Virus record (IMG/VR): IMGVR_UViG_3300020474_000018
Location: 1-54,612 of that record
Origin: a virus
Taxonomy: Duplodnaviria > Caudoviricetes
Direction: 5' to 3' (one strand)
DNA: 54,612 bases
Positions within the stretch are counted from its first letter, which is position 1. Every line of letters starts with the position of its first letter. The position numbers and the translations under genes are program-made. The notes under the pieces were generated by a model. The model did not search any database and had not been told where the DNA came from. It saw only the letters and a list, made by a program, of their open reading frames with translations. This document shows, in pieces, positions 1 through 54,612 of this stretch.

Positions 1-1
1 C

Positions 2-142
2 GAGCAAGATAAGTTAAGAGAAGAACTAAAGACAACACTGGCAGAGCTTACTTATGCTAAGTTGGCCGAGATAGATGCCACAATGTCTGATAATGTTGAA
101 AAGGTTTTGGATAGTGTTCCAAATTACATTTTTGTGGGGTAA
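2..142 (+). CDS. C-terminal end of neck protein (T4 gp13-like), truncated by the window start
   Basis: Own translation EQDKLREELKTTLAELTYAKLAEIDATMSDNVEKVLDSVPNYIFVG*; the P..IFVG ending and position before gp14/gp15-like genes fit gp13-like neck proteins. Confidence 0.6.
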   Translation, partial: EQDKLREELKTTLAELTYAKLAEIDATMSDNVEKVLDSVPNYIFVG

Positions 143-147
143 TTTAG

Positions 148-636
148 ATGTCTGATGATAACAAATGGCAACAACCAAACCAGCCTCCACCACCACTTTT
201 CACTGGAAAGAAAGAAAAGGACCTTGTAAAGCAGGTCAACGATGAAATAATTGAGAGAGTGGTGGGGCAGACGATTGTCTACTATCCAGTCAGCTTGGAA
301 CACACTAATTTTCACCATATTTATGGAGAAGCAATAGATAAGAACTTCTTAAACCCAGTTCGTGTCTATGCCATGGTTAAATATGACTCTCAAAACACTA
401 CAACGACCCCACTTGGTGTAGATAGAATAGAAAAGATATCAGTCTTTTTTCACAAAAGAAGATTAACAGAAGATCAAGACCTTTTTGTTAGAGAGGGAGA
501 CTTTATACAATACGGAGAGCATTTTTATGAGATTTTGTCCCTAGTCGAGCCAAAATGGCTGTACGGACAAGTAGATTCAAAATTTGAAATCGGCGCAACG
601 TGCGTAAGAGCCAGAGAGGGACTGTTTAATGCCTAA
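148..636 (+). CDS. Neck/head-closure protein (T4 gp14-like)
   Basis: 162 aa with GQTIVYYP, IYGEA and VREGDFI motifs; synteny between gp13-like and gp15-like genes. Confidence 0.6.
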   Translation: MSDDNKWQQPNQPPPPLFTGKKEKDLVKQVNDEIIERVVGQTIVYYPVSLEHTNFHHIYGEAIDKNFLNPVRVYAMVKYDSQNTTTTPLGVDRIEKISVFFHKRRLTEDQDLFVREGDFIQYGEHFYEILSLVEPKWLYGQVDSKFEIGATCVRAREGLFNA

Positions 637-1873
637 GGTACCAGTAGAAGATAGCTTGGTGAGGAAGGTACATTTTGAGCCTTCTACCGTTGAGACTATA
701 GACAAGTCTATGTTGAACTATTTGCAGGCTCTTGACCTTTTCTCCAACACAAACGAGGGCTGGAAAAAAGTTCCGGTAGTTTGGGGCAGCGCTGAGCGCT
801 CATTTCAGGCAAAAAATGATAAATCAATCAGGGATGCTCAAGGCATGCTGCGCTTACCAATCATAACACTAAGAAGAGTTTCGATGGTAAAAGATATGCA
901 AAGCAAAGGTGTATTTCAGGGTAATATCGCAGAAGAGAAAGATGAGCAGGGTGGCTCTATACCAGTCTCAAGAGTAATATATCAAGAAAAAACATCAAAA
1001 TTTGCTTCTGCTGATTCATTAAGATTACATAAACAGTTAAATTATCCTAGAGAAAATGCTAAAATTGTATACAGAACAATATCGGCACCGATGCCTGTAA
1101 ATGTTACCGTAATGTATGAAGTTACTATAAGGACTGAGTATCAACAACAAATGAACGAACTTATGTTGCCTTTTGTTACAAATCCTGGTACTATAAATTA
1201 TATTAGATTGTTCGAGGGCGAACATAGGTTTGAAGGCTTTATACAAGGCGAGTTTTCCAACAATGATAATGTTTCAGACTTTTCCGCAGACGAAAGAAAA
1301 TTTGAACTAAAGATACCTATAAAAGTGATTGCTTATCTTGTAGGTCAGAAGGACAACAGAGATAAACCTCACTATTCAATTAGAGAGAATGCAGTGGAAG
1401 TAAAGATACCAAGAGAAAGAATCTCGTTAAACGAAGTTCCAGAGCATGAATTCGGTGCTTATTACGGTTTAGCAGGTTTAAATAATTTGGACAAATTTAT
1501 CGTACCAGGTTTTCCAGAACCATTTGTTTTTTCTAATGTACCGGCAGTTGGAGCCAAGTCTTCTGGAGCAACTACAACTGGAGACTCTTCCACTTCCGGA
1601 AACATTGTAACATCAGAAAACTTTAGCGAAACTTTATCTAACAACATGGTTATAAGAGAACAATTAAAGGATGGAGGAACTACACCATCGAACAGAACAC
1701 AATTCACTATTACAGCAGCCACTGTGAGAGCAAATACTGAGTCTTTATATGTTAATGGTATATTGCAAGCTGTCGGCGCTGACAATGATTACACAATAAG
1801 TGGAAATACTATCACTTTTACCTACAATATAGAGGATGAAGACTCTATTTATGTAACATACATTAAATCATAG
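629..1873 (+). CDS. Tail terminator/sheath stabiliser (T4 gp15-like) with an extra C-terminal beta domain
   Basis: 414 aa; KKVPVVWG, LPIITL and PMPVNVTVMYEVTI...QQQMNEL motifs; Ser/Thr/Gly linker then a YVNG-containing domain. Confidence 0.6.
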   Translation: MPKVPVEDSLVRKVHFEPSTVETIDKSMLNYLQALDLFSNTNEGWKKVPVVWGSAERSFQAKNDKSIRDAQGMLRLPIITLRRVSMVKDMQSKGVFQGNIAEEKDEQGGSIPVSRVIYQEKTSKFASADSLRLHKQLNYPRENAKIVYRTISAPMPVNVTVMYEVTIRTEYQQQMNELMLPFVTNPGTINYIRLFEGEHRFEGFIQGEFSNNDNVSDFSADERKFELKIPIKVIAYLVGQKDNRDKPHYSIRENAVEVKIPRERISLNEVPEHEFGAYYGLAGLNNLDKFIVPGFPEPFVFSNVPAVGAKSSGATTTGDSSTSGNIVTSENFSETLSNNMVIREQLKDGGTTPSNRTQFTITAATVRANTESLYVNGILQAVGADNDYTISGNTITFTYNIEDEDSIYVTYIKS

Positions 1874-1902
1874 ACGTTTTACTATTAAGAAAGGAGTTAC
1901 AA

Positions 1903-2226
1903 ATGTCTGAAGAACAAAAACAAGAACAAGAGAAAAATGCACCAAGCACAGAAGAGATTATTGAGCTTGAATGGGAGGAGGTCGAAAATATATTTAATAT
2001 TAGAAATGCATGGCTAGATGCAGACTCTAGATTATCTTCCTTGTTGCTAAATCTAGAAAAGCAAAAGGTTGTCCTTCTTGCCCGCTCACAGGAACTTGAG
2101 GCCCTAATGTACGAAACGGGATCTAATTTGAGAGACCAAAAAGAAATTAGTGACGAAGTTACCTACGAACTCAAGTTACCATCCGCCCCCGGCGAAAAAG
2201 GCTACTTTGTCAGGAAAGATTCTTAG
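1903..2226 (+). CDS. Hypothetical coiled-coil protein
   Basis: 107 aa ORF with AAGGAG RBS upstream. Confidence 0.6.
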   Translation: MSEEQKQEQEKNAPSTEEIIELEWEEVENIFNIRNAWLDADSRLSSLLLNLEKQKVVLLARSQELEALMYETGSNLRDQKEISDEVTYELKLPSAPGEKGYFVRKDS

Positions 2227-2287
2227 TTTATAGCTGCAGCTTACTATTTACTTTTGCATGATAAGTTAAAAAACCGGGGAGAGAATT

Positions 2288-2500
2288 ATGTACACAACAA
2301 GTGACATAGGTATTGCAGCATATCTTCAATTAAGAAAATTTAAACTAGTCGAGTGTAGAAGACTAGAAACTGGAAAGTTTCATTTTGCTTTTGAAGATCC
2401 AAATAGCCAATGTGCTGTTGTTGCGCTAGAATTTTTAGATTCAGACTTTTGTAAATTTGATAACAATGTAAGAAACTTAAAGAAAATTCTATTCTCTTGA
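2288..2500 (+). CDS. Small protein resembling DUF5659
   Basis: 70 aa; N-terminal TTSDIGIAAYL pattern; GGGGAG RBS. Confidence 0.5.
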   Translation: MYTTSDIGIAAYLQLRKFKLVECRRLETGKFHFAFEDPNSQCAVVALEFLDSDFCKFDNNVRNLKKILFS

Positions 2501-2511
2501 CCTAATCAAAA

Positions 2512-2520
2512 ACTAATTAT
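2512..2520 (+). promoter_or_regulatory. Putative late promoter motif ACTAATTAT
   Basis: One of a recurring ACTA(T/A/G)TTAT set; lies upstream of the fibre gene. Confidence 0.45.
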
Positions 2521-2661
2521 AAGCAGACGTTCGTTAGCTTCATTAAAATAACATTTCCTCACATTCTATAACATCCCATATCCTTCTATTTTATAAAATA
2601 ATATTATTTTTTATCCAATAAAATTTATTTTTGTGAAATTCATATATAGGAGGAAAAATAT

Positions 2662-5600
2662 ATGTCTCAATTATATTTGACTGGTGCATTAGCAAGTGCT
2701 GCTTCAGCATCAGTCGTACAGCAGATAAACGGACAGACAACTGGGCATGATAATGCAGATACATTCTATGAAAACTTGTCTCTTGGTTTATCTCCTTCGG
2801 CAGAATATATGTTGGCAACCACGCTGTATGGAACTGGAGCTTTTGATGGCTACGGAGCACCATACCAGCCAGCGCTTTTGGTGTATCAATCATCATCAGC
2901 TTCAGGTTATGGAATTGTAGAAGAAATACACTTAAAAGGCTATTACGATCTTGATAATGGCAACATAAGGTATGACGCCGGCAAAAACCTGACGGCTGCA
3001 CAATTTATTTCCAACACTGAGATTCTGCACGCCGGTGGACAATTAGACCTTGACAATACAGGTCAAGGTGGCACCGAGGCGACCCAAGGATACTTTATGC
3101 AAATTACCGGTTCTGGTAATAGCTGGGGTATTCACAATTATTTGACAGGGAATACCTCGCATACCACCACAGCTCAATCTCGTGGTGTAAATGGTAGTCA
3201 AGCAAATGTAATCGGTCGATTTGGTGTTCAAAGTGGGGGCACACAGATCAAGACAAATAACAGATTCGGCAGCGCTGCACCCACGCGCGCCGCAAGCTTT
3301 TTTGGGTTCATGGACTCGAACGGTGCACCTGAAAACGTGGTAACTTGTTTTCAGTCTTCTTCTGGAGACGGATGGACCTTTCATTCTCAGTTTGGTCCGG
3401 CTGACTTAACAGCACCAGGCGGCAGCGCATTCGGCAACGTCAGCTCACTTTACGTGAAGGATGTTGCTTGGATTTCTGAAACTGAAATGGTAATTATCTA
3501 TCATCACTATGCAACTTCTAATGCCAAATCTCACAGATTAGTTTTAGAATATGTAGACGATGAATGGAGAGTTACTACAACAGGTATTACTATTAACAAC
3601 AACACATATTATCGCCATGAGTTGTCAAACGCCATGGAAAATGAAATACTTCATGGTAGAAGCGGCCACCGTTTCGTAGAGTATGATGATGTCAACGAAA
3701 AAGTCTGGGTTTGGTACACACAGGCCAATGATGTCAATGTGGAACAATATGCATCCGGATCTGGATGGTTGCAAAAGTTCTACCCTACTGGTAACAACAA
3801 TCAATCTCACAGTCCAGATTCAAAGGAGGATTTTGATTATGCCCCTGGTCCTAGCGGTGATGGCCACACTAGAGAGTACGCTTGGGCAAGCTTGAAAAAC
3901 TCCCAAATGTGGGTAGATAGCAATGGAAATATGAGTGCTATCTCTTTATTTGGACCGAGCAGCGACTCGTACCTAAATGACCACTTGTCATCTCTTGTTT
4001 ATGCTGAGTCTGGATCTTCTGGCTTTAATCACTCACTATCAGTGAATAATCCACTTGTGATTCGTTCAGATCAAGTCTTAAATGCAGATACACTATTGTC
4101 TGGCGCTCTGAGCACTCCAGCTGGCGGCATTCCGGTAGCTCAACAATACCCGGGTGGCTTAAATTCGGACGGTGGTGGCCATCAATTTGCATGGAACTCG
4201 TTGTATGGTGGTGATGGTAATACACTAATATACAAAGAAGGTGCTTCTTCGGGTCAAACACCCGGTCGATTGGCAGTTGTTGATCTAAATGCGTTTCCAG
4301 CATCAAATCCAAGTCTTGACGACTCGGTTTCAGAGACTGTTGGCTCATCAGGTGGCACTGTAAGAGCGGGTGGAACTCAAAACTCACCTAAAGTTACAGT
4401 AACAATCCCAGAGAATGCGCTTGGCGCAAATACTTCAATTACTGCAAATGTTGAAGAAAGTAATAATCAGGGCTTGTATGCAATCGATGCCGGTGGTGAT
4501 GAAGCACTGTCTCCGTTGATTAGGTTAACACCACATGGACAAATTTTCAGTTCACCAGTTACAATTTCGTTTAGTTTAGAAGGGTCAGCAGCGGGCACAT
4601 GCCCATCAAATCTACAAATTTGGAAAAGAAACACTGAGACTTCGTCTTGGTATTTATTACCTAGTAATTTGTACAGTTGTTCAAGTGGTACTATTACCGT
4701 TACAACAACTAGATTTAGCGATATGTTAGCAATAGGAGGAAAAAACATGGCTAGAACTAAATTAAATAATATTCAGATCGCCAGATTGGAAGATTCCAAT
4801 ATGGTATTGGCTGAATCACTTAACATTACAGGGTCTGGAGAAAGTTATATTTTAACAACACAAATCCAAGACGACTCTGCTTTTATTATTCAAAGCGGCG
4901 GTTTCGCCGCCCCAGTTTCCGCTTCTGCATTGGCAACATATTTTGCTAGTGAGACAGGCGTAAACATTACAGAGAAGAGTGACAACACTGACTACAGAAT
5001 TGTGTTTGTGGACTCTTCTGACAACACACAGACAGCGCTTCTCGCTGATAGTGATGCTGCACATCTTAAGTACAACCCGAGCAGTAACACTTTAACAGTT
5101 GCTGGGACAGTATCTGGTGGCACGCTCACTGACGGTACCGCTACCATTACTGGTGGTGCAATAGCAGCAGTGACAACCGTTTCGGGGTCTGGTCAATTTT
5201 CGATGTCCCACATCGATCTCGACGGAACTCTTAACGCCGGCGGCAAGGTCACCGTAGTCGGTGTCTCTGATCTAGACGGCGGAATTGACGTCAACGGTTC
5301 AAAGTTCACTGTAAGCACCGCTGGTGCAGTCGTAGCTGACAGTACCGTCTCTGGTGCCGCAGGTACCTTTGACGCCCTTGCTGGTACTTCACTCGCATTA
5401 CAGTCGGGTGGTATAACTGCTGCTGGTGCAATCGCCGGTGCAACTACCATAGCGGCCTCTAGTAATGCTACGATAGAAGGTATCGTTTCTGGTGCAGCCG
5501 GTACCTTTGATGCGCTAGGTGGTACATCACTTGCATTGCAGAATGGTGGTATCACGAACGCTGGTGCAATCGCTGGTGCAACAACCATCGACGCATCAGG

Positions 5601-7842
5601 AGACCTAACAGTTGGCTCCATCACGAATGCAGAATTTACTGTTGATGCAAGTGGTAACACTGATATCGATGGTACTTTGAATGTTGAAGGTGTACCAACT
5701 TTCCAAGCTGGAGCAGTCTTCTCTGCTGGCATCACAACAGCCAATGCAATCGCTGGTGCAACAACCATCTCAGGTTCGGGTGTCATTTCAGGTCTCAGCT
5801 TAGACATCGAAAAAGGCGCAGACTTTAACAACGGTGGCTTGACCAACGCTGGTATCATTTCAGGTGTATCCCAGTTAACAGCTTCGCATGCAAGAGTTAC
5901 AAACCTTGACGTTGTTACAATCAACTCAATAACACAGACAGAAACAACACTTGAAGTGTCTGATAAGCTTATTGTTTCATCACTTTCAGGATCAGCTTCT
6001 GATTCAGATGGTGGTGGTTTACAAATCGGTGGTGGCGCGAATTCAACGGGCCATGCTTCTGTGTTATGGTCTGATGGCGACGATGCTCTCGATTTGAATA
6101 TTGGTAGCTCAACTGTTGCACTCGTCAAAGCTGCAGGCTTTGAAGTAGCAGGTACAGTTTCAGGTTCAGGTCAATTGACAGCACACAATATTTCAGCAGG
6201 CCAAGGAGCCCTGACCGTTTCGCAGCTTGGTATTGTATCTGGTTCGACTTTCTTTGACATGGTTAAAGATAAGCTTCGTATTGATGGCCAGGCAGTTACA
6301 ACAACAGCTGCAGAGCTTAACAAATTAGATGGTGTTACAGCAACAACAACAGAACTTAACTATGTTGATGTCACCACTATTGGTACCGTCGACGCCTCAA
6401 AGGCAGTTGTAGTAAATTCAGATAAGGATGTTACAGGTTTTAGATCCTTAACAGCTTCTGCGAACATTGTTGCCAATGCTTTCTTTGGTGATGGTTCTGG
6501 TCTTTCTGGTGTAGGTGCTCAGGTCGCTGCTACAGACGACTCAACACCTTCTGGCGCAGCAACGCTTCCACTGGTTTTCACCTCTGGTGCAGCTTCGGCA
6601 GCGAACTTATTTGTGGATCCAGGTGAACTTTCATTCAATCCTGGAACGAATGCTCTTTACGTAACAGGTGCACTAACAGCAGGTGGTGCTATAGCAGCTG
6701 AAGGTAATATTTCAACTTCTGGATCCGTTACAGCGGGCAGTGGTGTTGCTGCTAATGGAGCAATATCTGCAGCAACAACTGTTTCTGGCTCTGGTACATT
6801 TTCGATGTCTCACATTGATCTGGATGGAACTCTCAACGCTGGTGGCAAAGTCACTGTAGTTGGTGTTTCTGATCTAGACGGCGGTATTGACGTTAATGGA
6901 TCGAAGTTCACTGTAAGCACCGCTGGTGCGGTCGTAGCTGATAGTACCGTTTCTGGTGCAGCAGGTACCTTTGACGCACTAGCAGGTACATCTCTCGCCC
7001 TTCAGAACGGTGGTATTACAGCTGCAGGTGCCATAGCAGGCGCAACAACCATCGATGCATCTGGCGACTTGACCGTTGGTTCCATCACAAACGCTGAGTT
7101 CACCGTTGATGCAAGTGGTAACACTGACATTGATGGTACTCTAAATGTTGAGGGTGTGCCAACTTTCCAAGCTGGAGCAGTATTCTCTGCTGGAGTTACA
7201 ACTGCAAATGCGATCGCTGGAGCAACAACCATATCAGGTTCAGGGCAGTTGACTGTTCATAACATTTCAGCTGGCCAAGGCGCCGCGACGATTACCCAGA
7301 CTGGTATCGTGTCGAGTTCAACGTTCTTCGATGCGATCAAGGATAAATTGAGAATCGACGGCCAAGCAGTCACAACGACAGCAGCGGAACTTAACATCGT
7401 TGACGGCAACACATCAGCTGCATCGGTTACGCTTGTTAACACTGACGGCGTTGTTGTGAACGATGGAGGTACCATGAAGCAGGCACTTGTAAGTGATTTT
7501 GCGACATACTTAGCGTCTGATGGTTTAACAATTTCTTCAAACAAGATCGTAATTGATTATGTTGAAGATATTGCAACCAAATATCAGAGAGGTTCAATCC
7601 TGACAGCGAACGGACTAACAGCTTCACTGTCTCAAACCCCATTGGATGATTCACTTCAAGTGTATCTCAATGGTATGTTGCTTGTACAGTCCGGGTCTGC
7701 AGAGATAAGCTCCTCTGCCGGTGGCATCGAGGCAATCTTTGACTACAAGTATGTCGATGCCGGTGGTTCGGACCAAACAGTCATCTTTGCCCAGGCTCTC
7801 GATGACGACGATGTTATCCAACTCAAGTACATCAAGAAATAA
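2662..7842 (+). CDS. Large virion fibre-like protein: N-terminal beta-rich region, ZU5 domain, repetitive Gly/Ala/Thr/Ser shaft, C-terminal YLNG domain
   Basis: 1726 aa; AGGAGG RBS at 2648-2653; ZU5 pattern VGSSGG...VTIPENAL...LSPLIRLTPHGQIFSSPVTI; long internal repeats; TAAELN fibre motifs. Confidence 0.7.
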   Translation: MSQLYLTGALASAASASVVQQINGQTTGHDNADTFYENLSLGLSPSAEYMLATTLYGTGAFDGYGAPYQPALLVYQSSSASGYGIVEEIHLKGYYDLDNGNIRYDAGKNLTAAQFISNTEILHAGGQLDLDNTGQGGTEATQGYFMQITGSGNSWGIHNYLTGNTSHTTTAQSRGVNGSQANVIGRFGVQSGGTQIKTNNRFGSAAPTRAASFFGFMDSNGAPENVVTCFQSSSGDGWTFHSQFGPADLTAPGGSAFGNVSSLYVKDVAWISETEMVIIYHHYATSNAKSHRLVLEYVDDEWRVTTTGITINNNTYYRHELSNAMENEILHGRSGHRFVEYDDVNEKVWVWYTQANDVNVEQYASGSGWLQKFYPTGNNNQSHSPDSKEDFDYAPGPSGDGHTREYAWASLKNSQMWVDSNGNMSAISLFGPSSDSYLNDHLSSLVYAESGSSGFNHSLSVNNPLVIRSDQVLNADTLLSGALSTPAGGIPVAQQYPGGLNSDGGGHQFAWNSLYGGDGNTLIYKEGASSGQTPGRLAVVDLNAFPASNPSLDDSVSETVGSSGGTVRAGGTQNSPKVTVTIPENALGANTSITANVEESNNQGLYAIDAGGDEALSPLIRLTPHGQIFSSPVTISFSLEGSAAGTCPSNLQIWKRNTETSSWYLLPSNLYSCSSGTITVTTTRFSDMLAIGGKNMARTKLNNIQIARLEDSNMVLAESLNITGSGESYILTTQIQDDSAFIIQSGGFAAPVSASALATYFASETGVNITEKSDNTDYRIVFVDSSDNTQTALLADSDAAHLKYNPSSNTLTVAGTVSGGTLTDGTATITGGAIAAVTTVSGSGQFSMSHIDLDGTLNAGGKVTVVGVSDLDGGIDVNGSKFTVSTAGAVVADSTVSGAAGTFDALAGTSLALQSGGITAAGAIAGATTIAASSNATIEGIVSGAAGTFDALGGTSLALQNGGITNAGAIAGATTIDASGDLTVGSITNAEFTVDASGNTDIDGTLNVEGVPTFQAGAVFSAGITTANAIAGATTISGSGVISGLSLDIEKGADFNNGGLTNAGIISGVSQLTASHARVTNLDVVTINSITQTETTLEVSDKLIVSSLSGSASDSDGGGLQIGGGANSTGHASVLWSDGDDALDLNIGSSTVALVKAAGFEVAGTVSGSGQLTAHNISAGQGALTVSQLGIVSGSTFFDMVKDKLRIDGQAVTTTAAELNKLDGVTATTTELNYVDVTTIGTVDASKAVVVNSDKDVTGFRSLTASANIVANAFFGDGSGLSGVGAQVAATDDSTPSGAATLPLVFTSGAASAANLFVDPGELSFNPGTNALYVTGALTAGGAIAAEGNISTSGSVTAGSGVAANGAISAATTVSGSGTFSMSHIDLDGTLNAGGKVTVVGVSDLDGGIDVNGSKFTVSTAGAVVADSTVSGAAGTFDALAGTSLALQNGGITAAGAIAGATTIDASGDLTVGSITNAEFTVDASGNTDIDGTLNVEGVPTFQAGAVFSAGVTTANAIAGATTISGSGQLTVHNISAGQGAATITQTGIVSSSTFFDAIKDKLRIDGQAVTTTAAELNIVDGNTSAASVTLVNTDGVVVNDGGTMKQALVSDFATYLASDGLTISSNKIVIDYVEDIATKYQRGSILTANGLTASLSQTPLDDSLQVYLNGMLLVQSGSAEISSSAGGIEAIFDYKYVDAGGSDQTVIFAQALDDDDVIQLKYIKK
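4732..4749 (+). promoter_or_regulatory. Internal in-frame ribosome-binding site and ATG (Met696) in the fibre gene
   Basis: ATAGGAGGAAAAA at 4732-4744 is identical to 2646-2658; ATG at 4747 is in frame, 7 nt after AGGAGG. Confidence 0.65.
5170..5780 (+). repeat. Intragenic repeat copy 1 (modules A, partial A, B)
   Basis: FSMSHIDLDGTLNAGGKVTVVGVSDLDGG... and DASGDLTVGSITNAEFTVDASGNTDIDG... recur at about 6770-7245. Confidence 0.9.
6770..7410 (+). repeat. Intragenic repeat copy 2 (modules A, B, C)
   Basis: Near-identical protein sequence to 5170-5780 and to about 6155-6335 (HNISAGQG...KDKLRIDGQAVTTTAAELN), with many third-position differences. Confidence 0.9.
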
Positions 7843-7866
7843 TAACCTCACCTAACAATCCCACCC

Positions 7867-7896
7867 AGCCCGGTTTTCACCGGGCTTTTCTTTTTC
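7867..7896 (+). terminator. Rho-independent terminator
   Basis: AGCCCGGT-TTTC-ACCGGGCT followed by TTTCTTTTTC, after the fibre gene. Confidence 0.85.
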
Positions 7897-7920
7897 TTGA
7901 TGCCGTTGCTAGAAAGAAAA

Positions 7921-7929
7921 ACTATTTAT
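7921..7929 (+). promoter_or_regulatory. Putative late promoter motif ACTATTTAT
   Basis: Between a terminator and the sheath gene, where a new promoter is needed and no sigma70 pair is evident. Confidence 0.55.
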
Positions 7930-7973
7930 TAAGTAAAATAACATTTACTTTCGTTGTTTAAGGAGATAATAGT

Positions 7974-10900
7974 ATGGCAGCTAGAAAATTTAAGTTTGTC
8001 TCACCTGGTGTATTTTTAAAAGAAATTGATAATTCACAACTACCAAAACTTCCGGGAAACATAGGTCCGGTTATCATAGGTAGAGCCCGCAGAGGCCCAG
8101 CCATGAACCCTGTAAAGGTTAACTCGTATGCTGAATTTGTGGAGGCATTTGGGGAACCAATCCCTGGTAACCAAGGTGATGATCCTTGGAGAGAAGGTAA
8201 CGGGCTACTTGCGCCTGCTTATGCAGGGTATGCCGCAAAAGCTTACCTAGCTTCAGACATACAATCACCTGTAACAATGGTAAGGCTTTTGGGTGTCGAG
8301 GGCGATAACGCTACCGACCAAGGCGCCGCGGGCTGGAAAGCTTCTAGTGCATATGCACTTGTAACTTACCCTTCAGGGTCAATTAGTGGTTCCGCTCACA
8401 ATGTGTCTGCGATATTTTATACAATCGGAGACACAAAAATTCAAGCACTCGGTACTATACCCAATAGAGTCACTACCTACACGGCCGACAGTCCGGCTCC
8501 AAGTGGATCAGTTGTAAAGACAGATGAAACAGGGGCATTCGAAATTCTTGTAGATAATGCATCAACCAAAAAAGTTTTTAAGGTTGACTTTGTAAAAGGC
8601 AGTAAAAATTATATAAGAAGTGTCTTAAATACAAACCCAGTCATGACTAATCATACTATTTCTAGTGTTGTGTCTGGCACCATGGCGGCAGACTTTTGGC
8701 TGGGTGAAACGTTTGACGATGTCATACCTTCAACTGCAGTAAAGTATGGATACATATTGAAGCTTCAAAATGAAGCTTTGTATAATTTGGCAGATTTAGA
8801 ACTCCCAGCAACGGCTGCGCGCTCAGGCTGGGTCTTTTGCCAGGATGAAGGAAGAAAAGAAGATTTTGATCCGCTTTCTCAAGATAGATTGTTTAGGTTT
8901 ATATCTCTGTCAGAAGGCGAGGAATCTAGCAAGGATATTATTGTTGCAATTGAGGACCTAAGAATTCCTCAAGAAGGCGATACAGATCCTTATGGTTCTT
9001 TCACTGTTTTAGTAAAGAGAATATACGGCACAAGAGTTGAGGTTGTAGAATCTTTTGTGGACTGTAATTTAAATCCAAACTCAGATAGATATATAGGTCG
9101 TCAAATAGGTGATCAATATTTCCAATGGTCTTCTACTGAAAAGAGAAATAAGGTTTATGGAAACTACATAAATAATTCTAAATATGTACGAGTTGATATA
9201 GAGACAAATGTAGATCAAGGAAACTTGTCACCATCTAAGGTTCCATTTGGATTTTATGGACCAATCGTTCCGGCAGATATTAAACTTTCGATAACTGGTG
9301 GCACCTTGACTGCAGCTTCCAATGTTGGCAGCGCGGATGCTTTTATTGACCAGCTTCAGCCTTTAAGTTCTAGTAATGACGGTGGAATTGATAATGGATC
9401 AGGCACTTGGACCATATCATGGCCAAAGTTACCCCTCACAGTCAGTGGGTCTGTAAGAGGCGATGATTATTTTGGAGATGCTGTCTATAAGCTTTCGTCA
9501 AATGAATTAACTAGCGAAGTAAATGATGGTAGAATAGATTACATTAGAAGGTTGCCAACGGGATTAGCAGCTCAGCAAATTTCAGGTCTGGCCACCGGCA
9601 ACAAGGGGCAGTATACTTATACTTTTAGTTTAGATGACATTGTACTATCAGGAACCCTCGGCCCAGATGCTGCTACAACAAATGTCAAGGAGGCCGTTTA
9701 TGTAAGTGGCTCTAGAGCCATTCAACAAGCGACAGCGACGGTTAAATTTGTAACTTCTAACGCAGTACAATTAGATGGTGATAATATCTCTATTACTCTT
9801 CAAGCAGTTGACGGTACTTCAAGGACCTATAGATTTAATAATGGTGGCGGCCAAGCCAATGGCGCACTGATACCTGATACTACTGATGTTATTCGAGTGA
9901 ATGTCGGAGGCGAAAATACGCAAGGTGGTTTTGCTACTAAACTAAAAGAAGCAATAGAGGCCACTGCTGGACATAACGGGAAACTAGAAGCGACTTTAAG
10001 TACGGTTACAAATGCTAATGATACTGTAACTATTAAACAAAAAACGTTCGGGGCTAGTGGCAACACAACAATCCCTGCAATTCCTAATGGTGCAACAGGT
10101 AAATTTACCGTCAATGGTGATGTAACTCAAACCACTTTTACTGGTGGTGTCGGTTCTACGACTGGACTCGCATCTTATACTGCACTCAGCTCAAGTACTG
10201 CACTCTTGGAGCTTGGGTTTGATAAATTTCAGATGCCTCTAGTCGGTGGATCCGATGGTGTTAACATCAGAGAAGCAGACCCTTTTGCAAATAGAGTTCT
10301 TTTAAACGGGACGACCGCAAACAACTATGCTTTCGCTTCCGTCGATCGAGCACTTGAACTTATAAAAGACCCAGAGGTTATAGAGCATAATTTAGCTTGC
10401 ATGCCTGGCATTACAAACGACGCCTTAACACTGAAGCTTGTTGAGAAATGCGAATCTAGAGCAGACTCTTTAGCAGTTATAGATCTTAAGGATGTCTACC
10501 TTCCTGCCCATGAAAAGAAGTGTGACAGCTTTGCAGATAGAATTGCCACAACACCACAGGCCGCAGCAAAAGCATTGAAGGCGCGCCAACTAAACTCTTC
10601 TTATGGTGCAACATATTACCCTTGGGTAAAGGTTAGAGATAACGAAAACTCAAGAGATGTCTGGGTACCGCCATCAGTGGTAGCGCTTGGAGTCATGGCT
10701 TACACAGAGCAAAGAGATGAAGTTTGGTTTGCCCCTGCAGGCTTTAACAGAGGTGGCTTAAACGAAGGAAATGCTGGAATCCCTGTACTACAGGTTTCAG
10801 AACAGCTTTTATCAAAGCAGCGTGATACTCTTTATGAAGCAAGCATAAATCCAATAGCATCTTTCGTGACAGAGGGCTTAGTTATCTTCGGTCAAAAGAC

Positions 10901-11243
10901 CCTTCAGACCACACCTTCTGCACTTGATAGAATTAACGTTCGAAGGTTGCTTATATTTGTAAAGAAGGAAATTTCGAGAATAGCTTCAAGCTTGTTATTT
11001 GACCAAAACGTACCAGCAACATGGAACCGATTTTTAGGACAGGTTAACCCCTTCCTACAGAGTGTTCAAACTAGACTTGGATTGTCAGACTACAAGGTTA
11101 TCTTGGACAACACAACGACAACTCCAGACCTAGTAGACAGGAATGTTCTTTATGCTAAGATCTTTTTGAAGCCGGCTCGTTCGATTGAGTTTATTGCAGT
11201 TGATTTTGTTATAACAAATACAGGTGCTTCTTTTGACGATTAA
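7974..11243 (+). CDS. Contractile tail sheath protein (T4 gp18-like)
   Basis: FVSPGVFLKEID N-terminus; YYPWV, VPPS, WFAPAGFNRG, INPI, GQKTLQ, LDRINVRRL and IEFIAVDF sheath motifs. Confidence 0.95.
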   Translation: MAARKFKFVSPGVFLKEIDNSQLPKLPGNIGPVIIGRARRGPAMNPVKVNSYAEFVEAFGEPIPGNQGDDPWREGNGLLAPAYAGYAAKAYLASDIQSPVTMVRLLGVEGDNATDQGAAGWKASSAYALVTYPSGSISGSAHNVSAIFYTIGDTKIQALGTIPNRVTTYTADSPAPSGSVVKTDETGAFEILVDNASTKKVFKVDFVKGSKNYIRSVLNTNPVMTNHTISSVVSGTMAADFWLGETFDDVIPSTAVKYGYILKLQNEALYNLADLELPATAARSGWVFCQDEGRKEDFDPLSQDRLFRFISLSEGEESSKDIIVAIEDLRIPQEGDTDPYGSFTVLVKRIYGTRVEVVESFVDCNLNPNSDRYIGRQIGDQYFQWSSTEKRNKVYGNYINNSKYVRVDIETNVDQGNLSPSKVPFGFYGPIVPADIKLSITGGTLTAASNVGSADAFIDQLQPLSSSNDGGIDNGSGTWTISWPKLPLTVSGSVRGDDYFGDAVYKLSSNELTSEVNDGRIDYIRRLPTGLAAQQISGLATGNKGQYTYTFSLDDIVLSGTLGPDAATTNVKEAVYVSGSRAIQQATATVKFVTSNAVQLDGDNISITLQAVDGTSRTYRFNNGGGQANGALIPDTTDVIRVNVGGENTQGGFATKLKEAIEATAGHNGKLEATLSTVTNANDTVTIKQKTFGASGNTTIPAIPNGATGKFTVNGDVTQTTFTGGVGSTTGLASYTALSSSTALLELGFDKFQMPLVGGSDGVNIREADPFANRVLLNGTTANNYAFASVDRALELIKDPEVIEHNLACMPGITNDALTLKLVEKCESRADSLAVIDLKDVYLPAHEKKCDSFADRIATTPQAAAKALKARQLNSSYGATYYPWVKVRDNENSRDVWVPPSVVALGVMAYTEQRDEVWFAPAGFNRGGLNEGNAGIPVLQVSEQLLSKQRDTLYEASINPIASFVTEGLVIFGQKTLQTTPSALDRINVRRLLIFVKKEISRIASSLLFDQNVPATWNRFLGQVNPFLQSVQTRLGLSDYKVILDNTTTTPDLVDRNVLYAKIFLKPARSIEFIAVDFVITNTGASFDD

Positions 11244-11292
11244 GTTGAAAAAAGTATTTGAAATGATATATACTTATAGGAGATATTAAATA

Positions 11293-11874
11293 ATGAGTTT
11301 TTGGAATCAGTCGAGCATCGAGCCTAAAAGGCAATTTCGTTGGCTGCTTTATATAGCGGGTATGCCACAGTTTATAGTTAAGGATGTAAAGAAGCCTAGT
11401 TTTACGGTTTCTTCTACACCGCATGACTTTATAAATTACAAGTTTCACTATCCGGGAAGAGTAGAGTGGCAAGATATAACAGTCACAATTGTCGACCCTG
11501 TTCAGCCTGACTCAACTGCAAGCTTGGTGAAGATCCTCGAATCTGCAGGATATGTACTGCCAAACGAATATACTTCACAAGCTAATGAACCAAGAACTAT
11601 ATCTAAGAAAGCTTTTGTTGATTCCATGGGAGGTCAAATACAGCTAGTACAATTTGGCGCCAATACGGGAGCACAAGAGGAAAACGTTTTGGAGAAGTGG
11701 TCAATAAACAATCCGTTTATAACAAATGTAGACTTTGGTAGCTTGAGCTATGCTAGTGATGAGCTGGTCAACATCTCCATGACAATTAAATACGACTGGG
11801 CAAACCTAGAATTACCAGAGATTACACCAGGTAAGACTTGGACGCTAAACCCAGTCACTCAAACGATAGAATAA
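11293..11874 (+). CDS. Tail tube protein (T4 gp19-like)
   Basis: EPKRQFRW, YPGRVEWQDITVTIVDP and FGSLSY...ISMTIKYDWA; directly after the sheath gene. Confidence 0.88.
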   Translation: MSFWNQSSIEPKRQFRWLLYIAGMPQFIVKDVKKPSFTVSSTPHDFINYKFHYPGRVEWQDITVTIVDPVQPDSTASLVKILESAGYVLPNEYTSQANEPRTISKKAFVDSMGGQIQLVQFGANTGAQEENVLEKWSINNPFITNVDFGSLSYASDELVNISMTIKYDWANLELPEITPGKTWTLNPVTQTIE

Positions 11875-11888
11875 GAAAAGAGGTATGA

Positions 11889-12752
11889 ATGTCTAGAAAT
11901 TCTAGAAGACGGACTACAGTTCCGCAGGCCCCAGAACCCCGGGCTACCTCTCCATCTTCTGTAAGTAGGACAGCTGAAAATCCTTTTGGAATTAGTTTTG
12001 TTGTGCCAACAGAAGTTGTAGAGCTACCTTCACAAGGCAAATATTACAGCGAAAACTCTTCAATGTTTGGTAAATCTACTCTTGAAATCAAGCAAATGAC
12101 TGCTAAAGAAGAAGAGATATTATCTAATATTAGTTTTGTTGAAGACGGGTCAATGATAGACAGGCTTTTATCAAGTATATTGATTGATAAAACAGTCACT
12201 CCAGAAGATATAATGGCGGCAGACAAGAATGCACTGGTGTTTGCTGCACGCAAGTCTTCCTATGGACCCGAATATAAGGTCAAACAGTTTTGTTATAATT
12301 GTAACTCTGAACAAGAATTTATATTCGATCTAACAAAGTGCAAAATCAAAACAGAAATTGATGAAGACATATTAAATGAAGAAACAACTGGTTTCTTTAC
12401 GTTCGATCTGCCTCAATCAAAATTAAAAGTAACTATAAAGGTTTTGCTACCAGAAGACGAAGAGTATTTACAAGAGCAAGCAGATAGAGCTAGAAAGTTA
12501 AATATTGAACAGTCTTCAACTTTAAACTTTTTAAGAAGAATCGTGGTCGATGTAGATAATGTTACAGATCCAAAGCTTTTGAATCAGTTGTTTGAAGTTT
12601 TACCGGTTTTAGATATTAGAAAAATCAAATCAGTGTCAAATCAGATTAGTCCGTCTCTAGAAACAAATCAAGAGATTACGTGTGGTAACTGCGGTCATGT
12701 TACCGAAAGCGAGGTGCCCTTCTCGTTGGGCTTCTTTTGGCCTGAACTCTGA
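11889..12752 (+). CDS. Baseplate hub/tail assembly chaperone (T4 gp26-like)
   Basis: VELPSQGKYY, MTAKEEEIL, two CxxC pairs and FFWP end; between tube and tape measure genes. Confidence 0.7.
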   Translation: MSRNSRRRTTVPQAPEPRATSPSSVSRTAENPFGISFVVPTEVVELPSQGKYYSENSSMFGKSTLEIKQMTAKEEEILSNISFVEDGSMIDRLLSSILIDKTVTPEDIMAADKNALVFAARKSSYGPEYKVKQFCYNCNSEQEFIFDLTKCKIKTEIDEDILNEETTGFFTFDLPQSKLKVTIKVLLPEDEEYLQEQADRARKLNIEQSSTLNFLRRIVVDVDNVTDPKLLNQLFEVLPVLDIRKIKSVSNQISPSLETNQEITCGNCGHVTESEVPFSLGFFWPEL

Positions 12753-12906
12753 ATTCGTAGAAAGAGTTACTTACGAAGAAATAATGTTCCTACAACACCG
12801 CGGTAAGTTTTCTTTTACAGAGGCTTACAATCTTCCTATTGCCCTTCGGAAATGGTTCGTGCAAAGAAACATCGAAAGATTAAAAGACATGAATGAAGAA
12901 GAATAA
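12736..12906 (+). CDS. Short tail-chaperone extension ORF, probably reached by +1 frameshift
   Basis: +1 frame reads FGLNSEFVERVTYEEIMFLQHRGKFSFTEAYNLPIALRKWFVQR; overlaps the upstream stop and has no clear RBS. Confidence 0.55.
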   Translation, partial: FGLNSEFVERVTYEEIMFLQHRGKFSFTEAYNLPIALRKWFVQRNIERLKDMNEEE

Positions 12907-12958
12907 AGTACACCAGCAACATATTTATTGTGTATAATTAAAATAAACTTGTATAGGA

Positions 12959-14626
12959 GTGCCTTTAATCATGGGTCCTAAAGACGCAAAAGACAAGCTG
13001 GAAGCAAAGATTAAAAAGCTAATCCAGACCGAACTTAATAATAAAAATCTTGCTGAGGACTTCAAACTTGGCGGCGGCTTTTTCGATTTTCTTCAAGAAG
13101 GTGCAAAAGTATATGATACAAATGCCGAAGCTATAAGGTCTACGGGCCTTCTTTTGGATTCCATGGCAGGCCCCGAAGGCCTAGCTAAAAAATTTGCAAG
13201 ATTTGCCGAAACTGGAGTTCAAATTTTTGGTGGAATTGAAAATACAACGAAAGCAGTAAAAGATTTAACTAAAAATCTAAGATCTTTTAGTTATGATCTT
13301 GATGGAACCATACAATCAAGTTTAGTTAAAACACTGGCAGTATTCAAAGAACTCGGAGTAGGAGTTACAGACTTTACAGGTATTATTGATTCTGCTCGCA
13401 TAGGGTTTAATATGGCGGGCGATGATGCCCTTAAACTTGCGCGCGCTGTTGGCGCGATTGGATCAGCAACTGGCGTCGGCATGGGAGAAGCAATGAAAAA
13501 CTTTAGATCTGCTCAATCAAGCATGGCATATTCTTCAGGAAAAATATTTGAAAATTTTAAAAAGTTGCAATTTACAGCTGCACAAACCGGTGTAGAGTTT
13601 GGTAAACTCACTTCTGCGTTTGGGGAGTCCATGGACACTTTTGAAGGTTCAGCCTCGAAAGCAGGAACATTAAATGCAATATTAGGCCGTTCTGTTTTTA
13701 ATTCAATTGACCTGTTAGGCCAAACAGAAGCACAAAGAGTGGAAACAATAGTTCAAGGCATTAGAAAGTCTACAAATGTCCAAGCTCTATCTAGAAATAA
13801 ATTTCAGTTAAAAGCTGTTGCATCTGGACTAGGCCTTACAGTTGATGAAACCCGAAAACTACTTTCAGGGCAAATGACAGTTGACCAAGCCCTGGCTCGA
13901 AAAGAATCAAAAGACCCTAGAGAAGCAGCTATGGCTAAAATGGCAGACTTATTGAATAAACATGTAAACCCAGGATTTGAATTTTTCGTTAAGCAGTTAG
14001 ACAAGATGAGAACCGCTACCGCCCGCGCTGGCGTCGCCGCGAATTTCGAACAAAGAAGAGTTTTAAGACAGATGCTAGAAGGAACTGGAATTGAAACTCC
14101 AGCGGATTTATTTATCGATGCGGAAAGGGCCCTTGAAAACCTCGCAGCTCAGGGATTCAGTGGTAAAATTACGGAACTTAAAACTAGAATGGCAGCCGTC
14201 ATCGGCTCTTTTGCTGAAATGAAAAACCCTTTCACATCCACCGAAGAAACAATAGACGGTAAGAAAGTCGTGACGTCAGCAGCAGAAAACCGCGCAGCTG
14301 CTTTGGAAAAACTAAAGGATAGCTTTAAAGCCTTCGGAGGTTTGCTGAAAGAGTATCGAGATCTCGACTATATGAAGCCTGTCGCACCAGATTCCGGTAC
14401 TAAAGACGAGCAACGCAGTCGCAACAGAATAGACACCGAAGGCTTGTTAAAAGATTTAGAGAAAAACGTGAAAGACTTTGTAGATAATAATGTAGTTAGC
14501 AACACCCTCGCAGGCAGCACATTTATTTTGGCACTAGACAATAATTCTAGCGAGCGCTTTAAAGGAACTATTCAAGCATTCGCCGCGACAACTGAAGTCG
14601 GCTCCGATGGGAAGGTTATTCAATGA
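12959..14626 (+). CDS. Probable tape measure protein (start may be ATG 12971)
   Basis: 555 aa, helical and Ala/Gly/Lys-rich; canonical position after tube and chaperone. Confidence 0.6.
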   Translation: MPLIMGPKDAKDKLEAKIKKLIQTELNNKNLAEDFKLGGGFFDFLQEGAKVYDTNAEAIRSTGLLLDSMAGPEGLAKKFARFAETGVQIFGGIENTTKAVKDLTKNLRSFSYDLDGTIQSSLVKTLAVFKELGVGVTDFTGIIDSARIGFNMAGDDALKLARAVGAIGSATGVGMGEAMKNFRSAQSSMAYSSGKIFENFKKLQFTAAQTGVEFGKLTSAFGESMDTFEGSASKAGTLNAILGRSVFNSIDLLGQTEAQRVETIVQGIRKSTNVQALSRNKFQLKAVASGLGLTVDETRKLLSGQMTVDQALARKESKDPREAAMAKMADLLNKHVNPGFEFFVKQLDKMRTATARAGVAANFEQRRVLRQMLEGTGIETPADLFIDAERALENLAAQGFSGKITELKTRMAAVIGSFAEMKNPFTSTEETIDGKKVVTSAAENRAAALEKLKDSFKAFGGLLKEYRDLDYMKPVAPDSGTKDEQRSRNRIDTEGLLKDLEKNVKDFVDNNVVSNTLAGSTFILALDNNSSERFKGTIQAFAATTEVGSDGKVIQ

Positions 14627-15300
14627 TATCATTTCACAACATAGCAAAAGGAAGTAATCACTTAATAAAATTTCTACATGTGGCAACAGGAACAAGAGTT
14701 GAATTTCCAGCTTTCATAACGGAGTTCTCAGACACTTTCAATGTTTCTTGGGGTAGTGAAATGATCTTCGGACGTATGGACCCTATCAAACCATACCAGG
14801 GAACAACCAGAAGCATCAGTCTTGCTTTCGATGTTCTTTCAAATGATATTGAAATGGCGAAAGACAACATGAATAAATATTCAAGATTGATCCAAATGTT
14901 ATATCCTGTTTACAACGAACCATTAACTGGAGGAATAAAAGGAAAAGGCAGAACAATAAAAGCACCTCCAATATTAAGAATACAGTTCGTAAACTTAGTA
15001 AAAAACAACTCCGAAGAATCAGTAGAAGAGGGTCTGCTTGGTTGTATCAATGGGTTTACATTTAATCCAAACCGCGAAAGTGGATTTTTTACACAGACAG
15101 ATGAAATACTGCCAAAGGTTTTTAATATTAGTATAAAGTTTGATCCACAACATGAAGCAACATTAGGATTCCAGGAAAGAAAATTCTTAAACCAAGGGTT
15201 TCCATATGGTCGCCCAAAGCAGACGCCATCTTCAGATGGTAGTGGCCAAGGTACATCAGAGGTATCATCAAGAACGGAGGCTGACCTTACTAACAATTAG
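14623..15300 (+). CDS. Baseplate/tail-tube initiator-like protein
   Basis: FPAFITEFSDTF, GRMDPI..YQGTTRSISLAF and PPILRI motifs of tube-like baseplate proteins. Confidence 0.6.
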   Translation: MISFHNIAKGSNHLIKFLHVATGTRVEFPAFITEFSDTFNVSWGSEMIFGRMDPIKPYQGTTRSISLAFDVLSNDIEMAKDNMNKYSRLIQMLYPVYNEPLTGGIKGKGRTIKAPPILRIQFVNLVKNNSEESVEEGLLGCINGFTFNPNRESGFFTQTDEILPKVFNISIKFDPQHEATLGFQERKFLNQGFPYGRPKQTPSSDGSGQGTSEVSSRTEADLTNN

Positions 15301-15311
15301 GTAATAAAATT

Positions 15312-15656
15312 ATGAGAGATAGAAATGAAAAAAGAGAAATATTCTTAAATGACCACCCCTACTATAAAAGTAAGGCAAAGAAGAGGGGCATACCGTTCTT
15401 CCGACATTACTCAAAGCTAAAATTATCCTATATATCTCCGGAAGACATGAAAAATTTGACCATAGTGGACCATATTTATAAAACTGGTGATTCTTTAGCA
15501 AAGTTAGCTTTTAAGTATTATGGAGACATCCGGATGTGGTGGGTTTTAGCTGCATTTAATAAAAAACCTATTGACAATTTGATAAATGTAGGAGATATTA
15601 TACATATTCCTGTTCCACTAGAAGAGGCAGTGTATTTGCTAAACAGAGATGAGTAA
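15312..15656 (+). CDS. LysM-domain baseplate wedge protein (gp53/tail-X-like)
   Basis: HIYKTGDSLAKLAFKYYGD..WWVLAAFN...GDIIHIP LysM pattern. Confidence 0.85.
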   Translation: MRDRNEKREIFLNDHPYYKSKAKKRGIPFFRHYSKLKLSYISPEDMKNLTIVDHIYKTGDSLAKLAFKYYGDIRMWWVLAAFNKKPIDNLINVGDIIHIPVPLEEAVYLLNRDE

Positions 15657-17988
15657 CGAAAACAGAGAAATAAAATTCAATGAACAAGGTTTTTTAATAT
15701 GGGACCGGTTTGTGCGAAAAAGAGGCAAAAAAGTCGAGGCAAAGGGTAGTAATTTCTCGAAAGGTAAGGCTGCGTCTTGCAAAACCACGTTGCATAAAAT
15801 AGTTGGCAATTATGAGCCAAAAAATTTTGTATCAAAAACCATAAATAAAAACAGTAAGTTAACAAGATATAAGAGTATTCTAGACCTAGAAACACAAAAG
15901 TTAACCTCACTAGTACCAGAAATTAAACTCTATAAAATTAAAGGGAAAGCATATATACCGTTTCACTTTCCTGTTGCAGCGCAAAACACTAACATCTCAA
16001 GTTTATTACAGCCAGGCGCATCCCTTGGTGGTGTGGGTATTTCATCTTTTGATATTTCTTTTGAGGGAAAAGATTTTTTCACTGCAGATAAAAATATAAT
16101 TTGTAATTTATCAATTTATACAGACTCTTTAGAGACAATCTTCCAAGAACCGCCTGCAGGACATGCTCCTTTAAATCAATTGTTCACAATTTCGAGAGAA
16201 AGGAGAACACCACTTAGGTCCAATCTAACTAAAGAAGTTTCTAGGGAACAAATAAATAAGCCATCGTCACATGAAATAGGAGTATCCATAGGATATTCAG
16301 TACCACCACAAGATGGTATTTTTACATCCGATGAGAGAACTGCAATAGATAGTACTAACTTAAATTTAAGATTGACCTACACAGGACACAACATCAGCGT
16401 ATCTCAGGATGGTACATCCAGGATAGATATAAAATATATTGGAAGATTATCTGGATTTTTGAGTGATTCGATTTACAACATAATTGCGTCACCATCAGAA
16501 ATCATAAACCTTAGTGATATACAAAAAGATATAGATTTTATATCTAGTTCCTCACGTCCAGACAGTGCAGCAAATCGCGATAGGATGAGAGAAATAGAAG
16601 AAAAAATGAAGTTAGAGATCCGCCAAAGAATGAGTAGATATTTGGGAATCTTAAAACAAGACAACAAAATATTTCAAATGGTGTTAAAACAAAACGACAA
16701 GCTTGATTATATAAATTTTGTAAAAAAACGCACCCAAGAAAAAGGAGATAAAGGCAAAAAGAAAAACCCACCACCAAAGGCAGCGCCAACAAAAAAAGAA
16801 AAACCTGTTGAAAGTTCTGCTTCAAGTTCTGTAGTTAGTGACACATTGACAAAAACTTTAACTGTGGAGCAAAATGAACAAGTAATCGAATATGTATTCA
16901 TTGGTGATTTTATTCAGGCAGTGCTTTTCGGTGTAGAGCGTCAACAAGCCGCTGCCATAAGCGAGTTGAAAAAAAGTTCCAACACCAGTGCTAAAAATGC
17001 TAAGAAAAACGATGAACTAATTAAAATTATTAACAAGGCAAGCGAAGCTCTTTCGACGTTCAAAATACTATTTGGAAAAACAACTGTTGTAACAGGCCCT
17101 GGCCAGTATACAGTTACCAACTTAGCAGATATTCCAGTATCAACAAAAGTGGTTGCCAACTTTTTCTTTGAAAACATAGAACAGGTTCACTCCACTAGAA
17201 TGACTTTGGATGATTTTCTGGATAGGGCTATCTCTAATTTGTATCCTCATGCTCTGAAGAATCACTTGTTCTCTGCAGCATCCAATTTGCCCAGCAGGAC
17301 GAACGTTAAATCCTTATCTATCTCTGGAGAAACGAACAAATCTTTAAATAAATCAAAAACAAAAGTAAATATTAAAGAGCTACCTGACTTCTTAAAAAAG
17401 AAAAGTATAAACCGAAAAAAAGAAGACGATTCTGATTATCTAGTGATATATTCTGACCTGTCTGCAAAAGATCCTGTGGGTTATTCTGGAAATAAAGATG
17501 AGGATATTAAGAATGGAGTCTTTCACTTCAGCCTGTCTAAAAACCGGGGTATGGTAAAGTCAATAGACTTCTCCCAAGAGACTGTGCAGTTTAGGAAAGA
17601 AGCTTTAATGTTAGAGTCTGTTTCTCTATTTGATGAACTGAAGCTGCCATATAATGCAAACATTACCATGTTTGGAAACGGCTTGTTCTTACCAGGATCT
17701 CTTATTTATATAAATCCTTCAAGTATTGGATTTGGAGATCCAAGAAATAAGAGATCAGCATCAGCCCGTTTGGGAATCGGAGGATATTACATTGTTATAT
17801 CTGTAAAAACATCTTTTAGCAATGGAAGTCTAACTACAACATTATCCGCTAAACATCAAGACTGGGCATCAGATTCCAGTACATTATCCACAGCAGAAGA
17901 ATTACAATCAACAGGTATTTTTGCTAAAGCAAAGAGGATTGTGGAAAGAGAGACAGGCGAAAAATCACCTATACAGAGGTTGTACTAA
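15649..17988 (+). CDS. Probable baseplate hub protein (gp27/GpD-like)
   Basis: 779 aa after the LysM gene; C-terminal YNANITMFGN..F.PGSLIYINP...GGYYIV.SV pattern. Confidence 0.5.
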   Translation: MSNENREIKFNEQGFLIWDRFVRKRGKKVEAKGSNFSKGKAASCKTTLHKIVGNYEPKNFVSKTINKNSKLTRYKSILDLETQKLTSLVPEIKLYKIKGKAYIPFHFPVAAQNTNISSLLQPGASLGGVGISSFDISFEGKDFFTADKNIICNLSIYTDSLETIFQEPPAGHAPLNQLFTISRERRTPLRSNLTKEVSREQINKPSSHEIGVSIGYSVPPQDGIFTSDERTAIDSTNLNLRLTYTGHNISVSQDGTSRIDIKYIGRLSGFLSDSIYNIIASPSEIINLSDIQKDIDFISSSSRPDSAANRDRMREIEEKMKLEIRQRMSRYLGILKQDNKIFQMVLKQNDKLDYINFVKKRTQEKGDKGKKKNPPPKAAPTKKEKPVESSASSSVVSDTLTKTLTVEQNEQVIEYVFIGDFIQAVLFGVERQQAAAISELKKSSNTSAKNAKKNDELIKIINKASEALSTFKILFGKTTVVTGPGQYTVTNLADIPVSTKVVANFFFENIEQVHSTRMTLDDFLDRAISNLYPHALKNHLFSAASNLPSRTNVKSLSISGETNKSLNKSKTKVNIKELPDFLKKKSINRKKEDDSDYLVIYSDLSAKDPVGYSGNKDEDIKNGVFHFSLSKNRGMVKSIDFSQETVQFRKEALMLESVSLFDELKLPYNANITMFGNGLFLPGSLIYINPSSIGFGDPRNKRSASARLGIGGYYIVISVKTSFSNGSLTTTLSAKHQDWASDSSTLSTAEELQSTGIFAKAKRIVERETGEKSPIQRLY

Positions 17989-19133
17989 TGAGTTATGATT
18001 TCAAAGGAGGTTCGCCACTTTCAACAAGACAATCATTCTTAGAAAGAAGAAAGTACAAAGAGAGTGTAGAGGTGCAAGGTATCAACTTTTTAGATACCTT
18101 GTACGAAAAGCCAAACTACGGCTTATTGAATAAGAATTTCGAACCAGTAATAATAAATACAGATGAAAATTTTACAAATTTGTCTTTATTCAGTGACGGG
18201 TTAGCAGGCATATACGGTGCAAGTTTTGTCACAAGGATATTCGAAAATTTCCAAAAAGCCTACGAGTCAACTATTGATCTCTCCAGTCCGGAGGCTATTC
18301 CTTATATTGATATTCTCTCTCCAAAGAAGGCGTACATAAATTTTGACAATCTGTATACAAATTATTTATCATCTATAGTAAATCAGTATGCAAACTTGAC
18401 CTTGACAGAAACAAGATCTTTGCCACATTTTGCTGATGCGCTTTCTAAAATCATAGAGATGAATGTAGAAGATTTTGCAATTACCAAAAGCGGTTTTTTA
18501 CTTTCAAACAATTGTCCATTATCAGTTTCTGGATTAACGATAGATTTAGCAGACCTTGACCCAACGAAGGATGATGCCAAATCCGAAATGTTAAATTCTT
18601 CAGAGTTTAAATGTTATGCAGAACTCGCTTCAGAGTCAGGTTTCTATGTAGATAAAAATGTTCCTTGGCGCCTAATCGCAAACCTTGAATCACCAATAAT
18701 GAGAAATGAGATTTTGAGGTATGCACCGAATTCAACTCCAGAAACAATTCTCGATAAAACATATAGACAAAAAACACACTATGAAGATATTTCTAGTATT
18801 TATTTTTTCTATGTCTCCGTTTACCAAGAAATGCTGAGGATCCTTGGGGTCACGAGACCATATTTGTATAAGCCTGAATTAGGTGATGAGTTCCTTATAT
18901 CAACAACACTAAAAACAAGAATGCTAGAGCTTAACATGGATAAAGAAGATTATAAAGCTCTCAATAAAACAGTTTTAGATCTTCACAGAACCTATTCAGA
19001 CAACTTCATTAACCGGTTCAAACCAGCATCCAGCAAGATGGGCTCAATTTGTTCTGAAAAAATAAAAGAAATTTATCTTGCAAAATTAAAAATTAATAGC
19101 TACAATGAAACAAGACTAAAGGATTATTTGTGA
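17988..19133 (+). CDS. Hypothetical protein, last gene of the tail module
   Basis: 381 aa, translationally coupled (TAATG). Confidence 0.6.
   Translation: MSYDFKGGSPLSTRQSFLERRKYKESVEVQGINFLDTLYEKPNYGLLNKNFEPVIINTDENFTNLSLFSDGLAGIYGASFVTRIFENFQKAYESTIDLSSPEAIPYIDILSPKKAYINFDNLYTNYLSSIVNQYANLTLTETRSLPHFADALSKIIEMNVEDFAITKSGFLLSNNCPLSVSGLTIDLADLDPTKDDAKSEMLNSSEFKCYAELASESGFYVDKNVPWRLIANLESPIMRNEILRYAPNSTPETILDKTYRQKTHYEDISSIYFFYVSVYQEMLRILGVTRPYLYKPELGDEFLISTTLKTRMLELNMDKEDYKALNKTVLDLHRTYSDNFINRFKPASSKMGSICSEKIKEIYLAKLKINSYNETRLKDYL
19078..19106 (+). promoter_or_regulatory. sigma70-like promoter
   Basis: TTGCAA-N17-TACAAT just upstream of the mini-PolA gene. Confidence 0.5.
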
Positions 19134-20260
19134 TATTACAGACGCTGGATATAAAAAACAACTGCAAGGGCATCTTCCACGAAGGAGCTTTTTTATTTCA
19201 AGATTTTGATGAAACATTAAACGAGTACTCGACAGCTTGGAAACATTCGGAGATGCTTGAAGATAAAAACTATCACTATCTTTATTTAACAATAAAGGAA
19301 GATGACCTATCGGCATACTCTCACGACCCAGAGTTATTTACTGTTTATAGAAAAAAGATGGAGGCACACTACAGAGCAGCCACTACAGCGAAAGTTAGCT
19401 TAGAGGAATCATGTTTTTATGATTTATTGCCAGAGCACCAGTTGGTGAAGTGGTTTAGTATGCGCCAACAAGCTTTGGAAAACTTAAATAGAGAATCGAA
19501 AATAGCCGAGGATTATGAGATATTGCACAAGATTCATGTACTCACAACTCTAATAGCAAAACAAGATGTTCAGTTTGGAAGCAAAACAGGCAGGGTGATT
19601 TATGATATTTTTGGATCTGCAACTGGAAGACTGACTACGAAGAAGGGATCAGTTCCGGTTCTAACTTTAAAAAAAGAGCAAAGAGAATTATTGAAACCCC
19701 AAAATGATGCATTCGTAGAACTAGATTTAAACGCGGCAGAAGTCAGAATGCTTATGGCCCTCTCAGGTAAAGAACAACCTCAGGGAGATATCCACGACTG
19801 GGTAGTAAAGAATGTATTCGACAACCAGATAGAGCGCTCTAAAGCAAAAGTAGAGTTATTTGCTTGGCTATATAATCCTTCAAGTTCAAAAAGTCACTTT
19901 GACAAATTTTTTTCGCGGCAAATTTTTCGAGATTTTTACTTTTCTGAAGATGGAGTGCTTACAACCCCTTTTGGTCGAAAGTTACTTGTCGACGAAAGAA
20001 AAGCGCAAAATTACCTATTACAATCCACAACTTCAGACCAGGTTTTAGAAAACGCATACAAAATTCAAAAAATGTTAAAAGGTAAAAAATCTAAAATCGC
20101 ATTTACGCTTCACGATTCGATTATTCTTGACATGTCCCAGGAAGATGCTATAATGTTAAGAGAGATAAAAAGCCAATTTGAACAAACTAAGTGGGGCAGT
20201 TTTATGAGTACTTGTAAAATTGGAAAAAACTTTGGAACTCTTAAGGAAATAAAAATTTGA
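19130..20260 (+). CDS. Truncated family A DNA polymerase (polymerase domain only)
   Basis: ATGRL, motif A ELDLNAAEVR, motif B RSKAKVELFAWLY, TPFGR, NYLLQST, motif C TLHDSII; only 376 aa. Confidence 0.8.
   Translation: MILQTLDIKNNCKGIFHEGAFLFQDFDETLNEYSTAWKHSEMLEDKNYHYLYLTIKEDDLSAYSHDPELFTVYRKKMEAHYRAATTAKVSLEESCFYDLLPEHQLVKWFSMRQQALENLNRESKIAEDYEILHKIHVLTTLIAKQDVQFGSKTGRVIYDIFGSATGRLTTKKGSVPVLTLKKEQRELLKPQNDAFVELDLNAAEVRMLMALSGKEQPQGDIHDWVVKNVFDNQIERSKAKVELFAWLYNPSSSKSHFDKFFSRQIFRDFYFSEDGVLTTPFGRKLLVDERKAQNYLLQSTTSDQVLENAYKIQKMLKGKKSKIAFTLHDSIILDMSQEDAIMLREIKSQFEQTKWGSFMSTCKIGKNFGTLKEIKI
20127..20154 (+). promoter_or_regulatory. sigma70-like promoter inside the polA-like gene
   Basis: TTGACA-N16-TATAAT with TG extension, about 100 nt before the tubulin-like gene. 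Confidence 0.55.
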
Positions 20261-21111
20261 AGACAATTTTAGGAATAGGTACCGCCGGTTGCAACATAAC
20301 ACAGCAGTTTTCGCAATATCCTGAATACGAGTGTTTTTACGTTTCTAACGAAATTAAAAAAACCTCTAAATTCAAGTTTAACCTGCCAGAACTTGAAGGG
20401 CCAGAGCAGTACGAATCTATGAACATGGAGAAGCTGCACAAGTGGTTGGATAAAATTGATGCTGAATGTACGGTGGTATTGTGCGGAGCATCTGACTCAG
20501 CAGGTATAACACTGAGAGCACTGGAACACTTACACACAAAGGGTGTAAAAATGGAAATAATCTATATAACACCAGAATTAGAAGTACTTTCAGAGATCAA
20601 AATTTTGCACGAAAGGTCTGTCAGGGGGGTCTTACAAAATTTTGCAAGATCAGGCCTTTTTGAGACTATATCCATGGTCTCAAATTTAAACTTGGAGGCG
20701 ATCGCTGGGTCGACGAACGTTTTTGATTATTATAATCAAATAAACCAAGTGCTCACAAGTACCCATTATATGATAGATGTGTTTAAAAACACAAAACCGA
20801 TTACTTCAACTTTTAAAAAGCAGAAGGACTCATGTAGGGTTAAGACAATTGGTATCTCGTCTATCGAGGGAGAAGAGAAGTTATTTTTTCCTTTCAATCA
20901 AGAGGTAGAAGTGGTATACTATTATGGTATCAACGAAGAAAAACTAAAAACAGAAGAAAACCTGTTTAGAACCATTACAGATAAAGTAAAATCTAAAATA
21001 ACGGAAGAAAGAAAAGTGTCGTTTGGAATATATCCAACACAGTATGATAGCGATTATATTTATGTCGAATATTTTTCTCCAAAAATCCAAGAATTAAAAG
21101 AGGAAGCATGA
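20257..21111 (+). CDS. Divergent tubulin/FtsZ-family protein
   Basis: ILGIGTAGCNI N-terminal loop; VVLCGASDSAG at the GGGTG(S/T)G position; MVSN and NQIN motifs. Confidence 0.6.
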   Translation: MKTILGIGTAGCNITQQFSQYPEYECFYVSNEIKKTSKFKFNLPELEGPEQYESMNMEKLHKWLDKIDAECTVVLCGASDSAGITLRALEHLHTKGVKMEIIYITPELEVLSEIKILHERSVRGVLQNFARSGLFETISMVSNLNLEAIAGSTNVFDYYNQINQVLTSTHYMIDVFKNTKPITSTFKKQKDSCRVKTIGISSIEGEEKLFFPFNQEVEVVYYYGINEEKLKTEENLFRTITDKVKSKITEERKVSFGIYPTQYDSDYIYVEYFSPKIQELKEEA

Positions 21112-21974
21112 CAATTAAAATTTTGAACCAAGAGGGTTTGGACTTCTTGAAGACGGTAGAATCAAACTCTGTTGACTTGATTTTGACCGATCCACCATAT
21201 ATTACATCACAAGACTCTGGGATGGACCGATGGGTCGACCACGTAAAAAAGCAAAAAGAGCCCGGATCTAAAAATATAAAAACACAGGAACAGTGGAACC
21301 GCTTCAACGAGAAAAAGAATTGGGATAAGTTTTTTGAAAACAGCGATATAACAAACCGAGGCCTTGCAAAAGACAGGATGAAACAAGATTATCTAAAATA
21401 CGGTTCCATCTACGGTACAAAATACGCAGTTCAAACTGATTTCGGTGATTGGGACGCAAATTTTGATTTAGAGACACTGGATAAGTTCGTGAAAGAATTT
21501 TACAGAGTACTTCGCAAGGGAGGTACTGCAATCATCTTTTTTGATATTTGGAAACTGTCAGATCTCAAATCTATCTATGAATCAGCAAAATTTAAGCAGT
21601 TGAGATTCTTAGAATGGATAAAAACAAACCCACAACCGAGAAACAGTAACGTAAACTATTTGACCAACTGCAGAGAGGTTGCAGTTTCTGCAGTCAAAGG
21701 GGGTAAACCAACCTTCAACAGTAAGTATGATAACGGTATTTATCAGTACCCTCTTTACACAGGAAAAGACAGGTTTCACCCGACTCAAAAAAGTCTTGTG
21801 ATGTTTGAAGAGCTTGTCAAAAAACACTCCAACCCTGGAGACTTGATTCTAGACCCATTCTTAGGCTCTGGAACAACAGCACTCGCAGCAAAAAATCTTA
21901 ATAGGGATTTTACTGGTTGCGAAATGGATAAAGACTTTTTTCAAAAAAGTCTTGACAGATTAGAAAAAAAATAG
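21108..21974 (+). CDS. DNA N6-adenine/N4-cytosine methyltransferase (beta class)
   Basis: DLILTDPPY precedes HPTQK and LDPFLGSGTT. Confidence 0.93.
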   Translation: MTIKILNQEGLDFLKTVESNSVDLILTDPPYITSQDSGMDRWVDHVKKQKEPGSKNIKTQEQWNRFNEKKNWDKFFENSDITNRGLAKDRMKQDYLKYGSIYGTKYAVQTDFGDWDANFDLETLDKFVKEFYRVLRKGGTAIIFFDIWKLSDLKSIYESAKFKQLRFLEWIKTNPQPRNSNVNYLTNCREVAVSAVKGGKPTFNSKYDNGIYQYPLYTGKDRFHPTQKSLVMFEELVKKHSNPGDLILDPFLGSGTTALAAKNLNRDFTGCEMDKDFFQKSLDRLEKK

Positions 21975-21980
21975 TAATAT
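21952..21980 (+). promoter_or_regulatory. sigma70-like promoter
   Basis: TTGACA-N17-TAATAT. Confidence 0.6.
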
Positions 21981-22004
21981 ATAAACATAAAAAAAGGATG
22001 AAAA

Positions 22005-23453
22005 ATGAGAGCAGATAAATATGACTCAAGAGAAGGGTACGTTAGCCTTTTTCGAATTAAAAGGCTTTTCGAGAAGGTTTTCCTAGATGGATCTTTCCAA
22101 AGATGGGGGGGAATCTACAGGGGCTCTGGCTGGGATAATACTACAGCAAGAAAGTACTTAAGAAACCTGGTAGATTCAGCTGTTTTTAACTATGTCATGG
22201 TCGCCCGGGTCGATGATTGCCTTCGATACGCGATCGAACAGCAGCACCAAGAATCAATTGATTATTTTACAAAAATTGCCTCAATGGTTGACAAAGAAGG
22301 AAATCGACTCTATGATGCAATTAGTATTGACGGTAACAATACTTCCAGCGTTGTTTACGGTTTTTTAACAGATCATGAAGAGATGTATCTGCACGAAAAG
22401 ACTCCCTCTGGAAGAGTGAAGAAAAAGTATTTCAAGGACCTAACTTTAGAACAACAGGAAGAAATACAACACATCGAGAAATTACAACTCATAGAACTTA
22501 GAAGGATCTTGGTTACTGATATGTGTGACTTGTTCAGAGAATTGAACCGTTCAACTAAATTGAATGACCAAGAACACAGACAGGCTACATATACAGAATT
22601 GTCTGAACTGATCCGTTTTCTGGGCCTTGAGTATAAGGATTTGTTTTTAAACTTTGTTCTCAAAGATGCATCCGCACTTGACAAAAGGAAACATGAAGAA
22701 ATGATTGCTCAACTTTGCCTAAAGGTGGAGAACAATTATTCTTGTTCCATAAAGAAAAACAACTTAGATAACTTTTATGAAGAAAGATCAACTCTGTCGA
22801 AAGCTGTGTATAATAGGGTAGAAACAATACTCTGCACCGCACTTAAAGCCAGTGGTTCTACACCACTAGCCAAGAAGTTGACTAGAGGCACCCTCTTCAA
22901 TTTTTTCGATGCAATTTGTATAGCACTGGATACCGGACATAAGATTTCAAAACCTGAAGAGTTCTTTGTGTGGTTTTTGGAGATGGACGCCACCTTCAGA
23001 GCAAAGTCTAGGACGATTATAGAAGCTGACCGCGAGGAAAAGTCTTACGCTTACTGGACAAAGTTCTATTACAATCACGCTAATCAGAATAAAATTAGAA
23101 CCGCGGCCAGATTGCGCCTCTTAGAAAGTAAAGAAGACCTTGCAGCAAAGGGTATCATTACAAAAGAAAGACCTCATACTGAAAGATTTTCAGACGAGGA
23201 CAAAAGAATCCTTTGGTATCTCCAGAAAGGTAAAACTAGAGAAGGAGAAACGATCGATATTCTAGATCTTTACAGGACCAGAAAGTATGAGGCGGATCAT
23301 GTCCAAAGCATCAAGGATGGCGGAAAAACTACAATTTCTAATGGAGAATTGATGAGAAAAGAGGCAAATCGATCAAAAGGGGCAAAATCTTCAGAGCCTG
23401 CTTTTACTTATCAAAAACAAGAAAACATGCTTGACATTCCACAAGCACTATAG
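22005..23453 (+). CDS. DUF262 (ParB-like) plus C-terminal HNH protein, GmrSD-like
   Basis: FQR...W, SIDGNN, FRELN...LN.QE; C-terminal EADHV....GGKT...NG.......NRSKG. Confidence 0.7.
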   Translation: MRADKYDSREGYVSLFRIKRLFEKVFLDGSFQRWGGIYRGSGWDNTTARKYLRNLVDSAVFNYVMVARVDDCLRYAIEQQHQESIDYFTKIASMVDKEGNRLYDAISIDGNNTSSVVYGFLTDHEEMYLHEKTPSGRVKKKYFKDLTLEQQEEIQHIEKLQLIELRRILVTDMCDLFRELNRSTKLNDQEHRQATYTELSELIRFLGLEYKDLFLNFVLKDASALDKRKHEEMIAQLCLKVENNYSCSIKKNNLDNFYEERSTLSKAVYNRVETILCTALKASGSTPLAKKLTRGTLFNFFDAICIALDTGHKISKPEEFFVWFLEMDATFRAKSRTIIEADREEKSYAYWTKFYYNHANQNKIRTAARLRLLESKEDLAAKGIITKERPHTERFSDEDKRILWYLQKGKTREGETIDILDLYRTRKYEADHVQSIKDGGKTTISNGELMRKEANRSKGAKSSEPAFTYQKQENMLDIPQAL

Positions 23454-23459
23454 TATTAT
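23431..23459 (+). promoter_or_regulatory. sigma70-like promoter for SSB-recA
   Basis: TTGACA-N17-TATTAT. Confidence 0.65.
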
Positions 23460-23546
23460 AAGAATATGAGTTGGTCAGGATATTTGCTGACCTGCTATAG
23501 CCTAGAATGTGCAAAAAAACAACAATACCATAAGGAGGTAATAATA

Positions 23547-24296
23547 ATGGCACTTAATTTAGACGCGATGAAAGCGAAGTTAGATAAACTTAATGGCAAG
23601 GGTGACGGAAAGAAGAACTTCTGGCGCCCCGAAGATGGAGAGAGCAATATTCGTATTGTTTCTACTCCGGATGGAGATCCTTTTAAGGAAAAGTTTTTTC
23701 ATTATGGAATCGGAGGACAATCTTTCCTTTGTCCGAAGAGAAATTTTGGAGACGACTGTCCAGCGTGTAATTTCGCTAACCAGTTGTGGAATGAGGGTAC
23801 TGAGGAGAGCAAGCGACAAGCTAAAGATATGTTTGCAAAACAGCGCTTTTTCTCGCCTGTCCTCGTTCGAGGAGAAGAGGCAGAAGGTATCCGAGTGTGG
23901 GGATATGGTAAGATGGCCTATGAAAAGCTTCTTACGATTGTCCTTGACCCTGACTATGGAGACATTACAGATCCAGAGACAGGAAACGATTTGAAATTAA
24001 TGTATGGCAAACTGCCAGGAGCTAGTTTCCCTCGCACCGACATTCGTCCACGTCCACGTAAGACTGTGCTTTGTGACGAAGCCGTCGGCGGCGACGAGCG
24101 CTGCGCAGAATTGTTGGAAACAATTCCAAACTTTGATGAAATTTTTGAAAGAAAAACAACAGAAGAAGTCCAGTCGATCATGGACCAGCACCTTGCAGGA
24201 GAGACAGGAAAAACAGAAGTTGAAAAGTTTGGAAAACCTTCAAACAACGACTCAGACTCCGTTGAAGCTGCATTTAATGATCTTTTGAATCAGTAG
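23547..24296 (+). CDS. Single-stranded DNA-binding protein (T4 gp32-like)
   Basis: AAGGAGG RBS before ATG 23547; FWRP, H...C......CPAC Zn site, DITDPETG and acidic tail AFNDLLNQ. Confidence 0.8.
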   Translation: MALNLDAMKAKLDKLNGKGDGKKNFWRPEDGESNIRIVSTPDGDPFKEKFFHYGIGGQSFLCPKRNFGDDCPACNFANQLWNEGTEESKRQAKDMFAKQRFFSPVLVRGEEAEGIRVWGYGKMAYEKLLTIVLDPDYGDITDPETGNDLKLMYGKLPGASFPRTDIRPRPRKTVLCDEAVGGDERCAELLETIPNFDEIFERKTTEEVQSIMDQHLAGETGKTEVEKFGKPSNNDSDSVEAAFNDLLNQ

Positions 24297-24302
24297 GTAG
24301 AA

Positions 24303-25430
24303 ATGGCAAAGATATCAAAACTTAAAAAAGGTGCACTAGATATTGCCTCAATTCGAGGTATTATCAATAAGAAAGCCGGACGGGAAGTCGCACATTCACT
24401 TCAGGACAATAACCCTACAGAAGTAAATGAGTGGATTCCAACCGGCTCAAGGTGGCTTGATGCCATCATTTGCAAGGGTAGACCCGCGGGCATCCCTGTC
24501 GGCAAAATCTCGGAGATCGCAGGCCTCCCAGGCACTGGTAAGTCATTCTTGGCTGCTCAGATTGCTGGAAATGCTCAAAAGATGGGTATTGATGTAGTAT
24601 ACTTCGATTCAGAGTCTGCTATTGACCCTTCGTTTATGGAGCGCGCTGGCTGTGATCTAGACAGACTTATGTATGTTCAAGCAGCGTCTGTTGAGTTTGT
24701 CCTGGAAACTATTGAAGAGTTACTAGCCACTGGTAATAAATGGCTTTTCATTTGGGATTCTCTAGCCCTTACTCCGTCGATTTCTGATGTTGAAGGAGAC
24801 TTCAACCCTCAGTCATCCATGGCTGTAAAGCCAAGAATCCTGGCTAAGGGAATGTCTAAATTAACTATCCCCATTGCTGATGCGAACGCTACCTTTTTAG
24901 TCCTCAACCAACTGAAGACTAACCTAGGGGCAAGAACACCAGCACAAGCTATGACTGAACCATACACAACCCCAGGAGGAAAGGCTATGATCTATGCCTA
25001 TTCTCTTCGTGTGTGGCTGACTGCAAGAAAAGCTAAAGCTAGTTTCATCGTTGATGACAATGGTTTCCGCATTGGATCTGAAGTAAAGGTAAAGCTGGAA
25101 AAGTCTCGTTTCGGAACCCACGGCCGAACCTGTAACTTCAAGATCCTATGGGGCGACGATGCCGTCGGTGTCCAAGACGAAGAAAGCTGGTTCGATGCAA
25201 TTCAAATCTCTGAAAGACTTGAGCAATCTGGCGCATGGTTTACGTTAATTCACAATGATGGCTCTAAGGAAAAGTTCCAGCGCAAACAATGGGTCACTAA
25301 ACTTGAGAGTGAAAAATTTAGAGAAAGTGTCTTGACTATTATTGAAGAAGATGTTATTATGAAGTTCAAGAATAGAGAAGGCAAAGCAGACGATTTCTAT
25401 GATGCGGACGAAGGTCCGCCAGTAGAATAG
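24303..25430 (+). CDS. recA: RecA/UvsX recombinase
   Basis: IPTGS, Walker A GLPGTGKS, FDSE, WDS, LNQL and TPGGKA motifs. Confidence 0.93.
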   Translation: MAKISKLKKGALDIASIRGIINKKAGREVAHSLQDNNPTEVNEWIPTGSRWLDAIICKGRPAGIPVGKISEIAGLPGTGKSFLAAQIAGNAQKMGIDVVYFDSESAIDPSFMERAGCDLDRLMYVQAASVEFVLETIEELLATGNKWLFIWDSLALTPSISDVEGDFNPQSSMAVKPRILAKGMSKLTIPIADANATFLVLNQLKTNLGARTPAQAMTEPYTTPGGKAMIYAYSLRVWLTARKAKASFIVDDNGFRIGSEVKVKLEKSRFGTHGRTCNFKILWGDDAVGVQDEESWFDAIQISERLEQSGAWFTLIHNDGSKEKFQRKQWVTKLESEKFRESVLTIIEEDVIMKFKNREGKADDFYDADEGPPVE

Positions 25431-25440
25431 TAACAATGAC

Positions 25441-25468
25441 AGCCCGCCTCTTTCGGCGGGCTTTTTTT
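25441..25468 (+). terminator. Rho-independent terminator
   Basis: AGCCCGCC-TCTTTC-GGCGGGCT followed by a T run. Confidence 0.88.
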
Positions 25469-25482
25469 ATGGAGAATATAAA

Positions 25483-26445
25483 ATGAACAGAATGATGATA
25501 GTAGACGCTTATAACCAGTTTATCCGCGGTTACATAGTAGACCCTAGCAAAAACCCAAACGGATCCCCTATCGGCGGTATGAGGACATTTATTAACATTT
25601 TGAATAAGCTCACAAGAGAGATTAAGCCAGATCTGATAGTTTTGGTTTGGGACGGCAAAGGTGGTAGCAAAAAAAGACGATCTATGAACAAAAACTATAA
25701 AGGTGGAAGGAAGCCTCCTCGAACAAATTGGTCTCAAGTTGGAATGGATCATGATGAGATTGTGGACAATAAAGTCTGGCAGCAAATGAGAGTGATTGAA
25801 TATTTTAATCAAACTCCTGTCATTCAATTCATGGAAAATTTAGTAGAGGCAGACGACGTGATTTCGTATATCAAAAACAAGCCCACATTTAAAAAATGGC
25901 AAAAAGTAATTGTATCAGCAGACAAGGACTTTATTCAACTACTTGATGAATTTACAGTGCTACATCGACCTATTCAAAAAGAGTACTTAAATAAGAACAA
26001 TGTTGTAGAGAAATTTAGGATCCACCCAACAAATTTTGCCCTCGCCCGCGCCATTGTTGGAGATAGTTCGGATAACTTACCTGGAGTGCCCAGGGTTGGA
26101 CTTGAAACAGTTGCAAAAAGATTTCCCTTTCTAAAAGAAGATACAACATACTACTTAGATAGTATTCTTGAAGAATGCAAGGACCCTAACAATAAACAAA
26201 AAGTTTATAAAAATATTTTAGAGTCAAAGGAGTTAATCGAAAACAATTATGATATTATGCAATTATCCTCTCCCATGTTATCTATTCAAGCTAAACAAGG
26301 GATCGACGATACGTTTGAGCACTATAAGCCACACTACAATCAAACGGAAATGAGAAAAAAGATGCTCAAAGATGGAGTATTGACAGTAGCAACAACTGAT
26401 TTAGAGCAAAGATTTAACAATATTATCACTTCCTTTTCACAGTAA
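25483..26445 (+). CDS. 5'-3' exonuclease/flap endonuclease (Pol I N-terminal domain, T4 RNase H-like)
   Basis: IVDAYN, VWDG, YKGGR, EADDVI, SADKDFIQL and GDSSDNLPGV. Confidence 0.93.
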   Translation: MNRMMIVDAYNQFIRGYIVDPSKNPNGSPIGGMRTFINILNKLTREIKPDLIVLVWDGKGGSKKRRSMNKNYKGGRKPPRTNWSQVGMDHDEIVDNKVWQQMRVIEYFNQTPVIQFMENLVEADDVISYIKNKPTFKKWQKVIVSADKDFIQLLDEFTVLHRPIQKEYLNKNNVVEKFRIHPTNFALARAIVGDSSDNLPGVPRVGLETVAKRFPFLKEDTTYYLDSILEECKDPNNKQKVYKNILESKELIENNYDIMQLSSPMLSIQAKQGIDDTFEHYKPHYNQTEMRKKMLKDGVLTVATTDLEQRFNNIITSFSQ

Positions 26446-26482
26446 TTTGTGTTACAGTAGTATAAATATTTAAGGAACAGCA

Positions 26483-27862
26483 ATGGAGCAAGAAAACAAA
26501 AGCTTCTCAAAATTTGGAAAAAGCTTTCAGGAAGATCTGTGTCATATGATCCTGAACGATCGAACGTTTGCTGACCAAATGTTTGAAGTTTTAGATTTGA
26601 ATTTTTTAGAATTAAAACATTTGAGAGTTTTTGTTAAAAAAATTGAGGAGTATCGAAACAAATATGGAGTCCACCCCACACCTAATATCATGCATTCCAT
26701 CATTCGAACAGGTTTGGATGGCGAAGCAGAATCAGTCAAAGTTAGAATTAGGGAATACTATGCCCGGGTTTTGGCAAATGGAGAAATCCCCGACGGTGCG
26801 GACTTTATTAAAGATACGGCACTGGATTTTTGCAAAAAGCAAAAACTTAAAGAGGCATTAATTAAATCAGTAGAGCTTATTAAATCTTCATCTTTTGATG
26901 AGGTGTCAAAAGTTATCGATAATGCTCTAAAACTAGGATCGGATAATACATTGGGATATGACTATCTTGCAGACTTTGAAGCTCGCTTTGTTAAAAAATC
27001 TCGTGACCCCATTACGACGGGCTGGCACGACGTTGATGACATTTCTAAGGGAGGTCTTGGGAAAGGGGAGCTTGGTGTTGTTGTTGCTCCTACTGGTGCT
27101 GGGAAATCAATGGTACTTGTACATCTCGGGGCAGCGGCCCTCAAGGCCGGGAAAAATGTACTACACTACACACTGGAACTTGCTGATACTGTTGTTGCTG
27201 GTCGCTATGATGCTGCTATTACTGGTGTTGAACTAAAAAACCTGGTGGTGTTTAAGGAGAAGATATATGACGAAATCAGAGAGGTTGAGGGAAAGTTAAT
27301 AGTCAAAGAATATCCCACAAGAAGCGCCAGTATCCAGACAATTAAAAATCACGTTGAGAAGCTAAAAAGGCGTAATTTTAATCCGGATATGATCATTGTG
27401 GATTACGGAGATCTAATTCGACCAGAAAATAGTAGAAAAGATGAGAAAAGGCACCAACTCGAAACTATTTACGAAGAGCTTAGAGGAATAGCTCAAATTT
27501 GTGAGTGTCCACTCTGGACTGCATCGCAAACTAACAGGTCTGGGTTGAACGCAGAAGTGATCACAATGGAGTCAATCTCCGAGGCGTTCAACAAATGTTT
27601 TGTAGCAGATTTTATATTCACGGTGTCGAGAACCGTGGAAGATAAGAATACTAACCAGGGACGTATCTTTATTGCAAAGAACCGTAACGGCCCAGATGGA
27701 TTGGTGTATCCTCTGTTCATGGACACAAGCAACGTGAAAATTAAAGTCTTGCCAAAAACGGGTGAGACTGCCAATGATATTATCCAGAAATCTTCTGCTG
27801 AAAGGTTAGCAAACCTGAAAGAGAAGTACAAGGTTTTCAAGAAAGAAGGAGGAAAAAATTAA
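26483..27862 (+). CDS. Replicative helicase (DnaB/T4 gp41 family)
   Basis: Walker A APTGAGKS, TLEL, IIVDYGD, TASQTNR and KNRNG. Confidence 0.92.
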   Translation: MEQENKSFSKFGKSFQEDLCHMILNDRTFADQMFEVLDLNFLELKHLRVFVKKIEEYRNKYGVHPTPNIMHSIIRTGLDGEAESVKVRIREYYARVLANGEIPDGADFIKDTALDFCKKQKLKEALIKSVELIKSSSFDEVSKVIDNALKLGSDNTLGYDYLADFEARFVKKSRDPITTGWHDVDDISKGGLGKGELGVVVAPTGAGKSMVLVHLGAAALKAGKNVLHYTLELADTVVAGRYDAAITGVELKNLVVFKEKIYDEIREVEGKLIVKEYPTRSASIQTIKNHVEKLKRRNFNPDMIIVDYGDLIRPENSRKDEKRHQLETIYEELRGIAQICECPLWTASQTNRSGLNAEVITMESISEAFNKCFVADFIFTVSRTVEDKNTNQGRIFIAKNRNGPDGLVYPLFMDTSNVKIKVLPKTGETANDIIQKSSAERLANLKEKYKVFKKEGGKN

Positions 27863-29724
27863 TGGAACTATCAAATCAAATCTTATCAGAAATTACAGTG
27901 CATATGAAGTACGCTAGATACTTGGAAGACAAAAAGCGTAGAGAAACTTGGGAAGAGCTTGTAACTAGGAACATGGAAATGCACCTTAAAAAATTTCCAG
28001 AATTAGAGTTGCAGATTAGAAAAGCATATAAACAGGTTTTTGATAAGAAAGTGCTACCGTCAATGCGCTCAATGCAGTTTGGCGGCAAGCCGATTGAGGT
28101 GGCTCCAAACAGGATTTTTAATTGTGCTTTCATGCCTGCGGATGACTGGCGCTGCTTTGGAGAGGCAATGTTTTTACTTCTTGGTGGAACAGGAGTAGGA
28201 TACTCTGTACAAAAGCATCACGTTGAAAAACTACCAGAAATCACTAGGCCTAATATGAAGCGCACAAGAAGATTCCTTGTAAACGACTCTATCGAAGGCT
28301 GGGCAGACGCAGTGAAAACTTTAGTTCGCTCATATTTTAATGGAGGTTCGAGACTTCGATTTGATTATACAGATATTCGCCCGAAGGGTGCTGCTCTCAT
28401 TACTTCTGGAGGCAAGGCCCCAGGCCCTCAACCCTTGCGTGAGTGCTTGGTAAAGTTAGAGGGAATGCTCTCGCAGAAGGAAAATGGAGATAAGCTAAAG
28501 CCAATTGAAGTACACGATATGATTTGTCATATAGCAGATGCTGTGCTGGCAGGTGGTATTCGTCGGGCTGCACTTATTTCACTGTTCTCGGCAGACGACG
28601 AGGACATGATTGCTGCAAAAACAGGAAATTGGTGGGAGACCAATCCACAACGAGGCCGAGCTAATAACTCTGTTGTTTTATTGCGTCACAAAATTGATAG
28701 AGAATATTTTATGAATCTTTGGGATAGAGTAAAGGCATCGGGAGCCGGCGAGCCTGGTTTTTATTTTTCAAATGATAAAGACTGGGGAACAAACCCTTGT
28801 TGTGAGATTGGTCTTAGGCCATACCAATTCTGTAACCTTACAGAAGTAAATGTATCAAACGTAGAATCACAAGATGATTTAAACGAGAGGGTGCGAGCAG
28901 CTTCTTTTATTGGAACCCTACAAGCCAGTTATACTGATTTTCACTACCTCAGAGATATTTGGAGAAGGACAACAGAGAGAGATGCCTTGATTGGTGTCTC
29001 AATGACTGGCATTGCCTCAGGCGCTGTTTTAGATCTTGATATGAAAGAAGCCGCAAAATGCGTGAAGCAGGAAAACGAACGCGCCGCAGAGTTGCTAGGC
29101 ATTAGACCAGCCGCAAGGACAACGTGCGTAAAACCTGCAGGTACCACTTCACTCACATTAGGAACGTCATCAGGGATCCACGCCTGGCATAATGATTATT
29201 ATATTCGAAGAATTAGAGTGGGCAAGAATGAACCAATCTATGACTACTTGATCAGCAACCACCCAGAACTTATAGAGGATGAATATTTCAGCCCTCACAC
29301 TACAGCTGTGATTTCCATCCCTCAAAAATCACCAGAAGGATCTATACTGAGAACAGAATCTGCGTTACAGCTTTTGAGGAGAGTAAAGCACGTAACAGAT
29401 GAATGGGTTAAGCCTGGTTTTCGCAAGGGCCAGAACACTCATAACATATCCGCAACCGTATCAATTAAAGATGCCGAGTGGGTTGATGTGGGTGATTGGA
29501 TGTGGGAAAATAGAAATAGTTACAATGGTTTGTCTGTGTTGCCATACAATGGAGGGACATACACTCAGGCCCCTTTTGAAGATTGCTCAAAGGAAACTTA
29601 TGAGGCCATGATGAATTCTTTAACTGGAATTGACCTCACCAAGGTCACCGAAGAAGAAGACAATACAGACCTTAAAGGTGAAGTAGCTTGCGCAGGCGGA
29701 GCATGCGAAGTGAAGTTTGTATGA
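27862..29724 (+). CDS. nrdJ: Class II (adenosylcobalamin-dependent) ribonucleotide reductase
   Basis: LPSMRSM, FNC, GGIRRAA, TNPCCEI, FCNLTE, VKPAGT and C-terminal CAGGAC; no beta-subunit gene adjacent. Confidence 0.88.
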   Translation: MELSNQILSEITVHMKYARYLEDKKRRETWEELVTRNMEMHLKKFPELELQIRKAYKQVFDKKVLPSMRSMQFGGKPIEVAPNRIFNCAFMPADDWRCFGEAMFLLLGGTGVGYSVQKHHVEKLPEITRPNMKRTRRFLVNDSIEGWADAVKTLVRSYFNGGSRLRFDYTDIRPKGAALITSGGKAPGPQPLRECLVKLEGMLSQKENGDKLKPIEVHDMICHIADAVLAGGIRRAALISLFSADDEDMIAAKTGNWWETNPQRGRANNSVVLLRHKIDREYFMNLWDRVKASGAGEPGFYFSNDKDWGTNPCCEIGLRPYQFCNLTEVNVSNVESQDDLNERVRAASFIGTLQASYTDFHYLRDIWRRTTERDALIGVSMTGIASGAVLDLDMKEAAKCVKQENERAAELLGIRPAARTTCVKPAGTTSLTLGTSSGIHAWHNDYYIRRIRVGKNEPIYDYLISNHPELIEDEYFSPHTTAVISIPQKSPEGSILRTESALQLLRRVKHVTDEWVKPGFRKGQNTHNISATVSIKDAEWVDVGDWMWENRNSYNGLSVLPYNGGTYTQAPFEDCSKETYEAMMNSLTGIDLTKVTEEEDNTDLKGEVACAGGACEVKFV

Positions 29725-30035
29725 TTACATTAACTGAAACTGCGGCTAACAAAGTTAGGGTAATGCTTTTAGAGAAAGAAGAAACTGGTTTAAGGGCAGC
29801 AGTCCAGGGCGGAGGCTGCTCTGGCTTTACTTATAAGCTGTTGTTTGATAACAAAAAAGATGGAGATAAGGTTATTTTCGACAAGGGTGTAGAAGTATAT
29901 CTTGATCCAAAGAGTTTCTTGTACCTTATGGGAACAGAAATTGATTTTATAGATGATCTCAACCAGTCAGGGTTTAAATTTGTAAACCCTAATGCCAAAA
30001 GGACTTGTGGCTGCGGAGAAAGTTTTTCTATTTAA
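29721..30035 (+). CDS. iscA: A-type Fe-S cluster carrier (IscA/ErpA/HesB family)
   Basis: MITLTETAA, GGGCSG and NPNAKRTCGCGESF. Confidence 0.92.
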   Translation: MITLTETAANKVRVMLLEKEETGLRAAVQGGGCSGFTYKLLFDNKKDGDKVIFDKGVEVYLDPKSFLYLMGTEIDFIDDLNQSGFKFVNPNAKRTCGCGESFSI

Positions 30036-30040
30036 AACTA

Positions 30041-30069
30041 TTGACAAACCTGTTAAAATATATTATTAT
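30041..30069 (+). promoter_or_regulatory. sigma70-like promoter
   Basis: TTGACA-N17-TATTAT in an intergenic gap. Confidence 0.65.
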
Positions 30070-30100
30070 TGTAATACAACTCAACAAGAAAGGATAAATT

Positions 30101-30373
30101 ATGAGTTCTAACGACGATAAACTACTAACCAAGGAAGAGCACCTTGCAAATTACATTAAAACATTTGTTGCAATTGAGGACGCTATGGAACCATTTAAGG
30201 AGCAGCGCAAAGATCTACGCGAATCTTATAATGAGAATGGGTGGTTATCCAAAGAAGAGATGCGCCTAGCTGTGAAAGCTTACCGACTGTACAAATCTGA
30301 GACTGACATGGAGATCTTAACAGATTATGTAAACAAGTGTCAACGCTCAGTTGGGAGGATCAATGGTCTCTAA
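30101..30373 (+). CDS. Small helical protein, possibly a T4 DsbA/GapR-like DNA-binding protein
   Basis: 90 aa; IEDAMEPFKEQRKDLRE helical pattern. Confidence 0.4.
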   Translation: MSSNDDKLLTKEEHLANYIKTFVAIEDAMEPFKEQRKDLRESYNENGWLSKEEMRLAVKAYRLYKSETDMEILTDYVNKCQRSVGRINGL

Positions 30374-30686
30374 AATAGAAATGCTAAAGCCCGTAAATAG
30401 ACACCTGTTGATTGTTCCTCATGTCCACAAGGATGAAACAAATTCTGGAGTTTTATTACCGGAAGATTACAAGCCAGAGGAGAATCAATATATCGAAGCA
30501 TCAGTCATTGATATCGCTTCAGATTGTAGTAAGCAGTTTAGTCACTTAAGATATAACAATGTTGATAATAACAAGATTGTTGTAGATAAATCCATGATTC
30601 AAGAGGTTAAATTAAAAGAAAAAACTCACTATATGATTCTGGAGAATTATGTGGTAGGTGTTTACAGGAGGCCCAGTGAAAATTGA
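30363..30686 (+). CDS. groES: GroES-like co-chaperonin
   Basis: LKPVNRHLLI, mobile loop ETNSGVLLP and YMILENYVVG. Confidence 0.7.
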   Translation: MVSKIEMLKPVNRHLLIVPHVHKDETNSGVLLPEDYKPEENQYIEASVIDIASDCSKQFSHLRYNNVDNNKIVVDKSMIQEVKLKEKTHYMILENYVVGVYRRPSEN

Positions 30687-31380
30687 TCTGTTTGGTGACA
30701 ACATAGGTGCGGTTGAATACATTTCACATATGGGTACGGATCTGTCAGTTGTTAATGCAGCCAGGGTATCGTTCGGCTCAAAAAAAGAGGAAGTAGATGA
30801 AAAAGATATTAAACTTATTAACTATCTTATGGCACACAATCACTCTTCGCCATTTGAACATTGCACTATCACATTTCGTTTTACCGTTCCTTTGTTTATT
30901 AGGAGCCAGCATCACAGGCATCGCACTTGGGCTTACAATGAGATATCTCGTAGGTATACTTCTGTAGATATTCAATTTTATGAACCAGAAGAGTTCAGGA
31001 CACAACACAAATCAAATAGACAGGCTAGCACCGACAGTCTTTTCGACCCATTGCTAGAATCAAACAGAGATGGCTCCCCGACTTTATCTACGGCTTCTAC
31101 TCAGGTAAAGTCCCATCACAAGGAAAGTTTGAGACTTTTTGAAAGCTTGCTTGAATCAGGGGTTTGCAGAGAACAAGCCAGAGGTGTGTTGCCACAAAAT
31201 CTTTACACTCAATACTATGGAACTGTTAACTTGCACAACTTACTAAAATTTATCTCTTTGAGATCTCACGGTGGAGCCCAGTGGGAAATTCAGCAAGTCG
31301 CAGAGGCTTGTTTAGAAATCGCAGAGGAGTTTTTTCCTCACTCTGTGCATTCTTTTATAAAGCACAAAATGGAAGATTAA
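30676..31380 (+). CDS. thyX: Flavin-dependent thymidylate synthase
   Basis: VNAARVS, HSSPFEH, RHRTWAYNEISRRY, EQARGVLP and AQWEI. Confidence 0.95.
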   Translation: MKIDLFGDNIGAVEYISHMGTDLSVVNAARVSFGSKKEEVDEKDIKLINYLMAHNHSSPFEHCTITFRFTVPLFIRSQHHRHRTWAYNEISRRYTSVDIQFYEPEEFRTQHKSNRQASTDSLFDPLLESNRDGSPTLSTASTQVKSHHKESLRLFESLLESGVCREQARGVLPQNLYTQYYGTVNLHNLLKFISLRSHGGAQWEIQQVAEACLEIAEEFFPHSVHSFIKHKMED

Positions 31381-33431
31381 TGAAAAAAATAGCACTTCTC
31401 CTATTATTATTTGCATGCTCAGACAGCAGCGTCACTACTGGTGGTTTTGATACTCAGGTTACCAGGCCCATGATACCAGATTCGTCTGTGGTTGACATTC
31501 AAGTGGTTGAAATACCAGACATCACCGTTGATGTTTGGGTCAACCCTTGTGCAGATATCCCGAATACACATGTCAGATTCTGTGATTGCAATCCAAGTTG
31601 TTGTCAGAGGCAAACCTGGTATTGTCCACCCACTGGAACAGAAATTCAGGCTAAATACGCGGTGTTAGATATTTGCGACGAGACACTGACCCCATGCGAC
31701 AGAAACAGAGATCCTGCTTGTCCACCTGCCGAGATAATTGAAGAGACTGGTTGCCAACATGCTTTTGATTGCCCTCCTGGAATAAATGAGGACTTTACAA
31801 TGTATTATGATTGTGAGGTAGATGGCAATTCAGGTAGACAAGAAGTTAAGTGTGACAAGGGGAGGTTGTACTACGGAGAATGTATTACATGCTTCGAAGA
31901 AGAGGAGGTTTGTGATTTTCAGGATAACGATTGTGATGGTGAGATCGATGAGGGCCAAAGAAATGCGTGTGATGGCTGCGGTACTGTACCAGAGGATATC
32001 TGCGATGGCCTCGATAATGACTGTGATGGCACCTCAGATGAGCAGCTGATTAGAGAGTGTACGACTGAGTGCAACTCAGGCCTTGAGATATGCGCAAATG
32101 GGAATTGGATCGGCTGCACAGCACAGAGGCCACAAGATGAACAATGTGACGGAGAAGATAACGATTGTGACGACCTTGTCGACGAAGGATTAAACTGTCA
32201 GTGTCCACCAGAGATGGTCGGGGCCCTGATACCTTGCATGGAACCACCACTGCTTTGTGGTATGGGGTTCAAAACCTGTGAATGTGTTAACGAGGATTGC
32301 CAAATTACTCAGATGACGGACTGTTTTGCAGCATGTCATTGGGTACCAGAACTGGCCGGAGGGTTACCTTGCGATCAGATGATGGGGTTGGCGATCGAGC
32401 CAGAACTATGTAATAATTTTGATGAAGATTGTGATCTATTAATCGACGAGCGATTATCTAGATCGTGCTACACCGGACCAGAAAATACACTGAACGTAGG
32501 TGTCTGTGAACCCGGAAGCCAGATTTGCAACGCGGGCCAGTGGTACGGAAGACGAGCTACGGGGAACTACACACTTGGAGTTTGCACTGGAGAGGTCCTT
32601 CCCTCTGAAGAAATCTGTGATGGAGCAGATAACGACTGCGATGGTATTGTAGATTTTGGAGAAGAAATACCAGAAACTGATATTTTATTTATTGTTGACT
32701 GGTCCGGCTCGATGGAGAACTACATAAATGCGGTACGAATGGCCATGAACCGGTTCGCTCAAACTTTTGAGGCAGAAGATAAGTTAAAATGGGGGCTGAT
32801 CGTCGGCCCTAGACTATTGCCAAACGAACTTGACGATTACGGGAGGATGAAAGAGGGACTCATATTGCAGTCAGATATCGCTGAATTTGAGGATTTTTTG
32901 ACTGCATTTGCCAATGTTGGGCAATTTGATAATCAGACAGGTAATGAGATGTTGAAAGATGCATTGTTACTTTCGGTGAGGAGTATATCTGGAAATCTTA
33001 ATTACGACTTCAGTAGTTCAGTATGGTCTAATAGAACCGGATCTCTGCCTCCGCTTCAGAGTTTTAAAGTAACATGGAGATCAAATGCAGATCGAGTTAT
33101 TGTATTGTTTTCAGATGAGCATGATCAGACATTTTTGGTACCTCGTGTTTCGGATCAAGTTGCTCTTCAGGCACTTACGGGCACTCCGAATCTAAAGACT
33201 TATATATTTGCAGACTTCCCTGCACCTTGGAGAAACTACGCTAATGATACTGGAGGAAGAGTGTTTGACTTATCTTCAAATCAGCAGCAAATGTATGATG
33301 ATTTAATGTCTATATTAGATGAAATATGCCTATCTGGCGAAGCTTCTAATAATATCAACAGTTTGCCTCAAGGTTTTTACCCTGCTTCTTTTAGGGCAAG
33401 GTATAATCACAAGATTGGCATATGCTTCTGA
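31380..33431 (+). CDS. Lipoprotein with Cys-rich CDxxDNDCDG repeats and a C-terminal vWA domain
   Basis: MKKIALLLLLFAC lipobox at ATG 31380; five CD..DNDCD-type repeats; DILFIVDWSGSM MIDAS motif; VLFSDE. Confidence 0.8.
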   Translation: MKKIALLLLLFACSDSSVTTGGFDTQVTRPMIPDSSVVDIQVVEIPDITVDVWVNPCADIPNTHVRFCDCNPSCCQRQTWYCPPTGTEIQAKYAVLDICDETLTPCDRNRDPACPPAEIIEETGCQHAFDCPPGINEDFTMYYDCEVDGNSGRQEVKCDKGRLYYGECITCFEEEEVCDFQDNDCDGEIDEGQRNACDGCGTVPEDICDGLDNDCDGTSDEQLIRECTTECNSGLEICANGNWIGCTAQRPQDEQCDGEDNDCDDLVDEGLNCQCPPEMVGALIPCMEPPLLCGMGFKTCECVNEDCQITQMTDCFAACHWVPELAGGLPCDQMMGLAIEPELCNNFDEDCDLLIDERLSRSCYTGPENTLNVGVCEPGSQICNAGQWYGRRATGNYTLGVCTGEVLPSEEICDGADNDCDGIVDFGEEIPETDILFIVDWSGSMENYINAVRMAMNRFAQTFEAEDKLKWGLIVGPRLLPNELDDYGRMKEGLILQSDIAEFEDFLTAFANVGQFDNQTGNEMLKDALLLSVRSISGNLNYDFSSSVWSNRTGSLPPLQSFKVTWRSNADRVIVLFSDEHDQTFLVPRVSDQVALQALTGTPNLKTYIFADFPAPWRNYANDTGGRVFDLSSNQQQMYDDLMSILDEICLSGEASNNINSLPQGFYPASFRARYNHKIGICF

Positions 33432-34204
33432 AGAATGTAGTTATCGGCTCTAGTGTAGAGTCTGCATTTTATGCCCTTTTAAATGAATGTTATTTTATAC
33501 CCACACTCAATCTACCGCCGATGTTTTATAATGTCTTGGATATTCCTATTCTTGGCTTAAAAACAGAATCTGAAGCCTGGCCAAAAATAAATTTAATTCT
33601 TGGCATACTTTCAAGAAGAATTGCTATTGATGGTCAAAATTCAATTAAAATAGTTGACAATCAAATAAAGATTACAAACGGAGTATCAAATTTTAAGTAT
33701 AGGTTTGAAAAATTATTTGTCTTTGACCCGTCTGGTGTTCAGTTGGAGAACAATATAAAAACTGCAAAACCAAAAACTTTTGTTGTTCTAGACGATTTTG
33801 AGCTTTCCATTTTGGGCGAAAAGAGATACAACTTAAAACCAATTATTCGAAAAGCCGGCTTCGCAAGTCGGTTACATTTCTATTCATCAGACAGGGTAGA
33901 TGGTTCAAATTTTATCACAGATTGTGTAGTACAATCACAATTAACCCAGGATCAGTTAAATTCATTTGACTATTCTGATACAATGGCAAGATTCGTAGTT
34001 GAGAGGCATTTGAACTCCATAGGCGTTTATGGACGAGCCATGACCAAGTACAAAAGTGGAAAAATTAAGTATCGAAAACCTAAGGTTTCACATATGAAGA
34101 GGTTAGTTCGCGAACAAGATAATAATGTATATGAGGAATCTGAAAGCGTGAAATTTCTAAACTTATCATTGGGGAAAATAATTGAAAAAAGCACCAAAGG
34201 GTAG
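33422..34204 (+). CDS. Hypothetical protein with a Rossmann-like N-terminus
   Basis: 260 aa; NVVIGSSVESAFYA resembles a degenerate dinucleotide-binding beta-alpha start. Confidence 0.45.
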   Translation: MLLKNVVIGSSVESAFYALLNECYFIPTLNLPPMFYNVLDIPILGLKTESEAWPKINLILGILSRRIAIDGQNSIKIVDNQIKITNGVSNFKYRFEKLFVFDPSGVQLENNIKTAKPKTFVVLDDFELSILGEKRYNLKPIIRKAGFASRLHFYSSDRVDGSNFITDCVVQSQLTQDQLNSFDYSDTMARFVVERHLNSIGVYGRAMTKYKSGKIKYRKPKVSHMKRLVREQDNNVYEESESVKFLNLSLGKIIEKSTKG

Positions 34205-35042
34205 AAATGTAGCAGGGATTGTTCCTTTAGCGGGATGGAAAAATTCTTTTGATTTCCCCTGGCCAGATTACTTGCAACCTCTTCGGGAAGGTTTTCTAGC
34301 ACTAGAAAGATCGGTATACGAATGCGCCTACGCGGGATGTGACTCTATATGGGTCGTCTGTAATGATGACATTGCTCCTGTGGTAAGAACGAGGCTGGGC
34401 GACTATGTTATGTCACCTAAATATTTTGATGAGAAACAGTTTGTTAAAAATAAAGAGTATCATCAAAAGTGGATTCCAATCTTTTACACTCCTGTGAGCC
34501 AGAAGGACAGAGACCGAAGAGACAGCTTGGGGTGGTCAGCACTTCATGGGGCATTGATGGCATTTCAAATATCAGACAAAATGAGTCAATGGGTTCTTCC
34601 GACTAAATATTATGTATCTTTTCCGTATGGAATATACAATCCAGAGTTCTTAAAAAAACATAAGGATGCGATCAGAGGTCCCGACTCATTTTTTATATCA
34701 TACGAACAGAAGACGGTTAGAGACAACCTATACTTGGGGTTCACATTTAAGCCAGAGGATTGGCCCAAATTTAAGCACCACATAAAAGATCAGTGCACTG
34801 GAGGCAGCAGGGCTTTGCCGGCACATGAAAGATGGTCAAGTCGTCATTTTACTCTTGACAAAATATTCAATGTTGATGTAATATCAGTAGATAAGAAGGT
34901 CGAAGTACCTGAGTATTACAATATGGATACTTGGGACAGTCTACTGGAGTATTACAATTCAGAGATGAAAATACCTAGGCCAACCAAGCAATTTATGAAA
35001 CCATACTACCACAGGAGAATAATAGAAAATGAAGAATATTGA
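34182..35042 (+). CDS. Divergent sugar-phosphate nucleotidyltransferase-like protein
   Basis: AGIVPLAG...P..L.P......ERSVYECAYAGCDSIWVV matches the NTP-transferase N-terminal layout. Confidence 0.5.
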   Translation: MKKAPKGRNVAGIVPLAGWKNSFDFPWPDYLQPLREGFLALERSVYECAYAGCDSIWVVCNDDIAPVVRTRLGDYVMSPKYFDEKQFVKNKEYHQKWIPIFYTPVSQKDRDRRDSLGWSALHGALMAFQISDKMSQWVLPTKYYVSFPYGIYNPEFLKKHKDAIRGPDSFFISYEQKTVRDNLYLGFTFKPEDWPKFKHHIKDQCTGGSRALPAHERWSSRHFTLDKIFNVDVISVDKKVEVPEYYNMDTWDSLLEYYNSEMKIPRPTKQFMKPYYHRRIIENEEY

Positions 35043-35226
35043 AGAAACTTATAACATGATGCCAACAATAATAAAGCAGCATGCAGGTATGCCAGACAAC
35101 TATATTAACTTGACAACAGACCAAAAAAGGTTTATAATAGAGATGTTCGATATTGATAGGGAAGCAGTGAGAGCATCCCTCAAGGAAACTCTAGAAGAAA
35201 TGAAAGGTTTAGTTAATGAACTCTAG
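35029..35226 (+). CDS. Hypothetical protein
   Basis: 65 aa; AGGAG RBS; overlaps both neighbours. Confidence 0.5.
   Translation: MKNIEETYNMMPTIIKQHAGMPDNYINLTTDQKRFIIEMFDIDREAVRASLKETLEEMKGLVNEL
35110..35138 (+). promoter_or_regulatory. Consensus sigma70 promoter upstream of dnaE
   Basis: Perfect TTGACA-N17-TATAAT. Confidence 0.75.
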
Positions 35227-38200
35227 AACAGAAAGCTCTATCCCATTCGTCGGCCTGCATGCCCATTCAGTTGCCGGCTCACCATTTGATGCCCTCGGGT
35301 ATCCACCAGAACACATGGACTTTGCTTATGGCAATGGTATGGACGCATTAGCACTTACAGATCATGGCAACATGAACGGCCTCGCTTGGCAAGTTCTTCA
35401 CGCTAAAAAGATGAAGAAAGCCGGCAAAGAGTTCAAACCTATTTTTGGCTGTGAAGCTTACTTTATTCCGTCCGTTGCAAAGTGGAAGGAAGAATACGAA
35501 GAGATCAAGAACGCTGCAAAGAAGAAGTCTGACTACGAGGCAGATAATTCAGGTACTACTGTAGAAGACGAGGGTGCTTCCAAGAAGAAGATCAAGTCTG
35601 TCCTCAACCGCCGCCGTCACCTTATTTTGCTGGCTATGAACCAGACAGGCCTCCAGAATATCTTCAAGATGATTTCGCGCTCTTACAGCGGAGATAATTT
35701 TTATCGCTATCCTCGTGTTGACTATGCTCTCCTTAAGAAACACAACGAAGGCGTCATTGCTGCTTCGGCTTGTCTTGGTGGAGTTTATGCTGGTAACTAT
35801 TGGGAAAACCGCGACGTTGGCCCAGATGCTATTCTCGGAGCAATGCGCCAAACCACACAGAAGATGCAAGATATTTTTGGTGACAGATGGTATGGGGAAC
35901 TCCAGTGGAACAATGTTCCAGAGCAGCATGAACTCAACCGCTACATCATTCAAATGAACCAGGAGTTTGGTATCGATCTTATCTCAACTGCTGATTCACA
36001 CTATTATAACGCAGACGTTTGGAAGGATCGCGAACTTTATAAGCGACTAGGCTGGCTAGGTAAAGGTAGGCCGGACTATTTATCTGACGAGCTTCCTGTA
36101 TCTGTTGAAGAAGTCGGTTACGAGCTTTACCCTAAGAATGGTGACCAGATGTTTGAATCGTACAAGAAGTACTCGAAAGAATGCGGAGCAGAATACGATG
36201 ACAAGCTGGTACTCGATTCGATCAAGAGGACACACCAAATTGCGCATGAGAGGATTGAAACATTCCTTCCAGACAACACAGTTCGCTTGCCCGACTTTGT
36301 GGTCCCGGAGGGGTCAACCGCGGGCCAGACCTTGGCTGCCCTTTGTGTGGAGGGCCTCCGGTCTCTCGGTCTTGCTAATGAGCAGAAGTACGTTGATCGC
36401 CTTAAGCACGAGGTCAATGTTATCGAAGATCGAGGGTTCTCGAAGTATTTTCTAACAATGAAAGCGATTGCCGATGTTGCAGTTACTAGACAACTTGTTG
36501 GCGCTGGCCGCGGCTCTGCTGCTGGTTCACTTGTTGCGTATGTTCTAAATATTACTCAAGTCGATCCTATTAAATATGGACTTCAGTTTGAGAGATTCTT
36601 AACCAAGGGCGGCTCAGGTTACCCAGATATTGACTATGATGTATCTGATCCTATGACTCTCAAAGAAGAACTGATTGACGAGTGGGGTGATGACTCAGTT
36701 GTGCCGATCACAAACTGGAACACGCTGCAACTTCGATCTCTGATCAAGGATATTTCAAAGTTCTACGGTATAGAGTTTACTGAGGTTAACAACGTAACAA
36801 GCAAGATGGTCTATGAAGCCACACCTCTTGCGAAGAAGAAGCATGGAATTACAGCAGGTGTGTATGTCCCAACGTTTGAAGAGTTAATGGAGTTTTCAGA
36901 ATCACTGCAGAAATTTTTGCAAAAGTACCCACATATTAAGACACACATTGAAAAGCTGTATGGCCAGACACGTTCTGCTTCTCGACATGCGGGTGGTGTT
37001 GTTGTGGGTGAAAACCTGGATAAGTGGATGCCTCTAATCAACTCAGGAGGAGTTAGGCAGACACCATGGTCTGAGGGTCAGAACGTGCGTCATCTTGAGC
37101 CCATGGGTTTTATCAAGTTTGACATCTTGGGCCTTGCTTCACTACGAATGTTGGAGGGAGCCATCGAGCGCATACTTCGCAGACACCACGGAATGAGTGA
37201 CCCAACATTCGCAGACATCAAAGACTACTATGACAAGAACCTGCACCCAGAGGTCATTGATCTAGAAGACAAGGATGTCTGGCAAAACATTTTCCACAAA
37301 GGCAAGTGGGCCGGCATCTTCCAGTTTACAGAAACTGGGGCACAGTCATTTTGTAAGAACGCAAGGCCTGACAATATCATTGACTTGGCTGCTATCACTT
37401 CTATTTATCGTCCTGGTCCGCTAGGTGCAGGAGTAGACAGAAAATATATCGGAGCAAAGTCTGAACCAGAGGAAGTAGAATATGTCAACAAGCACGTCAG
37501 AGAAGTAACAGAGGAAACATATGGTTTCCTTATTTTTCAGGAGCAGATTGCTATGCTGGCCCACAAGCTTGGCAAGGGCCTGTCTCTTGATGAGGGTAAT
37601 AAACTTAGAAAACTACTTACTAAGAAAGGTACAGGCGCAGTACAAGCAGAGAAAGACAAAATTTTTGATAAGTTCAAGCGCGGTTGTATCGAGAAAGGAA
37701 TGAAAGACTATGAGGCAAGAGAACTATGGGAAACTTTTGAGTACTTTTCAGGATATGGTTTTAACAAGTCACACGCTGTATCCTACTGTGTACTATCCTA
37801 TCAGTGTGCTTATCTACTTAACTACTATCCAGCCGAATGGTTAGCAGCCTTCTTGGATAAGGAGCCAGAAACAAGAAAGGAAAGGGCGATCGCCACAGCA
37901 AAATCACTCGGCTACAACGTTGAGCCCTTAAATGTAAACACATCTGGAGTAAACTGGGAAATCAGCAAAGATGGAAAAACTTTGATCCAACCACTGTCTT
38001 CCATTAAAGGCTTGGGTATTAAGGCCATCGAGCAGATTATACAACACAGACCGTTTAAGACAATAGAGGAATTTTTATTCCATCCAGAAATAACTTATTC
38101 GAAATTGAATAAAAAATCCATACAGGCCCTGACCTTATCTCAGGCAATGAATAGTCTAATAGACGACCGCTTCACTGGGTTGAAACATTTTTGGAACGCA

Positions 38201-38650
38201 GTGGCGGAAGATAGACCAAGAAAAGAAAAGAATCTATTAGAGAATATTGAAGCATACGCTCCAACTGGAGATTTCTCAGAGGAAGAAAAGTTAGAATATC
38301 TAGTTAATTTAACGGGAGTGTTTCCAATAAATGCGGTGGTTACACCGAGAGTTAGGAACAAGTTAGAGGAACTTTATATTCCTCCAATTTCTGAATTTGA
38401 TCCTGAGCTTGGGGTAACATGGTTTATCCCCAGAGAATGTAAGCTGAAAAAGTCAAAGAACGGAAAGAACTTTTATGTTGTCAAAGTTATCGACGACAAC
38501 AATGAAACGACAGTAATTAGGTGTTGGGGTGTAGACCCCGATAAAGATATTGTACAAATCAACAGGCCTTATATGGCCAGATTGAATTACAATCAACAGT
38601 GGGGTTTTTCCACTTTTAGTATGAGAAAGATGTTTAAGCTATTAGCATAA
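35216..38650 (+). CDS. dnaE: DNA polymerase III alpha subunit (family C)
   Basis: PHP domain HAHS...TDHG, GRGSAAGSLV, YPDIDYD, HAGGVV, KFDILGL, FQEQ and YGFNKSHA. Confidence 0.97.
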   Translation: MNSRTESSIPFVGLHAHSVAGSPFDALGYPPEHMDFAYGNGMDALALTDHGNMNGLAWQVLHAKKMKKAGKEFKPIFGCEAYFIPSVAKWKEEYEEIKNAAKKKSDYEADNSGTTVEDEGASKKKIKSVLNRRRHLILLAMNQTGLQNIFKMISRSYSGDNFYRYPRVDYALLKKHNEGVIAASACLGGVYAGNYWENRDVGPDAILGAMRQTTQKMQDIFGDRWYGELQWNNVPEQHELNRYIIQMNQEFGIDLISTADSHYYNADVWKDRELYKRLGWLGKGRPDYLSDELPVSVEEVGYELYPKNGDQMFESYKKYSKECGAEYDDKLVLDSIKRTHQIAHERIETFLPDNTVRLPDFVVPEGSTAGQTLAALCVEGLRSLGLANEQKYVDRLKHEVNVIEDRGFSKYFLTMKAIADVAVTRQLVGAGRGSAAGSLVAYVLNITQVDPIKYGLQFERFLTKGGSGYPDIDYDVSDPMTLKEELIDEWGDDSVVPITNWNTLQLRSLIKDISKFYGIEFTEVNNVTSKMVYEATPLAKKKHGITAGVYVPTFEELMEFSESLQKFLQKYPHIKTHIEKLYGQTRSASRHAGGVVVGENLDKWMPLINSGGVRQTPWSEGQNVRHLEPMGFIKFDILGLASLRMLEGAIERILRRHHGMSDPTFADIKDYYDKNLHPEVIDLEDKDVWQNIFHKGKWAGIFQFTETGAQSFCKNARPDNIIDLAAITSIYRPGPLGAGVDRKYIGAKSEPEEVEYVNKHVREVTEETYGFLIFQEQIAMLAHKLGKGLSLDEGNKLRKLLTKKGTGAVQAEKDKIFDKFKRGCIEKGMKDYEARELWETFEYFSGYGFNKSHAVSYCVLSYQCAYLLNYYPAEWLAAFLDKEPETRKERAIATAKSLGYNVEPLNVNTSGVNWEISKDGKTLIQPLSSIKGLGIKAIEQIIQHRPFKTIEEFLFHPEITYSKLNKKSIQALTLSQAMNSLIDDRFTGLKHFWNAVAEDRPRKEKNLLENIEAYAPTGDFSEEEKLEYLVNLTGVFPINAVVTPRVRNKLEELYIPPISEFDPELGVTWFIPRECKLKKSKNGKNFYVVKVIDDNNETTVIRCWGVDPDKDIVQINRPYMARLNYNQQWGFSTFSMRKMFKLLA

Positions 38651-38662
38651 AGGAGAAATAAT

Positions 38663-39295
38663 ATGGCTAAATTAACAGGACTGGCTGCAAAAGTTGTAGC
38701 AGATCAGTATAAAAAAACACTAGAAAAGAAAGGGTTTGCATTTTTTGAAAATGGAGACTACAACTTAAACATCGTTGGAGTAAGAAATAACTCTGGCGAT
38801 GCTTCCAAATTTGATGACTTCATCAATGTTATCTATAAGGTAAGCGGAGAGTGGGTATGTGATACTTACCCAGTGACTACCGAGCCAGGCCCTTCAATCT
38901 TGCGAAGACCGCTAAAAGAAGTTGCCCACAAGGGAACCGCGATCTTGGTTCCGGGCCAATACAGAAGCACTTATAAGATCGACTGGCACGGAAACAGAGA
39001 TAGGGGCCATATGGCGCTGTGCCAGAGAGGTGGCCAAGTTAGTGTATGGAGAGACAACAATAGAGATACAACTCCTGACTACCACGGCCCTGAAGATGTA
39101 GGGTGGTACGGTATCAACATCCACAAACACCGCGGCTCAGATGCACGAATAAATACGGGAGGCGCCTCCGCCGGCTGCCAAGTTTTTCAAAGTAGTGTAG
39201 ACTTTGCAGAGTTTATGGAAATCTGCTCAGACGCTAGAGATCAATGGGGCAACAGTTTTACGTATACACTATTGGAGGAAAAATGTCTTTGTTAG
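38663..39295 (+). CDS. Putative peptidoglycan-active enzyme with an L,D-transpeptidase (YkuD)-like catalytic motif
   Basis: GINIH-x14-SAGCQV matches the H...S.GC catalytic spacing; PGQY motif. Confidence 0.55.
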   Translation: MAKLTGLAAKVVADQYKKTLEKKGFAFFENGDYNLNIVGVRNNSGDASKFDDFINVIYKVSGEWVCDTYPVTTEPGPSILRRPLKEVAHKGTAILVPGQYRSTYKIDWHGNRDRGHMALCQRGGQVSVWRDNNRDTTPDYHGPEDVGWYGINIHKHRGSDARINTGGASAGCQVFQSSVDFAEFMEICSDARDQWGNSFTYTLLEEKCLC

Positions 39296-39753
39296 AAGAA
39301 AATTTTGTTAGAGTATTTCACACGCATGAAAATGTTAAAACACCCATCAGAGCACATCCAACTGATGCAGGAATGGATTTCTTTTTTTGTCCTAAGGATA
39401 AGACAATCCAAAGAAGAATTGATCCAGGACAAAGTGTTCTACTTGAGACTGGAATCAAGATGGAGGTTCCTCAAGATTGTATGTTGCAGATCATGAACAA
39501 GTCGGGCATCGCAAGCAAGAAGCACTTAATTGCAGGCGCCTGCGTCGTTGATGAGGGATACAGTGGAGAGATTTTTGTAAACCTTCATAACATTGGAAAA
39601 ACAGCACAATTTATCGAGCCTGGCCAAAAAATTGCCCAAGGCGTTTTTGTGAGAATTGAAAAACCTAATATTAAGATTCTTGAAATGGATAATATCTACG
39701 GCGGAGAAACAGCAAGAGGCAAAGGCGCTCTTGGCTCAACGGGAGATATCTAA
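39283..39753 (+). CDS. dut: Trimeric dUTPase
   Basis: AGMD, KSG, VVDEGYSGE, KIAQ and RGKGALGSTG; GGAGG RBS before ATG 39283. Confidence 0.95.
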   Translation: MSLLEENFVRVFHTHENVKTPIRAHPTDAGMDFFFCPKDKTIQRRIDPGQSVLLETGIKMEVPQDCMLQIMNKSGIASKKHLIAGACVVDEGYSGEIFVNLHNIGKTAQFIEPGQKIAQGVFVRIEKPNIKILEMDNIYGGETARGKGALGSTGDI

Positions 39754-40010
39754 TGGCTAGCTTTGCAAGAAAGTTAAAAAGAAAGCAACTTGTCGTGGCT
39801 AGGAAAAAGTTTATGAAAGACTTTAAAAGGTCTATGTCAAAGTTTAAGAAGCAAGTCATGTGCTCTAAATGTGGTAGGCAACCATATCCCGGAGAGAAGA
39901 TAGACAACTGGCATATTGATAAATATTCAGAAAAGATTGACTTAATCTGTACAGATTGCTATACTGGAGAAGAAAGTGAGGAAACAAATGAAAACAGCAC
40001 TGAGCTTTGA
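39753..40010 (+). CDS. Small basic Zn-finger-like protein
   Basis: CSKC...CTDC with a Lys/Arg-rich N-terminus. Confidence 0.55.
   Translation: MASFARKLKRKQLVVARKKFMKDFKRSMSKFKKQVMCSKCGRQPYPGEKIDNWHIDKYSEKIDLICTDCYTGEESEETNENSTEL
39937..39965 (+). promoter_or_regulatory. sigma70-like promoter
   Basis: TTGACT-N17-TATACT with TG extension, before the GuaB-like gene. Confidence 0.55.
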
Positions 40011-41196
40011 TGATGTTCTTTTGGTCCCGAGAATGTCAGAGATAGAATCTAGAAAAGATGTGGACCTCTCATCCGTATTAAAATACACAGACTATGATGA
40101 AAGTCTTGATCTATTAACTGGTTATGAGTTTTCACTTCCTATCATCTCTTCTCCAATGGATACTGTTACTGGAAGAGATATGATGAGAGCGATGCACCAT
40201 GCAGGAGGCCTTGGTATCGGCCATAGGTATTGCTCTATAGAAGAACAGGTAGAAATGGTACGACCAACTATCAGTCACCCTTACAAGAAAAAAGAAGAGA
40301 AACTGGATTGGGACAAGGTCAAAAGTACCTCCTCCTTACACCCGTTTATGAAAGAGGTTTACGTAGACCCTTACCATTCGCCAAAGGCAAAGGCCTTGAA
40401 TACTGGAGTTGATGACTATCTGCAAGATGTTAAGAGTTTTAGTCACACAGCTGCAGCTGCTATTGGTGTAACAGGAGACTTCCTTGAACGTGCCCAGGAA
40501 CTTGTAAAAGCAGAGTGTAAGATTCTTTGCATTGATGTAGCTCATGGCCATCACATCTCCGTGAAAAAAGCTCTTAAGAAACTTAAGAAGCAGTTTGGTG
40601 ATGATGTTGTACTCATTGCAGGTAATGTAGCTACTGCAAGAGCCTTCGAGCACTTGTCTGATTGGGGAGCAGATGCAATAAGGGTAGGTATCGGCGGAGG
40701 CTCTATTTGCTCTACAAGAATCCAGACTGGTCATGGTGTACCAACACTGCAATCAATTATAGACTGTGCAGAATCAGAGGGTGATGCAAAGATCATAGCT
40801 GATGGTGGAATTAGAAATGCCGGAGATATTGTTAAATGTCTCGCTGCAGGTGCAGACTTTGTAATGCTGGGTTCGCTACTGGCCGGAACTGATCAAACCC
40901 CTGGTCAAGTGTTTACTTCAGCAGAGGGTAACAAATATAAGGTCTACAGAGGTATGGCTTCTGCAGAGGCCCAGATTGACTGGAGAGGCAAGGCAAAGTC
41001 TCTTGAGGGTGTGTCTACTACTATTCCATGGAAGGGTTCGGTGAAAAAAATCTTAAAAGATTTAGAACAAAACATTCGCTCTGGACTTTCCTACAGTGGT
41101 GCGACTAGTATAGAGGACTTGTATAGCAGTGCAAAGTTTATCAAACAAACTCAAGCAGGCATGCGGGAAAGTTTTACACATATTTTAAACAGATGA
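39988..41196 (+). CDS. IMP dehydrogenase/GMP reductase family enzyme without CBS domains
   Basis: LSFDDVLLVP, SSPMDTV, IDVAHGH, GIGGGSICSTR, IADGGI, YRGMAS and EG motifs. Confidence 0.9.
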   Translation: MKTALSFDDVLLVPRMSEIESRKDVDLSSVLKYTDYDESLDLLTGYEFSLPIISSPMDTVTGRDMMRAMHHAGGLGIGHRYCSIEEQVEMVRPTISHPYKKKEEKLDWDKVKSTSSLHPFMKEVYVDPYHSPKAKALNTGVDDYLQDVKSFSHTAAAAIGVTGDFLERAQELVKAECKILCIDVAHGHHISVKKALKKLKKQFGDDVVLIAGNVATARAFEHLSDWGADAIRVGIGGGSICSTRIQTGHGVPTLQSIIDCAESEGDAKIIADGGIRNAGDIVKCLAAGADFVMLGSLLAGTDQTPGQVFTSAEGNKYKVYRGMASAEAQIDWRGKAKSLEGVSTTIPWKGSVKKILKDLEQNIRSGLSYSGATSIEDLYSSAKFIKQTQAGMRESFTHILNR

Positions 41197-41528
41197 AAGA
41201 ACACCACCCAGATAAAGTTGTCAAATTTGTTTTTAGCGTGTACGAAAAACTTTCAGCAGATCTAAAGATAAGATTAAGATACGACAACTTAAGCCAGACT
41301 AAATTTTTTGCTGGAATAGTCAAGCTTTATTTAGAAAATGATGAGAATATGATGAAGGTTATGTACAAAGTTAAACAAAATGCCGCGTCTATGGGTAAGA
41401 GCAAATTGAACAGAACAATAAAAGATATAAACAGAGGAGAAAATATTATGGAACAATTAGGAATCACAGATTCTGACAAACAAAGTATATTTGATTTGAT
41501 TGAGATGGATTCACAAGAATATGAATAA
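41193..41528 (+). CDS. Hypothetical protein (possible ribbon-helix-helix-like N-terminus)
   Basis: 111 aa, coupled ORF. Confidence 0.5.
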   Translation: MKEHHPDKVVKFVFSVYEKLSADLKIRLRYDNLSQTKFFAGIVKLYLENDENMMKVMYKVKQNAASMGKSKLNRTIKDINRGENIMEQLGITDSDKQSIFDLIEMDSQEYE

Positions 41529-41733
41529 AGAGACTTGTAAATGTTGCGGAAGAGAAAAAGAAAAATGTTGGATAGATTACCCAGAAGATGACAACTGTAT
41601 ATATGAGACCATCAGAAAACATGGTCCTATAACACTAGATGAGGTCTCAAAGAGACTGGGTATATCTCTGGTAAGAGTGGCTCAGATTGAAAAACAAGCA
41701 TTAAAGAAACTTTCTAAGAGAATAAAAATATGA
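41521..41733 (+). CDS. Stand-alone sigma70 region 4-like HTH protein
   Basis: TLDEVSKRLGISLVRVAQIEKQALKKL matches region 4.2; Cys-rich N-terminus. Confidence 0.75.
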   Translation: MNKETCKCCGREKEKCWIDYPEDDNCIYETIRKHGPITLDEVSKRLGISLVRVAQIEKQALKKLSKRIKI

Positions 41734-41751
41734 CTTTTATCCAAAAAACTT

Positions 41752-41760
41752 ACTATTTAT
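41752..41760 (+). promoter_or_regulatory. Putative late promoter motif ACTATTTAT
   Basis: Intergenic; identical to 7921 and 50793. Confidence 0.55.
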
Positions 41761-41806
41761 AGTTGTACAAATACACTATTCACTAATTTGAAAAGGAGAA
41801 TATAAA

Positions 41807-42415
41807 ATGAGTGATAACAAATTACTAGCAGAGAACACAGTTCGACGCTTCATGAAACTAGCAAACGTAGACTCTTTAACTGATACTTTCATTCAGGAGA
41901 CATACGCATCAAAGATGAAAGATGAGAAAGATAAAGAAACACAAAAAGAGGAAGCTGAAAATACTGAAGAGGTTGTGGAAGAATCAGAAGAAGAGATTGA
42001 TATCAACGAAGAAGAGGAACTTGAACTCAATGAAGAAGAGATTGACGAGATGATGGGCTCTTCTTATAAAGACGAAGATGCGGAAATGGAAGATCCCGAA
42101 GGTGAAGGTCTCGAAGGCGAAGAGCCAGGAAAGGCAGACTTAAGCCTATCTGAAGAAGAAGCACAGGTAATCATCGATCTAGGCAAACGCCTCGAAGAAG
42201 CGATGGGTGACGAAATGGTCGCCGGCGACGACATGGGCGAACTAGATCCGGGCGAGGACATGGGCGGAGAAGAAATGGCTGCAGCTGATGAACCCGAAGG
42301 AGAAGAAGAGGATGACGAGCTTGGAATGATGGCAGAAGAAAAAGACGCTATTGTACAAGAGGTTCTGAAAAGAGTAGCAAAGAGGCTCGTATCAGAAAGA
42401 GTCAACCGATCTTAA
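41807..42415 (+). CDS. Highly acidic protein, probable prohead core/scaffold-type
   Basis: Glu/Asp-rich; KLLAENTVRRFMKLA N-terminus and IVQEVLKRVAKRL C-terminus. Confidence 0.5.
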   Translation: MSDNKLLAENTVRRFMKLANVDSLTDTFIQETYASKMKDEKDKETQKEEAENTEEVVEESEEEIDINEEEELELNEEEIDEMMGSSYKDEDAEMEDPEGEGLEGEEPGKADLSLSEEEAQVIIDLGKRLEEAMGDEMVAGDDMGELDPGEDMGGEEMAAADEPEGEEEDDELGMMAEEKDAIVQEVLKRVAKRLVSERVNRS

Positions 42416-42444
42416 GATAAAAATTTGTTATCACGTTCTATATG

Positions 42445-42484
42445 AAAACCCCAAGTTTATCAAAAGCTATGGGGTTTTTGTTTT
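42445..42484 (+). terminator. Probable terminator hairpin
   Basis: AAAACCCCA...TGGGGTTTT followed by T-rich sequence. Confidence 0.6.
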
Positions 42485-42511
42485 GACAATCTCTAAAAAA
42501 AGTGTTATTAT
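42483..42511 (+). promoter_or_regulatory. sigma70-like promoter, probably giving a leaderless transcript
   Basis: TTGACA-N17-TATTAT with TG extension; ATG 42518 starts 7 nt after the -10 box. Confidence 0.65.
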
Positions 42512-42517
42512 CAAATA

Positions 42518-42925
42518 ATGAGTGATTTAGTATTTTACAGTATAATCATGTTCTGGTCTGGAGTATTCTTAACCAAGGCAGTATTTTATTTTGATATGAA
42601 GCGCAAGAAGCGCCGCTTTTATCTTTTAATGTCTGCAGCAATATTGCAAGTTCTAGACTCAATCTACACTTGTCATATGGCAGTCACTGAATACGCGTCT
42701 ACAGAATTAAAAAACATAGATTCCATAGAAGAAAACGATATTCAAGAATATTTAAGAAAAGAGGGTGACAAAATTTCTATTTTCATGGATCTATATACTC
42801 TGCTCTTTATAAAGGCCACTCCGGAGAGCGGAAGAGAATATATAAACTATAGAACTTGGAAAGAAGCTCACGCTCTAATATTAAAGATGCGCGAGGCTAT
42901 CAATCATGAAAAAAATAAAGGCTAG
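42518..42925 (+). CDS. Hypothetical membrane-anchored protein
   Basis: N-terminal hydrophobic helix followed by KRKKRR. Confidence 0.55.
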   Translation: MSDLVFYSIIMFWSGVFLTKAVFYFDMKRKKRRFYLLMSAAILQVLDSIYTCHMAVTEYASTELKNIDSIEENDIQEYLRKEGDKISIFMDLYTLLFIKATPESGREYINYRTWKEAHALILKMREAINHEKNKG

Positions 42926-43160
42926 TTACTGGAAAGTGAAAGAAGACACTTATAAATTGCAAATACAAACAAAAGAAGAGCAGAAAAACATACAAAAGAT
43001 GCTACCAGGCTGGCAGTGTGTTTCGTTCGGGTACGTACCATCAACAAGCGAAGAAATTTTGGTCTTCGAGAAAAGTTTTAAATCAGAAATAGACTGGACA
43101 AAGTTTCTAAACTCTGATATGATTATAGAGAAAGTAGAAATGAGAGACATAAATGAGTAA
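42906..43160 (+). CDS. Hypothetical protein
   Basis: 84 aa, coupled ORF. Confidence 0.5.
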   Translation: MKKIKASYWKVKEDTYKLQIQTKEEQKNIQKMLPGWQCVSFGYVPSTSEEILVFEKSFKSEIDWTKFLNSDMIIEKVEMRDINE

Positions 43161-43842
43161 AAGAATTTCAAATCAACCAAAAAAGAAAAATAAAAAGAAA
43201 AAAGAAATTGATCTCAAAGAAGATGATAAGCAGATTGTGATTGTTAATAACATCCAGGCACCCAGCAACCCAGAGCCAGAACTGCGAACCATCAACTTAT
43301 ATGGGGATATAACTGAGCAGAAAGGAGCTGATGTTGTAGCAGCGCTGTTGTATTTGGAGAACACGTCTCACACTCCAATGTTAGAAGACCCCACAGATCC
43401 AGAATCAATGCCTGTTGTTGTAGCTCGTTCTATAGCAATGATGGTCTCAACCCATGGCGGCGTCGCGTCGGATATGTTTTCAATTTTGGACATTATGGAT
43501 ATGGTCAAAGAGAGAACTTGTGATATAGAGACATTTGGTATTGGCAAGGTGATGTCGGCGGGGGTACCCATCCTCGCAGCCGGCACTAAGGGAAAAAGAA
43601 AGGTCGGACGCAACTGCCGCATAATGCTACACAATGTCATGGCTGGAACAGGAGGTACAATTTTTTCAATGGAGAACGAATTAGAAGAGATCAAATGGGT
43701 ACAGGAGAGGTACATAGAGACGCTGGCCAGCTACACTAAGTTGACACCTTCTAAAATCAAGAAACTCCTAAAGACTCAGAAGGATGTTTACATCTCTGCA
43801 GAGGAAGCAATTAAAATGGGTATTGCTGACGAGATTATCTAA
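43153..43842 (+). CDS. clpP: ClpP-family serine protease
   Basis: INLYGDI, STHGG, VMSAG (Ser), IMLHN (His), KDVYISAEEAIKMGIADEI (Asp). Confidence 0.9.
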   Translation: MSKRISNQPKKKNKKKKEIDLKEDDKQIVIVNNIQAPSNPEPELRTINLYGDITEQKGADVVAALLYLENTSHTPMLEDPTDPESMPVVVARSIAMMVSTHGGVASDMFSILDIMDMVKERTCDIETFGIGKVMSAGVPILAAGTKGKRKVGRNCRIMLHNVMAGTGGTIFSMENELEEIKWVQERYIETLASYTKLTPSKIKKLLKTQKDVYISAEEAIKMGIADEII

Positions 43843-43862
43843 TTATACAGAGGAGCCTTAAC

Positions 43863-45605
43863 ATGTCGTGGCACGAAGAATTTTTATCAGAGAACAACAA
43901 GAAACCTACGCTATCAACAATGGGAGACCTTTTCAGTCTTATTGAGGAGGTTTTTGAGGCGGAAAAGGGTACCCTATTCGGACAAGCTAAGAGTGAAATT
44001 GAAATCTTAAAAGAACAGTTCCTTAATGAAAGAAAAGATTTAACTCTAACACTTCAAGCAATACCAGAAATAAGCGTAAGCGAACTAGGTTGGACAGACG
44101 TTCAAACTAAGGGTGATAAGAAGGTTTCAGGCCCAGAGAGAGAACAACTTGGCCAGTTTCTCAAGCAAATAGAAGGGCAAGACCTAGCCGCAAAAGTCGC
44201 AAGCCTGGCTCTCTTCTATGAGAATGGCCCTTCGGAAGACTACGATAGGCTACCAGTTGGTCAAAAAATCTCAAAGGTACTATCTTATCTAGTTTTTTTC
44301 AAGGCACTTACAAAGGTTGTATCGAACTTCAATGCTGCATCTGCTGGGTTCAACTTTGAAGCGTTTCTTGCTGTGCTGCTAGATGGCAAACAAGTACCAG
44401 CAAATACAGGGACTATTGCTGACTTTACTACGGGAGACGAGATACCAATCAGTTTGAAACTTTACGCCGAGAAATCAGTGGTTGTTGGTGGTTCTTTCAA
44501 CGACCTCGTGGGCGACTTAGTAAAGCCACAATTCAGCGGCTTTGATGGAATGAGATACGTAGTGTGTATGAAGTCATTCAAATCATCTGAGACGGGAGAG
44601 AAGCAGGGCTCTGGACTCGACATTGAAGGCGACATCAAATTTTTTCAGTTTGATTTCACACTTGATAACATTGCGAATATAATTGCTAGGTCTATGGACA
44701 AGTCAAAGATTTGTATTCAACTTCCGGCCGCCTTCGTTGCGTCTGAGGGTAGAGAAGACGTAGCAAGTACACTTCCAGGTGCTTCAATGCCGTCCGCGCA
44801 GGACCTAGAAGACATGTTTATTGGCTTTTTTAAGCAAGAAATTGTGTCCGCACTGGAAGGCACCGGAATTGAAATCAACGACGGCCAAGTCACTGCATTT
44901 TTAGATGCGCTGAAGTGGTCAAAGAGGGATTCTCTTTTCGCCCCTGTTGGCAAAGGGGATGTGCAAAAGTTTGTTGTCCGAGGTCAATCAGGAATAAAAG
45001 GAAAGACTGGAAACTCAGAGGTGAAAAACATCGTCGATGTCCTTGCACAAGATGGCGTCTTTGACTTAGACCCTGAAAACCCTCGCGGCGCACAAGCAGT
45101 TGTCAAGGTGCTCAAAAAGCAATTTGCCCGGGCAACAGATGCCGCCAATGACAAAGTACGCGCACAGTTCGCAAGTGCAAGAGTAAAGGATGAAAGAAAC
45201 AATATGCTGAAGCAGCCAGACTTTTATGCCTCGCTGGAAGATTCAGTGACCTTTTACAATAAACTCAAAGGTAATCCACAATTGCAAAAGCTCGCTCTTG
45301 AAAATTCAAGAGGGATGCTAGAAACGCACCAGTTTGATGTGAATAGAAAACAAGTGCTTGAGATATCGCAGGACCTGGGTGAAATTAAAATTGGCGCAAG
45401 AGTCGTTCAAGAGATGCTGAACAAGATGTCGCAAGACCTCAATGAAGCTATCTTCGATATTTTTACAAACGTGAAAGTAATACAAGACAGCACCTACGCA
45501 TTCATGGCCGGAGGCTTGAAAGATGACGAAAAGGCTAAGGCCAGTATCAAGGCATCCAACGCGATCGCATACAAGACGGAAGAGCTTCGTCCAGAAAATC
45601 AGTGA
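43863..45605 (+). CDS. Hypothetical protein, possible virion-internal protein with a PD-(D/E)xK-like motif
   Basis: 580 aa; GFNFEAFLA...IADF...ISLKLY; TCTAATTAT motif at 43838 and AGGAG RBS. Confidence 0.5.
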   Translation: MSWHEEFLSENNKKPTLSTMGDLFSLIEEVFEAEKGTLFGQAKSEIEILKEQFLNERKDLTLTLQAIPEISVSELGWTDVQTKGDKKVSGPEREQLGQFLKQIEGQDLAAKVASLALFYENGPSEDYDRLPVGQKISKVLSYLVFFKALTKVVSNFNAASAGFNFEAFLAVLLDGKQVPANTGTIADFTTGDEIPISLKLYAEKSVVVGGSFNDLVGDLVKPQFSGFDGMRYVVCMKSFKSSETGEKQGSGLDIEGDIKFFQFDFTLDNIANIIARSMDKSKICIQLPAAFVASEGREDVASTLPGASMPSAQDLEDMFIGFFKQEIVSALEGTGIEINDGQVTAFLDALKWSKRDSLFAPVGKGDVQKFVVRGQSGIKGKTGNSEVKNIVDVLAQDGVFDLDPENPRGAQAVVKVLKKQFARATDAANDKVRAQFASARVKDERNNMLKQPDFYASLEDSVTFYNKLKGNPQLQKLALENSRGMLETHQFDVNRKQVLEISQDLGEIKIGARVVQEMLNKMSQDLNEAIFDIFTNVKVIQDSTYAFMAGGLKDDEKAKASIKASNAIAYKTEELRPENQ

Positions 45606-45614
45606 GGTACAAAA

Positions 45615-46163
45615 ATGAATAACATGAAACTAATAATGGAAAACTGGAGACAGTTTAAAGAAACAAAGTCATCTAGACTTGACCCCCCTGCTGATGGAAT
45701 GACTCCGATAGACCCGTCGGCTTACGATGTTCACGCAGGGGGAGAAATCGGGAAGCCTCAGCCAAAAGGTGCACCAATTAAGCAAAGGAGACAAATAAGT
45801 GTCTATCCTAAACCAGGTTCACTCTTTAACACTTCGACCGGAGAAGTTAACCCTGAGGCAGCTGAAGAGTTGATGGACATCATAGATAAAGACAAGGACC
45901 TTATGATGTCTTCGGACGACCCTTACGTTGATGATTGGCTCGAAAGGACACACGCAGCGATTATGGATGCGATTGAAGGCATGCGTGAAAAGGGTCAAGC
46001 AGAACTTGATGAATTGGATGCAACTCTGGATGGTAAATTTCAAGATGCAATCGAAGACATTAGAGCTATTATTGCCGCCCGTGATTCTGATGATACCTTA
46101 GACATGCGTGGCAAAATCCGAGAAGATACTGTACCCGGCTTCGATCCAGAAACATCACAATAA
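45615..46163 (+). CDS. Acidic hypothetical protein with MKLIMENWRQF leader
   Basis: 182 aa; GAGG RBS; leader shared with the gene at 49844-50761. Confidence 0.6.
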   Translation: MNNMKLIMENWRQFKETKSSRLDPPADGMTPIDPSAYDVHAGGEIGKPQPKGAPIKQRRQISVYPKPGSLFNTSTGEVNPEAAEELMDIIDKDKDLMMSSDDPYVDDWLERTHAAIMDAIEGMREKGQAELDELDATLDGKFQDAIEDIRAIIAARDSDDTLDMRGKIREDTVPGFDPETSQ

Positions 46164-46168
46164 ACTAC

Positions 46169-46196
46169 TTGACATTTTCGTAAAATACGTTATAAT
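46169..46196 (+). promoter_or_regulatory. sigma70-like promoter for groEL
   Basis: TTGACA-N16-TATAAT. Confidence 0.65.
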
Positions 46197-46222
46197 ATAT
46201 ATATTAATGAAAGCGAGGCATA

Positions 46223-47791
46223 ATGACCACACAACTCAGCCATGGACCTGAACTCCGCAACAAGGTTCTCGACGGCGTAAACACTCTTGCGGATTATGTA
46301 GCAACAACTCTTGGACCAAAAGGGCAGAACGTTCTGATTCACCAGAAAGATCGTCGACCCTTTATCACCAAAGATGGTGTTACTGTGGCGTCCAACGTTA
46401 GTTTTGAAGATCCGCATATGAATGCAGGTGCTGAGGTTGTAAAGCAAGTTTCTGCTATGACAAACAGTGAAGCTGGCGATGGCACCACAACCTCGACTGT
46501 CCTAGCAAGAGAAATTCTTATTCAAGCCAATAAACATATATCATCCGGCACCTCTCCCATTGAAATAAAGAGGGGCTTGGATCATTGTTTAGAGGAGGCA
46601 ATTCAGGTAATTGAAGAAATGTCTGAACCTATCTCATCTGCCGATGATGTCAGACATATCGCCACCATATCAGCAAACAATGATGACACAATCGGCAGCC
46701 TTGTAGCCACAGCCGTTGATGAGGTTGGTAAGAATGGTACTGTAACTATCGAAGAGGCTCGTTCCCTTGAGACAACCCTTGATCTTGTTGAGGGTTTTAG
46801 GTTTGATAGTGGCTTTGCGGCGACAGCATTCATAACAGACGAGAGAAGAGGGGTGTGTAGATATGAAAGTCCAATGTTCTTCATTACAGATTCAAAAATA
46901 GAGCAAGTAAATCAGATCCTCCCAGCACTTGAAATAGCAGCTAGAGAAAACAGACCGTTTGTAATTATAGCAGAAGAAGTGGAAGGTCAGGCTTTGGCTG
47001 CACTAATTATGAATACTATGCGCGGATCGATGAAGGTCGCCGCTGTAAAGGCTCCTCGATATGGGGAGGAAAGAAGGGCTATAATGAGCGACCTTGCGGT
47101 CTCAACAGGTGCAAAGTTTTTTCAGCAATCAATGGGTCACAATCTCTCTGATGTGTCATTGACTGATTTTGGAAAGGCTGCTAGTGTGGAGATCACCAAA
47201 AATACGACTACGATCGTTGATGGTGAAGGAGACTATGAACAAGTTGATGAGACTATTGAGAGAATCAAAGTCGAAATACAACAAACTGATGACATCCATG
47301 AAGCGGGACGACTCCAAGATCGTGTTACTCGTCTCTCTTCTGGCGTTGCTATTATCCGTGTTGGTGCTTCATCTGAAGTAGAGCTGATTGAGAAAAAGCA
47401 TCGCATCGAAGATGCTTTGGAAGCAGTTAGGTCAGCCCAGCAAGAAGGAATCGTACCAGGAGGTGGGATGACCCTGCTTCGTGTGTCCAATATGATCAAC
47501 CCAAATTTTGCCTCTGAGGAGCAAGCGACAGCATTTTCCATATTTAAAAGAGCGCTGGAGTCTCCATTCCGTACAATGGCTTCGAATGCAGGCTTAATAC
47601 CAGATGTTGTCATGTTAAAAGTTGAGGAATCAGAAGGCTTTGAGGGCATCAATTTTTCTAATGGCAATAAAGAAAATTTAAAAAAATCTGGCATTCTAGA
47701 CCCTGCGAAAGTTACTCGGTGTGCCCTTAAGAATGCTATATCGGTAGCGGGTACTCTTTTATTGACAAACCATAGTATTGTCCATAAATAG
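46223..47791 (+). CDS. groEL: Chaperonin GroEL
   Basis: TLGPKG, ITKDGVTVA, AGDGTTT, VKAPRYG, GIVPGGG and ILDPAKV; lacks the GGM tail. Confidence 0.97.
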   Translation: MTTQLSHGPELRNKVLDGVNTLADYVATTLGPKGQNVLIHQKDRRPFITKDGVTVASNVSFEDPHMNAGAEVVKQVSAMTNSEAGDGTTTSTVLAREILIQANKHISSGTSPIEIKRGLDHCLEEAIQVIEEMSEPISSADDVRHIATISANNDDTIGSLVATAVDEVGKNGTVTIEEARSLETTLDLVEGFRFDSGFAATAFITDERRGVCRYESPMFFITDSKIEQVNQILPALEIAARENRPFVIIAEEVEGQALAALIMNTMRGSMKVAAVKAPRYGEERRAIMSDLAVSTGAKFFQQSMGHNLSDVSLTDFGKAASVEITKNTTTIVDGEGDYEQVDETIERIKVEIQQTDDIHEAGRLQDRVTRLSSGVAIIRVGASSEVELIEKKHRIEDALEAVRSAQQEGIVPGGGMTLLRVSNMINPNFASEEQATAFSIFKRALESPFRTMASNAGLIPDVVMLKVEESEGFEGINFSNGNKENLKKSGILDPAKVTRCALKNAISVAGTLLLTNHSIVHK

Positions 47792-47822
47792 GTAACTAAT
47801 TATCTTTGTGGAGGGACCAACA

Positions 47823-48092
47823 ATGTCAAACCAACAGGATTACAACTTAGAGTTACAATCAAAACTAGATAAAGTTTGCAACGGCATAGATGTTATGAGC
47901 GACAAGCAAGAACAGATGTCGGAGGATATAGCGAAAATAAAAGAAGCGGTATACAATCCAGACCAAGGATTGTATGCAAGACTTAGAGAGCTAGAATCTT
48001 GGAAGAAAACCTCATCCAGGATGATATGGACCTTGTTTACTACCATGATTGGTTTAATAGGTGCCTTTATATTGAAAAATTTAGGAGTATAA
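47823..48092 (+). CDS. Coiled-coil protein with a C-terminal transmembrane helix (holin/XhlA-like layout)
   Basis: C-terminal MIWTLFTTMIGLIGAFIL; ACTAATTAT motif at 47795 upstream. Confidence 0.45.
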   Translation: MSNQQDYNLELQSKLDKVCNGIDVMSDKQEQMSEDIAKIKEAVYNPDQGLYARLRELESWKKTSSRMIWTLFTTMIGLIGAFILKNLGV

Positions 48093-48380
48093 ATGTTAGT
48101 AGAGATTAAAACCCTTCGTATCGAAAACGAGGGGTACAAGAGAAACATTTCTCTAAATAGAATTTACGTAAATGCAAGTAACATAATCTCAATAACAGAT
48201 TATGACGGCGCAACAAGCTTTTTGCTAAGAGAACAATCTAATTTAAGTAGTGAAAGCTTTTCTTTGATAAAGTTGAGTGAAGGCGGAGCAGTCCAGGAAA
48301 TAATCGCCTTTGGCTCAGCAGAGCAAATTTTTAATAAATTAAACAAAGTATCCAACGGAAAGAGATTATTAAATGACTGA
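48093..48380 (+). CDS. Hypothetical protein
   Basis: 95 aa; AGGAG RBS. Confidence 0.55.
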   Translation: MLVEIKTLRIENEGYKRNISLNRIYVNASNIISITDYDGATSFLLREQSNLSSESFSLIKLSEGGAVQEIIAFGSAEQIFNKLNKVSNGKRLLND

Positions 48381-48615
48381 TAGATATATAATTGTTGGCA
48401 GAGTATCTTGTCCTTTTTGTGTCAAGGCAGTGGATTACTGTAAAGCAAAATCAGCGGAATTTATTTTTCTAGATTATATTGAAAGACCAGATATTCTAGA
48501 TGAGTATAAGCAGTTCCATAATCAATCGACTGTACCAATAATTTTAGCTAACGACATGGACACAGGACATACAGAAAAAATTGGAGGATACTCAGATCTA
48601 CTGGAGCATTTATAG
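48373..48615 (+). CDS. Glutaredoxin
   Basis: CPFC, TVPII and IGGYSDL. Confidence 0.9.
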   Translation: MTDRYIIVGRVSCPFCVKAVDYCKAKSAEFIFLDYIERPDILDEYKQFHNQSTVPIILANDMDTGHTEKIGGYSDLLEHL

Positions 48616-48953
48616 TGTCAACCAGTACCACAACACCTATTAAGTTAAGCGTGTTAAGGGTCTTGTATAAGGGGTTAGAGCCGGTCAGGGATCGTCTCGA
48701 CAGCATATTAGAAGATTTTTACAAGAAAAATATAATACTTTCTCAGGCAGAACATACCGCGGTCTTGGAGTTCCGTTCTGCAGCATCCACTGTTGAACTG
48801 CTTCTTTTAGACTATTTTGAACAGGCTCAGGACAACAATGTGGATACCCTCTATCTTCCAAATAAAGAGTTTCACTTATTGTTAGATCTCTCTAAGACAG
48901 CAGAGTTAGCCTACCGCGCCCCAATCGCCAACTCTGGACTATGGACCCACTAA
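48615..48953 (+). CDS. Hypothetical protein
   Basis: 112 aa, coupled ORF with GTG start. Confidence 0.5.
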   Translation: MSTSTTTPIKLSVLRVLYKGLEPVRDRLDSILEDFYKKNIILSQAEHTAVLEFRSAASTVELLLLDYFEQAQDNNVDTLYLPNKEFHLLLDLSKTAELAYRAPIANSGLWTH

Positions 48954-49291
48954 TGAATCTTTATATCGGAATAATATTAGTTTTTATTGGCCAAATAATT
49001 GGCTGGTTTCAATTAAATGCTCAATATACATCTGAGTGGTGGAAGGATAAGCCCATCTGGGCGGCATTTCTGCTTGGTGTGCCCTGTTCTATCGCCTTCT
49101 GGTACTCTTGGAAGTTTATAGTAGATGAGACAGGCTCAGCGTGGACAGCAAGGTTTATCGGCTCTTCAGCGGGTCTTATTATTTTTCCTATATTAACATG
49201 GTTCCTTCTAGGTGAATCCATGTTTACGGCTAAAACAATGATTTGCTTTGGTCTTGCAATTTTAATAATTTTAATTCAACTTTTCTATTGA
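48941..49291 (+). CDS. Small four-TM membrane protein (DMT/SMR-like layout)
   Basis: Four hydrophobic segments and a LTWFLLGE motif. Confidence 0.6.
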   Translation: MDPLMNLYIGIILVFIGQIIGWFQLNAQYTSEWWKDKPIWAAFLLGVPCSIAFWYSWKFIVDETGSAWTARFIGSSAGLIIFPILTWFLLGESMFTAKTMICFGLAILIILIQLFY

Positions 49292-49315
49292 CATCAAAAA
49301 TATCGTGGTTATATT
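49288..49315 (+). promoter_or_regulatory. sigma70-like promoter for hsp20
   Basis: TTGACA-N16-TATATT. Confidence 0.5.
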
Positions 49316-49322
49316 GTAAGTG

Positions 49323-49389
49323 TAGCCAAGTCGCCGTAAGGGACTGAGCTATAAAATGTAACTTGCTTAACAAGGAGGAATATAAAATG
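49323..49389 (+). promoter_or_regulatory. ROSE-like RNA thermometer in the hsp20 5' UTR
   Basis: 5' hairpin with a GTAA tetraloop, then CTTGCTT-AAC-AAGGAG pairing the Shine-Dalgarno with a bulged G. Confidence 0.65.
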
Positions 49390-49821
49390 AATGCAATTAC
49401 TACATACCGACCTGGTCTACTAGGCCACCAAGTTATCAACGAGGTGTTTGATAATTTTTTCAACGATAGGGATCTGTTCTCTAATGTTCTCAAGCAATCC
49501 ACAAAAGGCTATCCCGTTGCCGACATTTATCGAGACGACGATGGCTCTACAGTGTTGGAGTTTGCCCTAGCGGGGTTCAAGAAGAAAGAACTGTCCGTGG
49601 ACATTCAGCCTGGGAAGAGAACGATCACTATCACTGGCCAAGTTGACGAGAAGAACCCAAAGAGACAAAGGATTGCTCGCAGGAACTTTACAAGAACATT
49701 TGTAAACTATGATGATAATCTTGACTTGGAAGAAGCAGAAGCTCAGTTTGAAAATGGTTTATTGACTGTTAGAGTTCCGCAAAGGCCAGAGGCCCAACCT
49801 TTGACCATTGAAATCAAGTGA
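49387..49821 (+). CDS. Small heat-shock protein (Hsp20/IbpA family)
   Basis: YPVADI, LEFALAGF, IARRNFTRTF and AQFENGLLTV.VP; AGGAGG RBS. Confidence 0.93.
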   Translation: MNAITTYRPGLLGHQVINEVFDNFFNDRDLFSNVLKQSTKGYPVADIYRDDDGSTVLEFALAGFKKKELSVDIQPGKRTITITGQVDEKNPKRQRIARRNFTRTFVNYDDNLDLEEAEAQFENGLLTVRVPQRPEAQPLTIEIK

Positions 49822-49826
49822 TTTGG

Positions 49827-49852
49827 GGGGAGCGAAAGCTCCCCTATTTTTT
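49827..49852 (+). terminator. Terminator between convergent genes
   Basis: GGGGAGC-GAAA-GCTCCCC followed by TATTTTTT. Confidence 0.85.
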
Positions 49853-50761
49853 GTTGGTTGAATACTGCACAATCTTCGCCTTTGCGTTCTGAATCTGACC
49901 GTCAAGATTGTAAATGTCTGCAGACCGCCACTTGGTCTTTAGTTTTTTCAAGAATTGAATTTCTGCCTTGTAAGCATAGATTTCGCTCGCACTGCGCGCC
50001 GCTGCCACCAATGGATTGACCTCGCTTAAGATTTGATTGTACAAAATTTTCATATCTTTGGGTCCAACTCCAGTTATTTTTTGCGTGTCCGTATCGAAGT
50101 CAAAAAGTCCTGCTTCGATAGCTTTTTGGAATATTTCTTTTACTTTTTGGTTTATAAATTTATCAAACTCCCTTGGTTCAACCGCATGAGCTACTTCGTG
50201 CACGATTGTACTGGCGACCTCCATGGCTTGGCCGGCAATATGATAATCGATTTCGTCGGTAATGTCTTTGTGAATTTTTTTGAAGTCCTTCGTGAGCTGC
50301 TTTGGAGATGCTTTTTTGCTGAACTTATTTTGATTAACAATATCGTCCTTAAACCCGCGCAGCACATCACCGCTTTGCCATCTAGTTCGAAACCCAGAGA
50401 GATTAACAAAAGCGGTGTCATCTGTCTTTTTCTGCGCACCAGTGAGTTTGCTGTCGTATTCACTCGCTACAATCTGTCCAATTTTAAGCGAATCTGCATC
50501 TTTGAAATAATAGTCAGCCCACCGTAGAATATACCGTGGGGTTTTGTCCCAGTAGTGACCAAGGTTATCATCACTTGGGCTATCATGAAATATTATTTTA
50601 TTAAGAACAGGTGAACTTTTAATAACTTCAGGCCCCGCCAATTCGATAAGTTCATAAGCTTTGTCGATAATTTGTTGTTCTGGAAACGGCATGCCCGCCA
50701 CATTCTTCTCCTCACTTAAGAGGAATTTCCTCCAACTCTCCATTATTAGTTTGTATTGCAT
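49844..50761 (-). CDS. Putative zincin-like metallopeptidase with KLIMESWRKFL leader
   Basis: 305 aa; STIVHEVAHAVE HExxH motif and a downstream SEIYAY Glu; the only convincing minus-strand gene. Confidence 0.6.
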   Translation of the reverse strand: MQYKLIMESWRKFLLSEEKNVAGMPFPEQQIIDKAYELIELAGPEVIKSSPVLNKIIFHDSPSDDNLGHYWDKTPRYILRWADYYFKDADSLKIGQIVASEYDSKLTGAQKKTDDTAFVNLSGFRTRWQSGDVLRGFKDDIVNQNKFSKKASPKQLTKDFKKIHKDITDEIDYHIAGQAMEVASTIVHEVAHAVEPREFDKFINQKVKEIFQKAIEAGLFDFDTDTQKITGVGPKDMKILYNQILSEVNPLVAAARSASEIYAYKAEIQFLKKLKTKWRSADIYNLDGQIQNAKAKIVQYSTNKK

Positions 50762-50765
50762 AATT

Positions 50766-50774
50766 ATAACTAGT
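50766..50774 (-). promoter_or_regulatory. Putative late promoter motif ACTAGTTAT on the minus strand
   Basis: Ends 4 nt before the ATG of the minus-strand gene; no SD sequence. Confidence 0.45.
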
Positions 50775-50789
50775 TTTCTTCGTTTCCCA

Positions 50790-50818
50790 TTGACTATTTA
50801 TAGTAAAAAGGGTATAAT
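50790..50818 (+). promoter_or_regulatory. Overlapping sigma70-like promoter and late motif
   Basis: TTGACT-N17-TATAAT with ACTATTTAT at 50793-50801 overlapping the -35 box. Confidence 0.6.
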
Positions 50819-50824
50819 ACTACT

Positions 50825-52681
50825 ATGAATTTCAACAACACATGGCGAAACTACGTCAACCAACGTCCCAAATCCAAGGGCCTTCTTCTCGGAGAGCAGA
50901 TTATCCGAGAGAGAAGGTTAATAGCAGAAGGTAAGAAAGACGATGCAAAGAAAGCAAACCCTATCACTGACTCTTTTGAAGTGGTGGACGTCCTGGCTAT
51001 CCAACTCCGAGCAGAATTTGGCGACAAAGGCATGGCGAAGTATATTGGTTACGCCACCAGAGAAATGGAAGAGTTCTATAGACAGAACACAAGAAAAGAT
51101 GGGAATAGATATATCTTAAATCCGGATGTCTTGGCAACGCGCCACTTTGAAGAGGTCATGGGGTCAGTGTTAGGTTTCCATAGAAATTTACAAAGACTCG
51201 AACTAAAAGACATAAACAAATACACACTACAGTCTTTGACTAGAGTAATAGAAGAGCTTGGCCAATCCGAAACCGCAAGAAAGAAAGCTTTCTATGATGA
51301 AAAAGAAGCAAAGAGAAACTCTGAGTTAGTTTTTAACTCGAATGGTATACATGCAGTTAGACCACTTACAACTCAGGCTTCGTGCTTCTTCGGTCACAAC
51401 CCAAGGCTTACTACTTGGTGTATATCAACAAAATCAAAGAGAAACTACTTCAAGCAATATACAGAAGAGGAAGGCAAGGCGTTTGTGATGGTTAGGTTTT
51501 TTGGTGTTGAGGAAGGAACCGACAATCATATGTGTTCCATGCAATTTTCAGGACCAGGAGAGCCAGAATTTGAGATGTGGTGGGACGGCCCAAGGAACAG
51601 GGCACAGAACCCGGATGACTTCTTCTCTGTTTTCCTAGAGCACGTCGAGGGAATGTTCCCAGACGATGAGGAAAACTGGTCTGACCTTGCACAAGAACTG
51701 CATGACAGCCTCGTCGCTGCAGCCACCGGTGTTGTGTGGGATGATCCACCTGCCGACCCAGTAGATGCCATCACGCCAAAGTGTGAAGCAATAGAGGCAG
51801 CTTTCAAGGAAAAGTCAGAATTTACCACAATTTGGTGGACGACAGACCAAGACACGTTTGAAGAGCATGGATATGTTGCGGTTGACTTTGGTGCAAACAC
51901 GGAGTTCAAACTCACACCAGAGGACCACGGAATTCCAGCAGAAGTTATAGGAAAAACTGATGAGTATAATTTCTGGCGTGGTCTAGAAAGTCGCTGGGAA
52001 AAAGCTTGCAAAGATGCTGGTCTTTATGCATATGAGAAATACGACTTGTATACGACTGCTGCAGCTGCTTCATTGCCAGAAGGCACCGTTGTATTAGGTC
52101 TGCAACACGAGGGTGATGAGACCGTAGGCGGCTACACGCTTGAAGGTTTCGAAGAATTTGCTGATGCTGCTTTGAATCTAGATAAGACAGACGCCATAGA
52201 GTCTATGAAGATGGCCATAGCCATCTTGCAGCAGGAGTTTGGAGAGCAAGAAACAGGCTTACCAGCAGAAGACGAGCAAGGTTTTGACGATGAGATAGAT
52301 GAGAATACGTTTTACAAAGATTTAGAAAAACAACTCCTTGGGGAAGAGAAAGGGAGAACCAGACAAAGAGGTATCTATAAGTTTCACTGTATGATTTCAT
52401 ATAGCCTCACAGCGGAACCGGAAAAGGCCAGAGGCCTAGATGACATCTTAGCTGACATGCGTGCATTACAAAACGTAACTATTGTTACTGTTGCGATAAG
52501 AAATCAAAAAATTGGAGAAGGTAGATATATAGCAGGTCTTGCGATTAAATTTATACCATCAATTCCAGGAGAAATCGGCCAGCCGGAAATGACAAAAGCA
52601 AGAATAGTCAGAGACATAAAGAGATTAGCAAATATAAAATCACTTTTTAAACTATCAGCAGGATTAACAAGATTAGAATGA
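50825..52681 (+). CDS. Multidomain hypothetical protein, possibly virion-internal
   Basis: 618 aa; ASCFFG...TWCIS...NYF.QY motif, acidic middle and a distinct basic C-terminal domain. Confidence 0.6.
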   Translation: MNFNNTWRNYVNQRPKSKGLLLGEQIIRERRLIAEGKKDDAKKANPITDSFEVVDVLAIQLRAEFGDKGMAKYIGYATREMEEFYRQNTRKDGNRYILNPDVLATRHFEEVMGSVLGFHRNLQRLELKDINKYTLQSLTRVIEELGQSETARKKAFYDEKEAKRNSELVFNSNGIHAVRPLTTQASCFFGHNPRLTTWCISTKSKRNYFKQYTEEEGKAFVMVRFFGVEEGTDNHMCSMQFSGPGEPEFEMWWDGPRNRAQNPDDFFSVFLEHVEGMFPDDEENWSDLAQELHDSLVAAATGVVWDDPPADPVDAITPKCEAIEAAFKEKSEFTTIWWTTDQDTFEEHGYVAVDFGANTEFKLTPEDHGIPAEVIGKTDEYNFWRGLESRWEKACKDAGLYAYEKYDLYTTAAAASLPEGTVVLGLQHEGDETVGGYTLEGFEEFADAALNLDKTDAIESMKMAIAILQQEFGEQETGLPAEDEQGFDDEIDENTFYKDLEKQLLGEEKGRTRQRGIYKFHCMISYSLTAEPEKARGLDDILADMRALQNVTIVTVAIRNQKIGEGRYIAGLAIKFIPSIPGEIGQPEMTKARIVRDIKRLANIKSLFKLSAGLTRLE

Positions 52682-53277
52682 CAACGAAAACACCTCAGCA
52701 ATTTCGAAGACAAAACGTCAAAAACCTTTTTGACAAAATTCTAAAGAGAGGAAAAACAGAACTTATACCACTTTCTATAGATATTTCAGAATCTATAGAA
52801 GATGGGTTAACAACGGTGAATTTATCTTTAACGGAGAAATCTTATCATTCGGTAAAGGTTAAATTTTTAAAGGATATAAAGGCAAAAGGCTACGTAGATG
52901 GCCTTTTCAAAGGACTGCAGGAAGAATACAAAGAATCTTACCCAACCCTAAATAGAATAAAATTAATAGACTTATCAGTTATACCTACCATTAAGAAGAC
53001 CAGCAGCGTAGGTTCCGATGCTAAAACTAATGTATCGCTTTCAGTTAATGTTGATCAACATGGAGAGGCGGAGTTCTACCATAGATCCCGATCAATGGTT
53101 CGCTCAAGCTTCTTTGCTGTCTTGAAGGCATTTGAATTTTATATAAATTGTGAAAGAACATTTGTGAGTTTGAAGAATATCCTAGAAGATGCACAGTCTC
53201 GCAACCGCGGTGATATAATACAGACTTGCTTGCTAGATCTAAGTAAGTTGACAGAAGTCAATACTTATGAAGGGTGA
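52678..53277 (+). CDS. Hypothetical protein
   Basis: 199 aa, coupled ORF (ATGA overlap). Confidence 0.55.
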   Translation: MTTKTPQQFRRQNVKNLFDKILKRGKTELIPLSIDISESIEDGLTTVNLSLTEKSYHSVKVKFLKDIKAKGYVDGLFKGLQEEYKESYPTLNRIKLIDLSVIPTIKKTSSVGSDAKTNVSLSVNVDQHGEAEFYHRSRSMVRSSFFAVLKAFEFYINCERTFVSLKNILEDAQSRNRGDIIQTCLLDLSKLTEVNTYEG

Positions 53278-53359
53278 AAAACCAAACTGGCCTTTTGTAG
53301 TATCAGCTATTTTTTTAGCCATTGCCTTGCATTTAGTCAAAATTAAAATGAACTTGTAA
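53267..53359 (+). CDS. Possible 30-aa membrane microprotein
   Basis: Own translation MKGEKPNWPFVVSAIFLAIALHLVKIKMNL*; fills the intergenic gap. Confidence 0.35.
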   Translation: MKGEKPNWPFVVSAIFLAIALHLVKIKMNL

Positions 53360-53390
53360 TCTACACTCTAATTATTCATAGAAGAATACT

Positions 53391-53663
53391 ATGAGTGAAT
53401 GCAACAAAATTTTGAGAGGTCTTAGGGTCGGAGACTTAGTGACACACGCGCTGTACGGCGACCGATGGGTTGGACTTATAATTGATTTTGAAGAGGTTTT
53501 CGATAGTAAATCTAAGAATAGAAAAATAAAAGCACTAATACAAATACAACCAGGCACTGACTTTGAGGGGTTCTTCAAGAGAACTTCTCCAAAAGATAGA
53601 ATTAACGACAATCGAGGTTTTGTGTCAGTTCACTGGCTGTTTAAAATAAAAGAGAGAAAATGA
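53391..53663 (+). CDS. Hypothetical protein (SH3/KOW-like start)
   Basis: LRVGDLV...GLII pattern. Confidence 0.5.
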   Translation: MSECNKILRGLRVGDLVTHALYGDRWVGLIIDFEEVFDSKSKNRKIKALIQIQPGTDFEGFFKRTSPKDRINDNRGFVSVHWLFKIKERK

Positions 53664-53881
53664 AATCTTTAGATTTACACGGAACGAAACACGAAGAAGC
53701 AGACGAAAAGGTCAGAAGATTTCTAAATTTTGTGTGCCTGCCCTGTTATATAATTACAGGTAATTCTAAGGAAATGAAAGACATTGTTAGAGCCATTGTA
53801 AAAGAATATAAATGGCACTGTCACGAGAAAGACAGCTATAATAGTGGCACATTAATTATTAAAGATCAATTATTATGGTAA
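53660..53881 (+). CDS. Stand-alone Smr-domain protein
   Basis: SLDLHG, IITGNS and NSGTLII. Confidence 0.75.
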   Translation: MKSLDLHGTKHEEADEKVRRFLNFVCLPCYIITGNSKEMKDIVRAIVKEYKWHCHEKDSYNSGTLIIKDQLLW

Positions 53882-53885
53882 ATGC

Positions 53886-53914
53886 TTGACAAAGTCAAAC
53901 AAATCTGATATAGT
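53886..53914 (+). promoter_or_regulatory. sigma70-like promoter for uvsE
   Basis: TTGACA-N17-TATAGT with TG extension. Confidence 0.65.
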
Positions 53915-53943
53915 ATACACACAATCACAACAAAGGTAACACA

Positions 53944-54612
53944 ATGAACTACGGCTATGCTTGTATCAACGAGACACTTGGACGAGGCCCTAAGAAGACT
54001 CGCGTCACAACTAACCGATCTATGATCAAACGAACATTCAAAGAGAAGGGTATCAAGTACGCATCTGAGCTTGCACTTCAAAACGTCAAGGACTTGGTGA
54101 AGATTCTTGCGTGGAATGAAGAGAACGACATTAAATTCTATCGCATGTCCTCCGACATTTTCCCGTGGTGTTCAGAATACAACTACTATGACCTACCCCA
54201 CTACAGAGAGATCAAGTATTGGCTACGGTACGCGGGTGACTATGCCAAAGAGTGGGGGCATCGCTTGACCTTTCACCCTGGGCCATTCTGCTGCTTGGCT
54301 TCGCCAAACTTCGAAGTTGTGGAGAAAACATACAAGGAACTCAACAACCACTCTCGCATCTTCGACATGATGGGCTTCGAGCCAAGCCACTACAACAAGA
54401 TCAACATCCATGTCGGCGGCACATACGGTGATAAGGGCAAAACAGCAAAAAGATTCATTGAGAACTTCAACAGACCTGGCGGACTTGATGAAAACACCAA
54501 GAAACGTTTCACACTAGAGAATGACGACAAAGCCTCTATGTGGAGCACAAAGGAGATTTATGATTACATTCACCACGAAACTGGAATCCCGATTGTTTTC
54601 GATTACCATCAT
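53944..54612 (+). CDS. uvsE: UV-damage endonuclease, truncated by the window end
   Basis: Own translation MNYGYACIN...FYRMSSDIFPW...RLTFHPGPF...KINIHVGG...LENDDK...PIVFDYHH. Confidence 0.93.
   Translation, partial: MNYGYACINETLGRGPKKTRVTTNRSMIKRTFKEKGIKYASELALQNVKDLVKILAWNEENDIKFYRMSSDIFPWCSEYNYYDLPHYREIKYWLRYAGDYAKEWGHRLTFHPGPFCCLASPNFEVVEKTYKELNNHSRIFDMMGFEPSHYNKINIHVGGTYGDKGKTAKRFIENFNRPGGLDENTKKRFTLENDDKASMWSTKEIYDYIHHETGIPIVFDYHH

Follow-up and report, generated by a model that had tools for sequence, protein, structure and literature searches.

In phage T4, the internal proteins IPI, IPII and IPIII and the protein Alt carry a capsid-targeting sequence (CTS), a short propeptide directly after the initiator methionine of proteins that are otherwise unrelated. 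IPII and IPIII both begin with MKTYQEFIAE; according to an excerpt of PMC9026906, residues 4 and 7 serve targeting, and residues 8 and 10 processing. The same excerpt suggests that the propeptide of the prohead protease gp21 targets gp21 into the core in a CTS-like manner; cleavage of this propeptide, at an L-I-E9 site, is a prediction, even in T4. The internal proteins of T-even phages are small and number roughly ten, as described in an excerpt of PMC12373910. The giant phages phiKZ and SPN3US possess long ejection-protein propeptides, which are cut off at [A/S/G]-x-E by proteases of the S77 type and are thought to target the proteins into the prohead; gp53 and gp54 of SPN3US have an identical 15-residue N-terminus and have diverged elsewhere (excerpt of PMC5694885).

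The window analysed here is a stretch of 54,612 nucleotides of a tailed phage, a fragment about 30% complete. Two of its genes, on opposite strands, share an N-terminal leader, M-x(0-4)-K-L-I-M-E-x-W-R-x-F-[LIV]-x-E, which is their sole likeness. The relevant features are as follows:

45615..46163, plus strand: L182, leader-bearing gene, 182 aa, acidic and without family; open reading frame, leader profile score 23.8 bits
45627..45662, plus strand: leader core K5-E16 of L182, KLIMENWRQFKE
49844..50761, minus strand: L305, leader-bearing gene, 305 aa, with an HEVAH motif; open reading frame, leader profile score 30.7 bits
50711..50752, minus strand: leader core K4-E17 of L305, KLIMESWRKFLLSE
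50825..52681, plus strand: 618-aa gene with the N-terminus MNFNNTWRNYV, a doubtful member

The N-termini are MNNMKLIMENWRQFKE for L182 and MQYKLIMESWRKFLLSEE for L305. A BLASTP alignment of the two proteins covers only residues 4–14 of the former with 3–13 of the latter, and a 14-nt string is repeated exactly at 45627 and 50739 (minus strand), so that the earlier note was right in reporting a common leader, a shared string and nothing in common downstream. With one mismatch allowed, three copies of the string were found (two of them exact) against 0.05 expected. The pattern [LIVM][LIVM]E.[WFY][RK].[FYW] has only two matches in the six-frame translation of the window, both at these N-termini. 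The L305 core contains both I-M-E and L-S-E; that of L182 contains I-M-E, plus F-K-E where an [LIV]-x-E end is usual, and this F-K-E end, characteristic of the L182 family, counts against a T4-like reading.

L182 is located between a 580-aa gene and GroEL. Its 11 marine relatives (50–86% identity) include seven with the whole leader or a near variant, one beginning at the leader's internal methionine, one without an N-terminus and two shorter sequences, one of them leaderless. L305 occupies a variable slot extending from an Hsp20 gene to the 618-aa gene; in two related contigs (L119 and L092), the slot contains different cargo with the same leader. Only four distant relatives of L305 were found among 1.84 billion representatives, three of them with the leader; the cargo has diverged to 28–42% identity, while the leader is nearly invariant. 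The assignment of L305 as a metallopeptidase is based on the HEVAH motif, which is kept as [TI][LI]VHEV[AS]HAED in all four relatives.

Looser versions of the leader had also been proposed for the genes at 50825, 41807 and 43863. Judged by a profile built from 137 distinct leaders, these are noise, leaving two real members of the five proposed: the 50825 N-terminus scores 0.8 bits, 41807 and 43863 are not among the positive matches, and the orthologues of 43863 (in L094 and L070) have unrelated N-termini. Among orthologues of the 50825 protein, MNFNN[TA]WR[KN]Y is kept, and a profile of variant leaders gives this protein 4.4 bits and its orthologues 6.2 (in L119) and 2.4 bits; from its sequence, this N-terminus is possibly a degenerate relative of the leader at most. 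Its description as nuclease-like found no support, as no Pfam family matches the 50825 protein.

The distribution of the leader was established by searching IMG/VR viral contigs with a back-translated leader pattern, which is present at at least 118 loci and gave 113 usable matches. Among the matches listed, a methionine lies at most five residues upstream in 109 of the 113, and the leader heads 46 unrelated BLAST clusters of downstream parts. Pfam searches with 48 representatives matched only three families, with one member each. The cargo is an S-AdoMet lyase in L098 (44 bits against a cut-off of 28), cytidylyltransferase-like (a nucleotidyltransferase) from residue 22 in L094, and of GNAT fold in cluster 1, whose AF2 model shows a disordered leader (pLDDT below 50 at residues 1–18, mean 80.6). 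The K, L, I, E, R and F residues of the leader employ all their synonymous codons, and therefore it is the peptide that is selected. In columns outside the constraint of the search pattern, L, V or I occupies position 11 in 70 of 98 leaders, and 68 of 98 have E at position 13. An [LIV]xE motif lies within positions 10–18 in 108 of 137 leaders, compared with 183 of 2339 control windows. The motif is rarer in cargo bodies than in the remaining proteins encoded on those contigs (O/E 0.97 versus 1.20, Mann-Whitney p = 8.6e-6), and [LIV]xD, xK, xQ and xR are not depleted; [LIV]xxxE is equally depleted (ratio 0.80), so the depletion is not spacing-specific, and the sequences compared are mutually related. 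The leader is absent from T4, Syn9, S-PM2, P-SSM2 and HTVC008M.

The carriers are all members of a single uncultured marine myophage lineage, whose heads are of T4 type. Of 39 carrier records, 23 encode an S77 (gp21-type) prohead protease, among them all five that are at least 90% complete; a Gp23-family capsid protein is present in four of four complete genomes and a gp22-like scaffold in 17 of 20. PHROGs confirm the portal and the protease. The capsid propeptide has a conserved L-[LV]-R-E, close to the L-T-E65 site of T4. The phage matches of the tail sheath reach 41% identity at most, and a DnaE-like polymerase is encoded. The window itself lacks genes for an S77 protease, a scaffold and a capsid protein, and none of its five closest fragments, each 6–26% complete, contains a protease. 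ClpP-like genes (20 of 39 records) and GroEL (17 of 39) are present in five of five complete genomes as well, and since they are equally lineage-wide, the co-occurrence of S77 is no specific pointer to the head protease. The ClpP-like gene near L182 is probably not the head protease, because relatives encode an S77 protease of their own within the head operon.

Among the matches listed, 56 of the 113 leader genes are no more than 3 kb away from head genes; 34 begin about 20 nt or less after gene h179, in the portal–protease interval, and six immediately follow the protease gene in the same orientation. The h179 slot is occupied by eight unrelated clusters. The single strong leader gene of genome G012 is located about 3.4 kb beyond the capsid gene. 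The other half of the leader genes among these matches, L182 and L305 included, are located away from the head operon.

A promoter-like motif, ACTANTTAT, occurs eight times in the window (2.5 expected; none of 100 shuffles reached eight) and precedes 41807, 50825, 50761 (minus strand), 47808 and the sheath gene at 7974. Four of its sites are:

7921..7929, plus strand: the same promoter-like motif, preceding the tail sheath gene
41752..41760, plus strand: promoter-like motif ACTATTTAT, preceding 41807
50766..50774, minus strand: promoter-like motif ACTAGTTAT, 4 nt upstream of the L305 ATG at 50761
50793..50801, plus strand: promoter-like motif ACTATTTAT, preceding the 618-aa gene and divergent from the motif at 50766..50774

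Its position before the tail sheath gene suggests a promoter of late or structural genes; in genome G001, it precedes, among others, the scaffold gene and the gene after the tail-sheath gene. The motif at 41752..41760 may drive the plus-strand run 41807..46163, which ends with L182. The motif proved real and lineage-wide, but the promoter-plus-leader unit envisaged earlier is loosely coupled, as the motif was found at 17 of 99 leader genes; many others appear to be co-transcribed with head genes.

The leader has several traits of the T4 CTS. Both end in aliphatic-x-Glu, and both have an aromatic residue three positions before the Phe that precedes the cleavage motif: residues 4, 7, 8 and 10, known from the excerpted account of T4, give Y-x-x-F-I-x-E, which matches W-x-x-F-[LIV]-x-E of the leader in residue class and spacing. 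The genes of both systems occupy variable slots and are swapped between relatives, and action of the cargo against the host is plausible in both. The leader, however, has no detectable homology to MKTYQEFIAE, is four to eight residues longer and contains an extra invariant K-L-I-M-E block; many of its genes lie within the head operon itself, and its cargo, if packaged, is far wider than that of T4 (at least 46 clusters, 70–490 aa, enzymes included). Encapsulin cargo-loading peptides and MuF-fused phage toxins likewise employ a short or modular tag that brings varied cargo to an HK97-fold shell; these tags are placed differently, being often C-terminal or a whole MuF domain. They are not known to be removed by a protease or to be related to the leader in sequence. 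The propeptides of phiKZ and SPN3US are cut after Glu by a homologous protease, but, in the excerpted account, are mostly longer than 100 residues and belong to paralogous families, rather than being a short tag common to dozens of unrelated folds.

Judged by sequence pattern, the leader is similar, too, to the N-terminal end of the prohead protease encoded by the lineage itself. The S77 proteases begin M-S-K-Q-L-L-R-E-F-x-x-L...D-L-L-T-E, and one R-L-I-T-E-W-V-N-F-E; the pattern x-K-x-L-L-R-E-[FY]-x-x-L describes their starts. A regular expression for the proteases was drawn up with both leaders and proteases already in view. When 1314 ORFs were scored with a profile of eight variant leaders, proteases supplied 13 of the 14 best N-termini not recognisable as leaders. 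The likeness is one of pattern, at 5–9 bits with the variant profile; the canonical leader profile misses the lineage protease N-termini and the T4 internal proteins. T4 gp21 begins MNEPQLLIETWGQ; it has [LI]-x-E and next to it an aromatic residue, in common with the lineage's proteases and the leader. It ranked second of 335 with one profile (3.3 bits) and outside the top eight with two others.

The leader is probably a T4-like propeptide for capsid targeting and cleavage on interchangeable cargo. The comparative evidence (46 clusters, a T4-type head with S77 protease, head-operon genes, [LIV]xE, the residue classes of the T4 CTS) agrees well with the portable tag of the earlier note, three of whose five proposed members fail. 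The leader would be a flexible N-terminal extension outside the cargo fold, as modelled for one cargo family, cluster 1. Late in infection, it would dock the protein on the prohead scaffolding core via the aromatic pair W...F; the S77 protease would then cleave behind the Glu that ends [LIV]-x-E, and perhaps behind the internal I-M-E too, releasing the cargo inside the head, and at the next infection the cargo would exit together with the DNA.

The leader might instead be a tag for another lineage-wide machine unrelated to the head, either the ClpP-like protein with its 580-aa neighbour (timed degradation) or GroEL (folding). These genes are as widespread in the lineage as the S77 protease, L182 has the 580-aa gene on one side and GroEL on the other, L055, L070 and L094 retain the ClpP/580-aa/GroEL module, and leader genes abound after GroEL in L098 and L119. 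This is nevertheless unlikely: the head operon holds the 56 leader genes mentioned above, none beside ClpP by design, L070 and L094 have no leader gene in the 580-aa–GroEL interval, the N-terminus that the leader resembles is that of the S77 protease and of no ClpP neighbour, and the [LIV]xE end and T4 CTS spacing would be meaningless. We give little credence to a generic amphipathic N-terminal helix that directs unpackaged proteins to a membrane, ribosome or RNA polymerase in the infected cell. Hydrophobic L, I, W, F and L do fall on one helix face, with K/R and E at its flanks, the model shows the leader as a free extension, and many carriers are surrounded by accessory genes; but the acidic run that comes after the leader (positions 13–18, E/D-rich) suits anionic membranes poorly, and the head-operon slots, the [LIV]xE end and the protease likeness would go unexplained. 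Moreover, a search of 185,579 prokaryote species, one genome each, gave four matches, all by chance, and no genuine copy, so the leader is not a widespread cellular sorting signal.

It is similarly doubtful that the leader sends proteins to the prohead core for assembly only, as extra core or scaffold that is degraded or kept in the head. The slot used most often is the one from portal to protease, the site of core genes 67 and 68 in T4, and some carriers are short, very acidic and scaffold-piece-like, the single one of G012 having 75 aa; yet the enzyme folds (GNAT, SAM lyase, nucleotidyltransferase, HExxH) have no obvious assembly role, close relatives have different cargo in the same slot, and the h179 slot is empty in G001, so cargo there is dispensable. 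A nucleotide-level element (for recombination, homing or translation initiation) with the peptide as a by-product is very improbable. The 14 identical bases, the commoner CTT (Leu) and ATA (Ile) in the leader than in gene bodies, and a promoter motif often 4–8 nt from the ATG would fit it, whereas conserved positions use all six Leu, all three Ile and six Arg codons, K, E, R and F codons track body usage, and variants such as KKLLTEWRKF retain the residue classes and lose the bases.

Under the favoured reading of a capsid-targeting propeptide, acquisition of the leader would turn the product of any gene into cargo, which would explain both the unrelated enzymes bearing it (GNAT-fold, SAM lyase, nucleotidyltransferase and HExxH proteins) and the exchange of cargo at fixed slots. 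If this is true, the window has two cargo genes, 45615 on the plus strand and 50761 on the minus strand.

The leader stands at the start of two genes of the window, 45615..46163(+), coding for a 182-aa protein, and 50761..49844(-), coding for a 305-aa protein. Translation of the open reading frames gives both N-termini as the earlier note wrote them, and the 14-nt string that it reported as common to the two genes is found, exact, at 45627(+) and 50739(-). Its observation that nothing is shared downstream also holds, as BLASTP of the two proteins aligns the leaders alone. Across all six reading frames of the window, the pattern [LIVM][LIVM]E.[WFY][RK].[FYW] is confined to these two N-termini. 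Three further, 'looser' members had been proposed. A leader profile built from 137 distinct leaders scores the N-terminus of 50761(-) at 30.7 bits and that of 45615 at 23.8 bits, but that of 50825 at 0.8 bits, and gives 41807 and 43863 no score. The N-termini of the orthologues of 43863 are unrelated. The 50825 family keeps an N-terminus of its own, MNFNN[TA]WR[KN]Y; with a profile built from eight variant leaders, it is the top N-terminus besides recognisable leaders and proteases, yet at 2.4 to 6.2 bits only. The very acidic 202-aa protein encoded at 41807-42415 (and at loci L055 and L094), upstream of the ClpP-like gene, likewise belongs to a family that conserves an N-terminus peculiar to it, K-x-L-L-[AS]-E-x-x-[IV]-R-[RK]-F-M-x-L-A, which does not score as a leader.

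The window is a fragment of 54.6 kb, about 30% complete, from marine metagenomes. Its genes code for a tail sheath of the T4 superfamily, for UvsX-like recombinase, DnaB-like helicase and ribonucleotide reductase, and for the following:

35216-38650, DnaE-like replicative polymerase (28-31% identical to its DnaE-like counterparts in Bacillus and Streptomyces phages)
43153-43842, ClpP-like protein
46223-47791, GroEL
49363-49821, Hsp20

The ClpP-like gene, a gene for a 345-580-aa protein without family and the GroEL gene make up a conserved accessory module (window 43153-47791; loci L055, L070 and L094). No close relative of the window is known in culture: the sheath reaches at most 41% identity to that of a cultured phage, and along only a part of its length. 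Megablast of window 41000-53000 and of one gene of the largest cargo cluster found no match in phages, nor did tblastn of the 580-aa protein of the window.

A degenerate DNA pattern for K-L-I-M-E-x-W-R-x-F, for which about one match is expected by chance (an estimate from information content), is present in at least 118 IMG/VR stretches. Among the 123 matches listed, 113 contain W-R and are followed by 60 residues or more, and in 109 of these 113 a Met stands 1-5 residues upstream. Columns that the pattern does not force are conserved as well, with L/V/I at position 11 in 70/98 and E at position 13 in 68/98. After removal of the first 16 residues, the 113 listed proteins fall into 46 BLAST clusters (E < 1e-3), with sizes of 30, 15, 6, 5, 4 and 4, nine pairs and 31 singletons. 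A profile search of 1.06 Mb of carrier sequence gives 183 matches of at least 12 bits, 171 of which lie no more than 6 residues from a Met; further N-terminal variants include MKKLLTEWRKFLKE, MKLLFENWRKYLKE and MRRLFENWRRFLTEE. Leader genes also occur in tandem arrays, six consecutive in the complete relative G001 and three at locus L047. The leader is N-terminal and portable. The proteins that carry it are not paralogues, since BLASTP of the two window proteins aligns their leaders only and the cargo folds differ. It is not a prokaryotic sorting signal either: one genome from each of 185,579 species yielded four pattern matches, none of them N-terminal and three of them with W-S. The pattern is absent from T4, Syn9, S-PM2, P-SSM2 and HTVC008M. 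With a 24-residue leader as query, tblastn gave no match in phages even at an E cut-off of 10, probably because the query is too short for the search to be sensitive. The searchable literature, outside which supplements and subscription journals lie, contains no description of the leader that we could find.

Public gene calls often take the internal Met of K-L-I-M-E as the start, giving MENWR... or MESWR... (protein records P0003, P0005, P0010, P0019 and P0020), so that the leader is lost and the motif is hidden in protein databases. The lineage has a second recurrent N-terminal motif, which reads M-K-[IL]-T-K-x-x-L-K-x-[IL]-I-K-E-E-L, and the related head-operon family h128 begins M-N-K-x-E-L-K-K-L-L-K-P-L-I-K-E-C-I-K-E-V; the two are seen at loci L018, L063 and L038, at L120:16814-17200 in G001, and at others. 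Both could be further classes of leader with I-K-E sites.

Most of the cargo is without family. Pfam recognises only three families among 48 representatives, with one member each, and eight PHROGs are matched, again by one member each. The cargo at locus L098 is an S-AdoMet lyase (PF23780, residues 56-158 behind the leader, 44 bits against a curated cut-off of 28), and that at L094 has a cytidylyltransferase-like domain from residue 22. Cluster 1, the largest (30 members among those listed, from related contigs), has a GNAT fold and is a putative acetyltransferase: all 21 matches of its profile in the PDB are acetyltransferases or GNAT-related (best E 7.8e-4), and the top Foldseek matches of its AF2 model (pLDDT 80.6) are all GNAT (E ~7e-4, TM 0.3-0.5). 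In this one model the leader, residues 1-18, is disordered, with pLDDT < 50.

The 305-aa protein had been proposed to be a metallopeptidase. It is almost an orphan: among 5.8 billion sequences, a word-based search returned the protein itself alone; full HMMER on 1.84 billion representatives found four distant relatives (28-42% identity), three of which have the leader and all four VHEV[AS]HAED. The HEVAH motif is, thus, present and conserved, but the protein matches no Pfam or PHROG family and a peptidase fold is not confirmed. The AF2 single-sequence model has a pLDDT of 44, too low for a fold search, and the leads from the ESM Atlas (M91, M78 and SprT-like) are all < 0.9. Eleven marine relatives of the 182-aa protein were found. 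In seven the leader, or a near variant of it, is complete; another begins at its internal Met, as does the database copy of the window's own protein, and a further one is without its N-terminus. The remaining pair are shorter sequences, of which one has the leader and the other does not.

The leader carriers are one lineage. The polymerase of the window is 60-67% identical to those of the carriers, GroEL 50-64% and the sheath 54%; UvsX, the helicase, GMP reductase, 618-aa and 199-aa genes and others are also common to them. The S77 (gp21-type) prohead protease is found in 23 of 39 carrier records and in all five that are at least 90% complete, a Gp23-family capsid protein in all four complete carrier genomes and an acidic, gp22-like scaffold in 17 of 20; the identities of portal and protease are confirmed by PHROGs. 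The window, a fragment of about 30%, has no S77 protease, scaffold or Gp23 capsid gene, and its five nearest fragments have no S77. In the capsid propeptide of the lineage, L-[LV]-R-E is conserved close to where T4 gp23 has L-T-E65, its cleavage position (PMC9026906). As the DnaE-like polymerase contrasts with the T4-type head genes, the lineage is a mosaic. Among the matches listed, the leader is confined to this lineage with its T4-type head.

The head operon of G001 runs terminase, portal, h274, h179, h114, S77 protease, h419, h128, S21-like, h139, scaffold and capsid. Slots in this operon hold leader genes, and cargo is exchanged there. Among the 113 leader genes listed, 56 lie no more than 3 kb from head-operon genes, 34 start on the same strand within about 20 nt of the end of h179 and six start directly after the protease gene. 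The h179 slot is used by eight unrelated clusters, and 11 of the 46 clusters, among the matches listed, have members in the head operon. In T4, genes 67 and 68 (prohead core) sit between portal and protease. Complete genomes have eight (G001), three (G003) and one (G012) strong leader genes. A second slot lies on the minus strand between Hsp20 and the 618-aa gene. It holds the 305-aa HExxH protein in the window and a 183-aa protein at locus L119; at L092, the gene upstream of this 618-aa gene codes for a 361-aa protein. The three proteins have only their first 14-20 residues in common: cargo is swapped there and the leader retained. The head operon also contains, between protease and scaffold, a gene similar to that of ribosomal protein S21 (L120:17197-17478 in G001; phrog_21469, E 6e-8). 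A 114-aa gene (L120:14554-14898 in G001, and orthologues) separates the leader slot from the protease gene; its product looks hydrophobic and Cys-rich (MNLLLFILCCYGLTQILVYS...), which is unusual in a head operon.

The promoter motif described in the earlier note, ACTANTTAT, is indeed over-represented in the window (8 occurrences vs 2.5 expected) and precedes 41807, 47808, 50761(-), 50825 and the sheath gene. Within 80 nt upstream of leader genes, ACTATTTA is the top-enriched 8-mer (17/99 vs 0.7 expected). In G001 the motif stands before the scaffold gene, h139, the post-capsid gene, a gene that comes after the tail-sheath gene, and one that codes for 3543 aa; ACTATTTA can, therefore, be classed as a promoter-like motif that serves structural genes, presumably late. 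ACTA[TG]TTA often ends 4-8 nt short of the ATG of a leader gene (window 50761-50774(-); loci L015, L013, L022 and L037), a spacing which suggests that the mRNAs of these genes may be nearly leaderless.

The T4 internal proteins IPII and IPIII begin with MKTYQEFIAE, a capsid-targeting sequence (CTS). According to PMC9026906, the first 10 residues of the CTS are enough for packaging; residues 4 and 7 are the main determinants of targeting, and residues 8 and 10 determine processing, which gives the pattern Y-x-x-F-I-x-E. The W-x-x-F-[LIV]-x-E of the leader is like it in residue class and spacing only; as with the CTS, the leader occupies the extreme N-terminus of otherwise unrelated proteins. 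The 137 leaders have W at position 7 in 135, F/Y at position 10 in 133, L/V/I at position 11 in 100 and E at position 13 in 95. An [LIV]xE is present within positions 10-18 of 108 of the 137, against 7.8% of control windows. In the window, the leader of 50761(-) ends in L-S-E, and that of 45615 has just F-K-E and I-M-E. The invariant I-M-E (L-T-E in variants) is a second candidate aliphatic-x-Glu site. The S77-type proteases of T4, phiKZ and SPN3US all cleave after Glu (PMC5694885). At the level of residue pattern, the leader matches the T4 determinants. With three leader profiles, IPII and IPIII fall outside the eight best of 335 T4 N-termini; since the T4 internal proteins go undetected in this way, the leader is CTS-like in pattern and, by sequence comparison, no member of the T-even CTS family.

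The best-supported reading, which we hold to be reasonably probable, is that the leader is a capsid-targeting, protease-removable tag on interchangeable cargo. It would dock the cargo onto the prohead core and would then be cleaved off, and the cargo would be delivered into the host. Other explanations are held to be less probable. Were the shared element to act at the DNA level, the string common to the two window genes would be of that kind; synonymous codons, however, vary freely at the conserved leader residues, so the peptide is what selection acts on. A tag for ClpP-like or GroEL machinery would fit the occurrence of the ClpP-like and GroEL genes, each in all five complete genomes; the S77 protease is just as constant, and co-occurrence with the leader, therefore, cannot separate these hypotheses. 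The ClpP-like gene beside the finding is probably accessory rather than a head protease, given the T4-type head with S77 protease in the relatives.

The leader might also be a generic targeting helix, a reading which leaves its [LIV]xE end unexplained. If the leader proteins served assembly only, a place near head-operon genes would be natural for them; their cargo includes, however, the S-AdoMet lyase and the GNAT fold, enzymes without an evident part in assembly. The ratio of observed to expected [LIV]xE is 0.97 in 127 cargo bodies and 1.20 in 790 other proteins of the same contigs (p = 8.6e-6, with sequences that are not independent). The cargo bodies are not depleted in [LIV]xD, [LIV]xK, [LIV]xQ, [LIV]xR, [LIV]E or Ex[LIV], and [LIV]xxxE is depleted equally with [LIV]xE. 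The [LIV]xE depletion weakly supports a leader that a protease can remove.

The capsid-targeting reading can be carried further, tentatively, to the origin of the tag: the leader is possibly a captured copy of the N-terminal core-docking propeptide of the prohead protease. Genes acquiring it at a few hot spots, which would include the head-operon slot and the Hsp20/618-aa junction of the window, would be packaged, trimmed and co-injected. Proteases of the lineage begin x-K-x-L-L-R-E-[FY]-x-x-L, with a later D-L-L-T-E, and one begins RLITEWVNFE. With the variant profile, 13 protease N-termini are among the 14 best other than recognisable leaders in 1314 ORFs; the leader profile dominated by canonical leaders gives protease N-termini no score. 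A post-hoc regular expression retrieves 48 of the 1314 N-termini, comprising 31 proteases, 15 or 16 variant leaders and 1 or 2 others in a list read by eye. The N-terminus of T4 gp21, MNEPQLLIETWGQ, ranks second of 335 in one of three profiles, at 3.3 bits, and its likeness is a lead only.

Phage proteins that are packaged and injected act ahead of all phage gene expression, and so they decide whether host defences win. To our knowledge, beyond T-even phages, P1 and giant phages, injected proteins are known almost solely through virion proteomics of cultured phages. Should the leader be a signal for capsid targeting, a motif of 14 residues would reveal, with no more than sequence to go on, the injected cargo of a whole lineage of uncultured marine phages. 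Each complete genome has 1 to 8 of these genes, and the cargo families number at least 46, SAM lyase and GNAT-fold proteins included; the motif would also flag the slots at which cargo is swapped. The principle of the T4 CTS would then extend to phages with a T4 head but without T4 replication genes, and phage heads could be loaded with foreign proteins through a second tag, unrelated to the first; there are hints that such tags derive from a protease propeptide. If the leader is indeed a captured propeptide, the lineage as a whole would possess plug-and-play effector delivery, and there would be a first means of listing, by sequence only, the injected proteins (GNAT-fold, SAM-lyase, nucleotidyltransferase and HExxH enzymes among them) of abundant uncultured marine phages.
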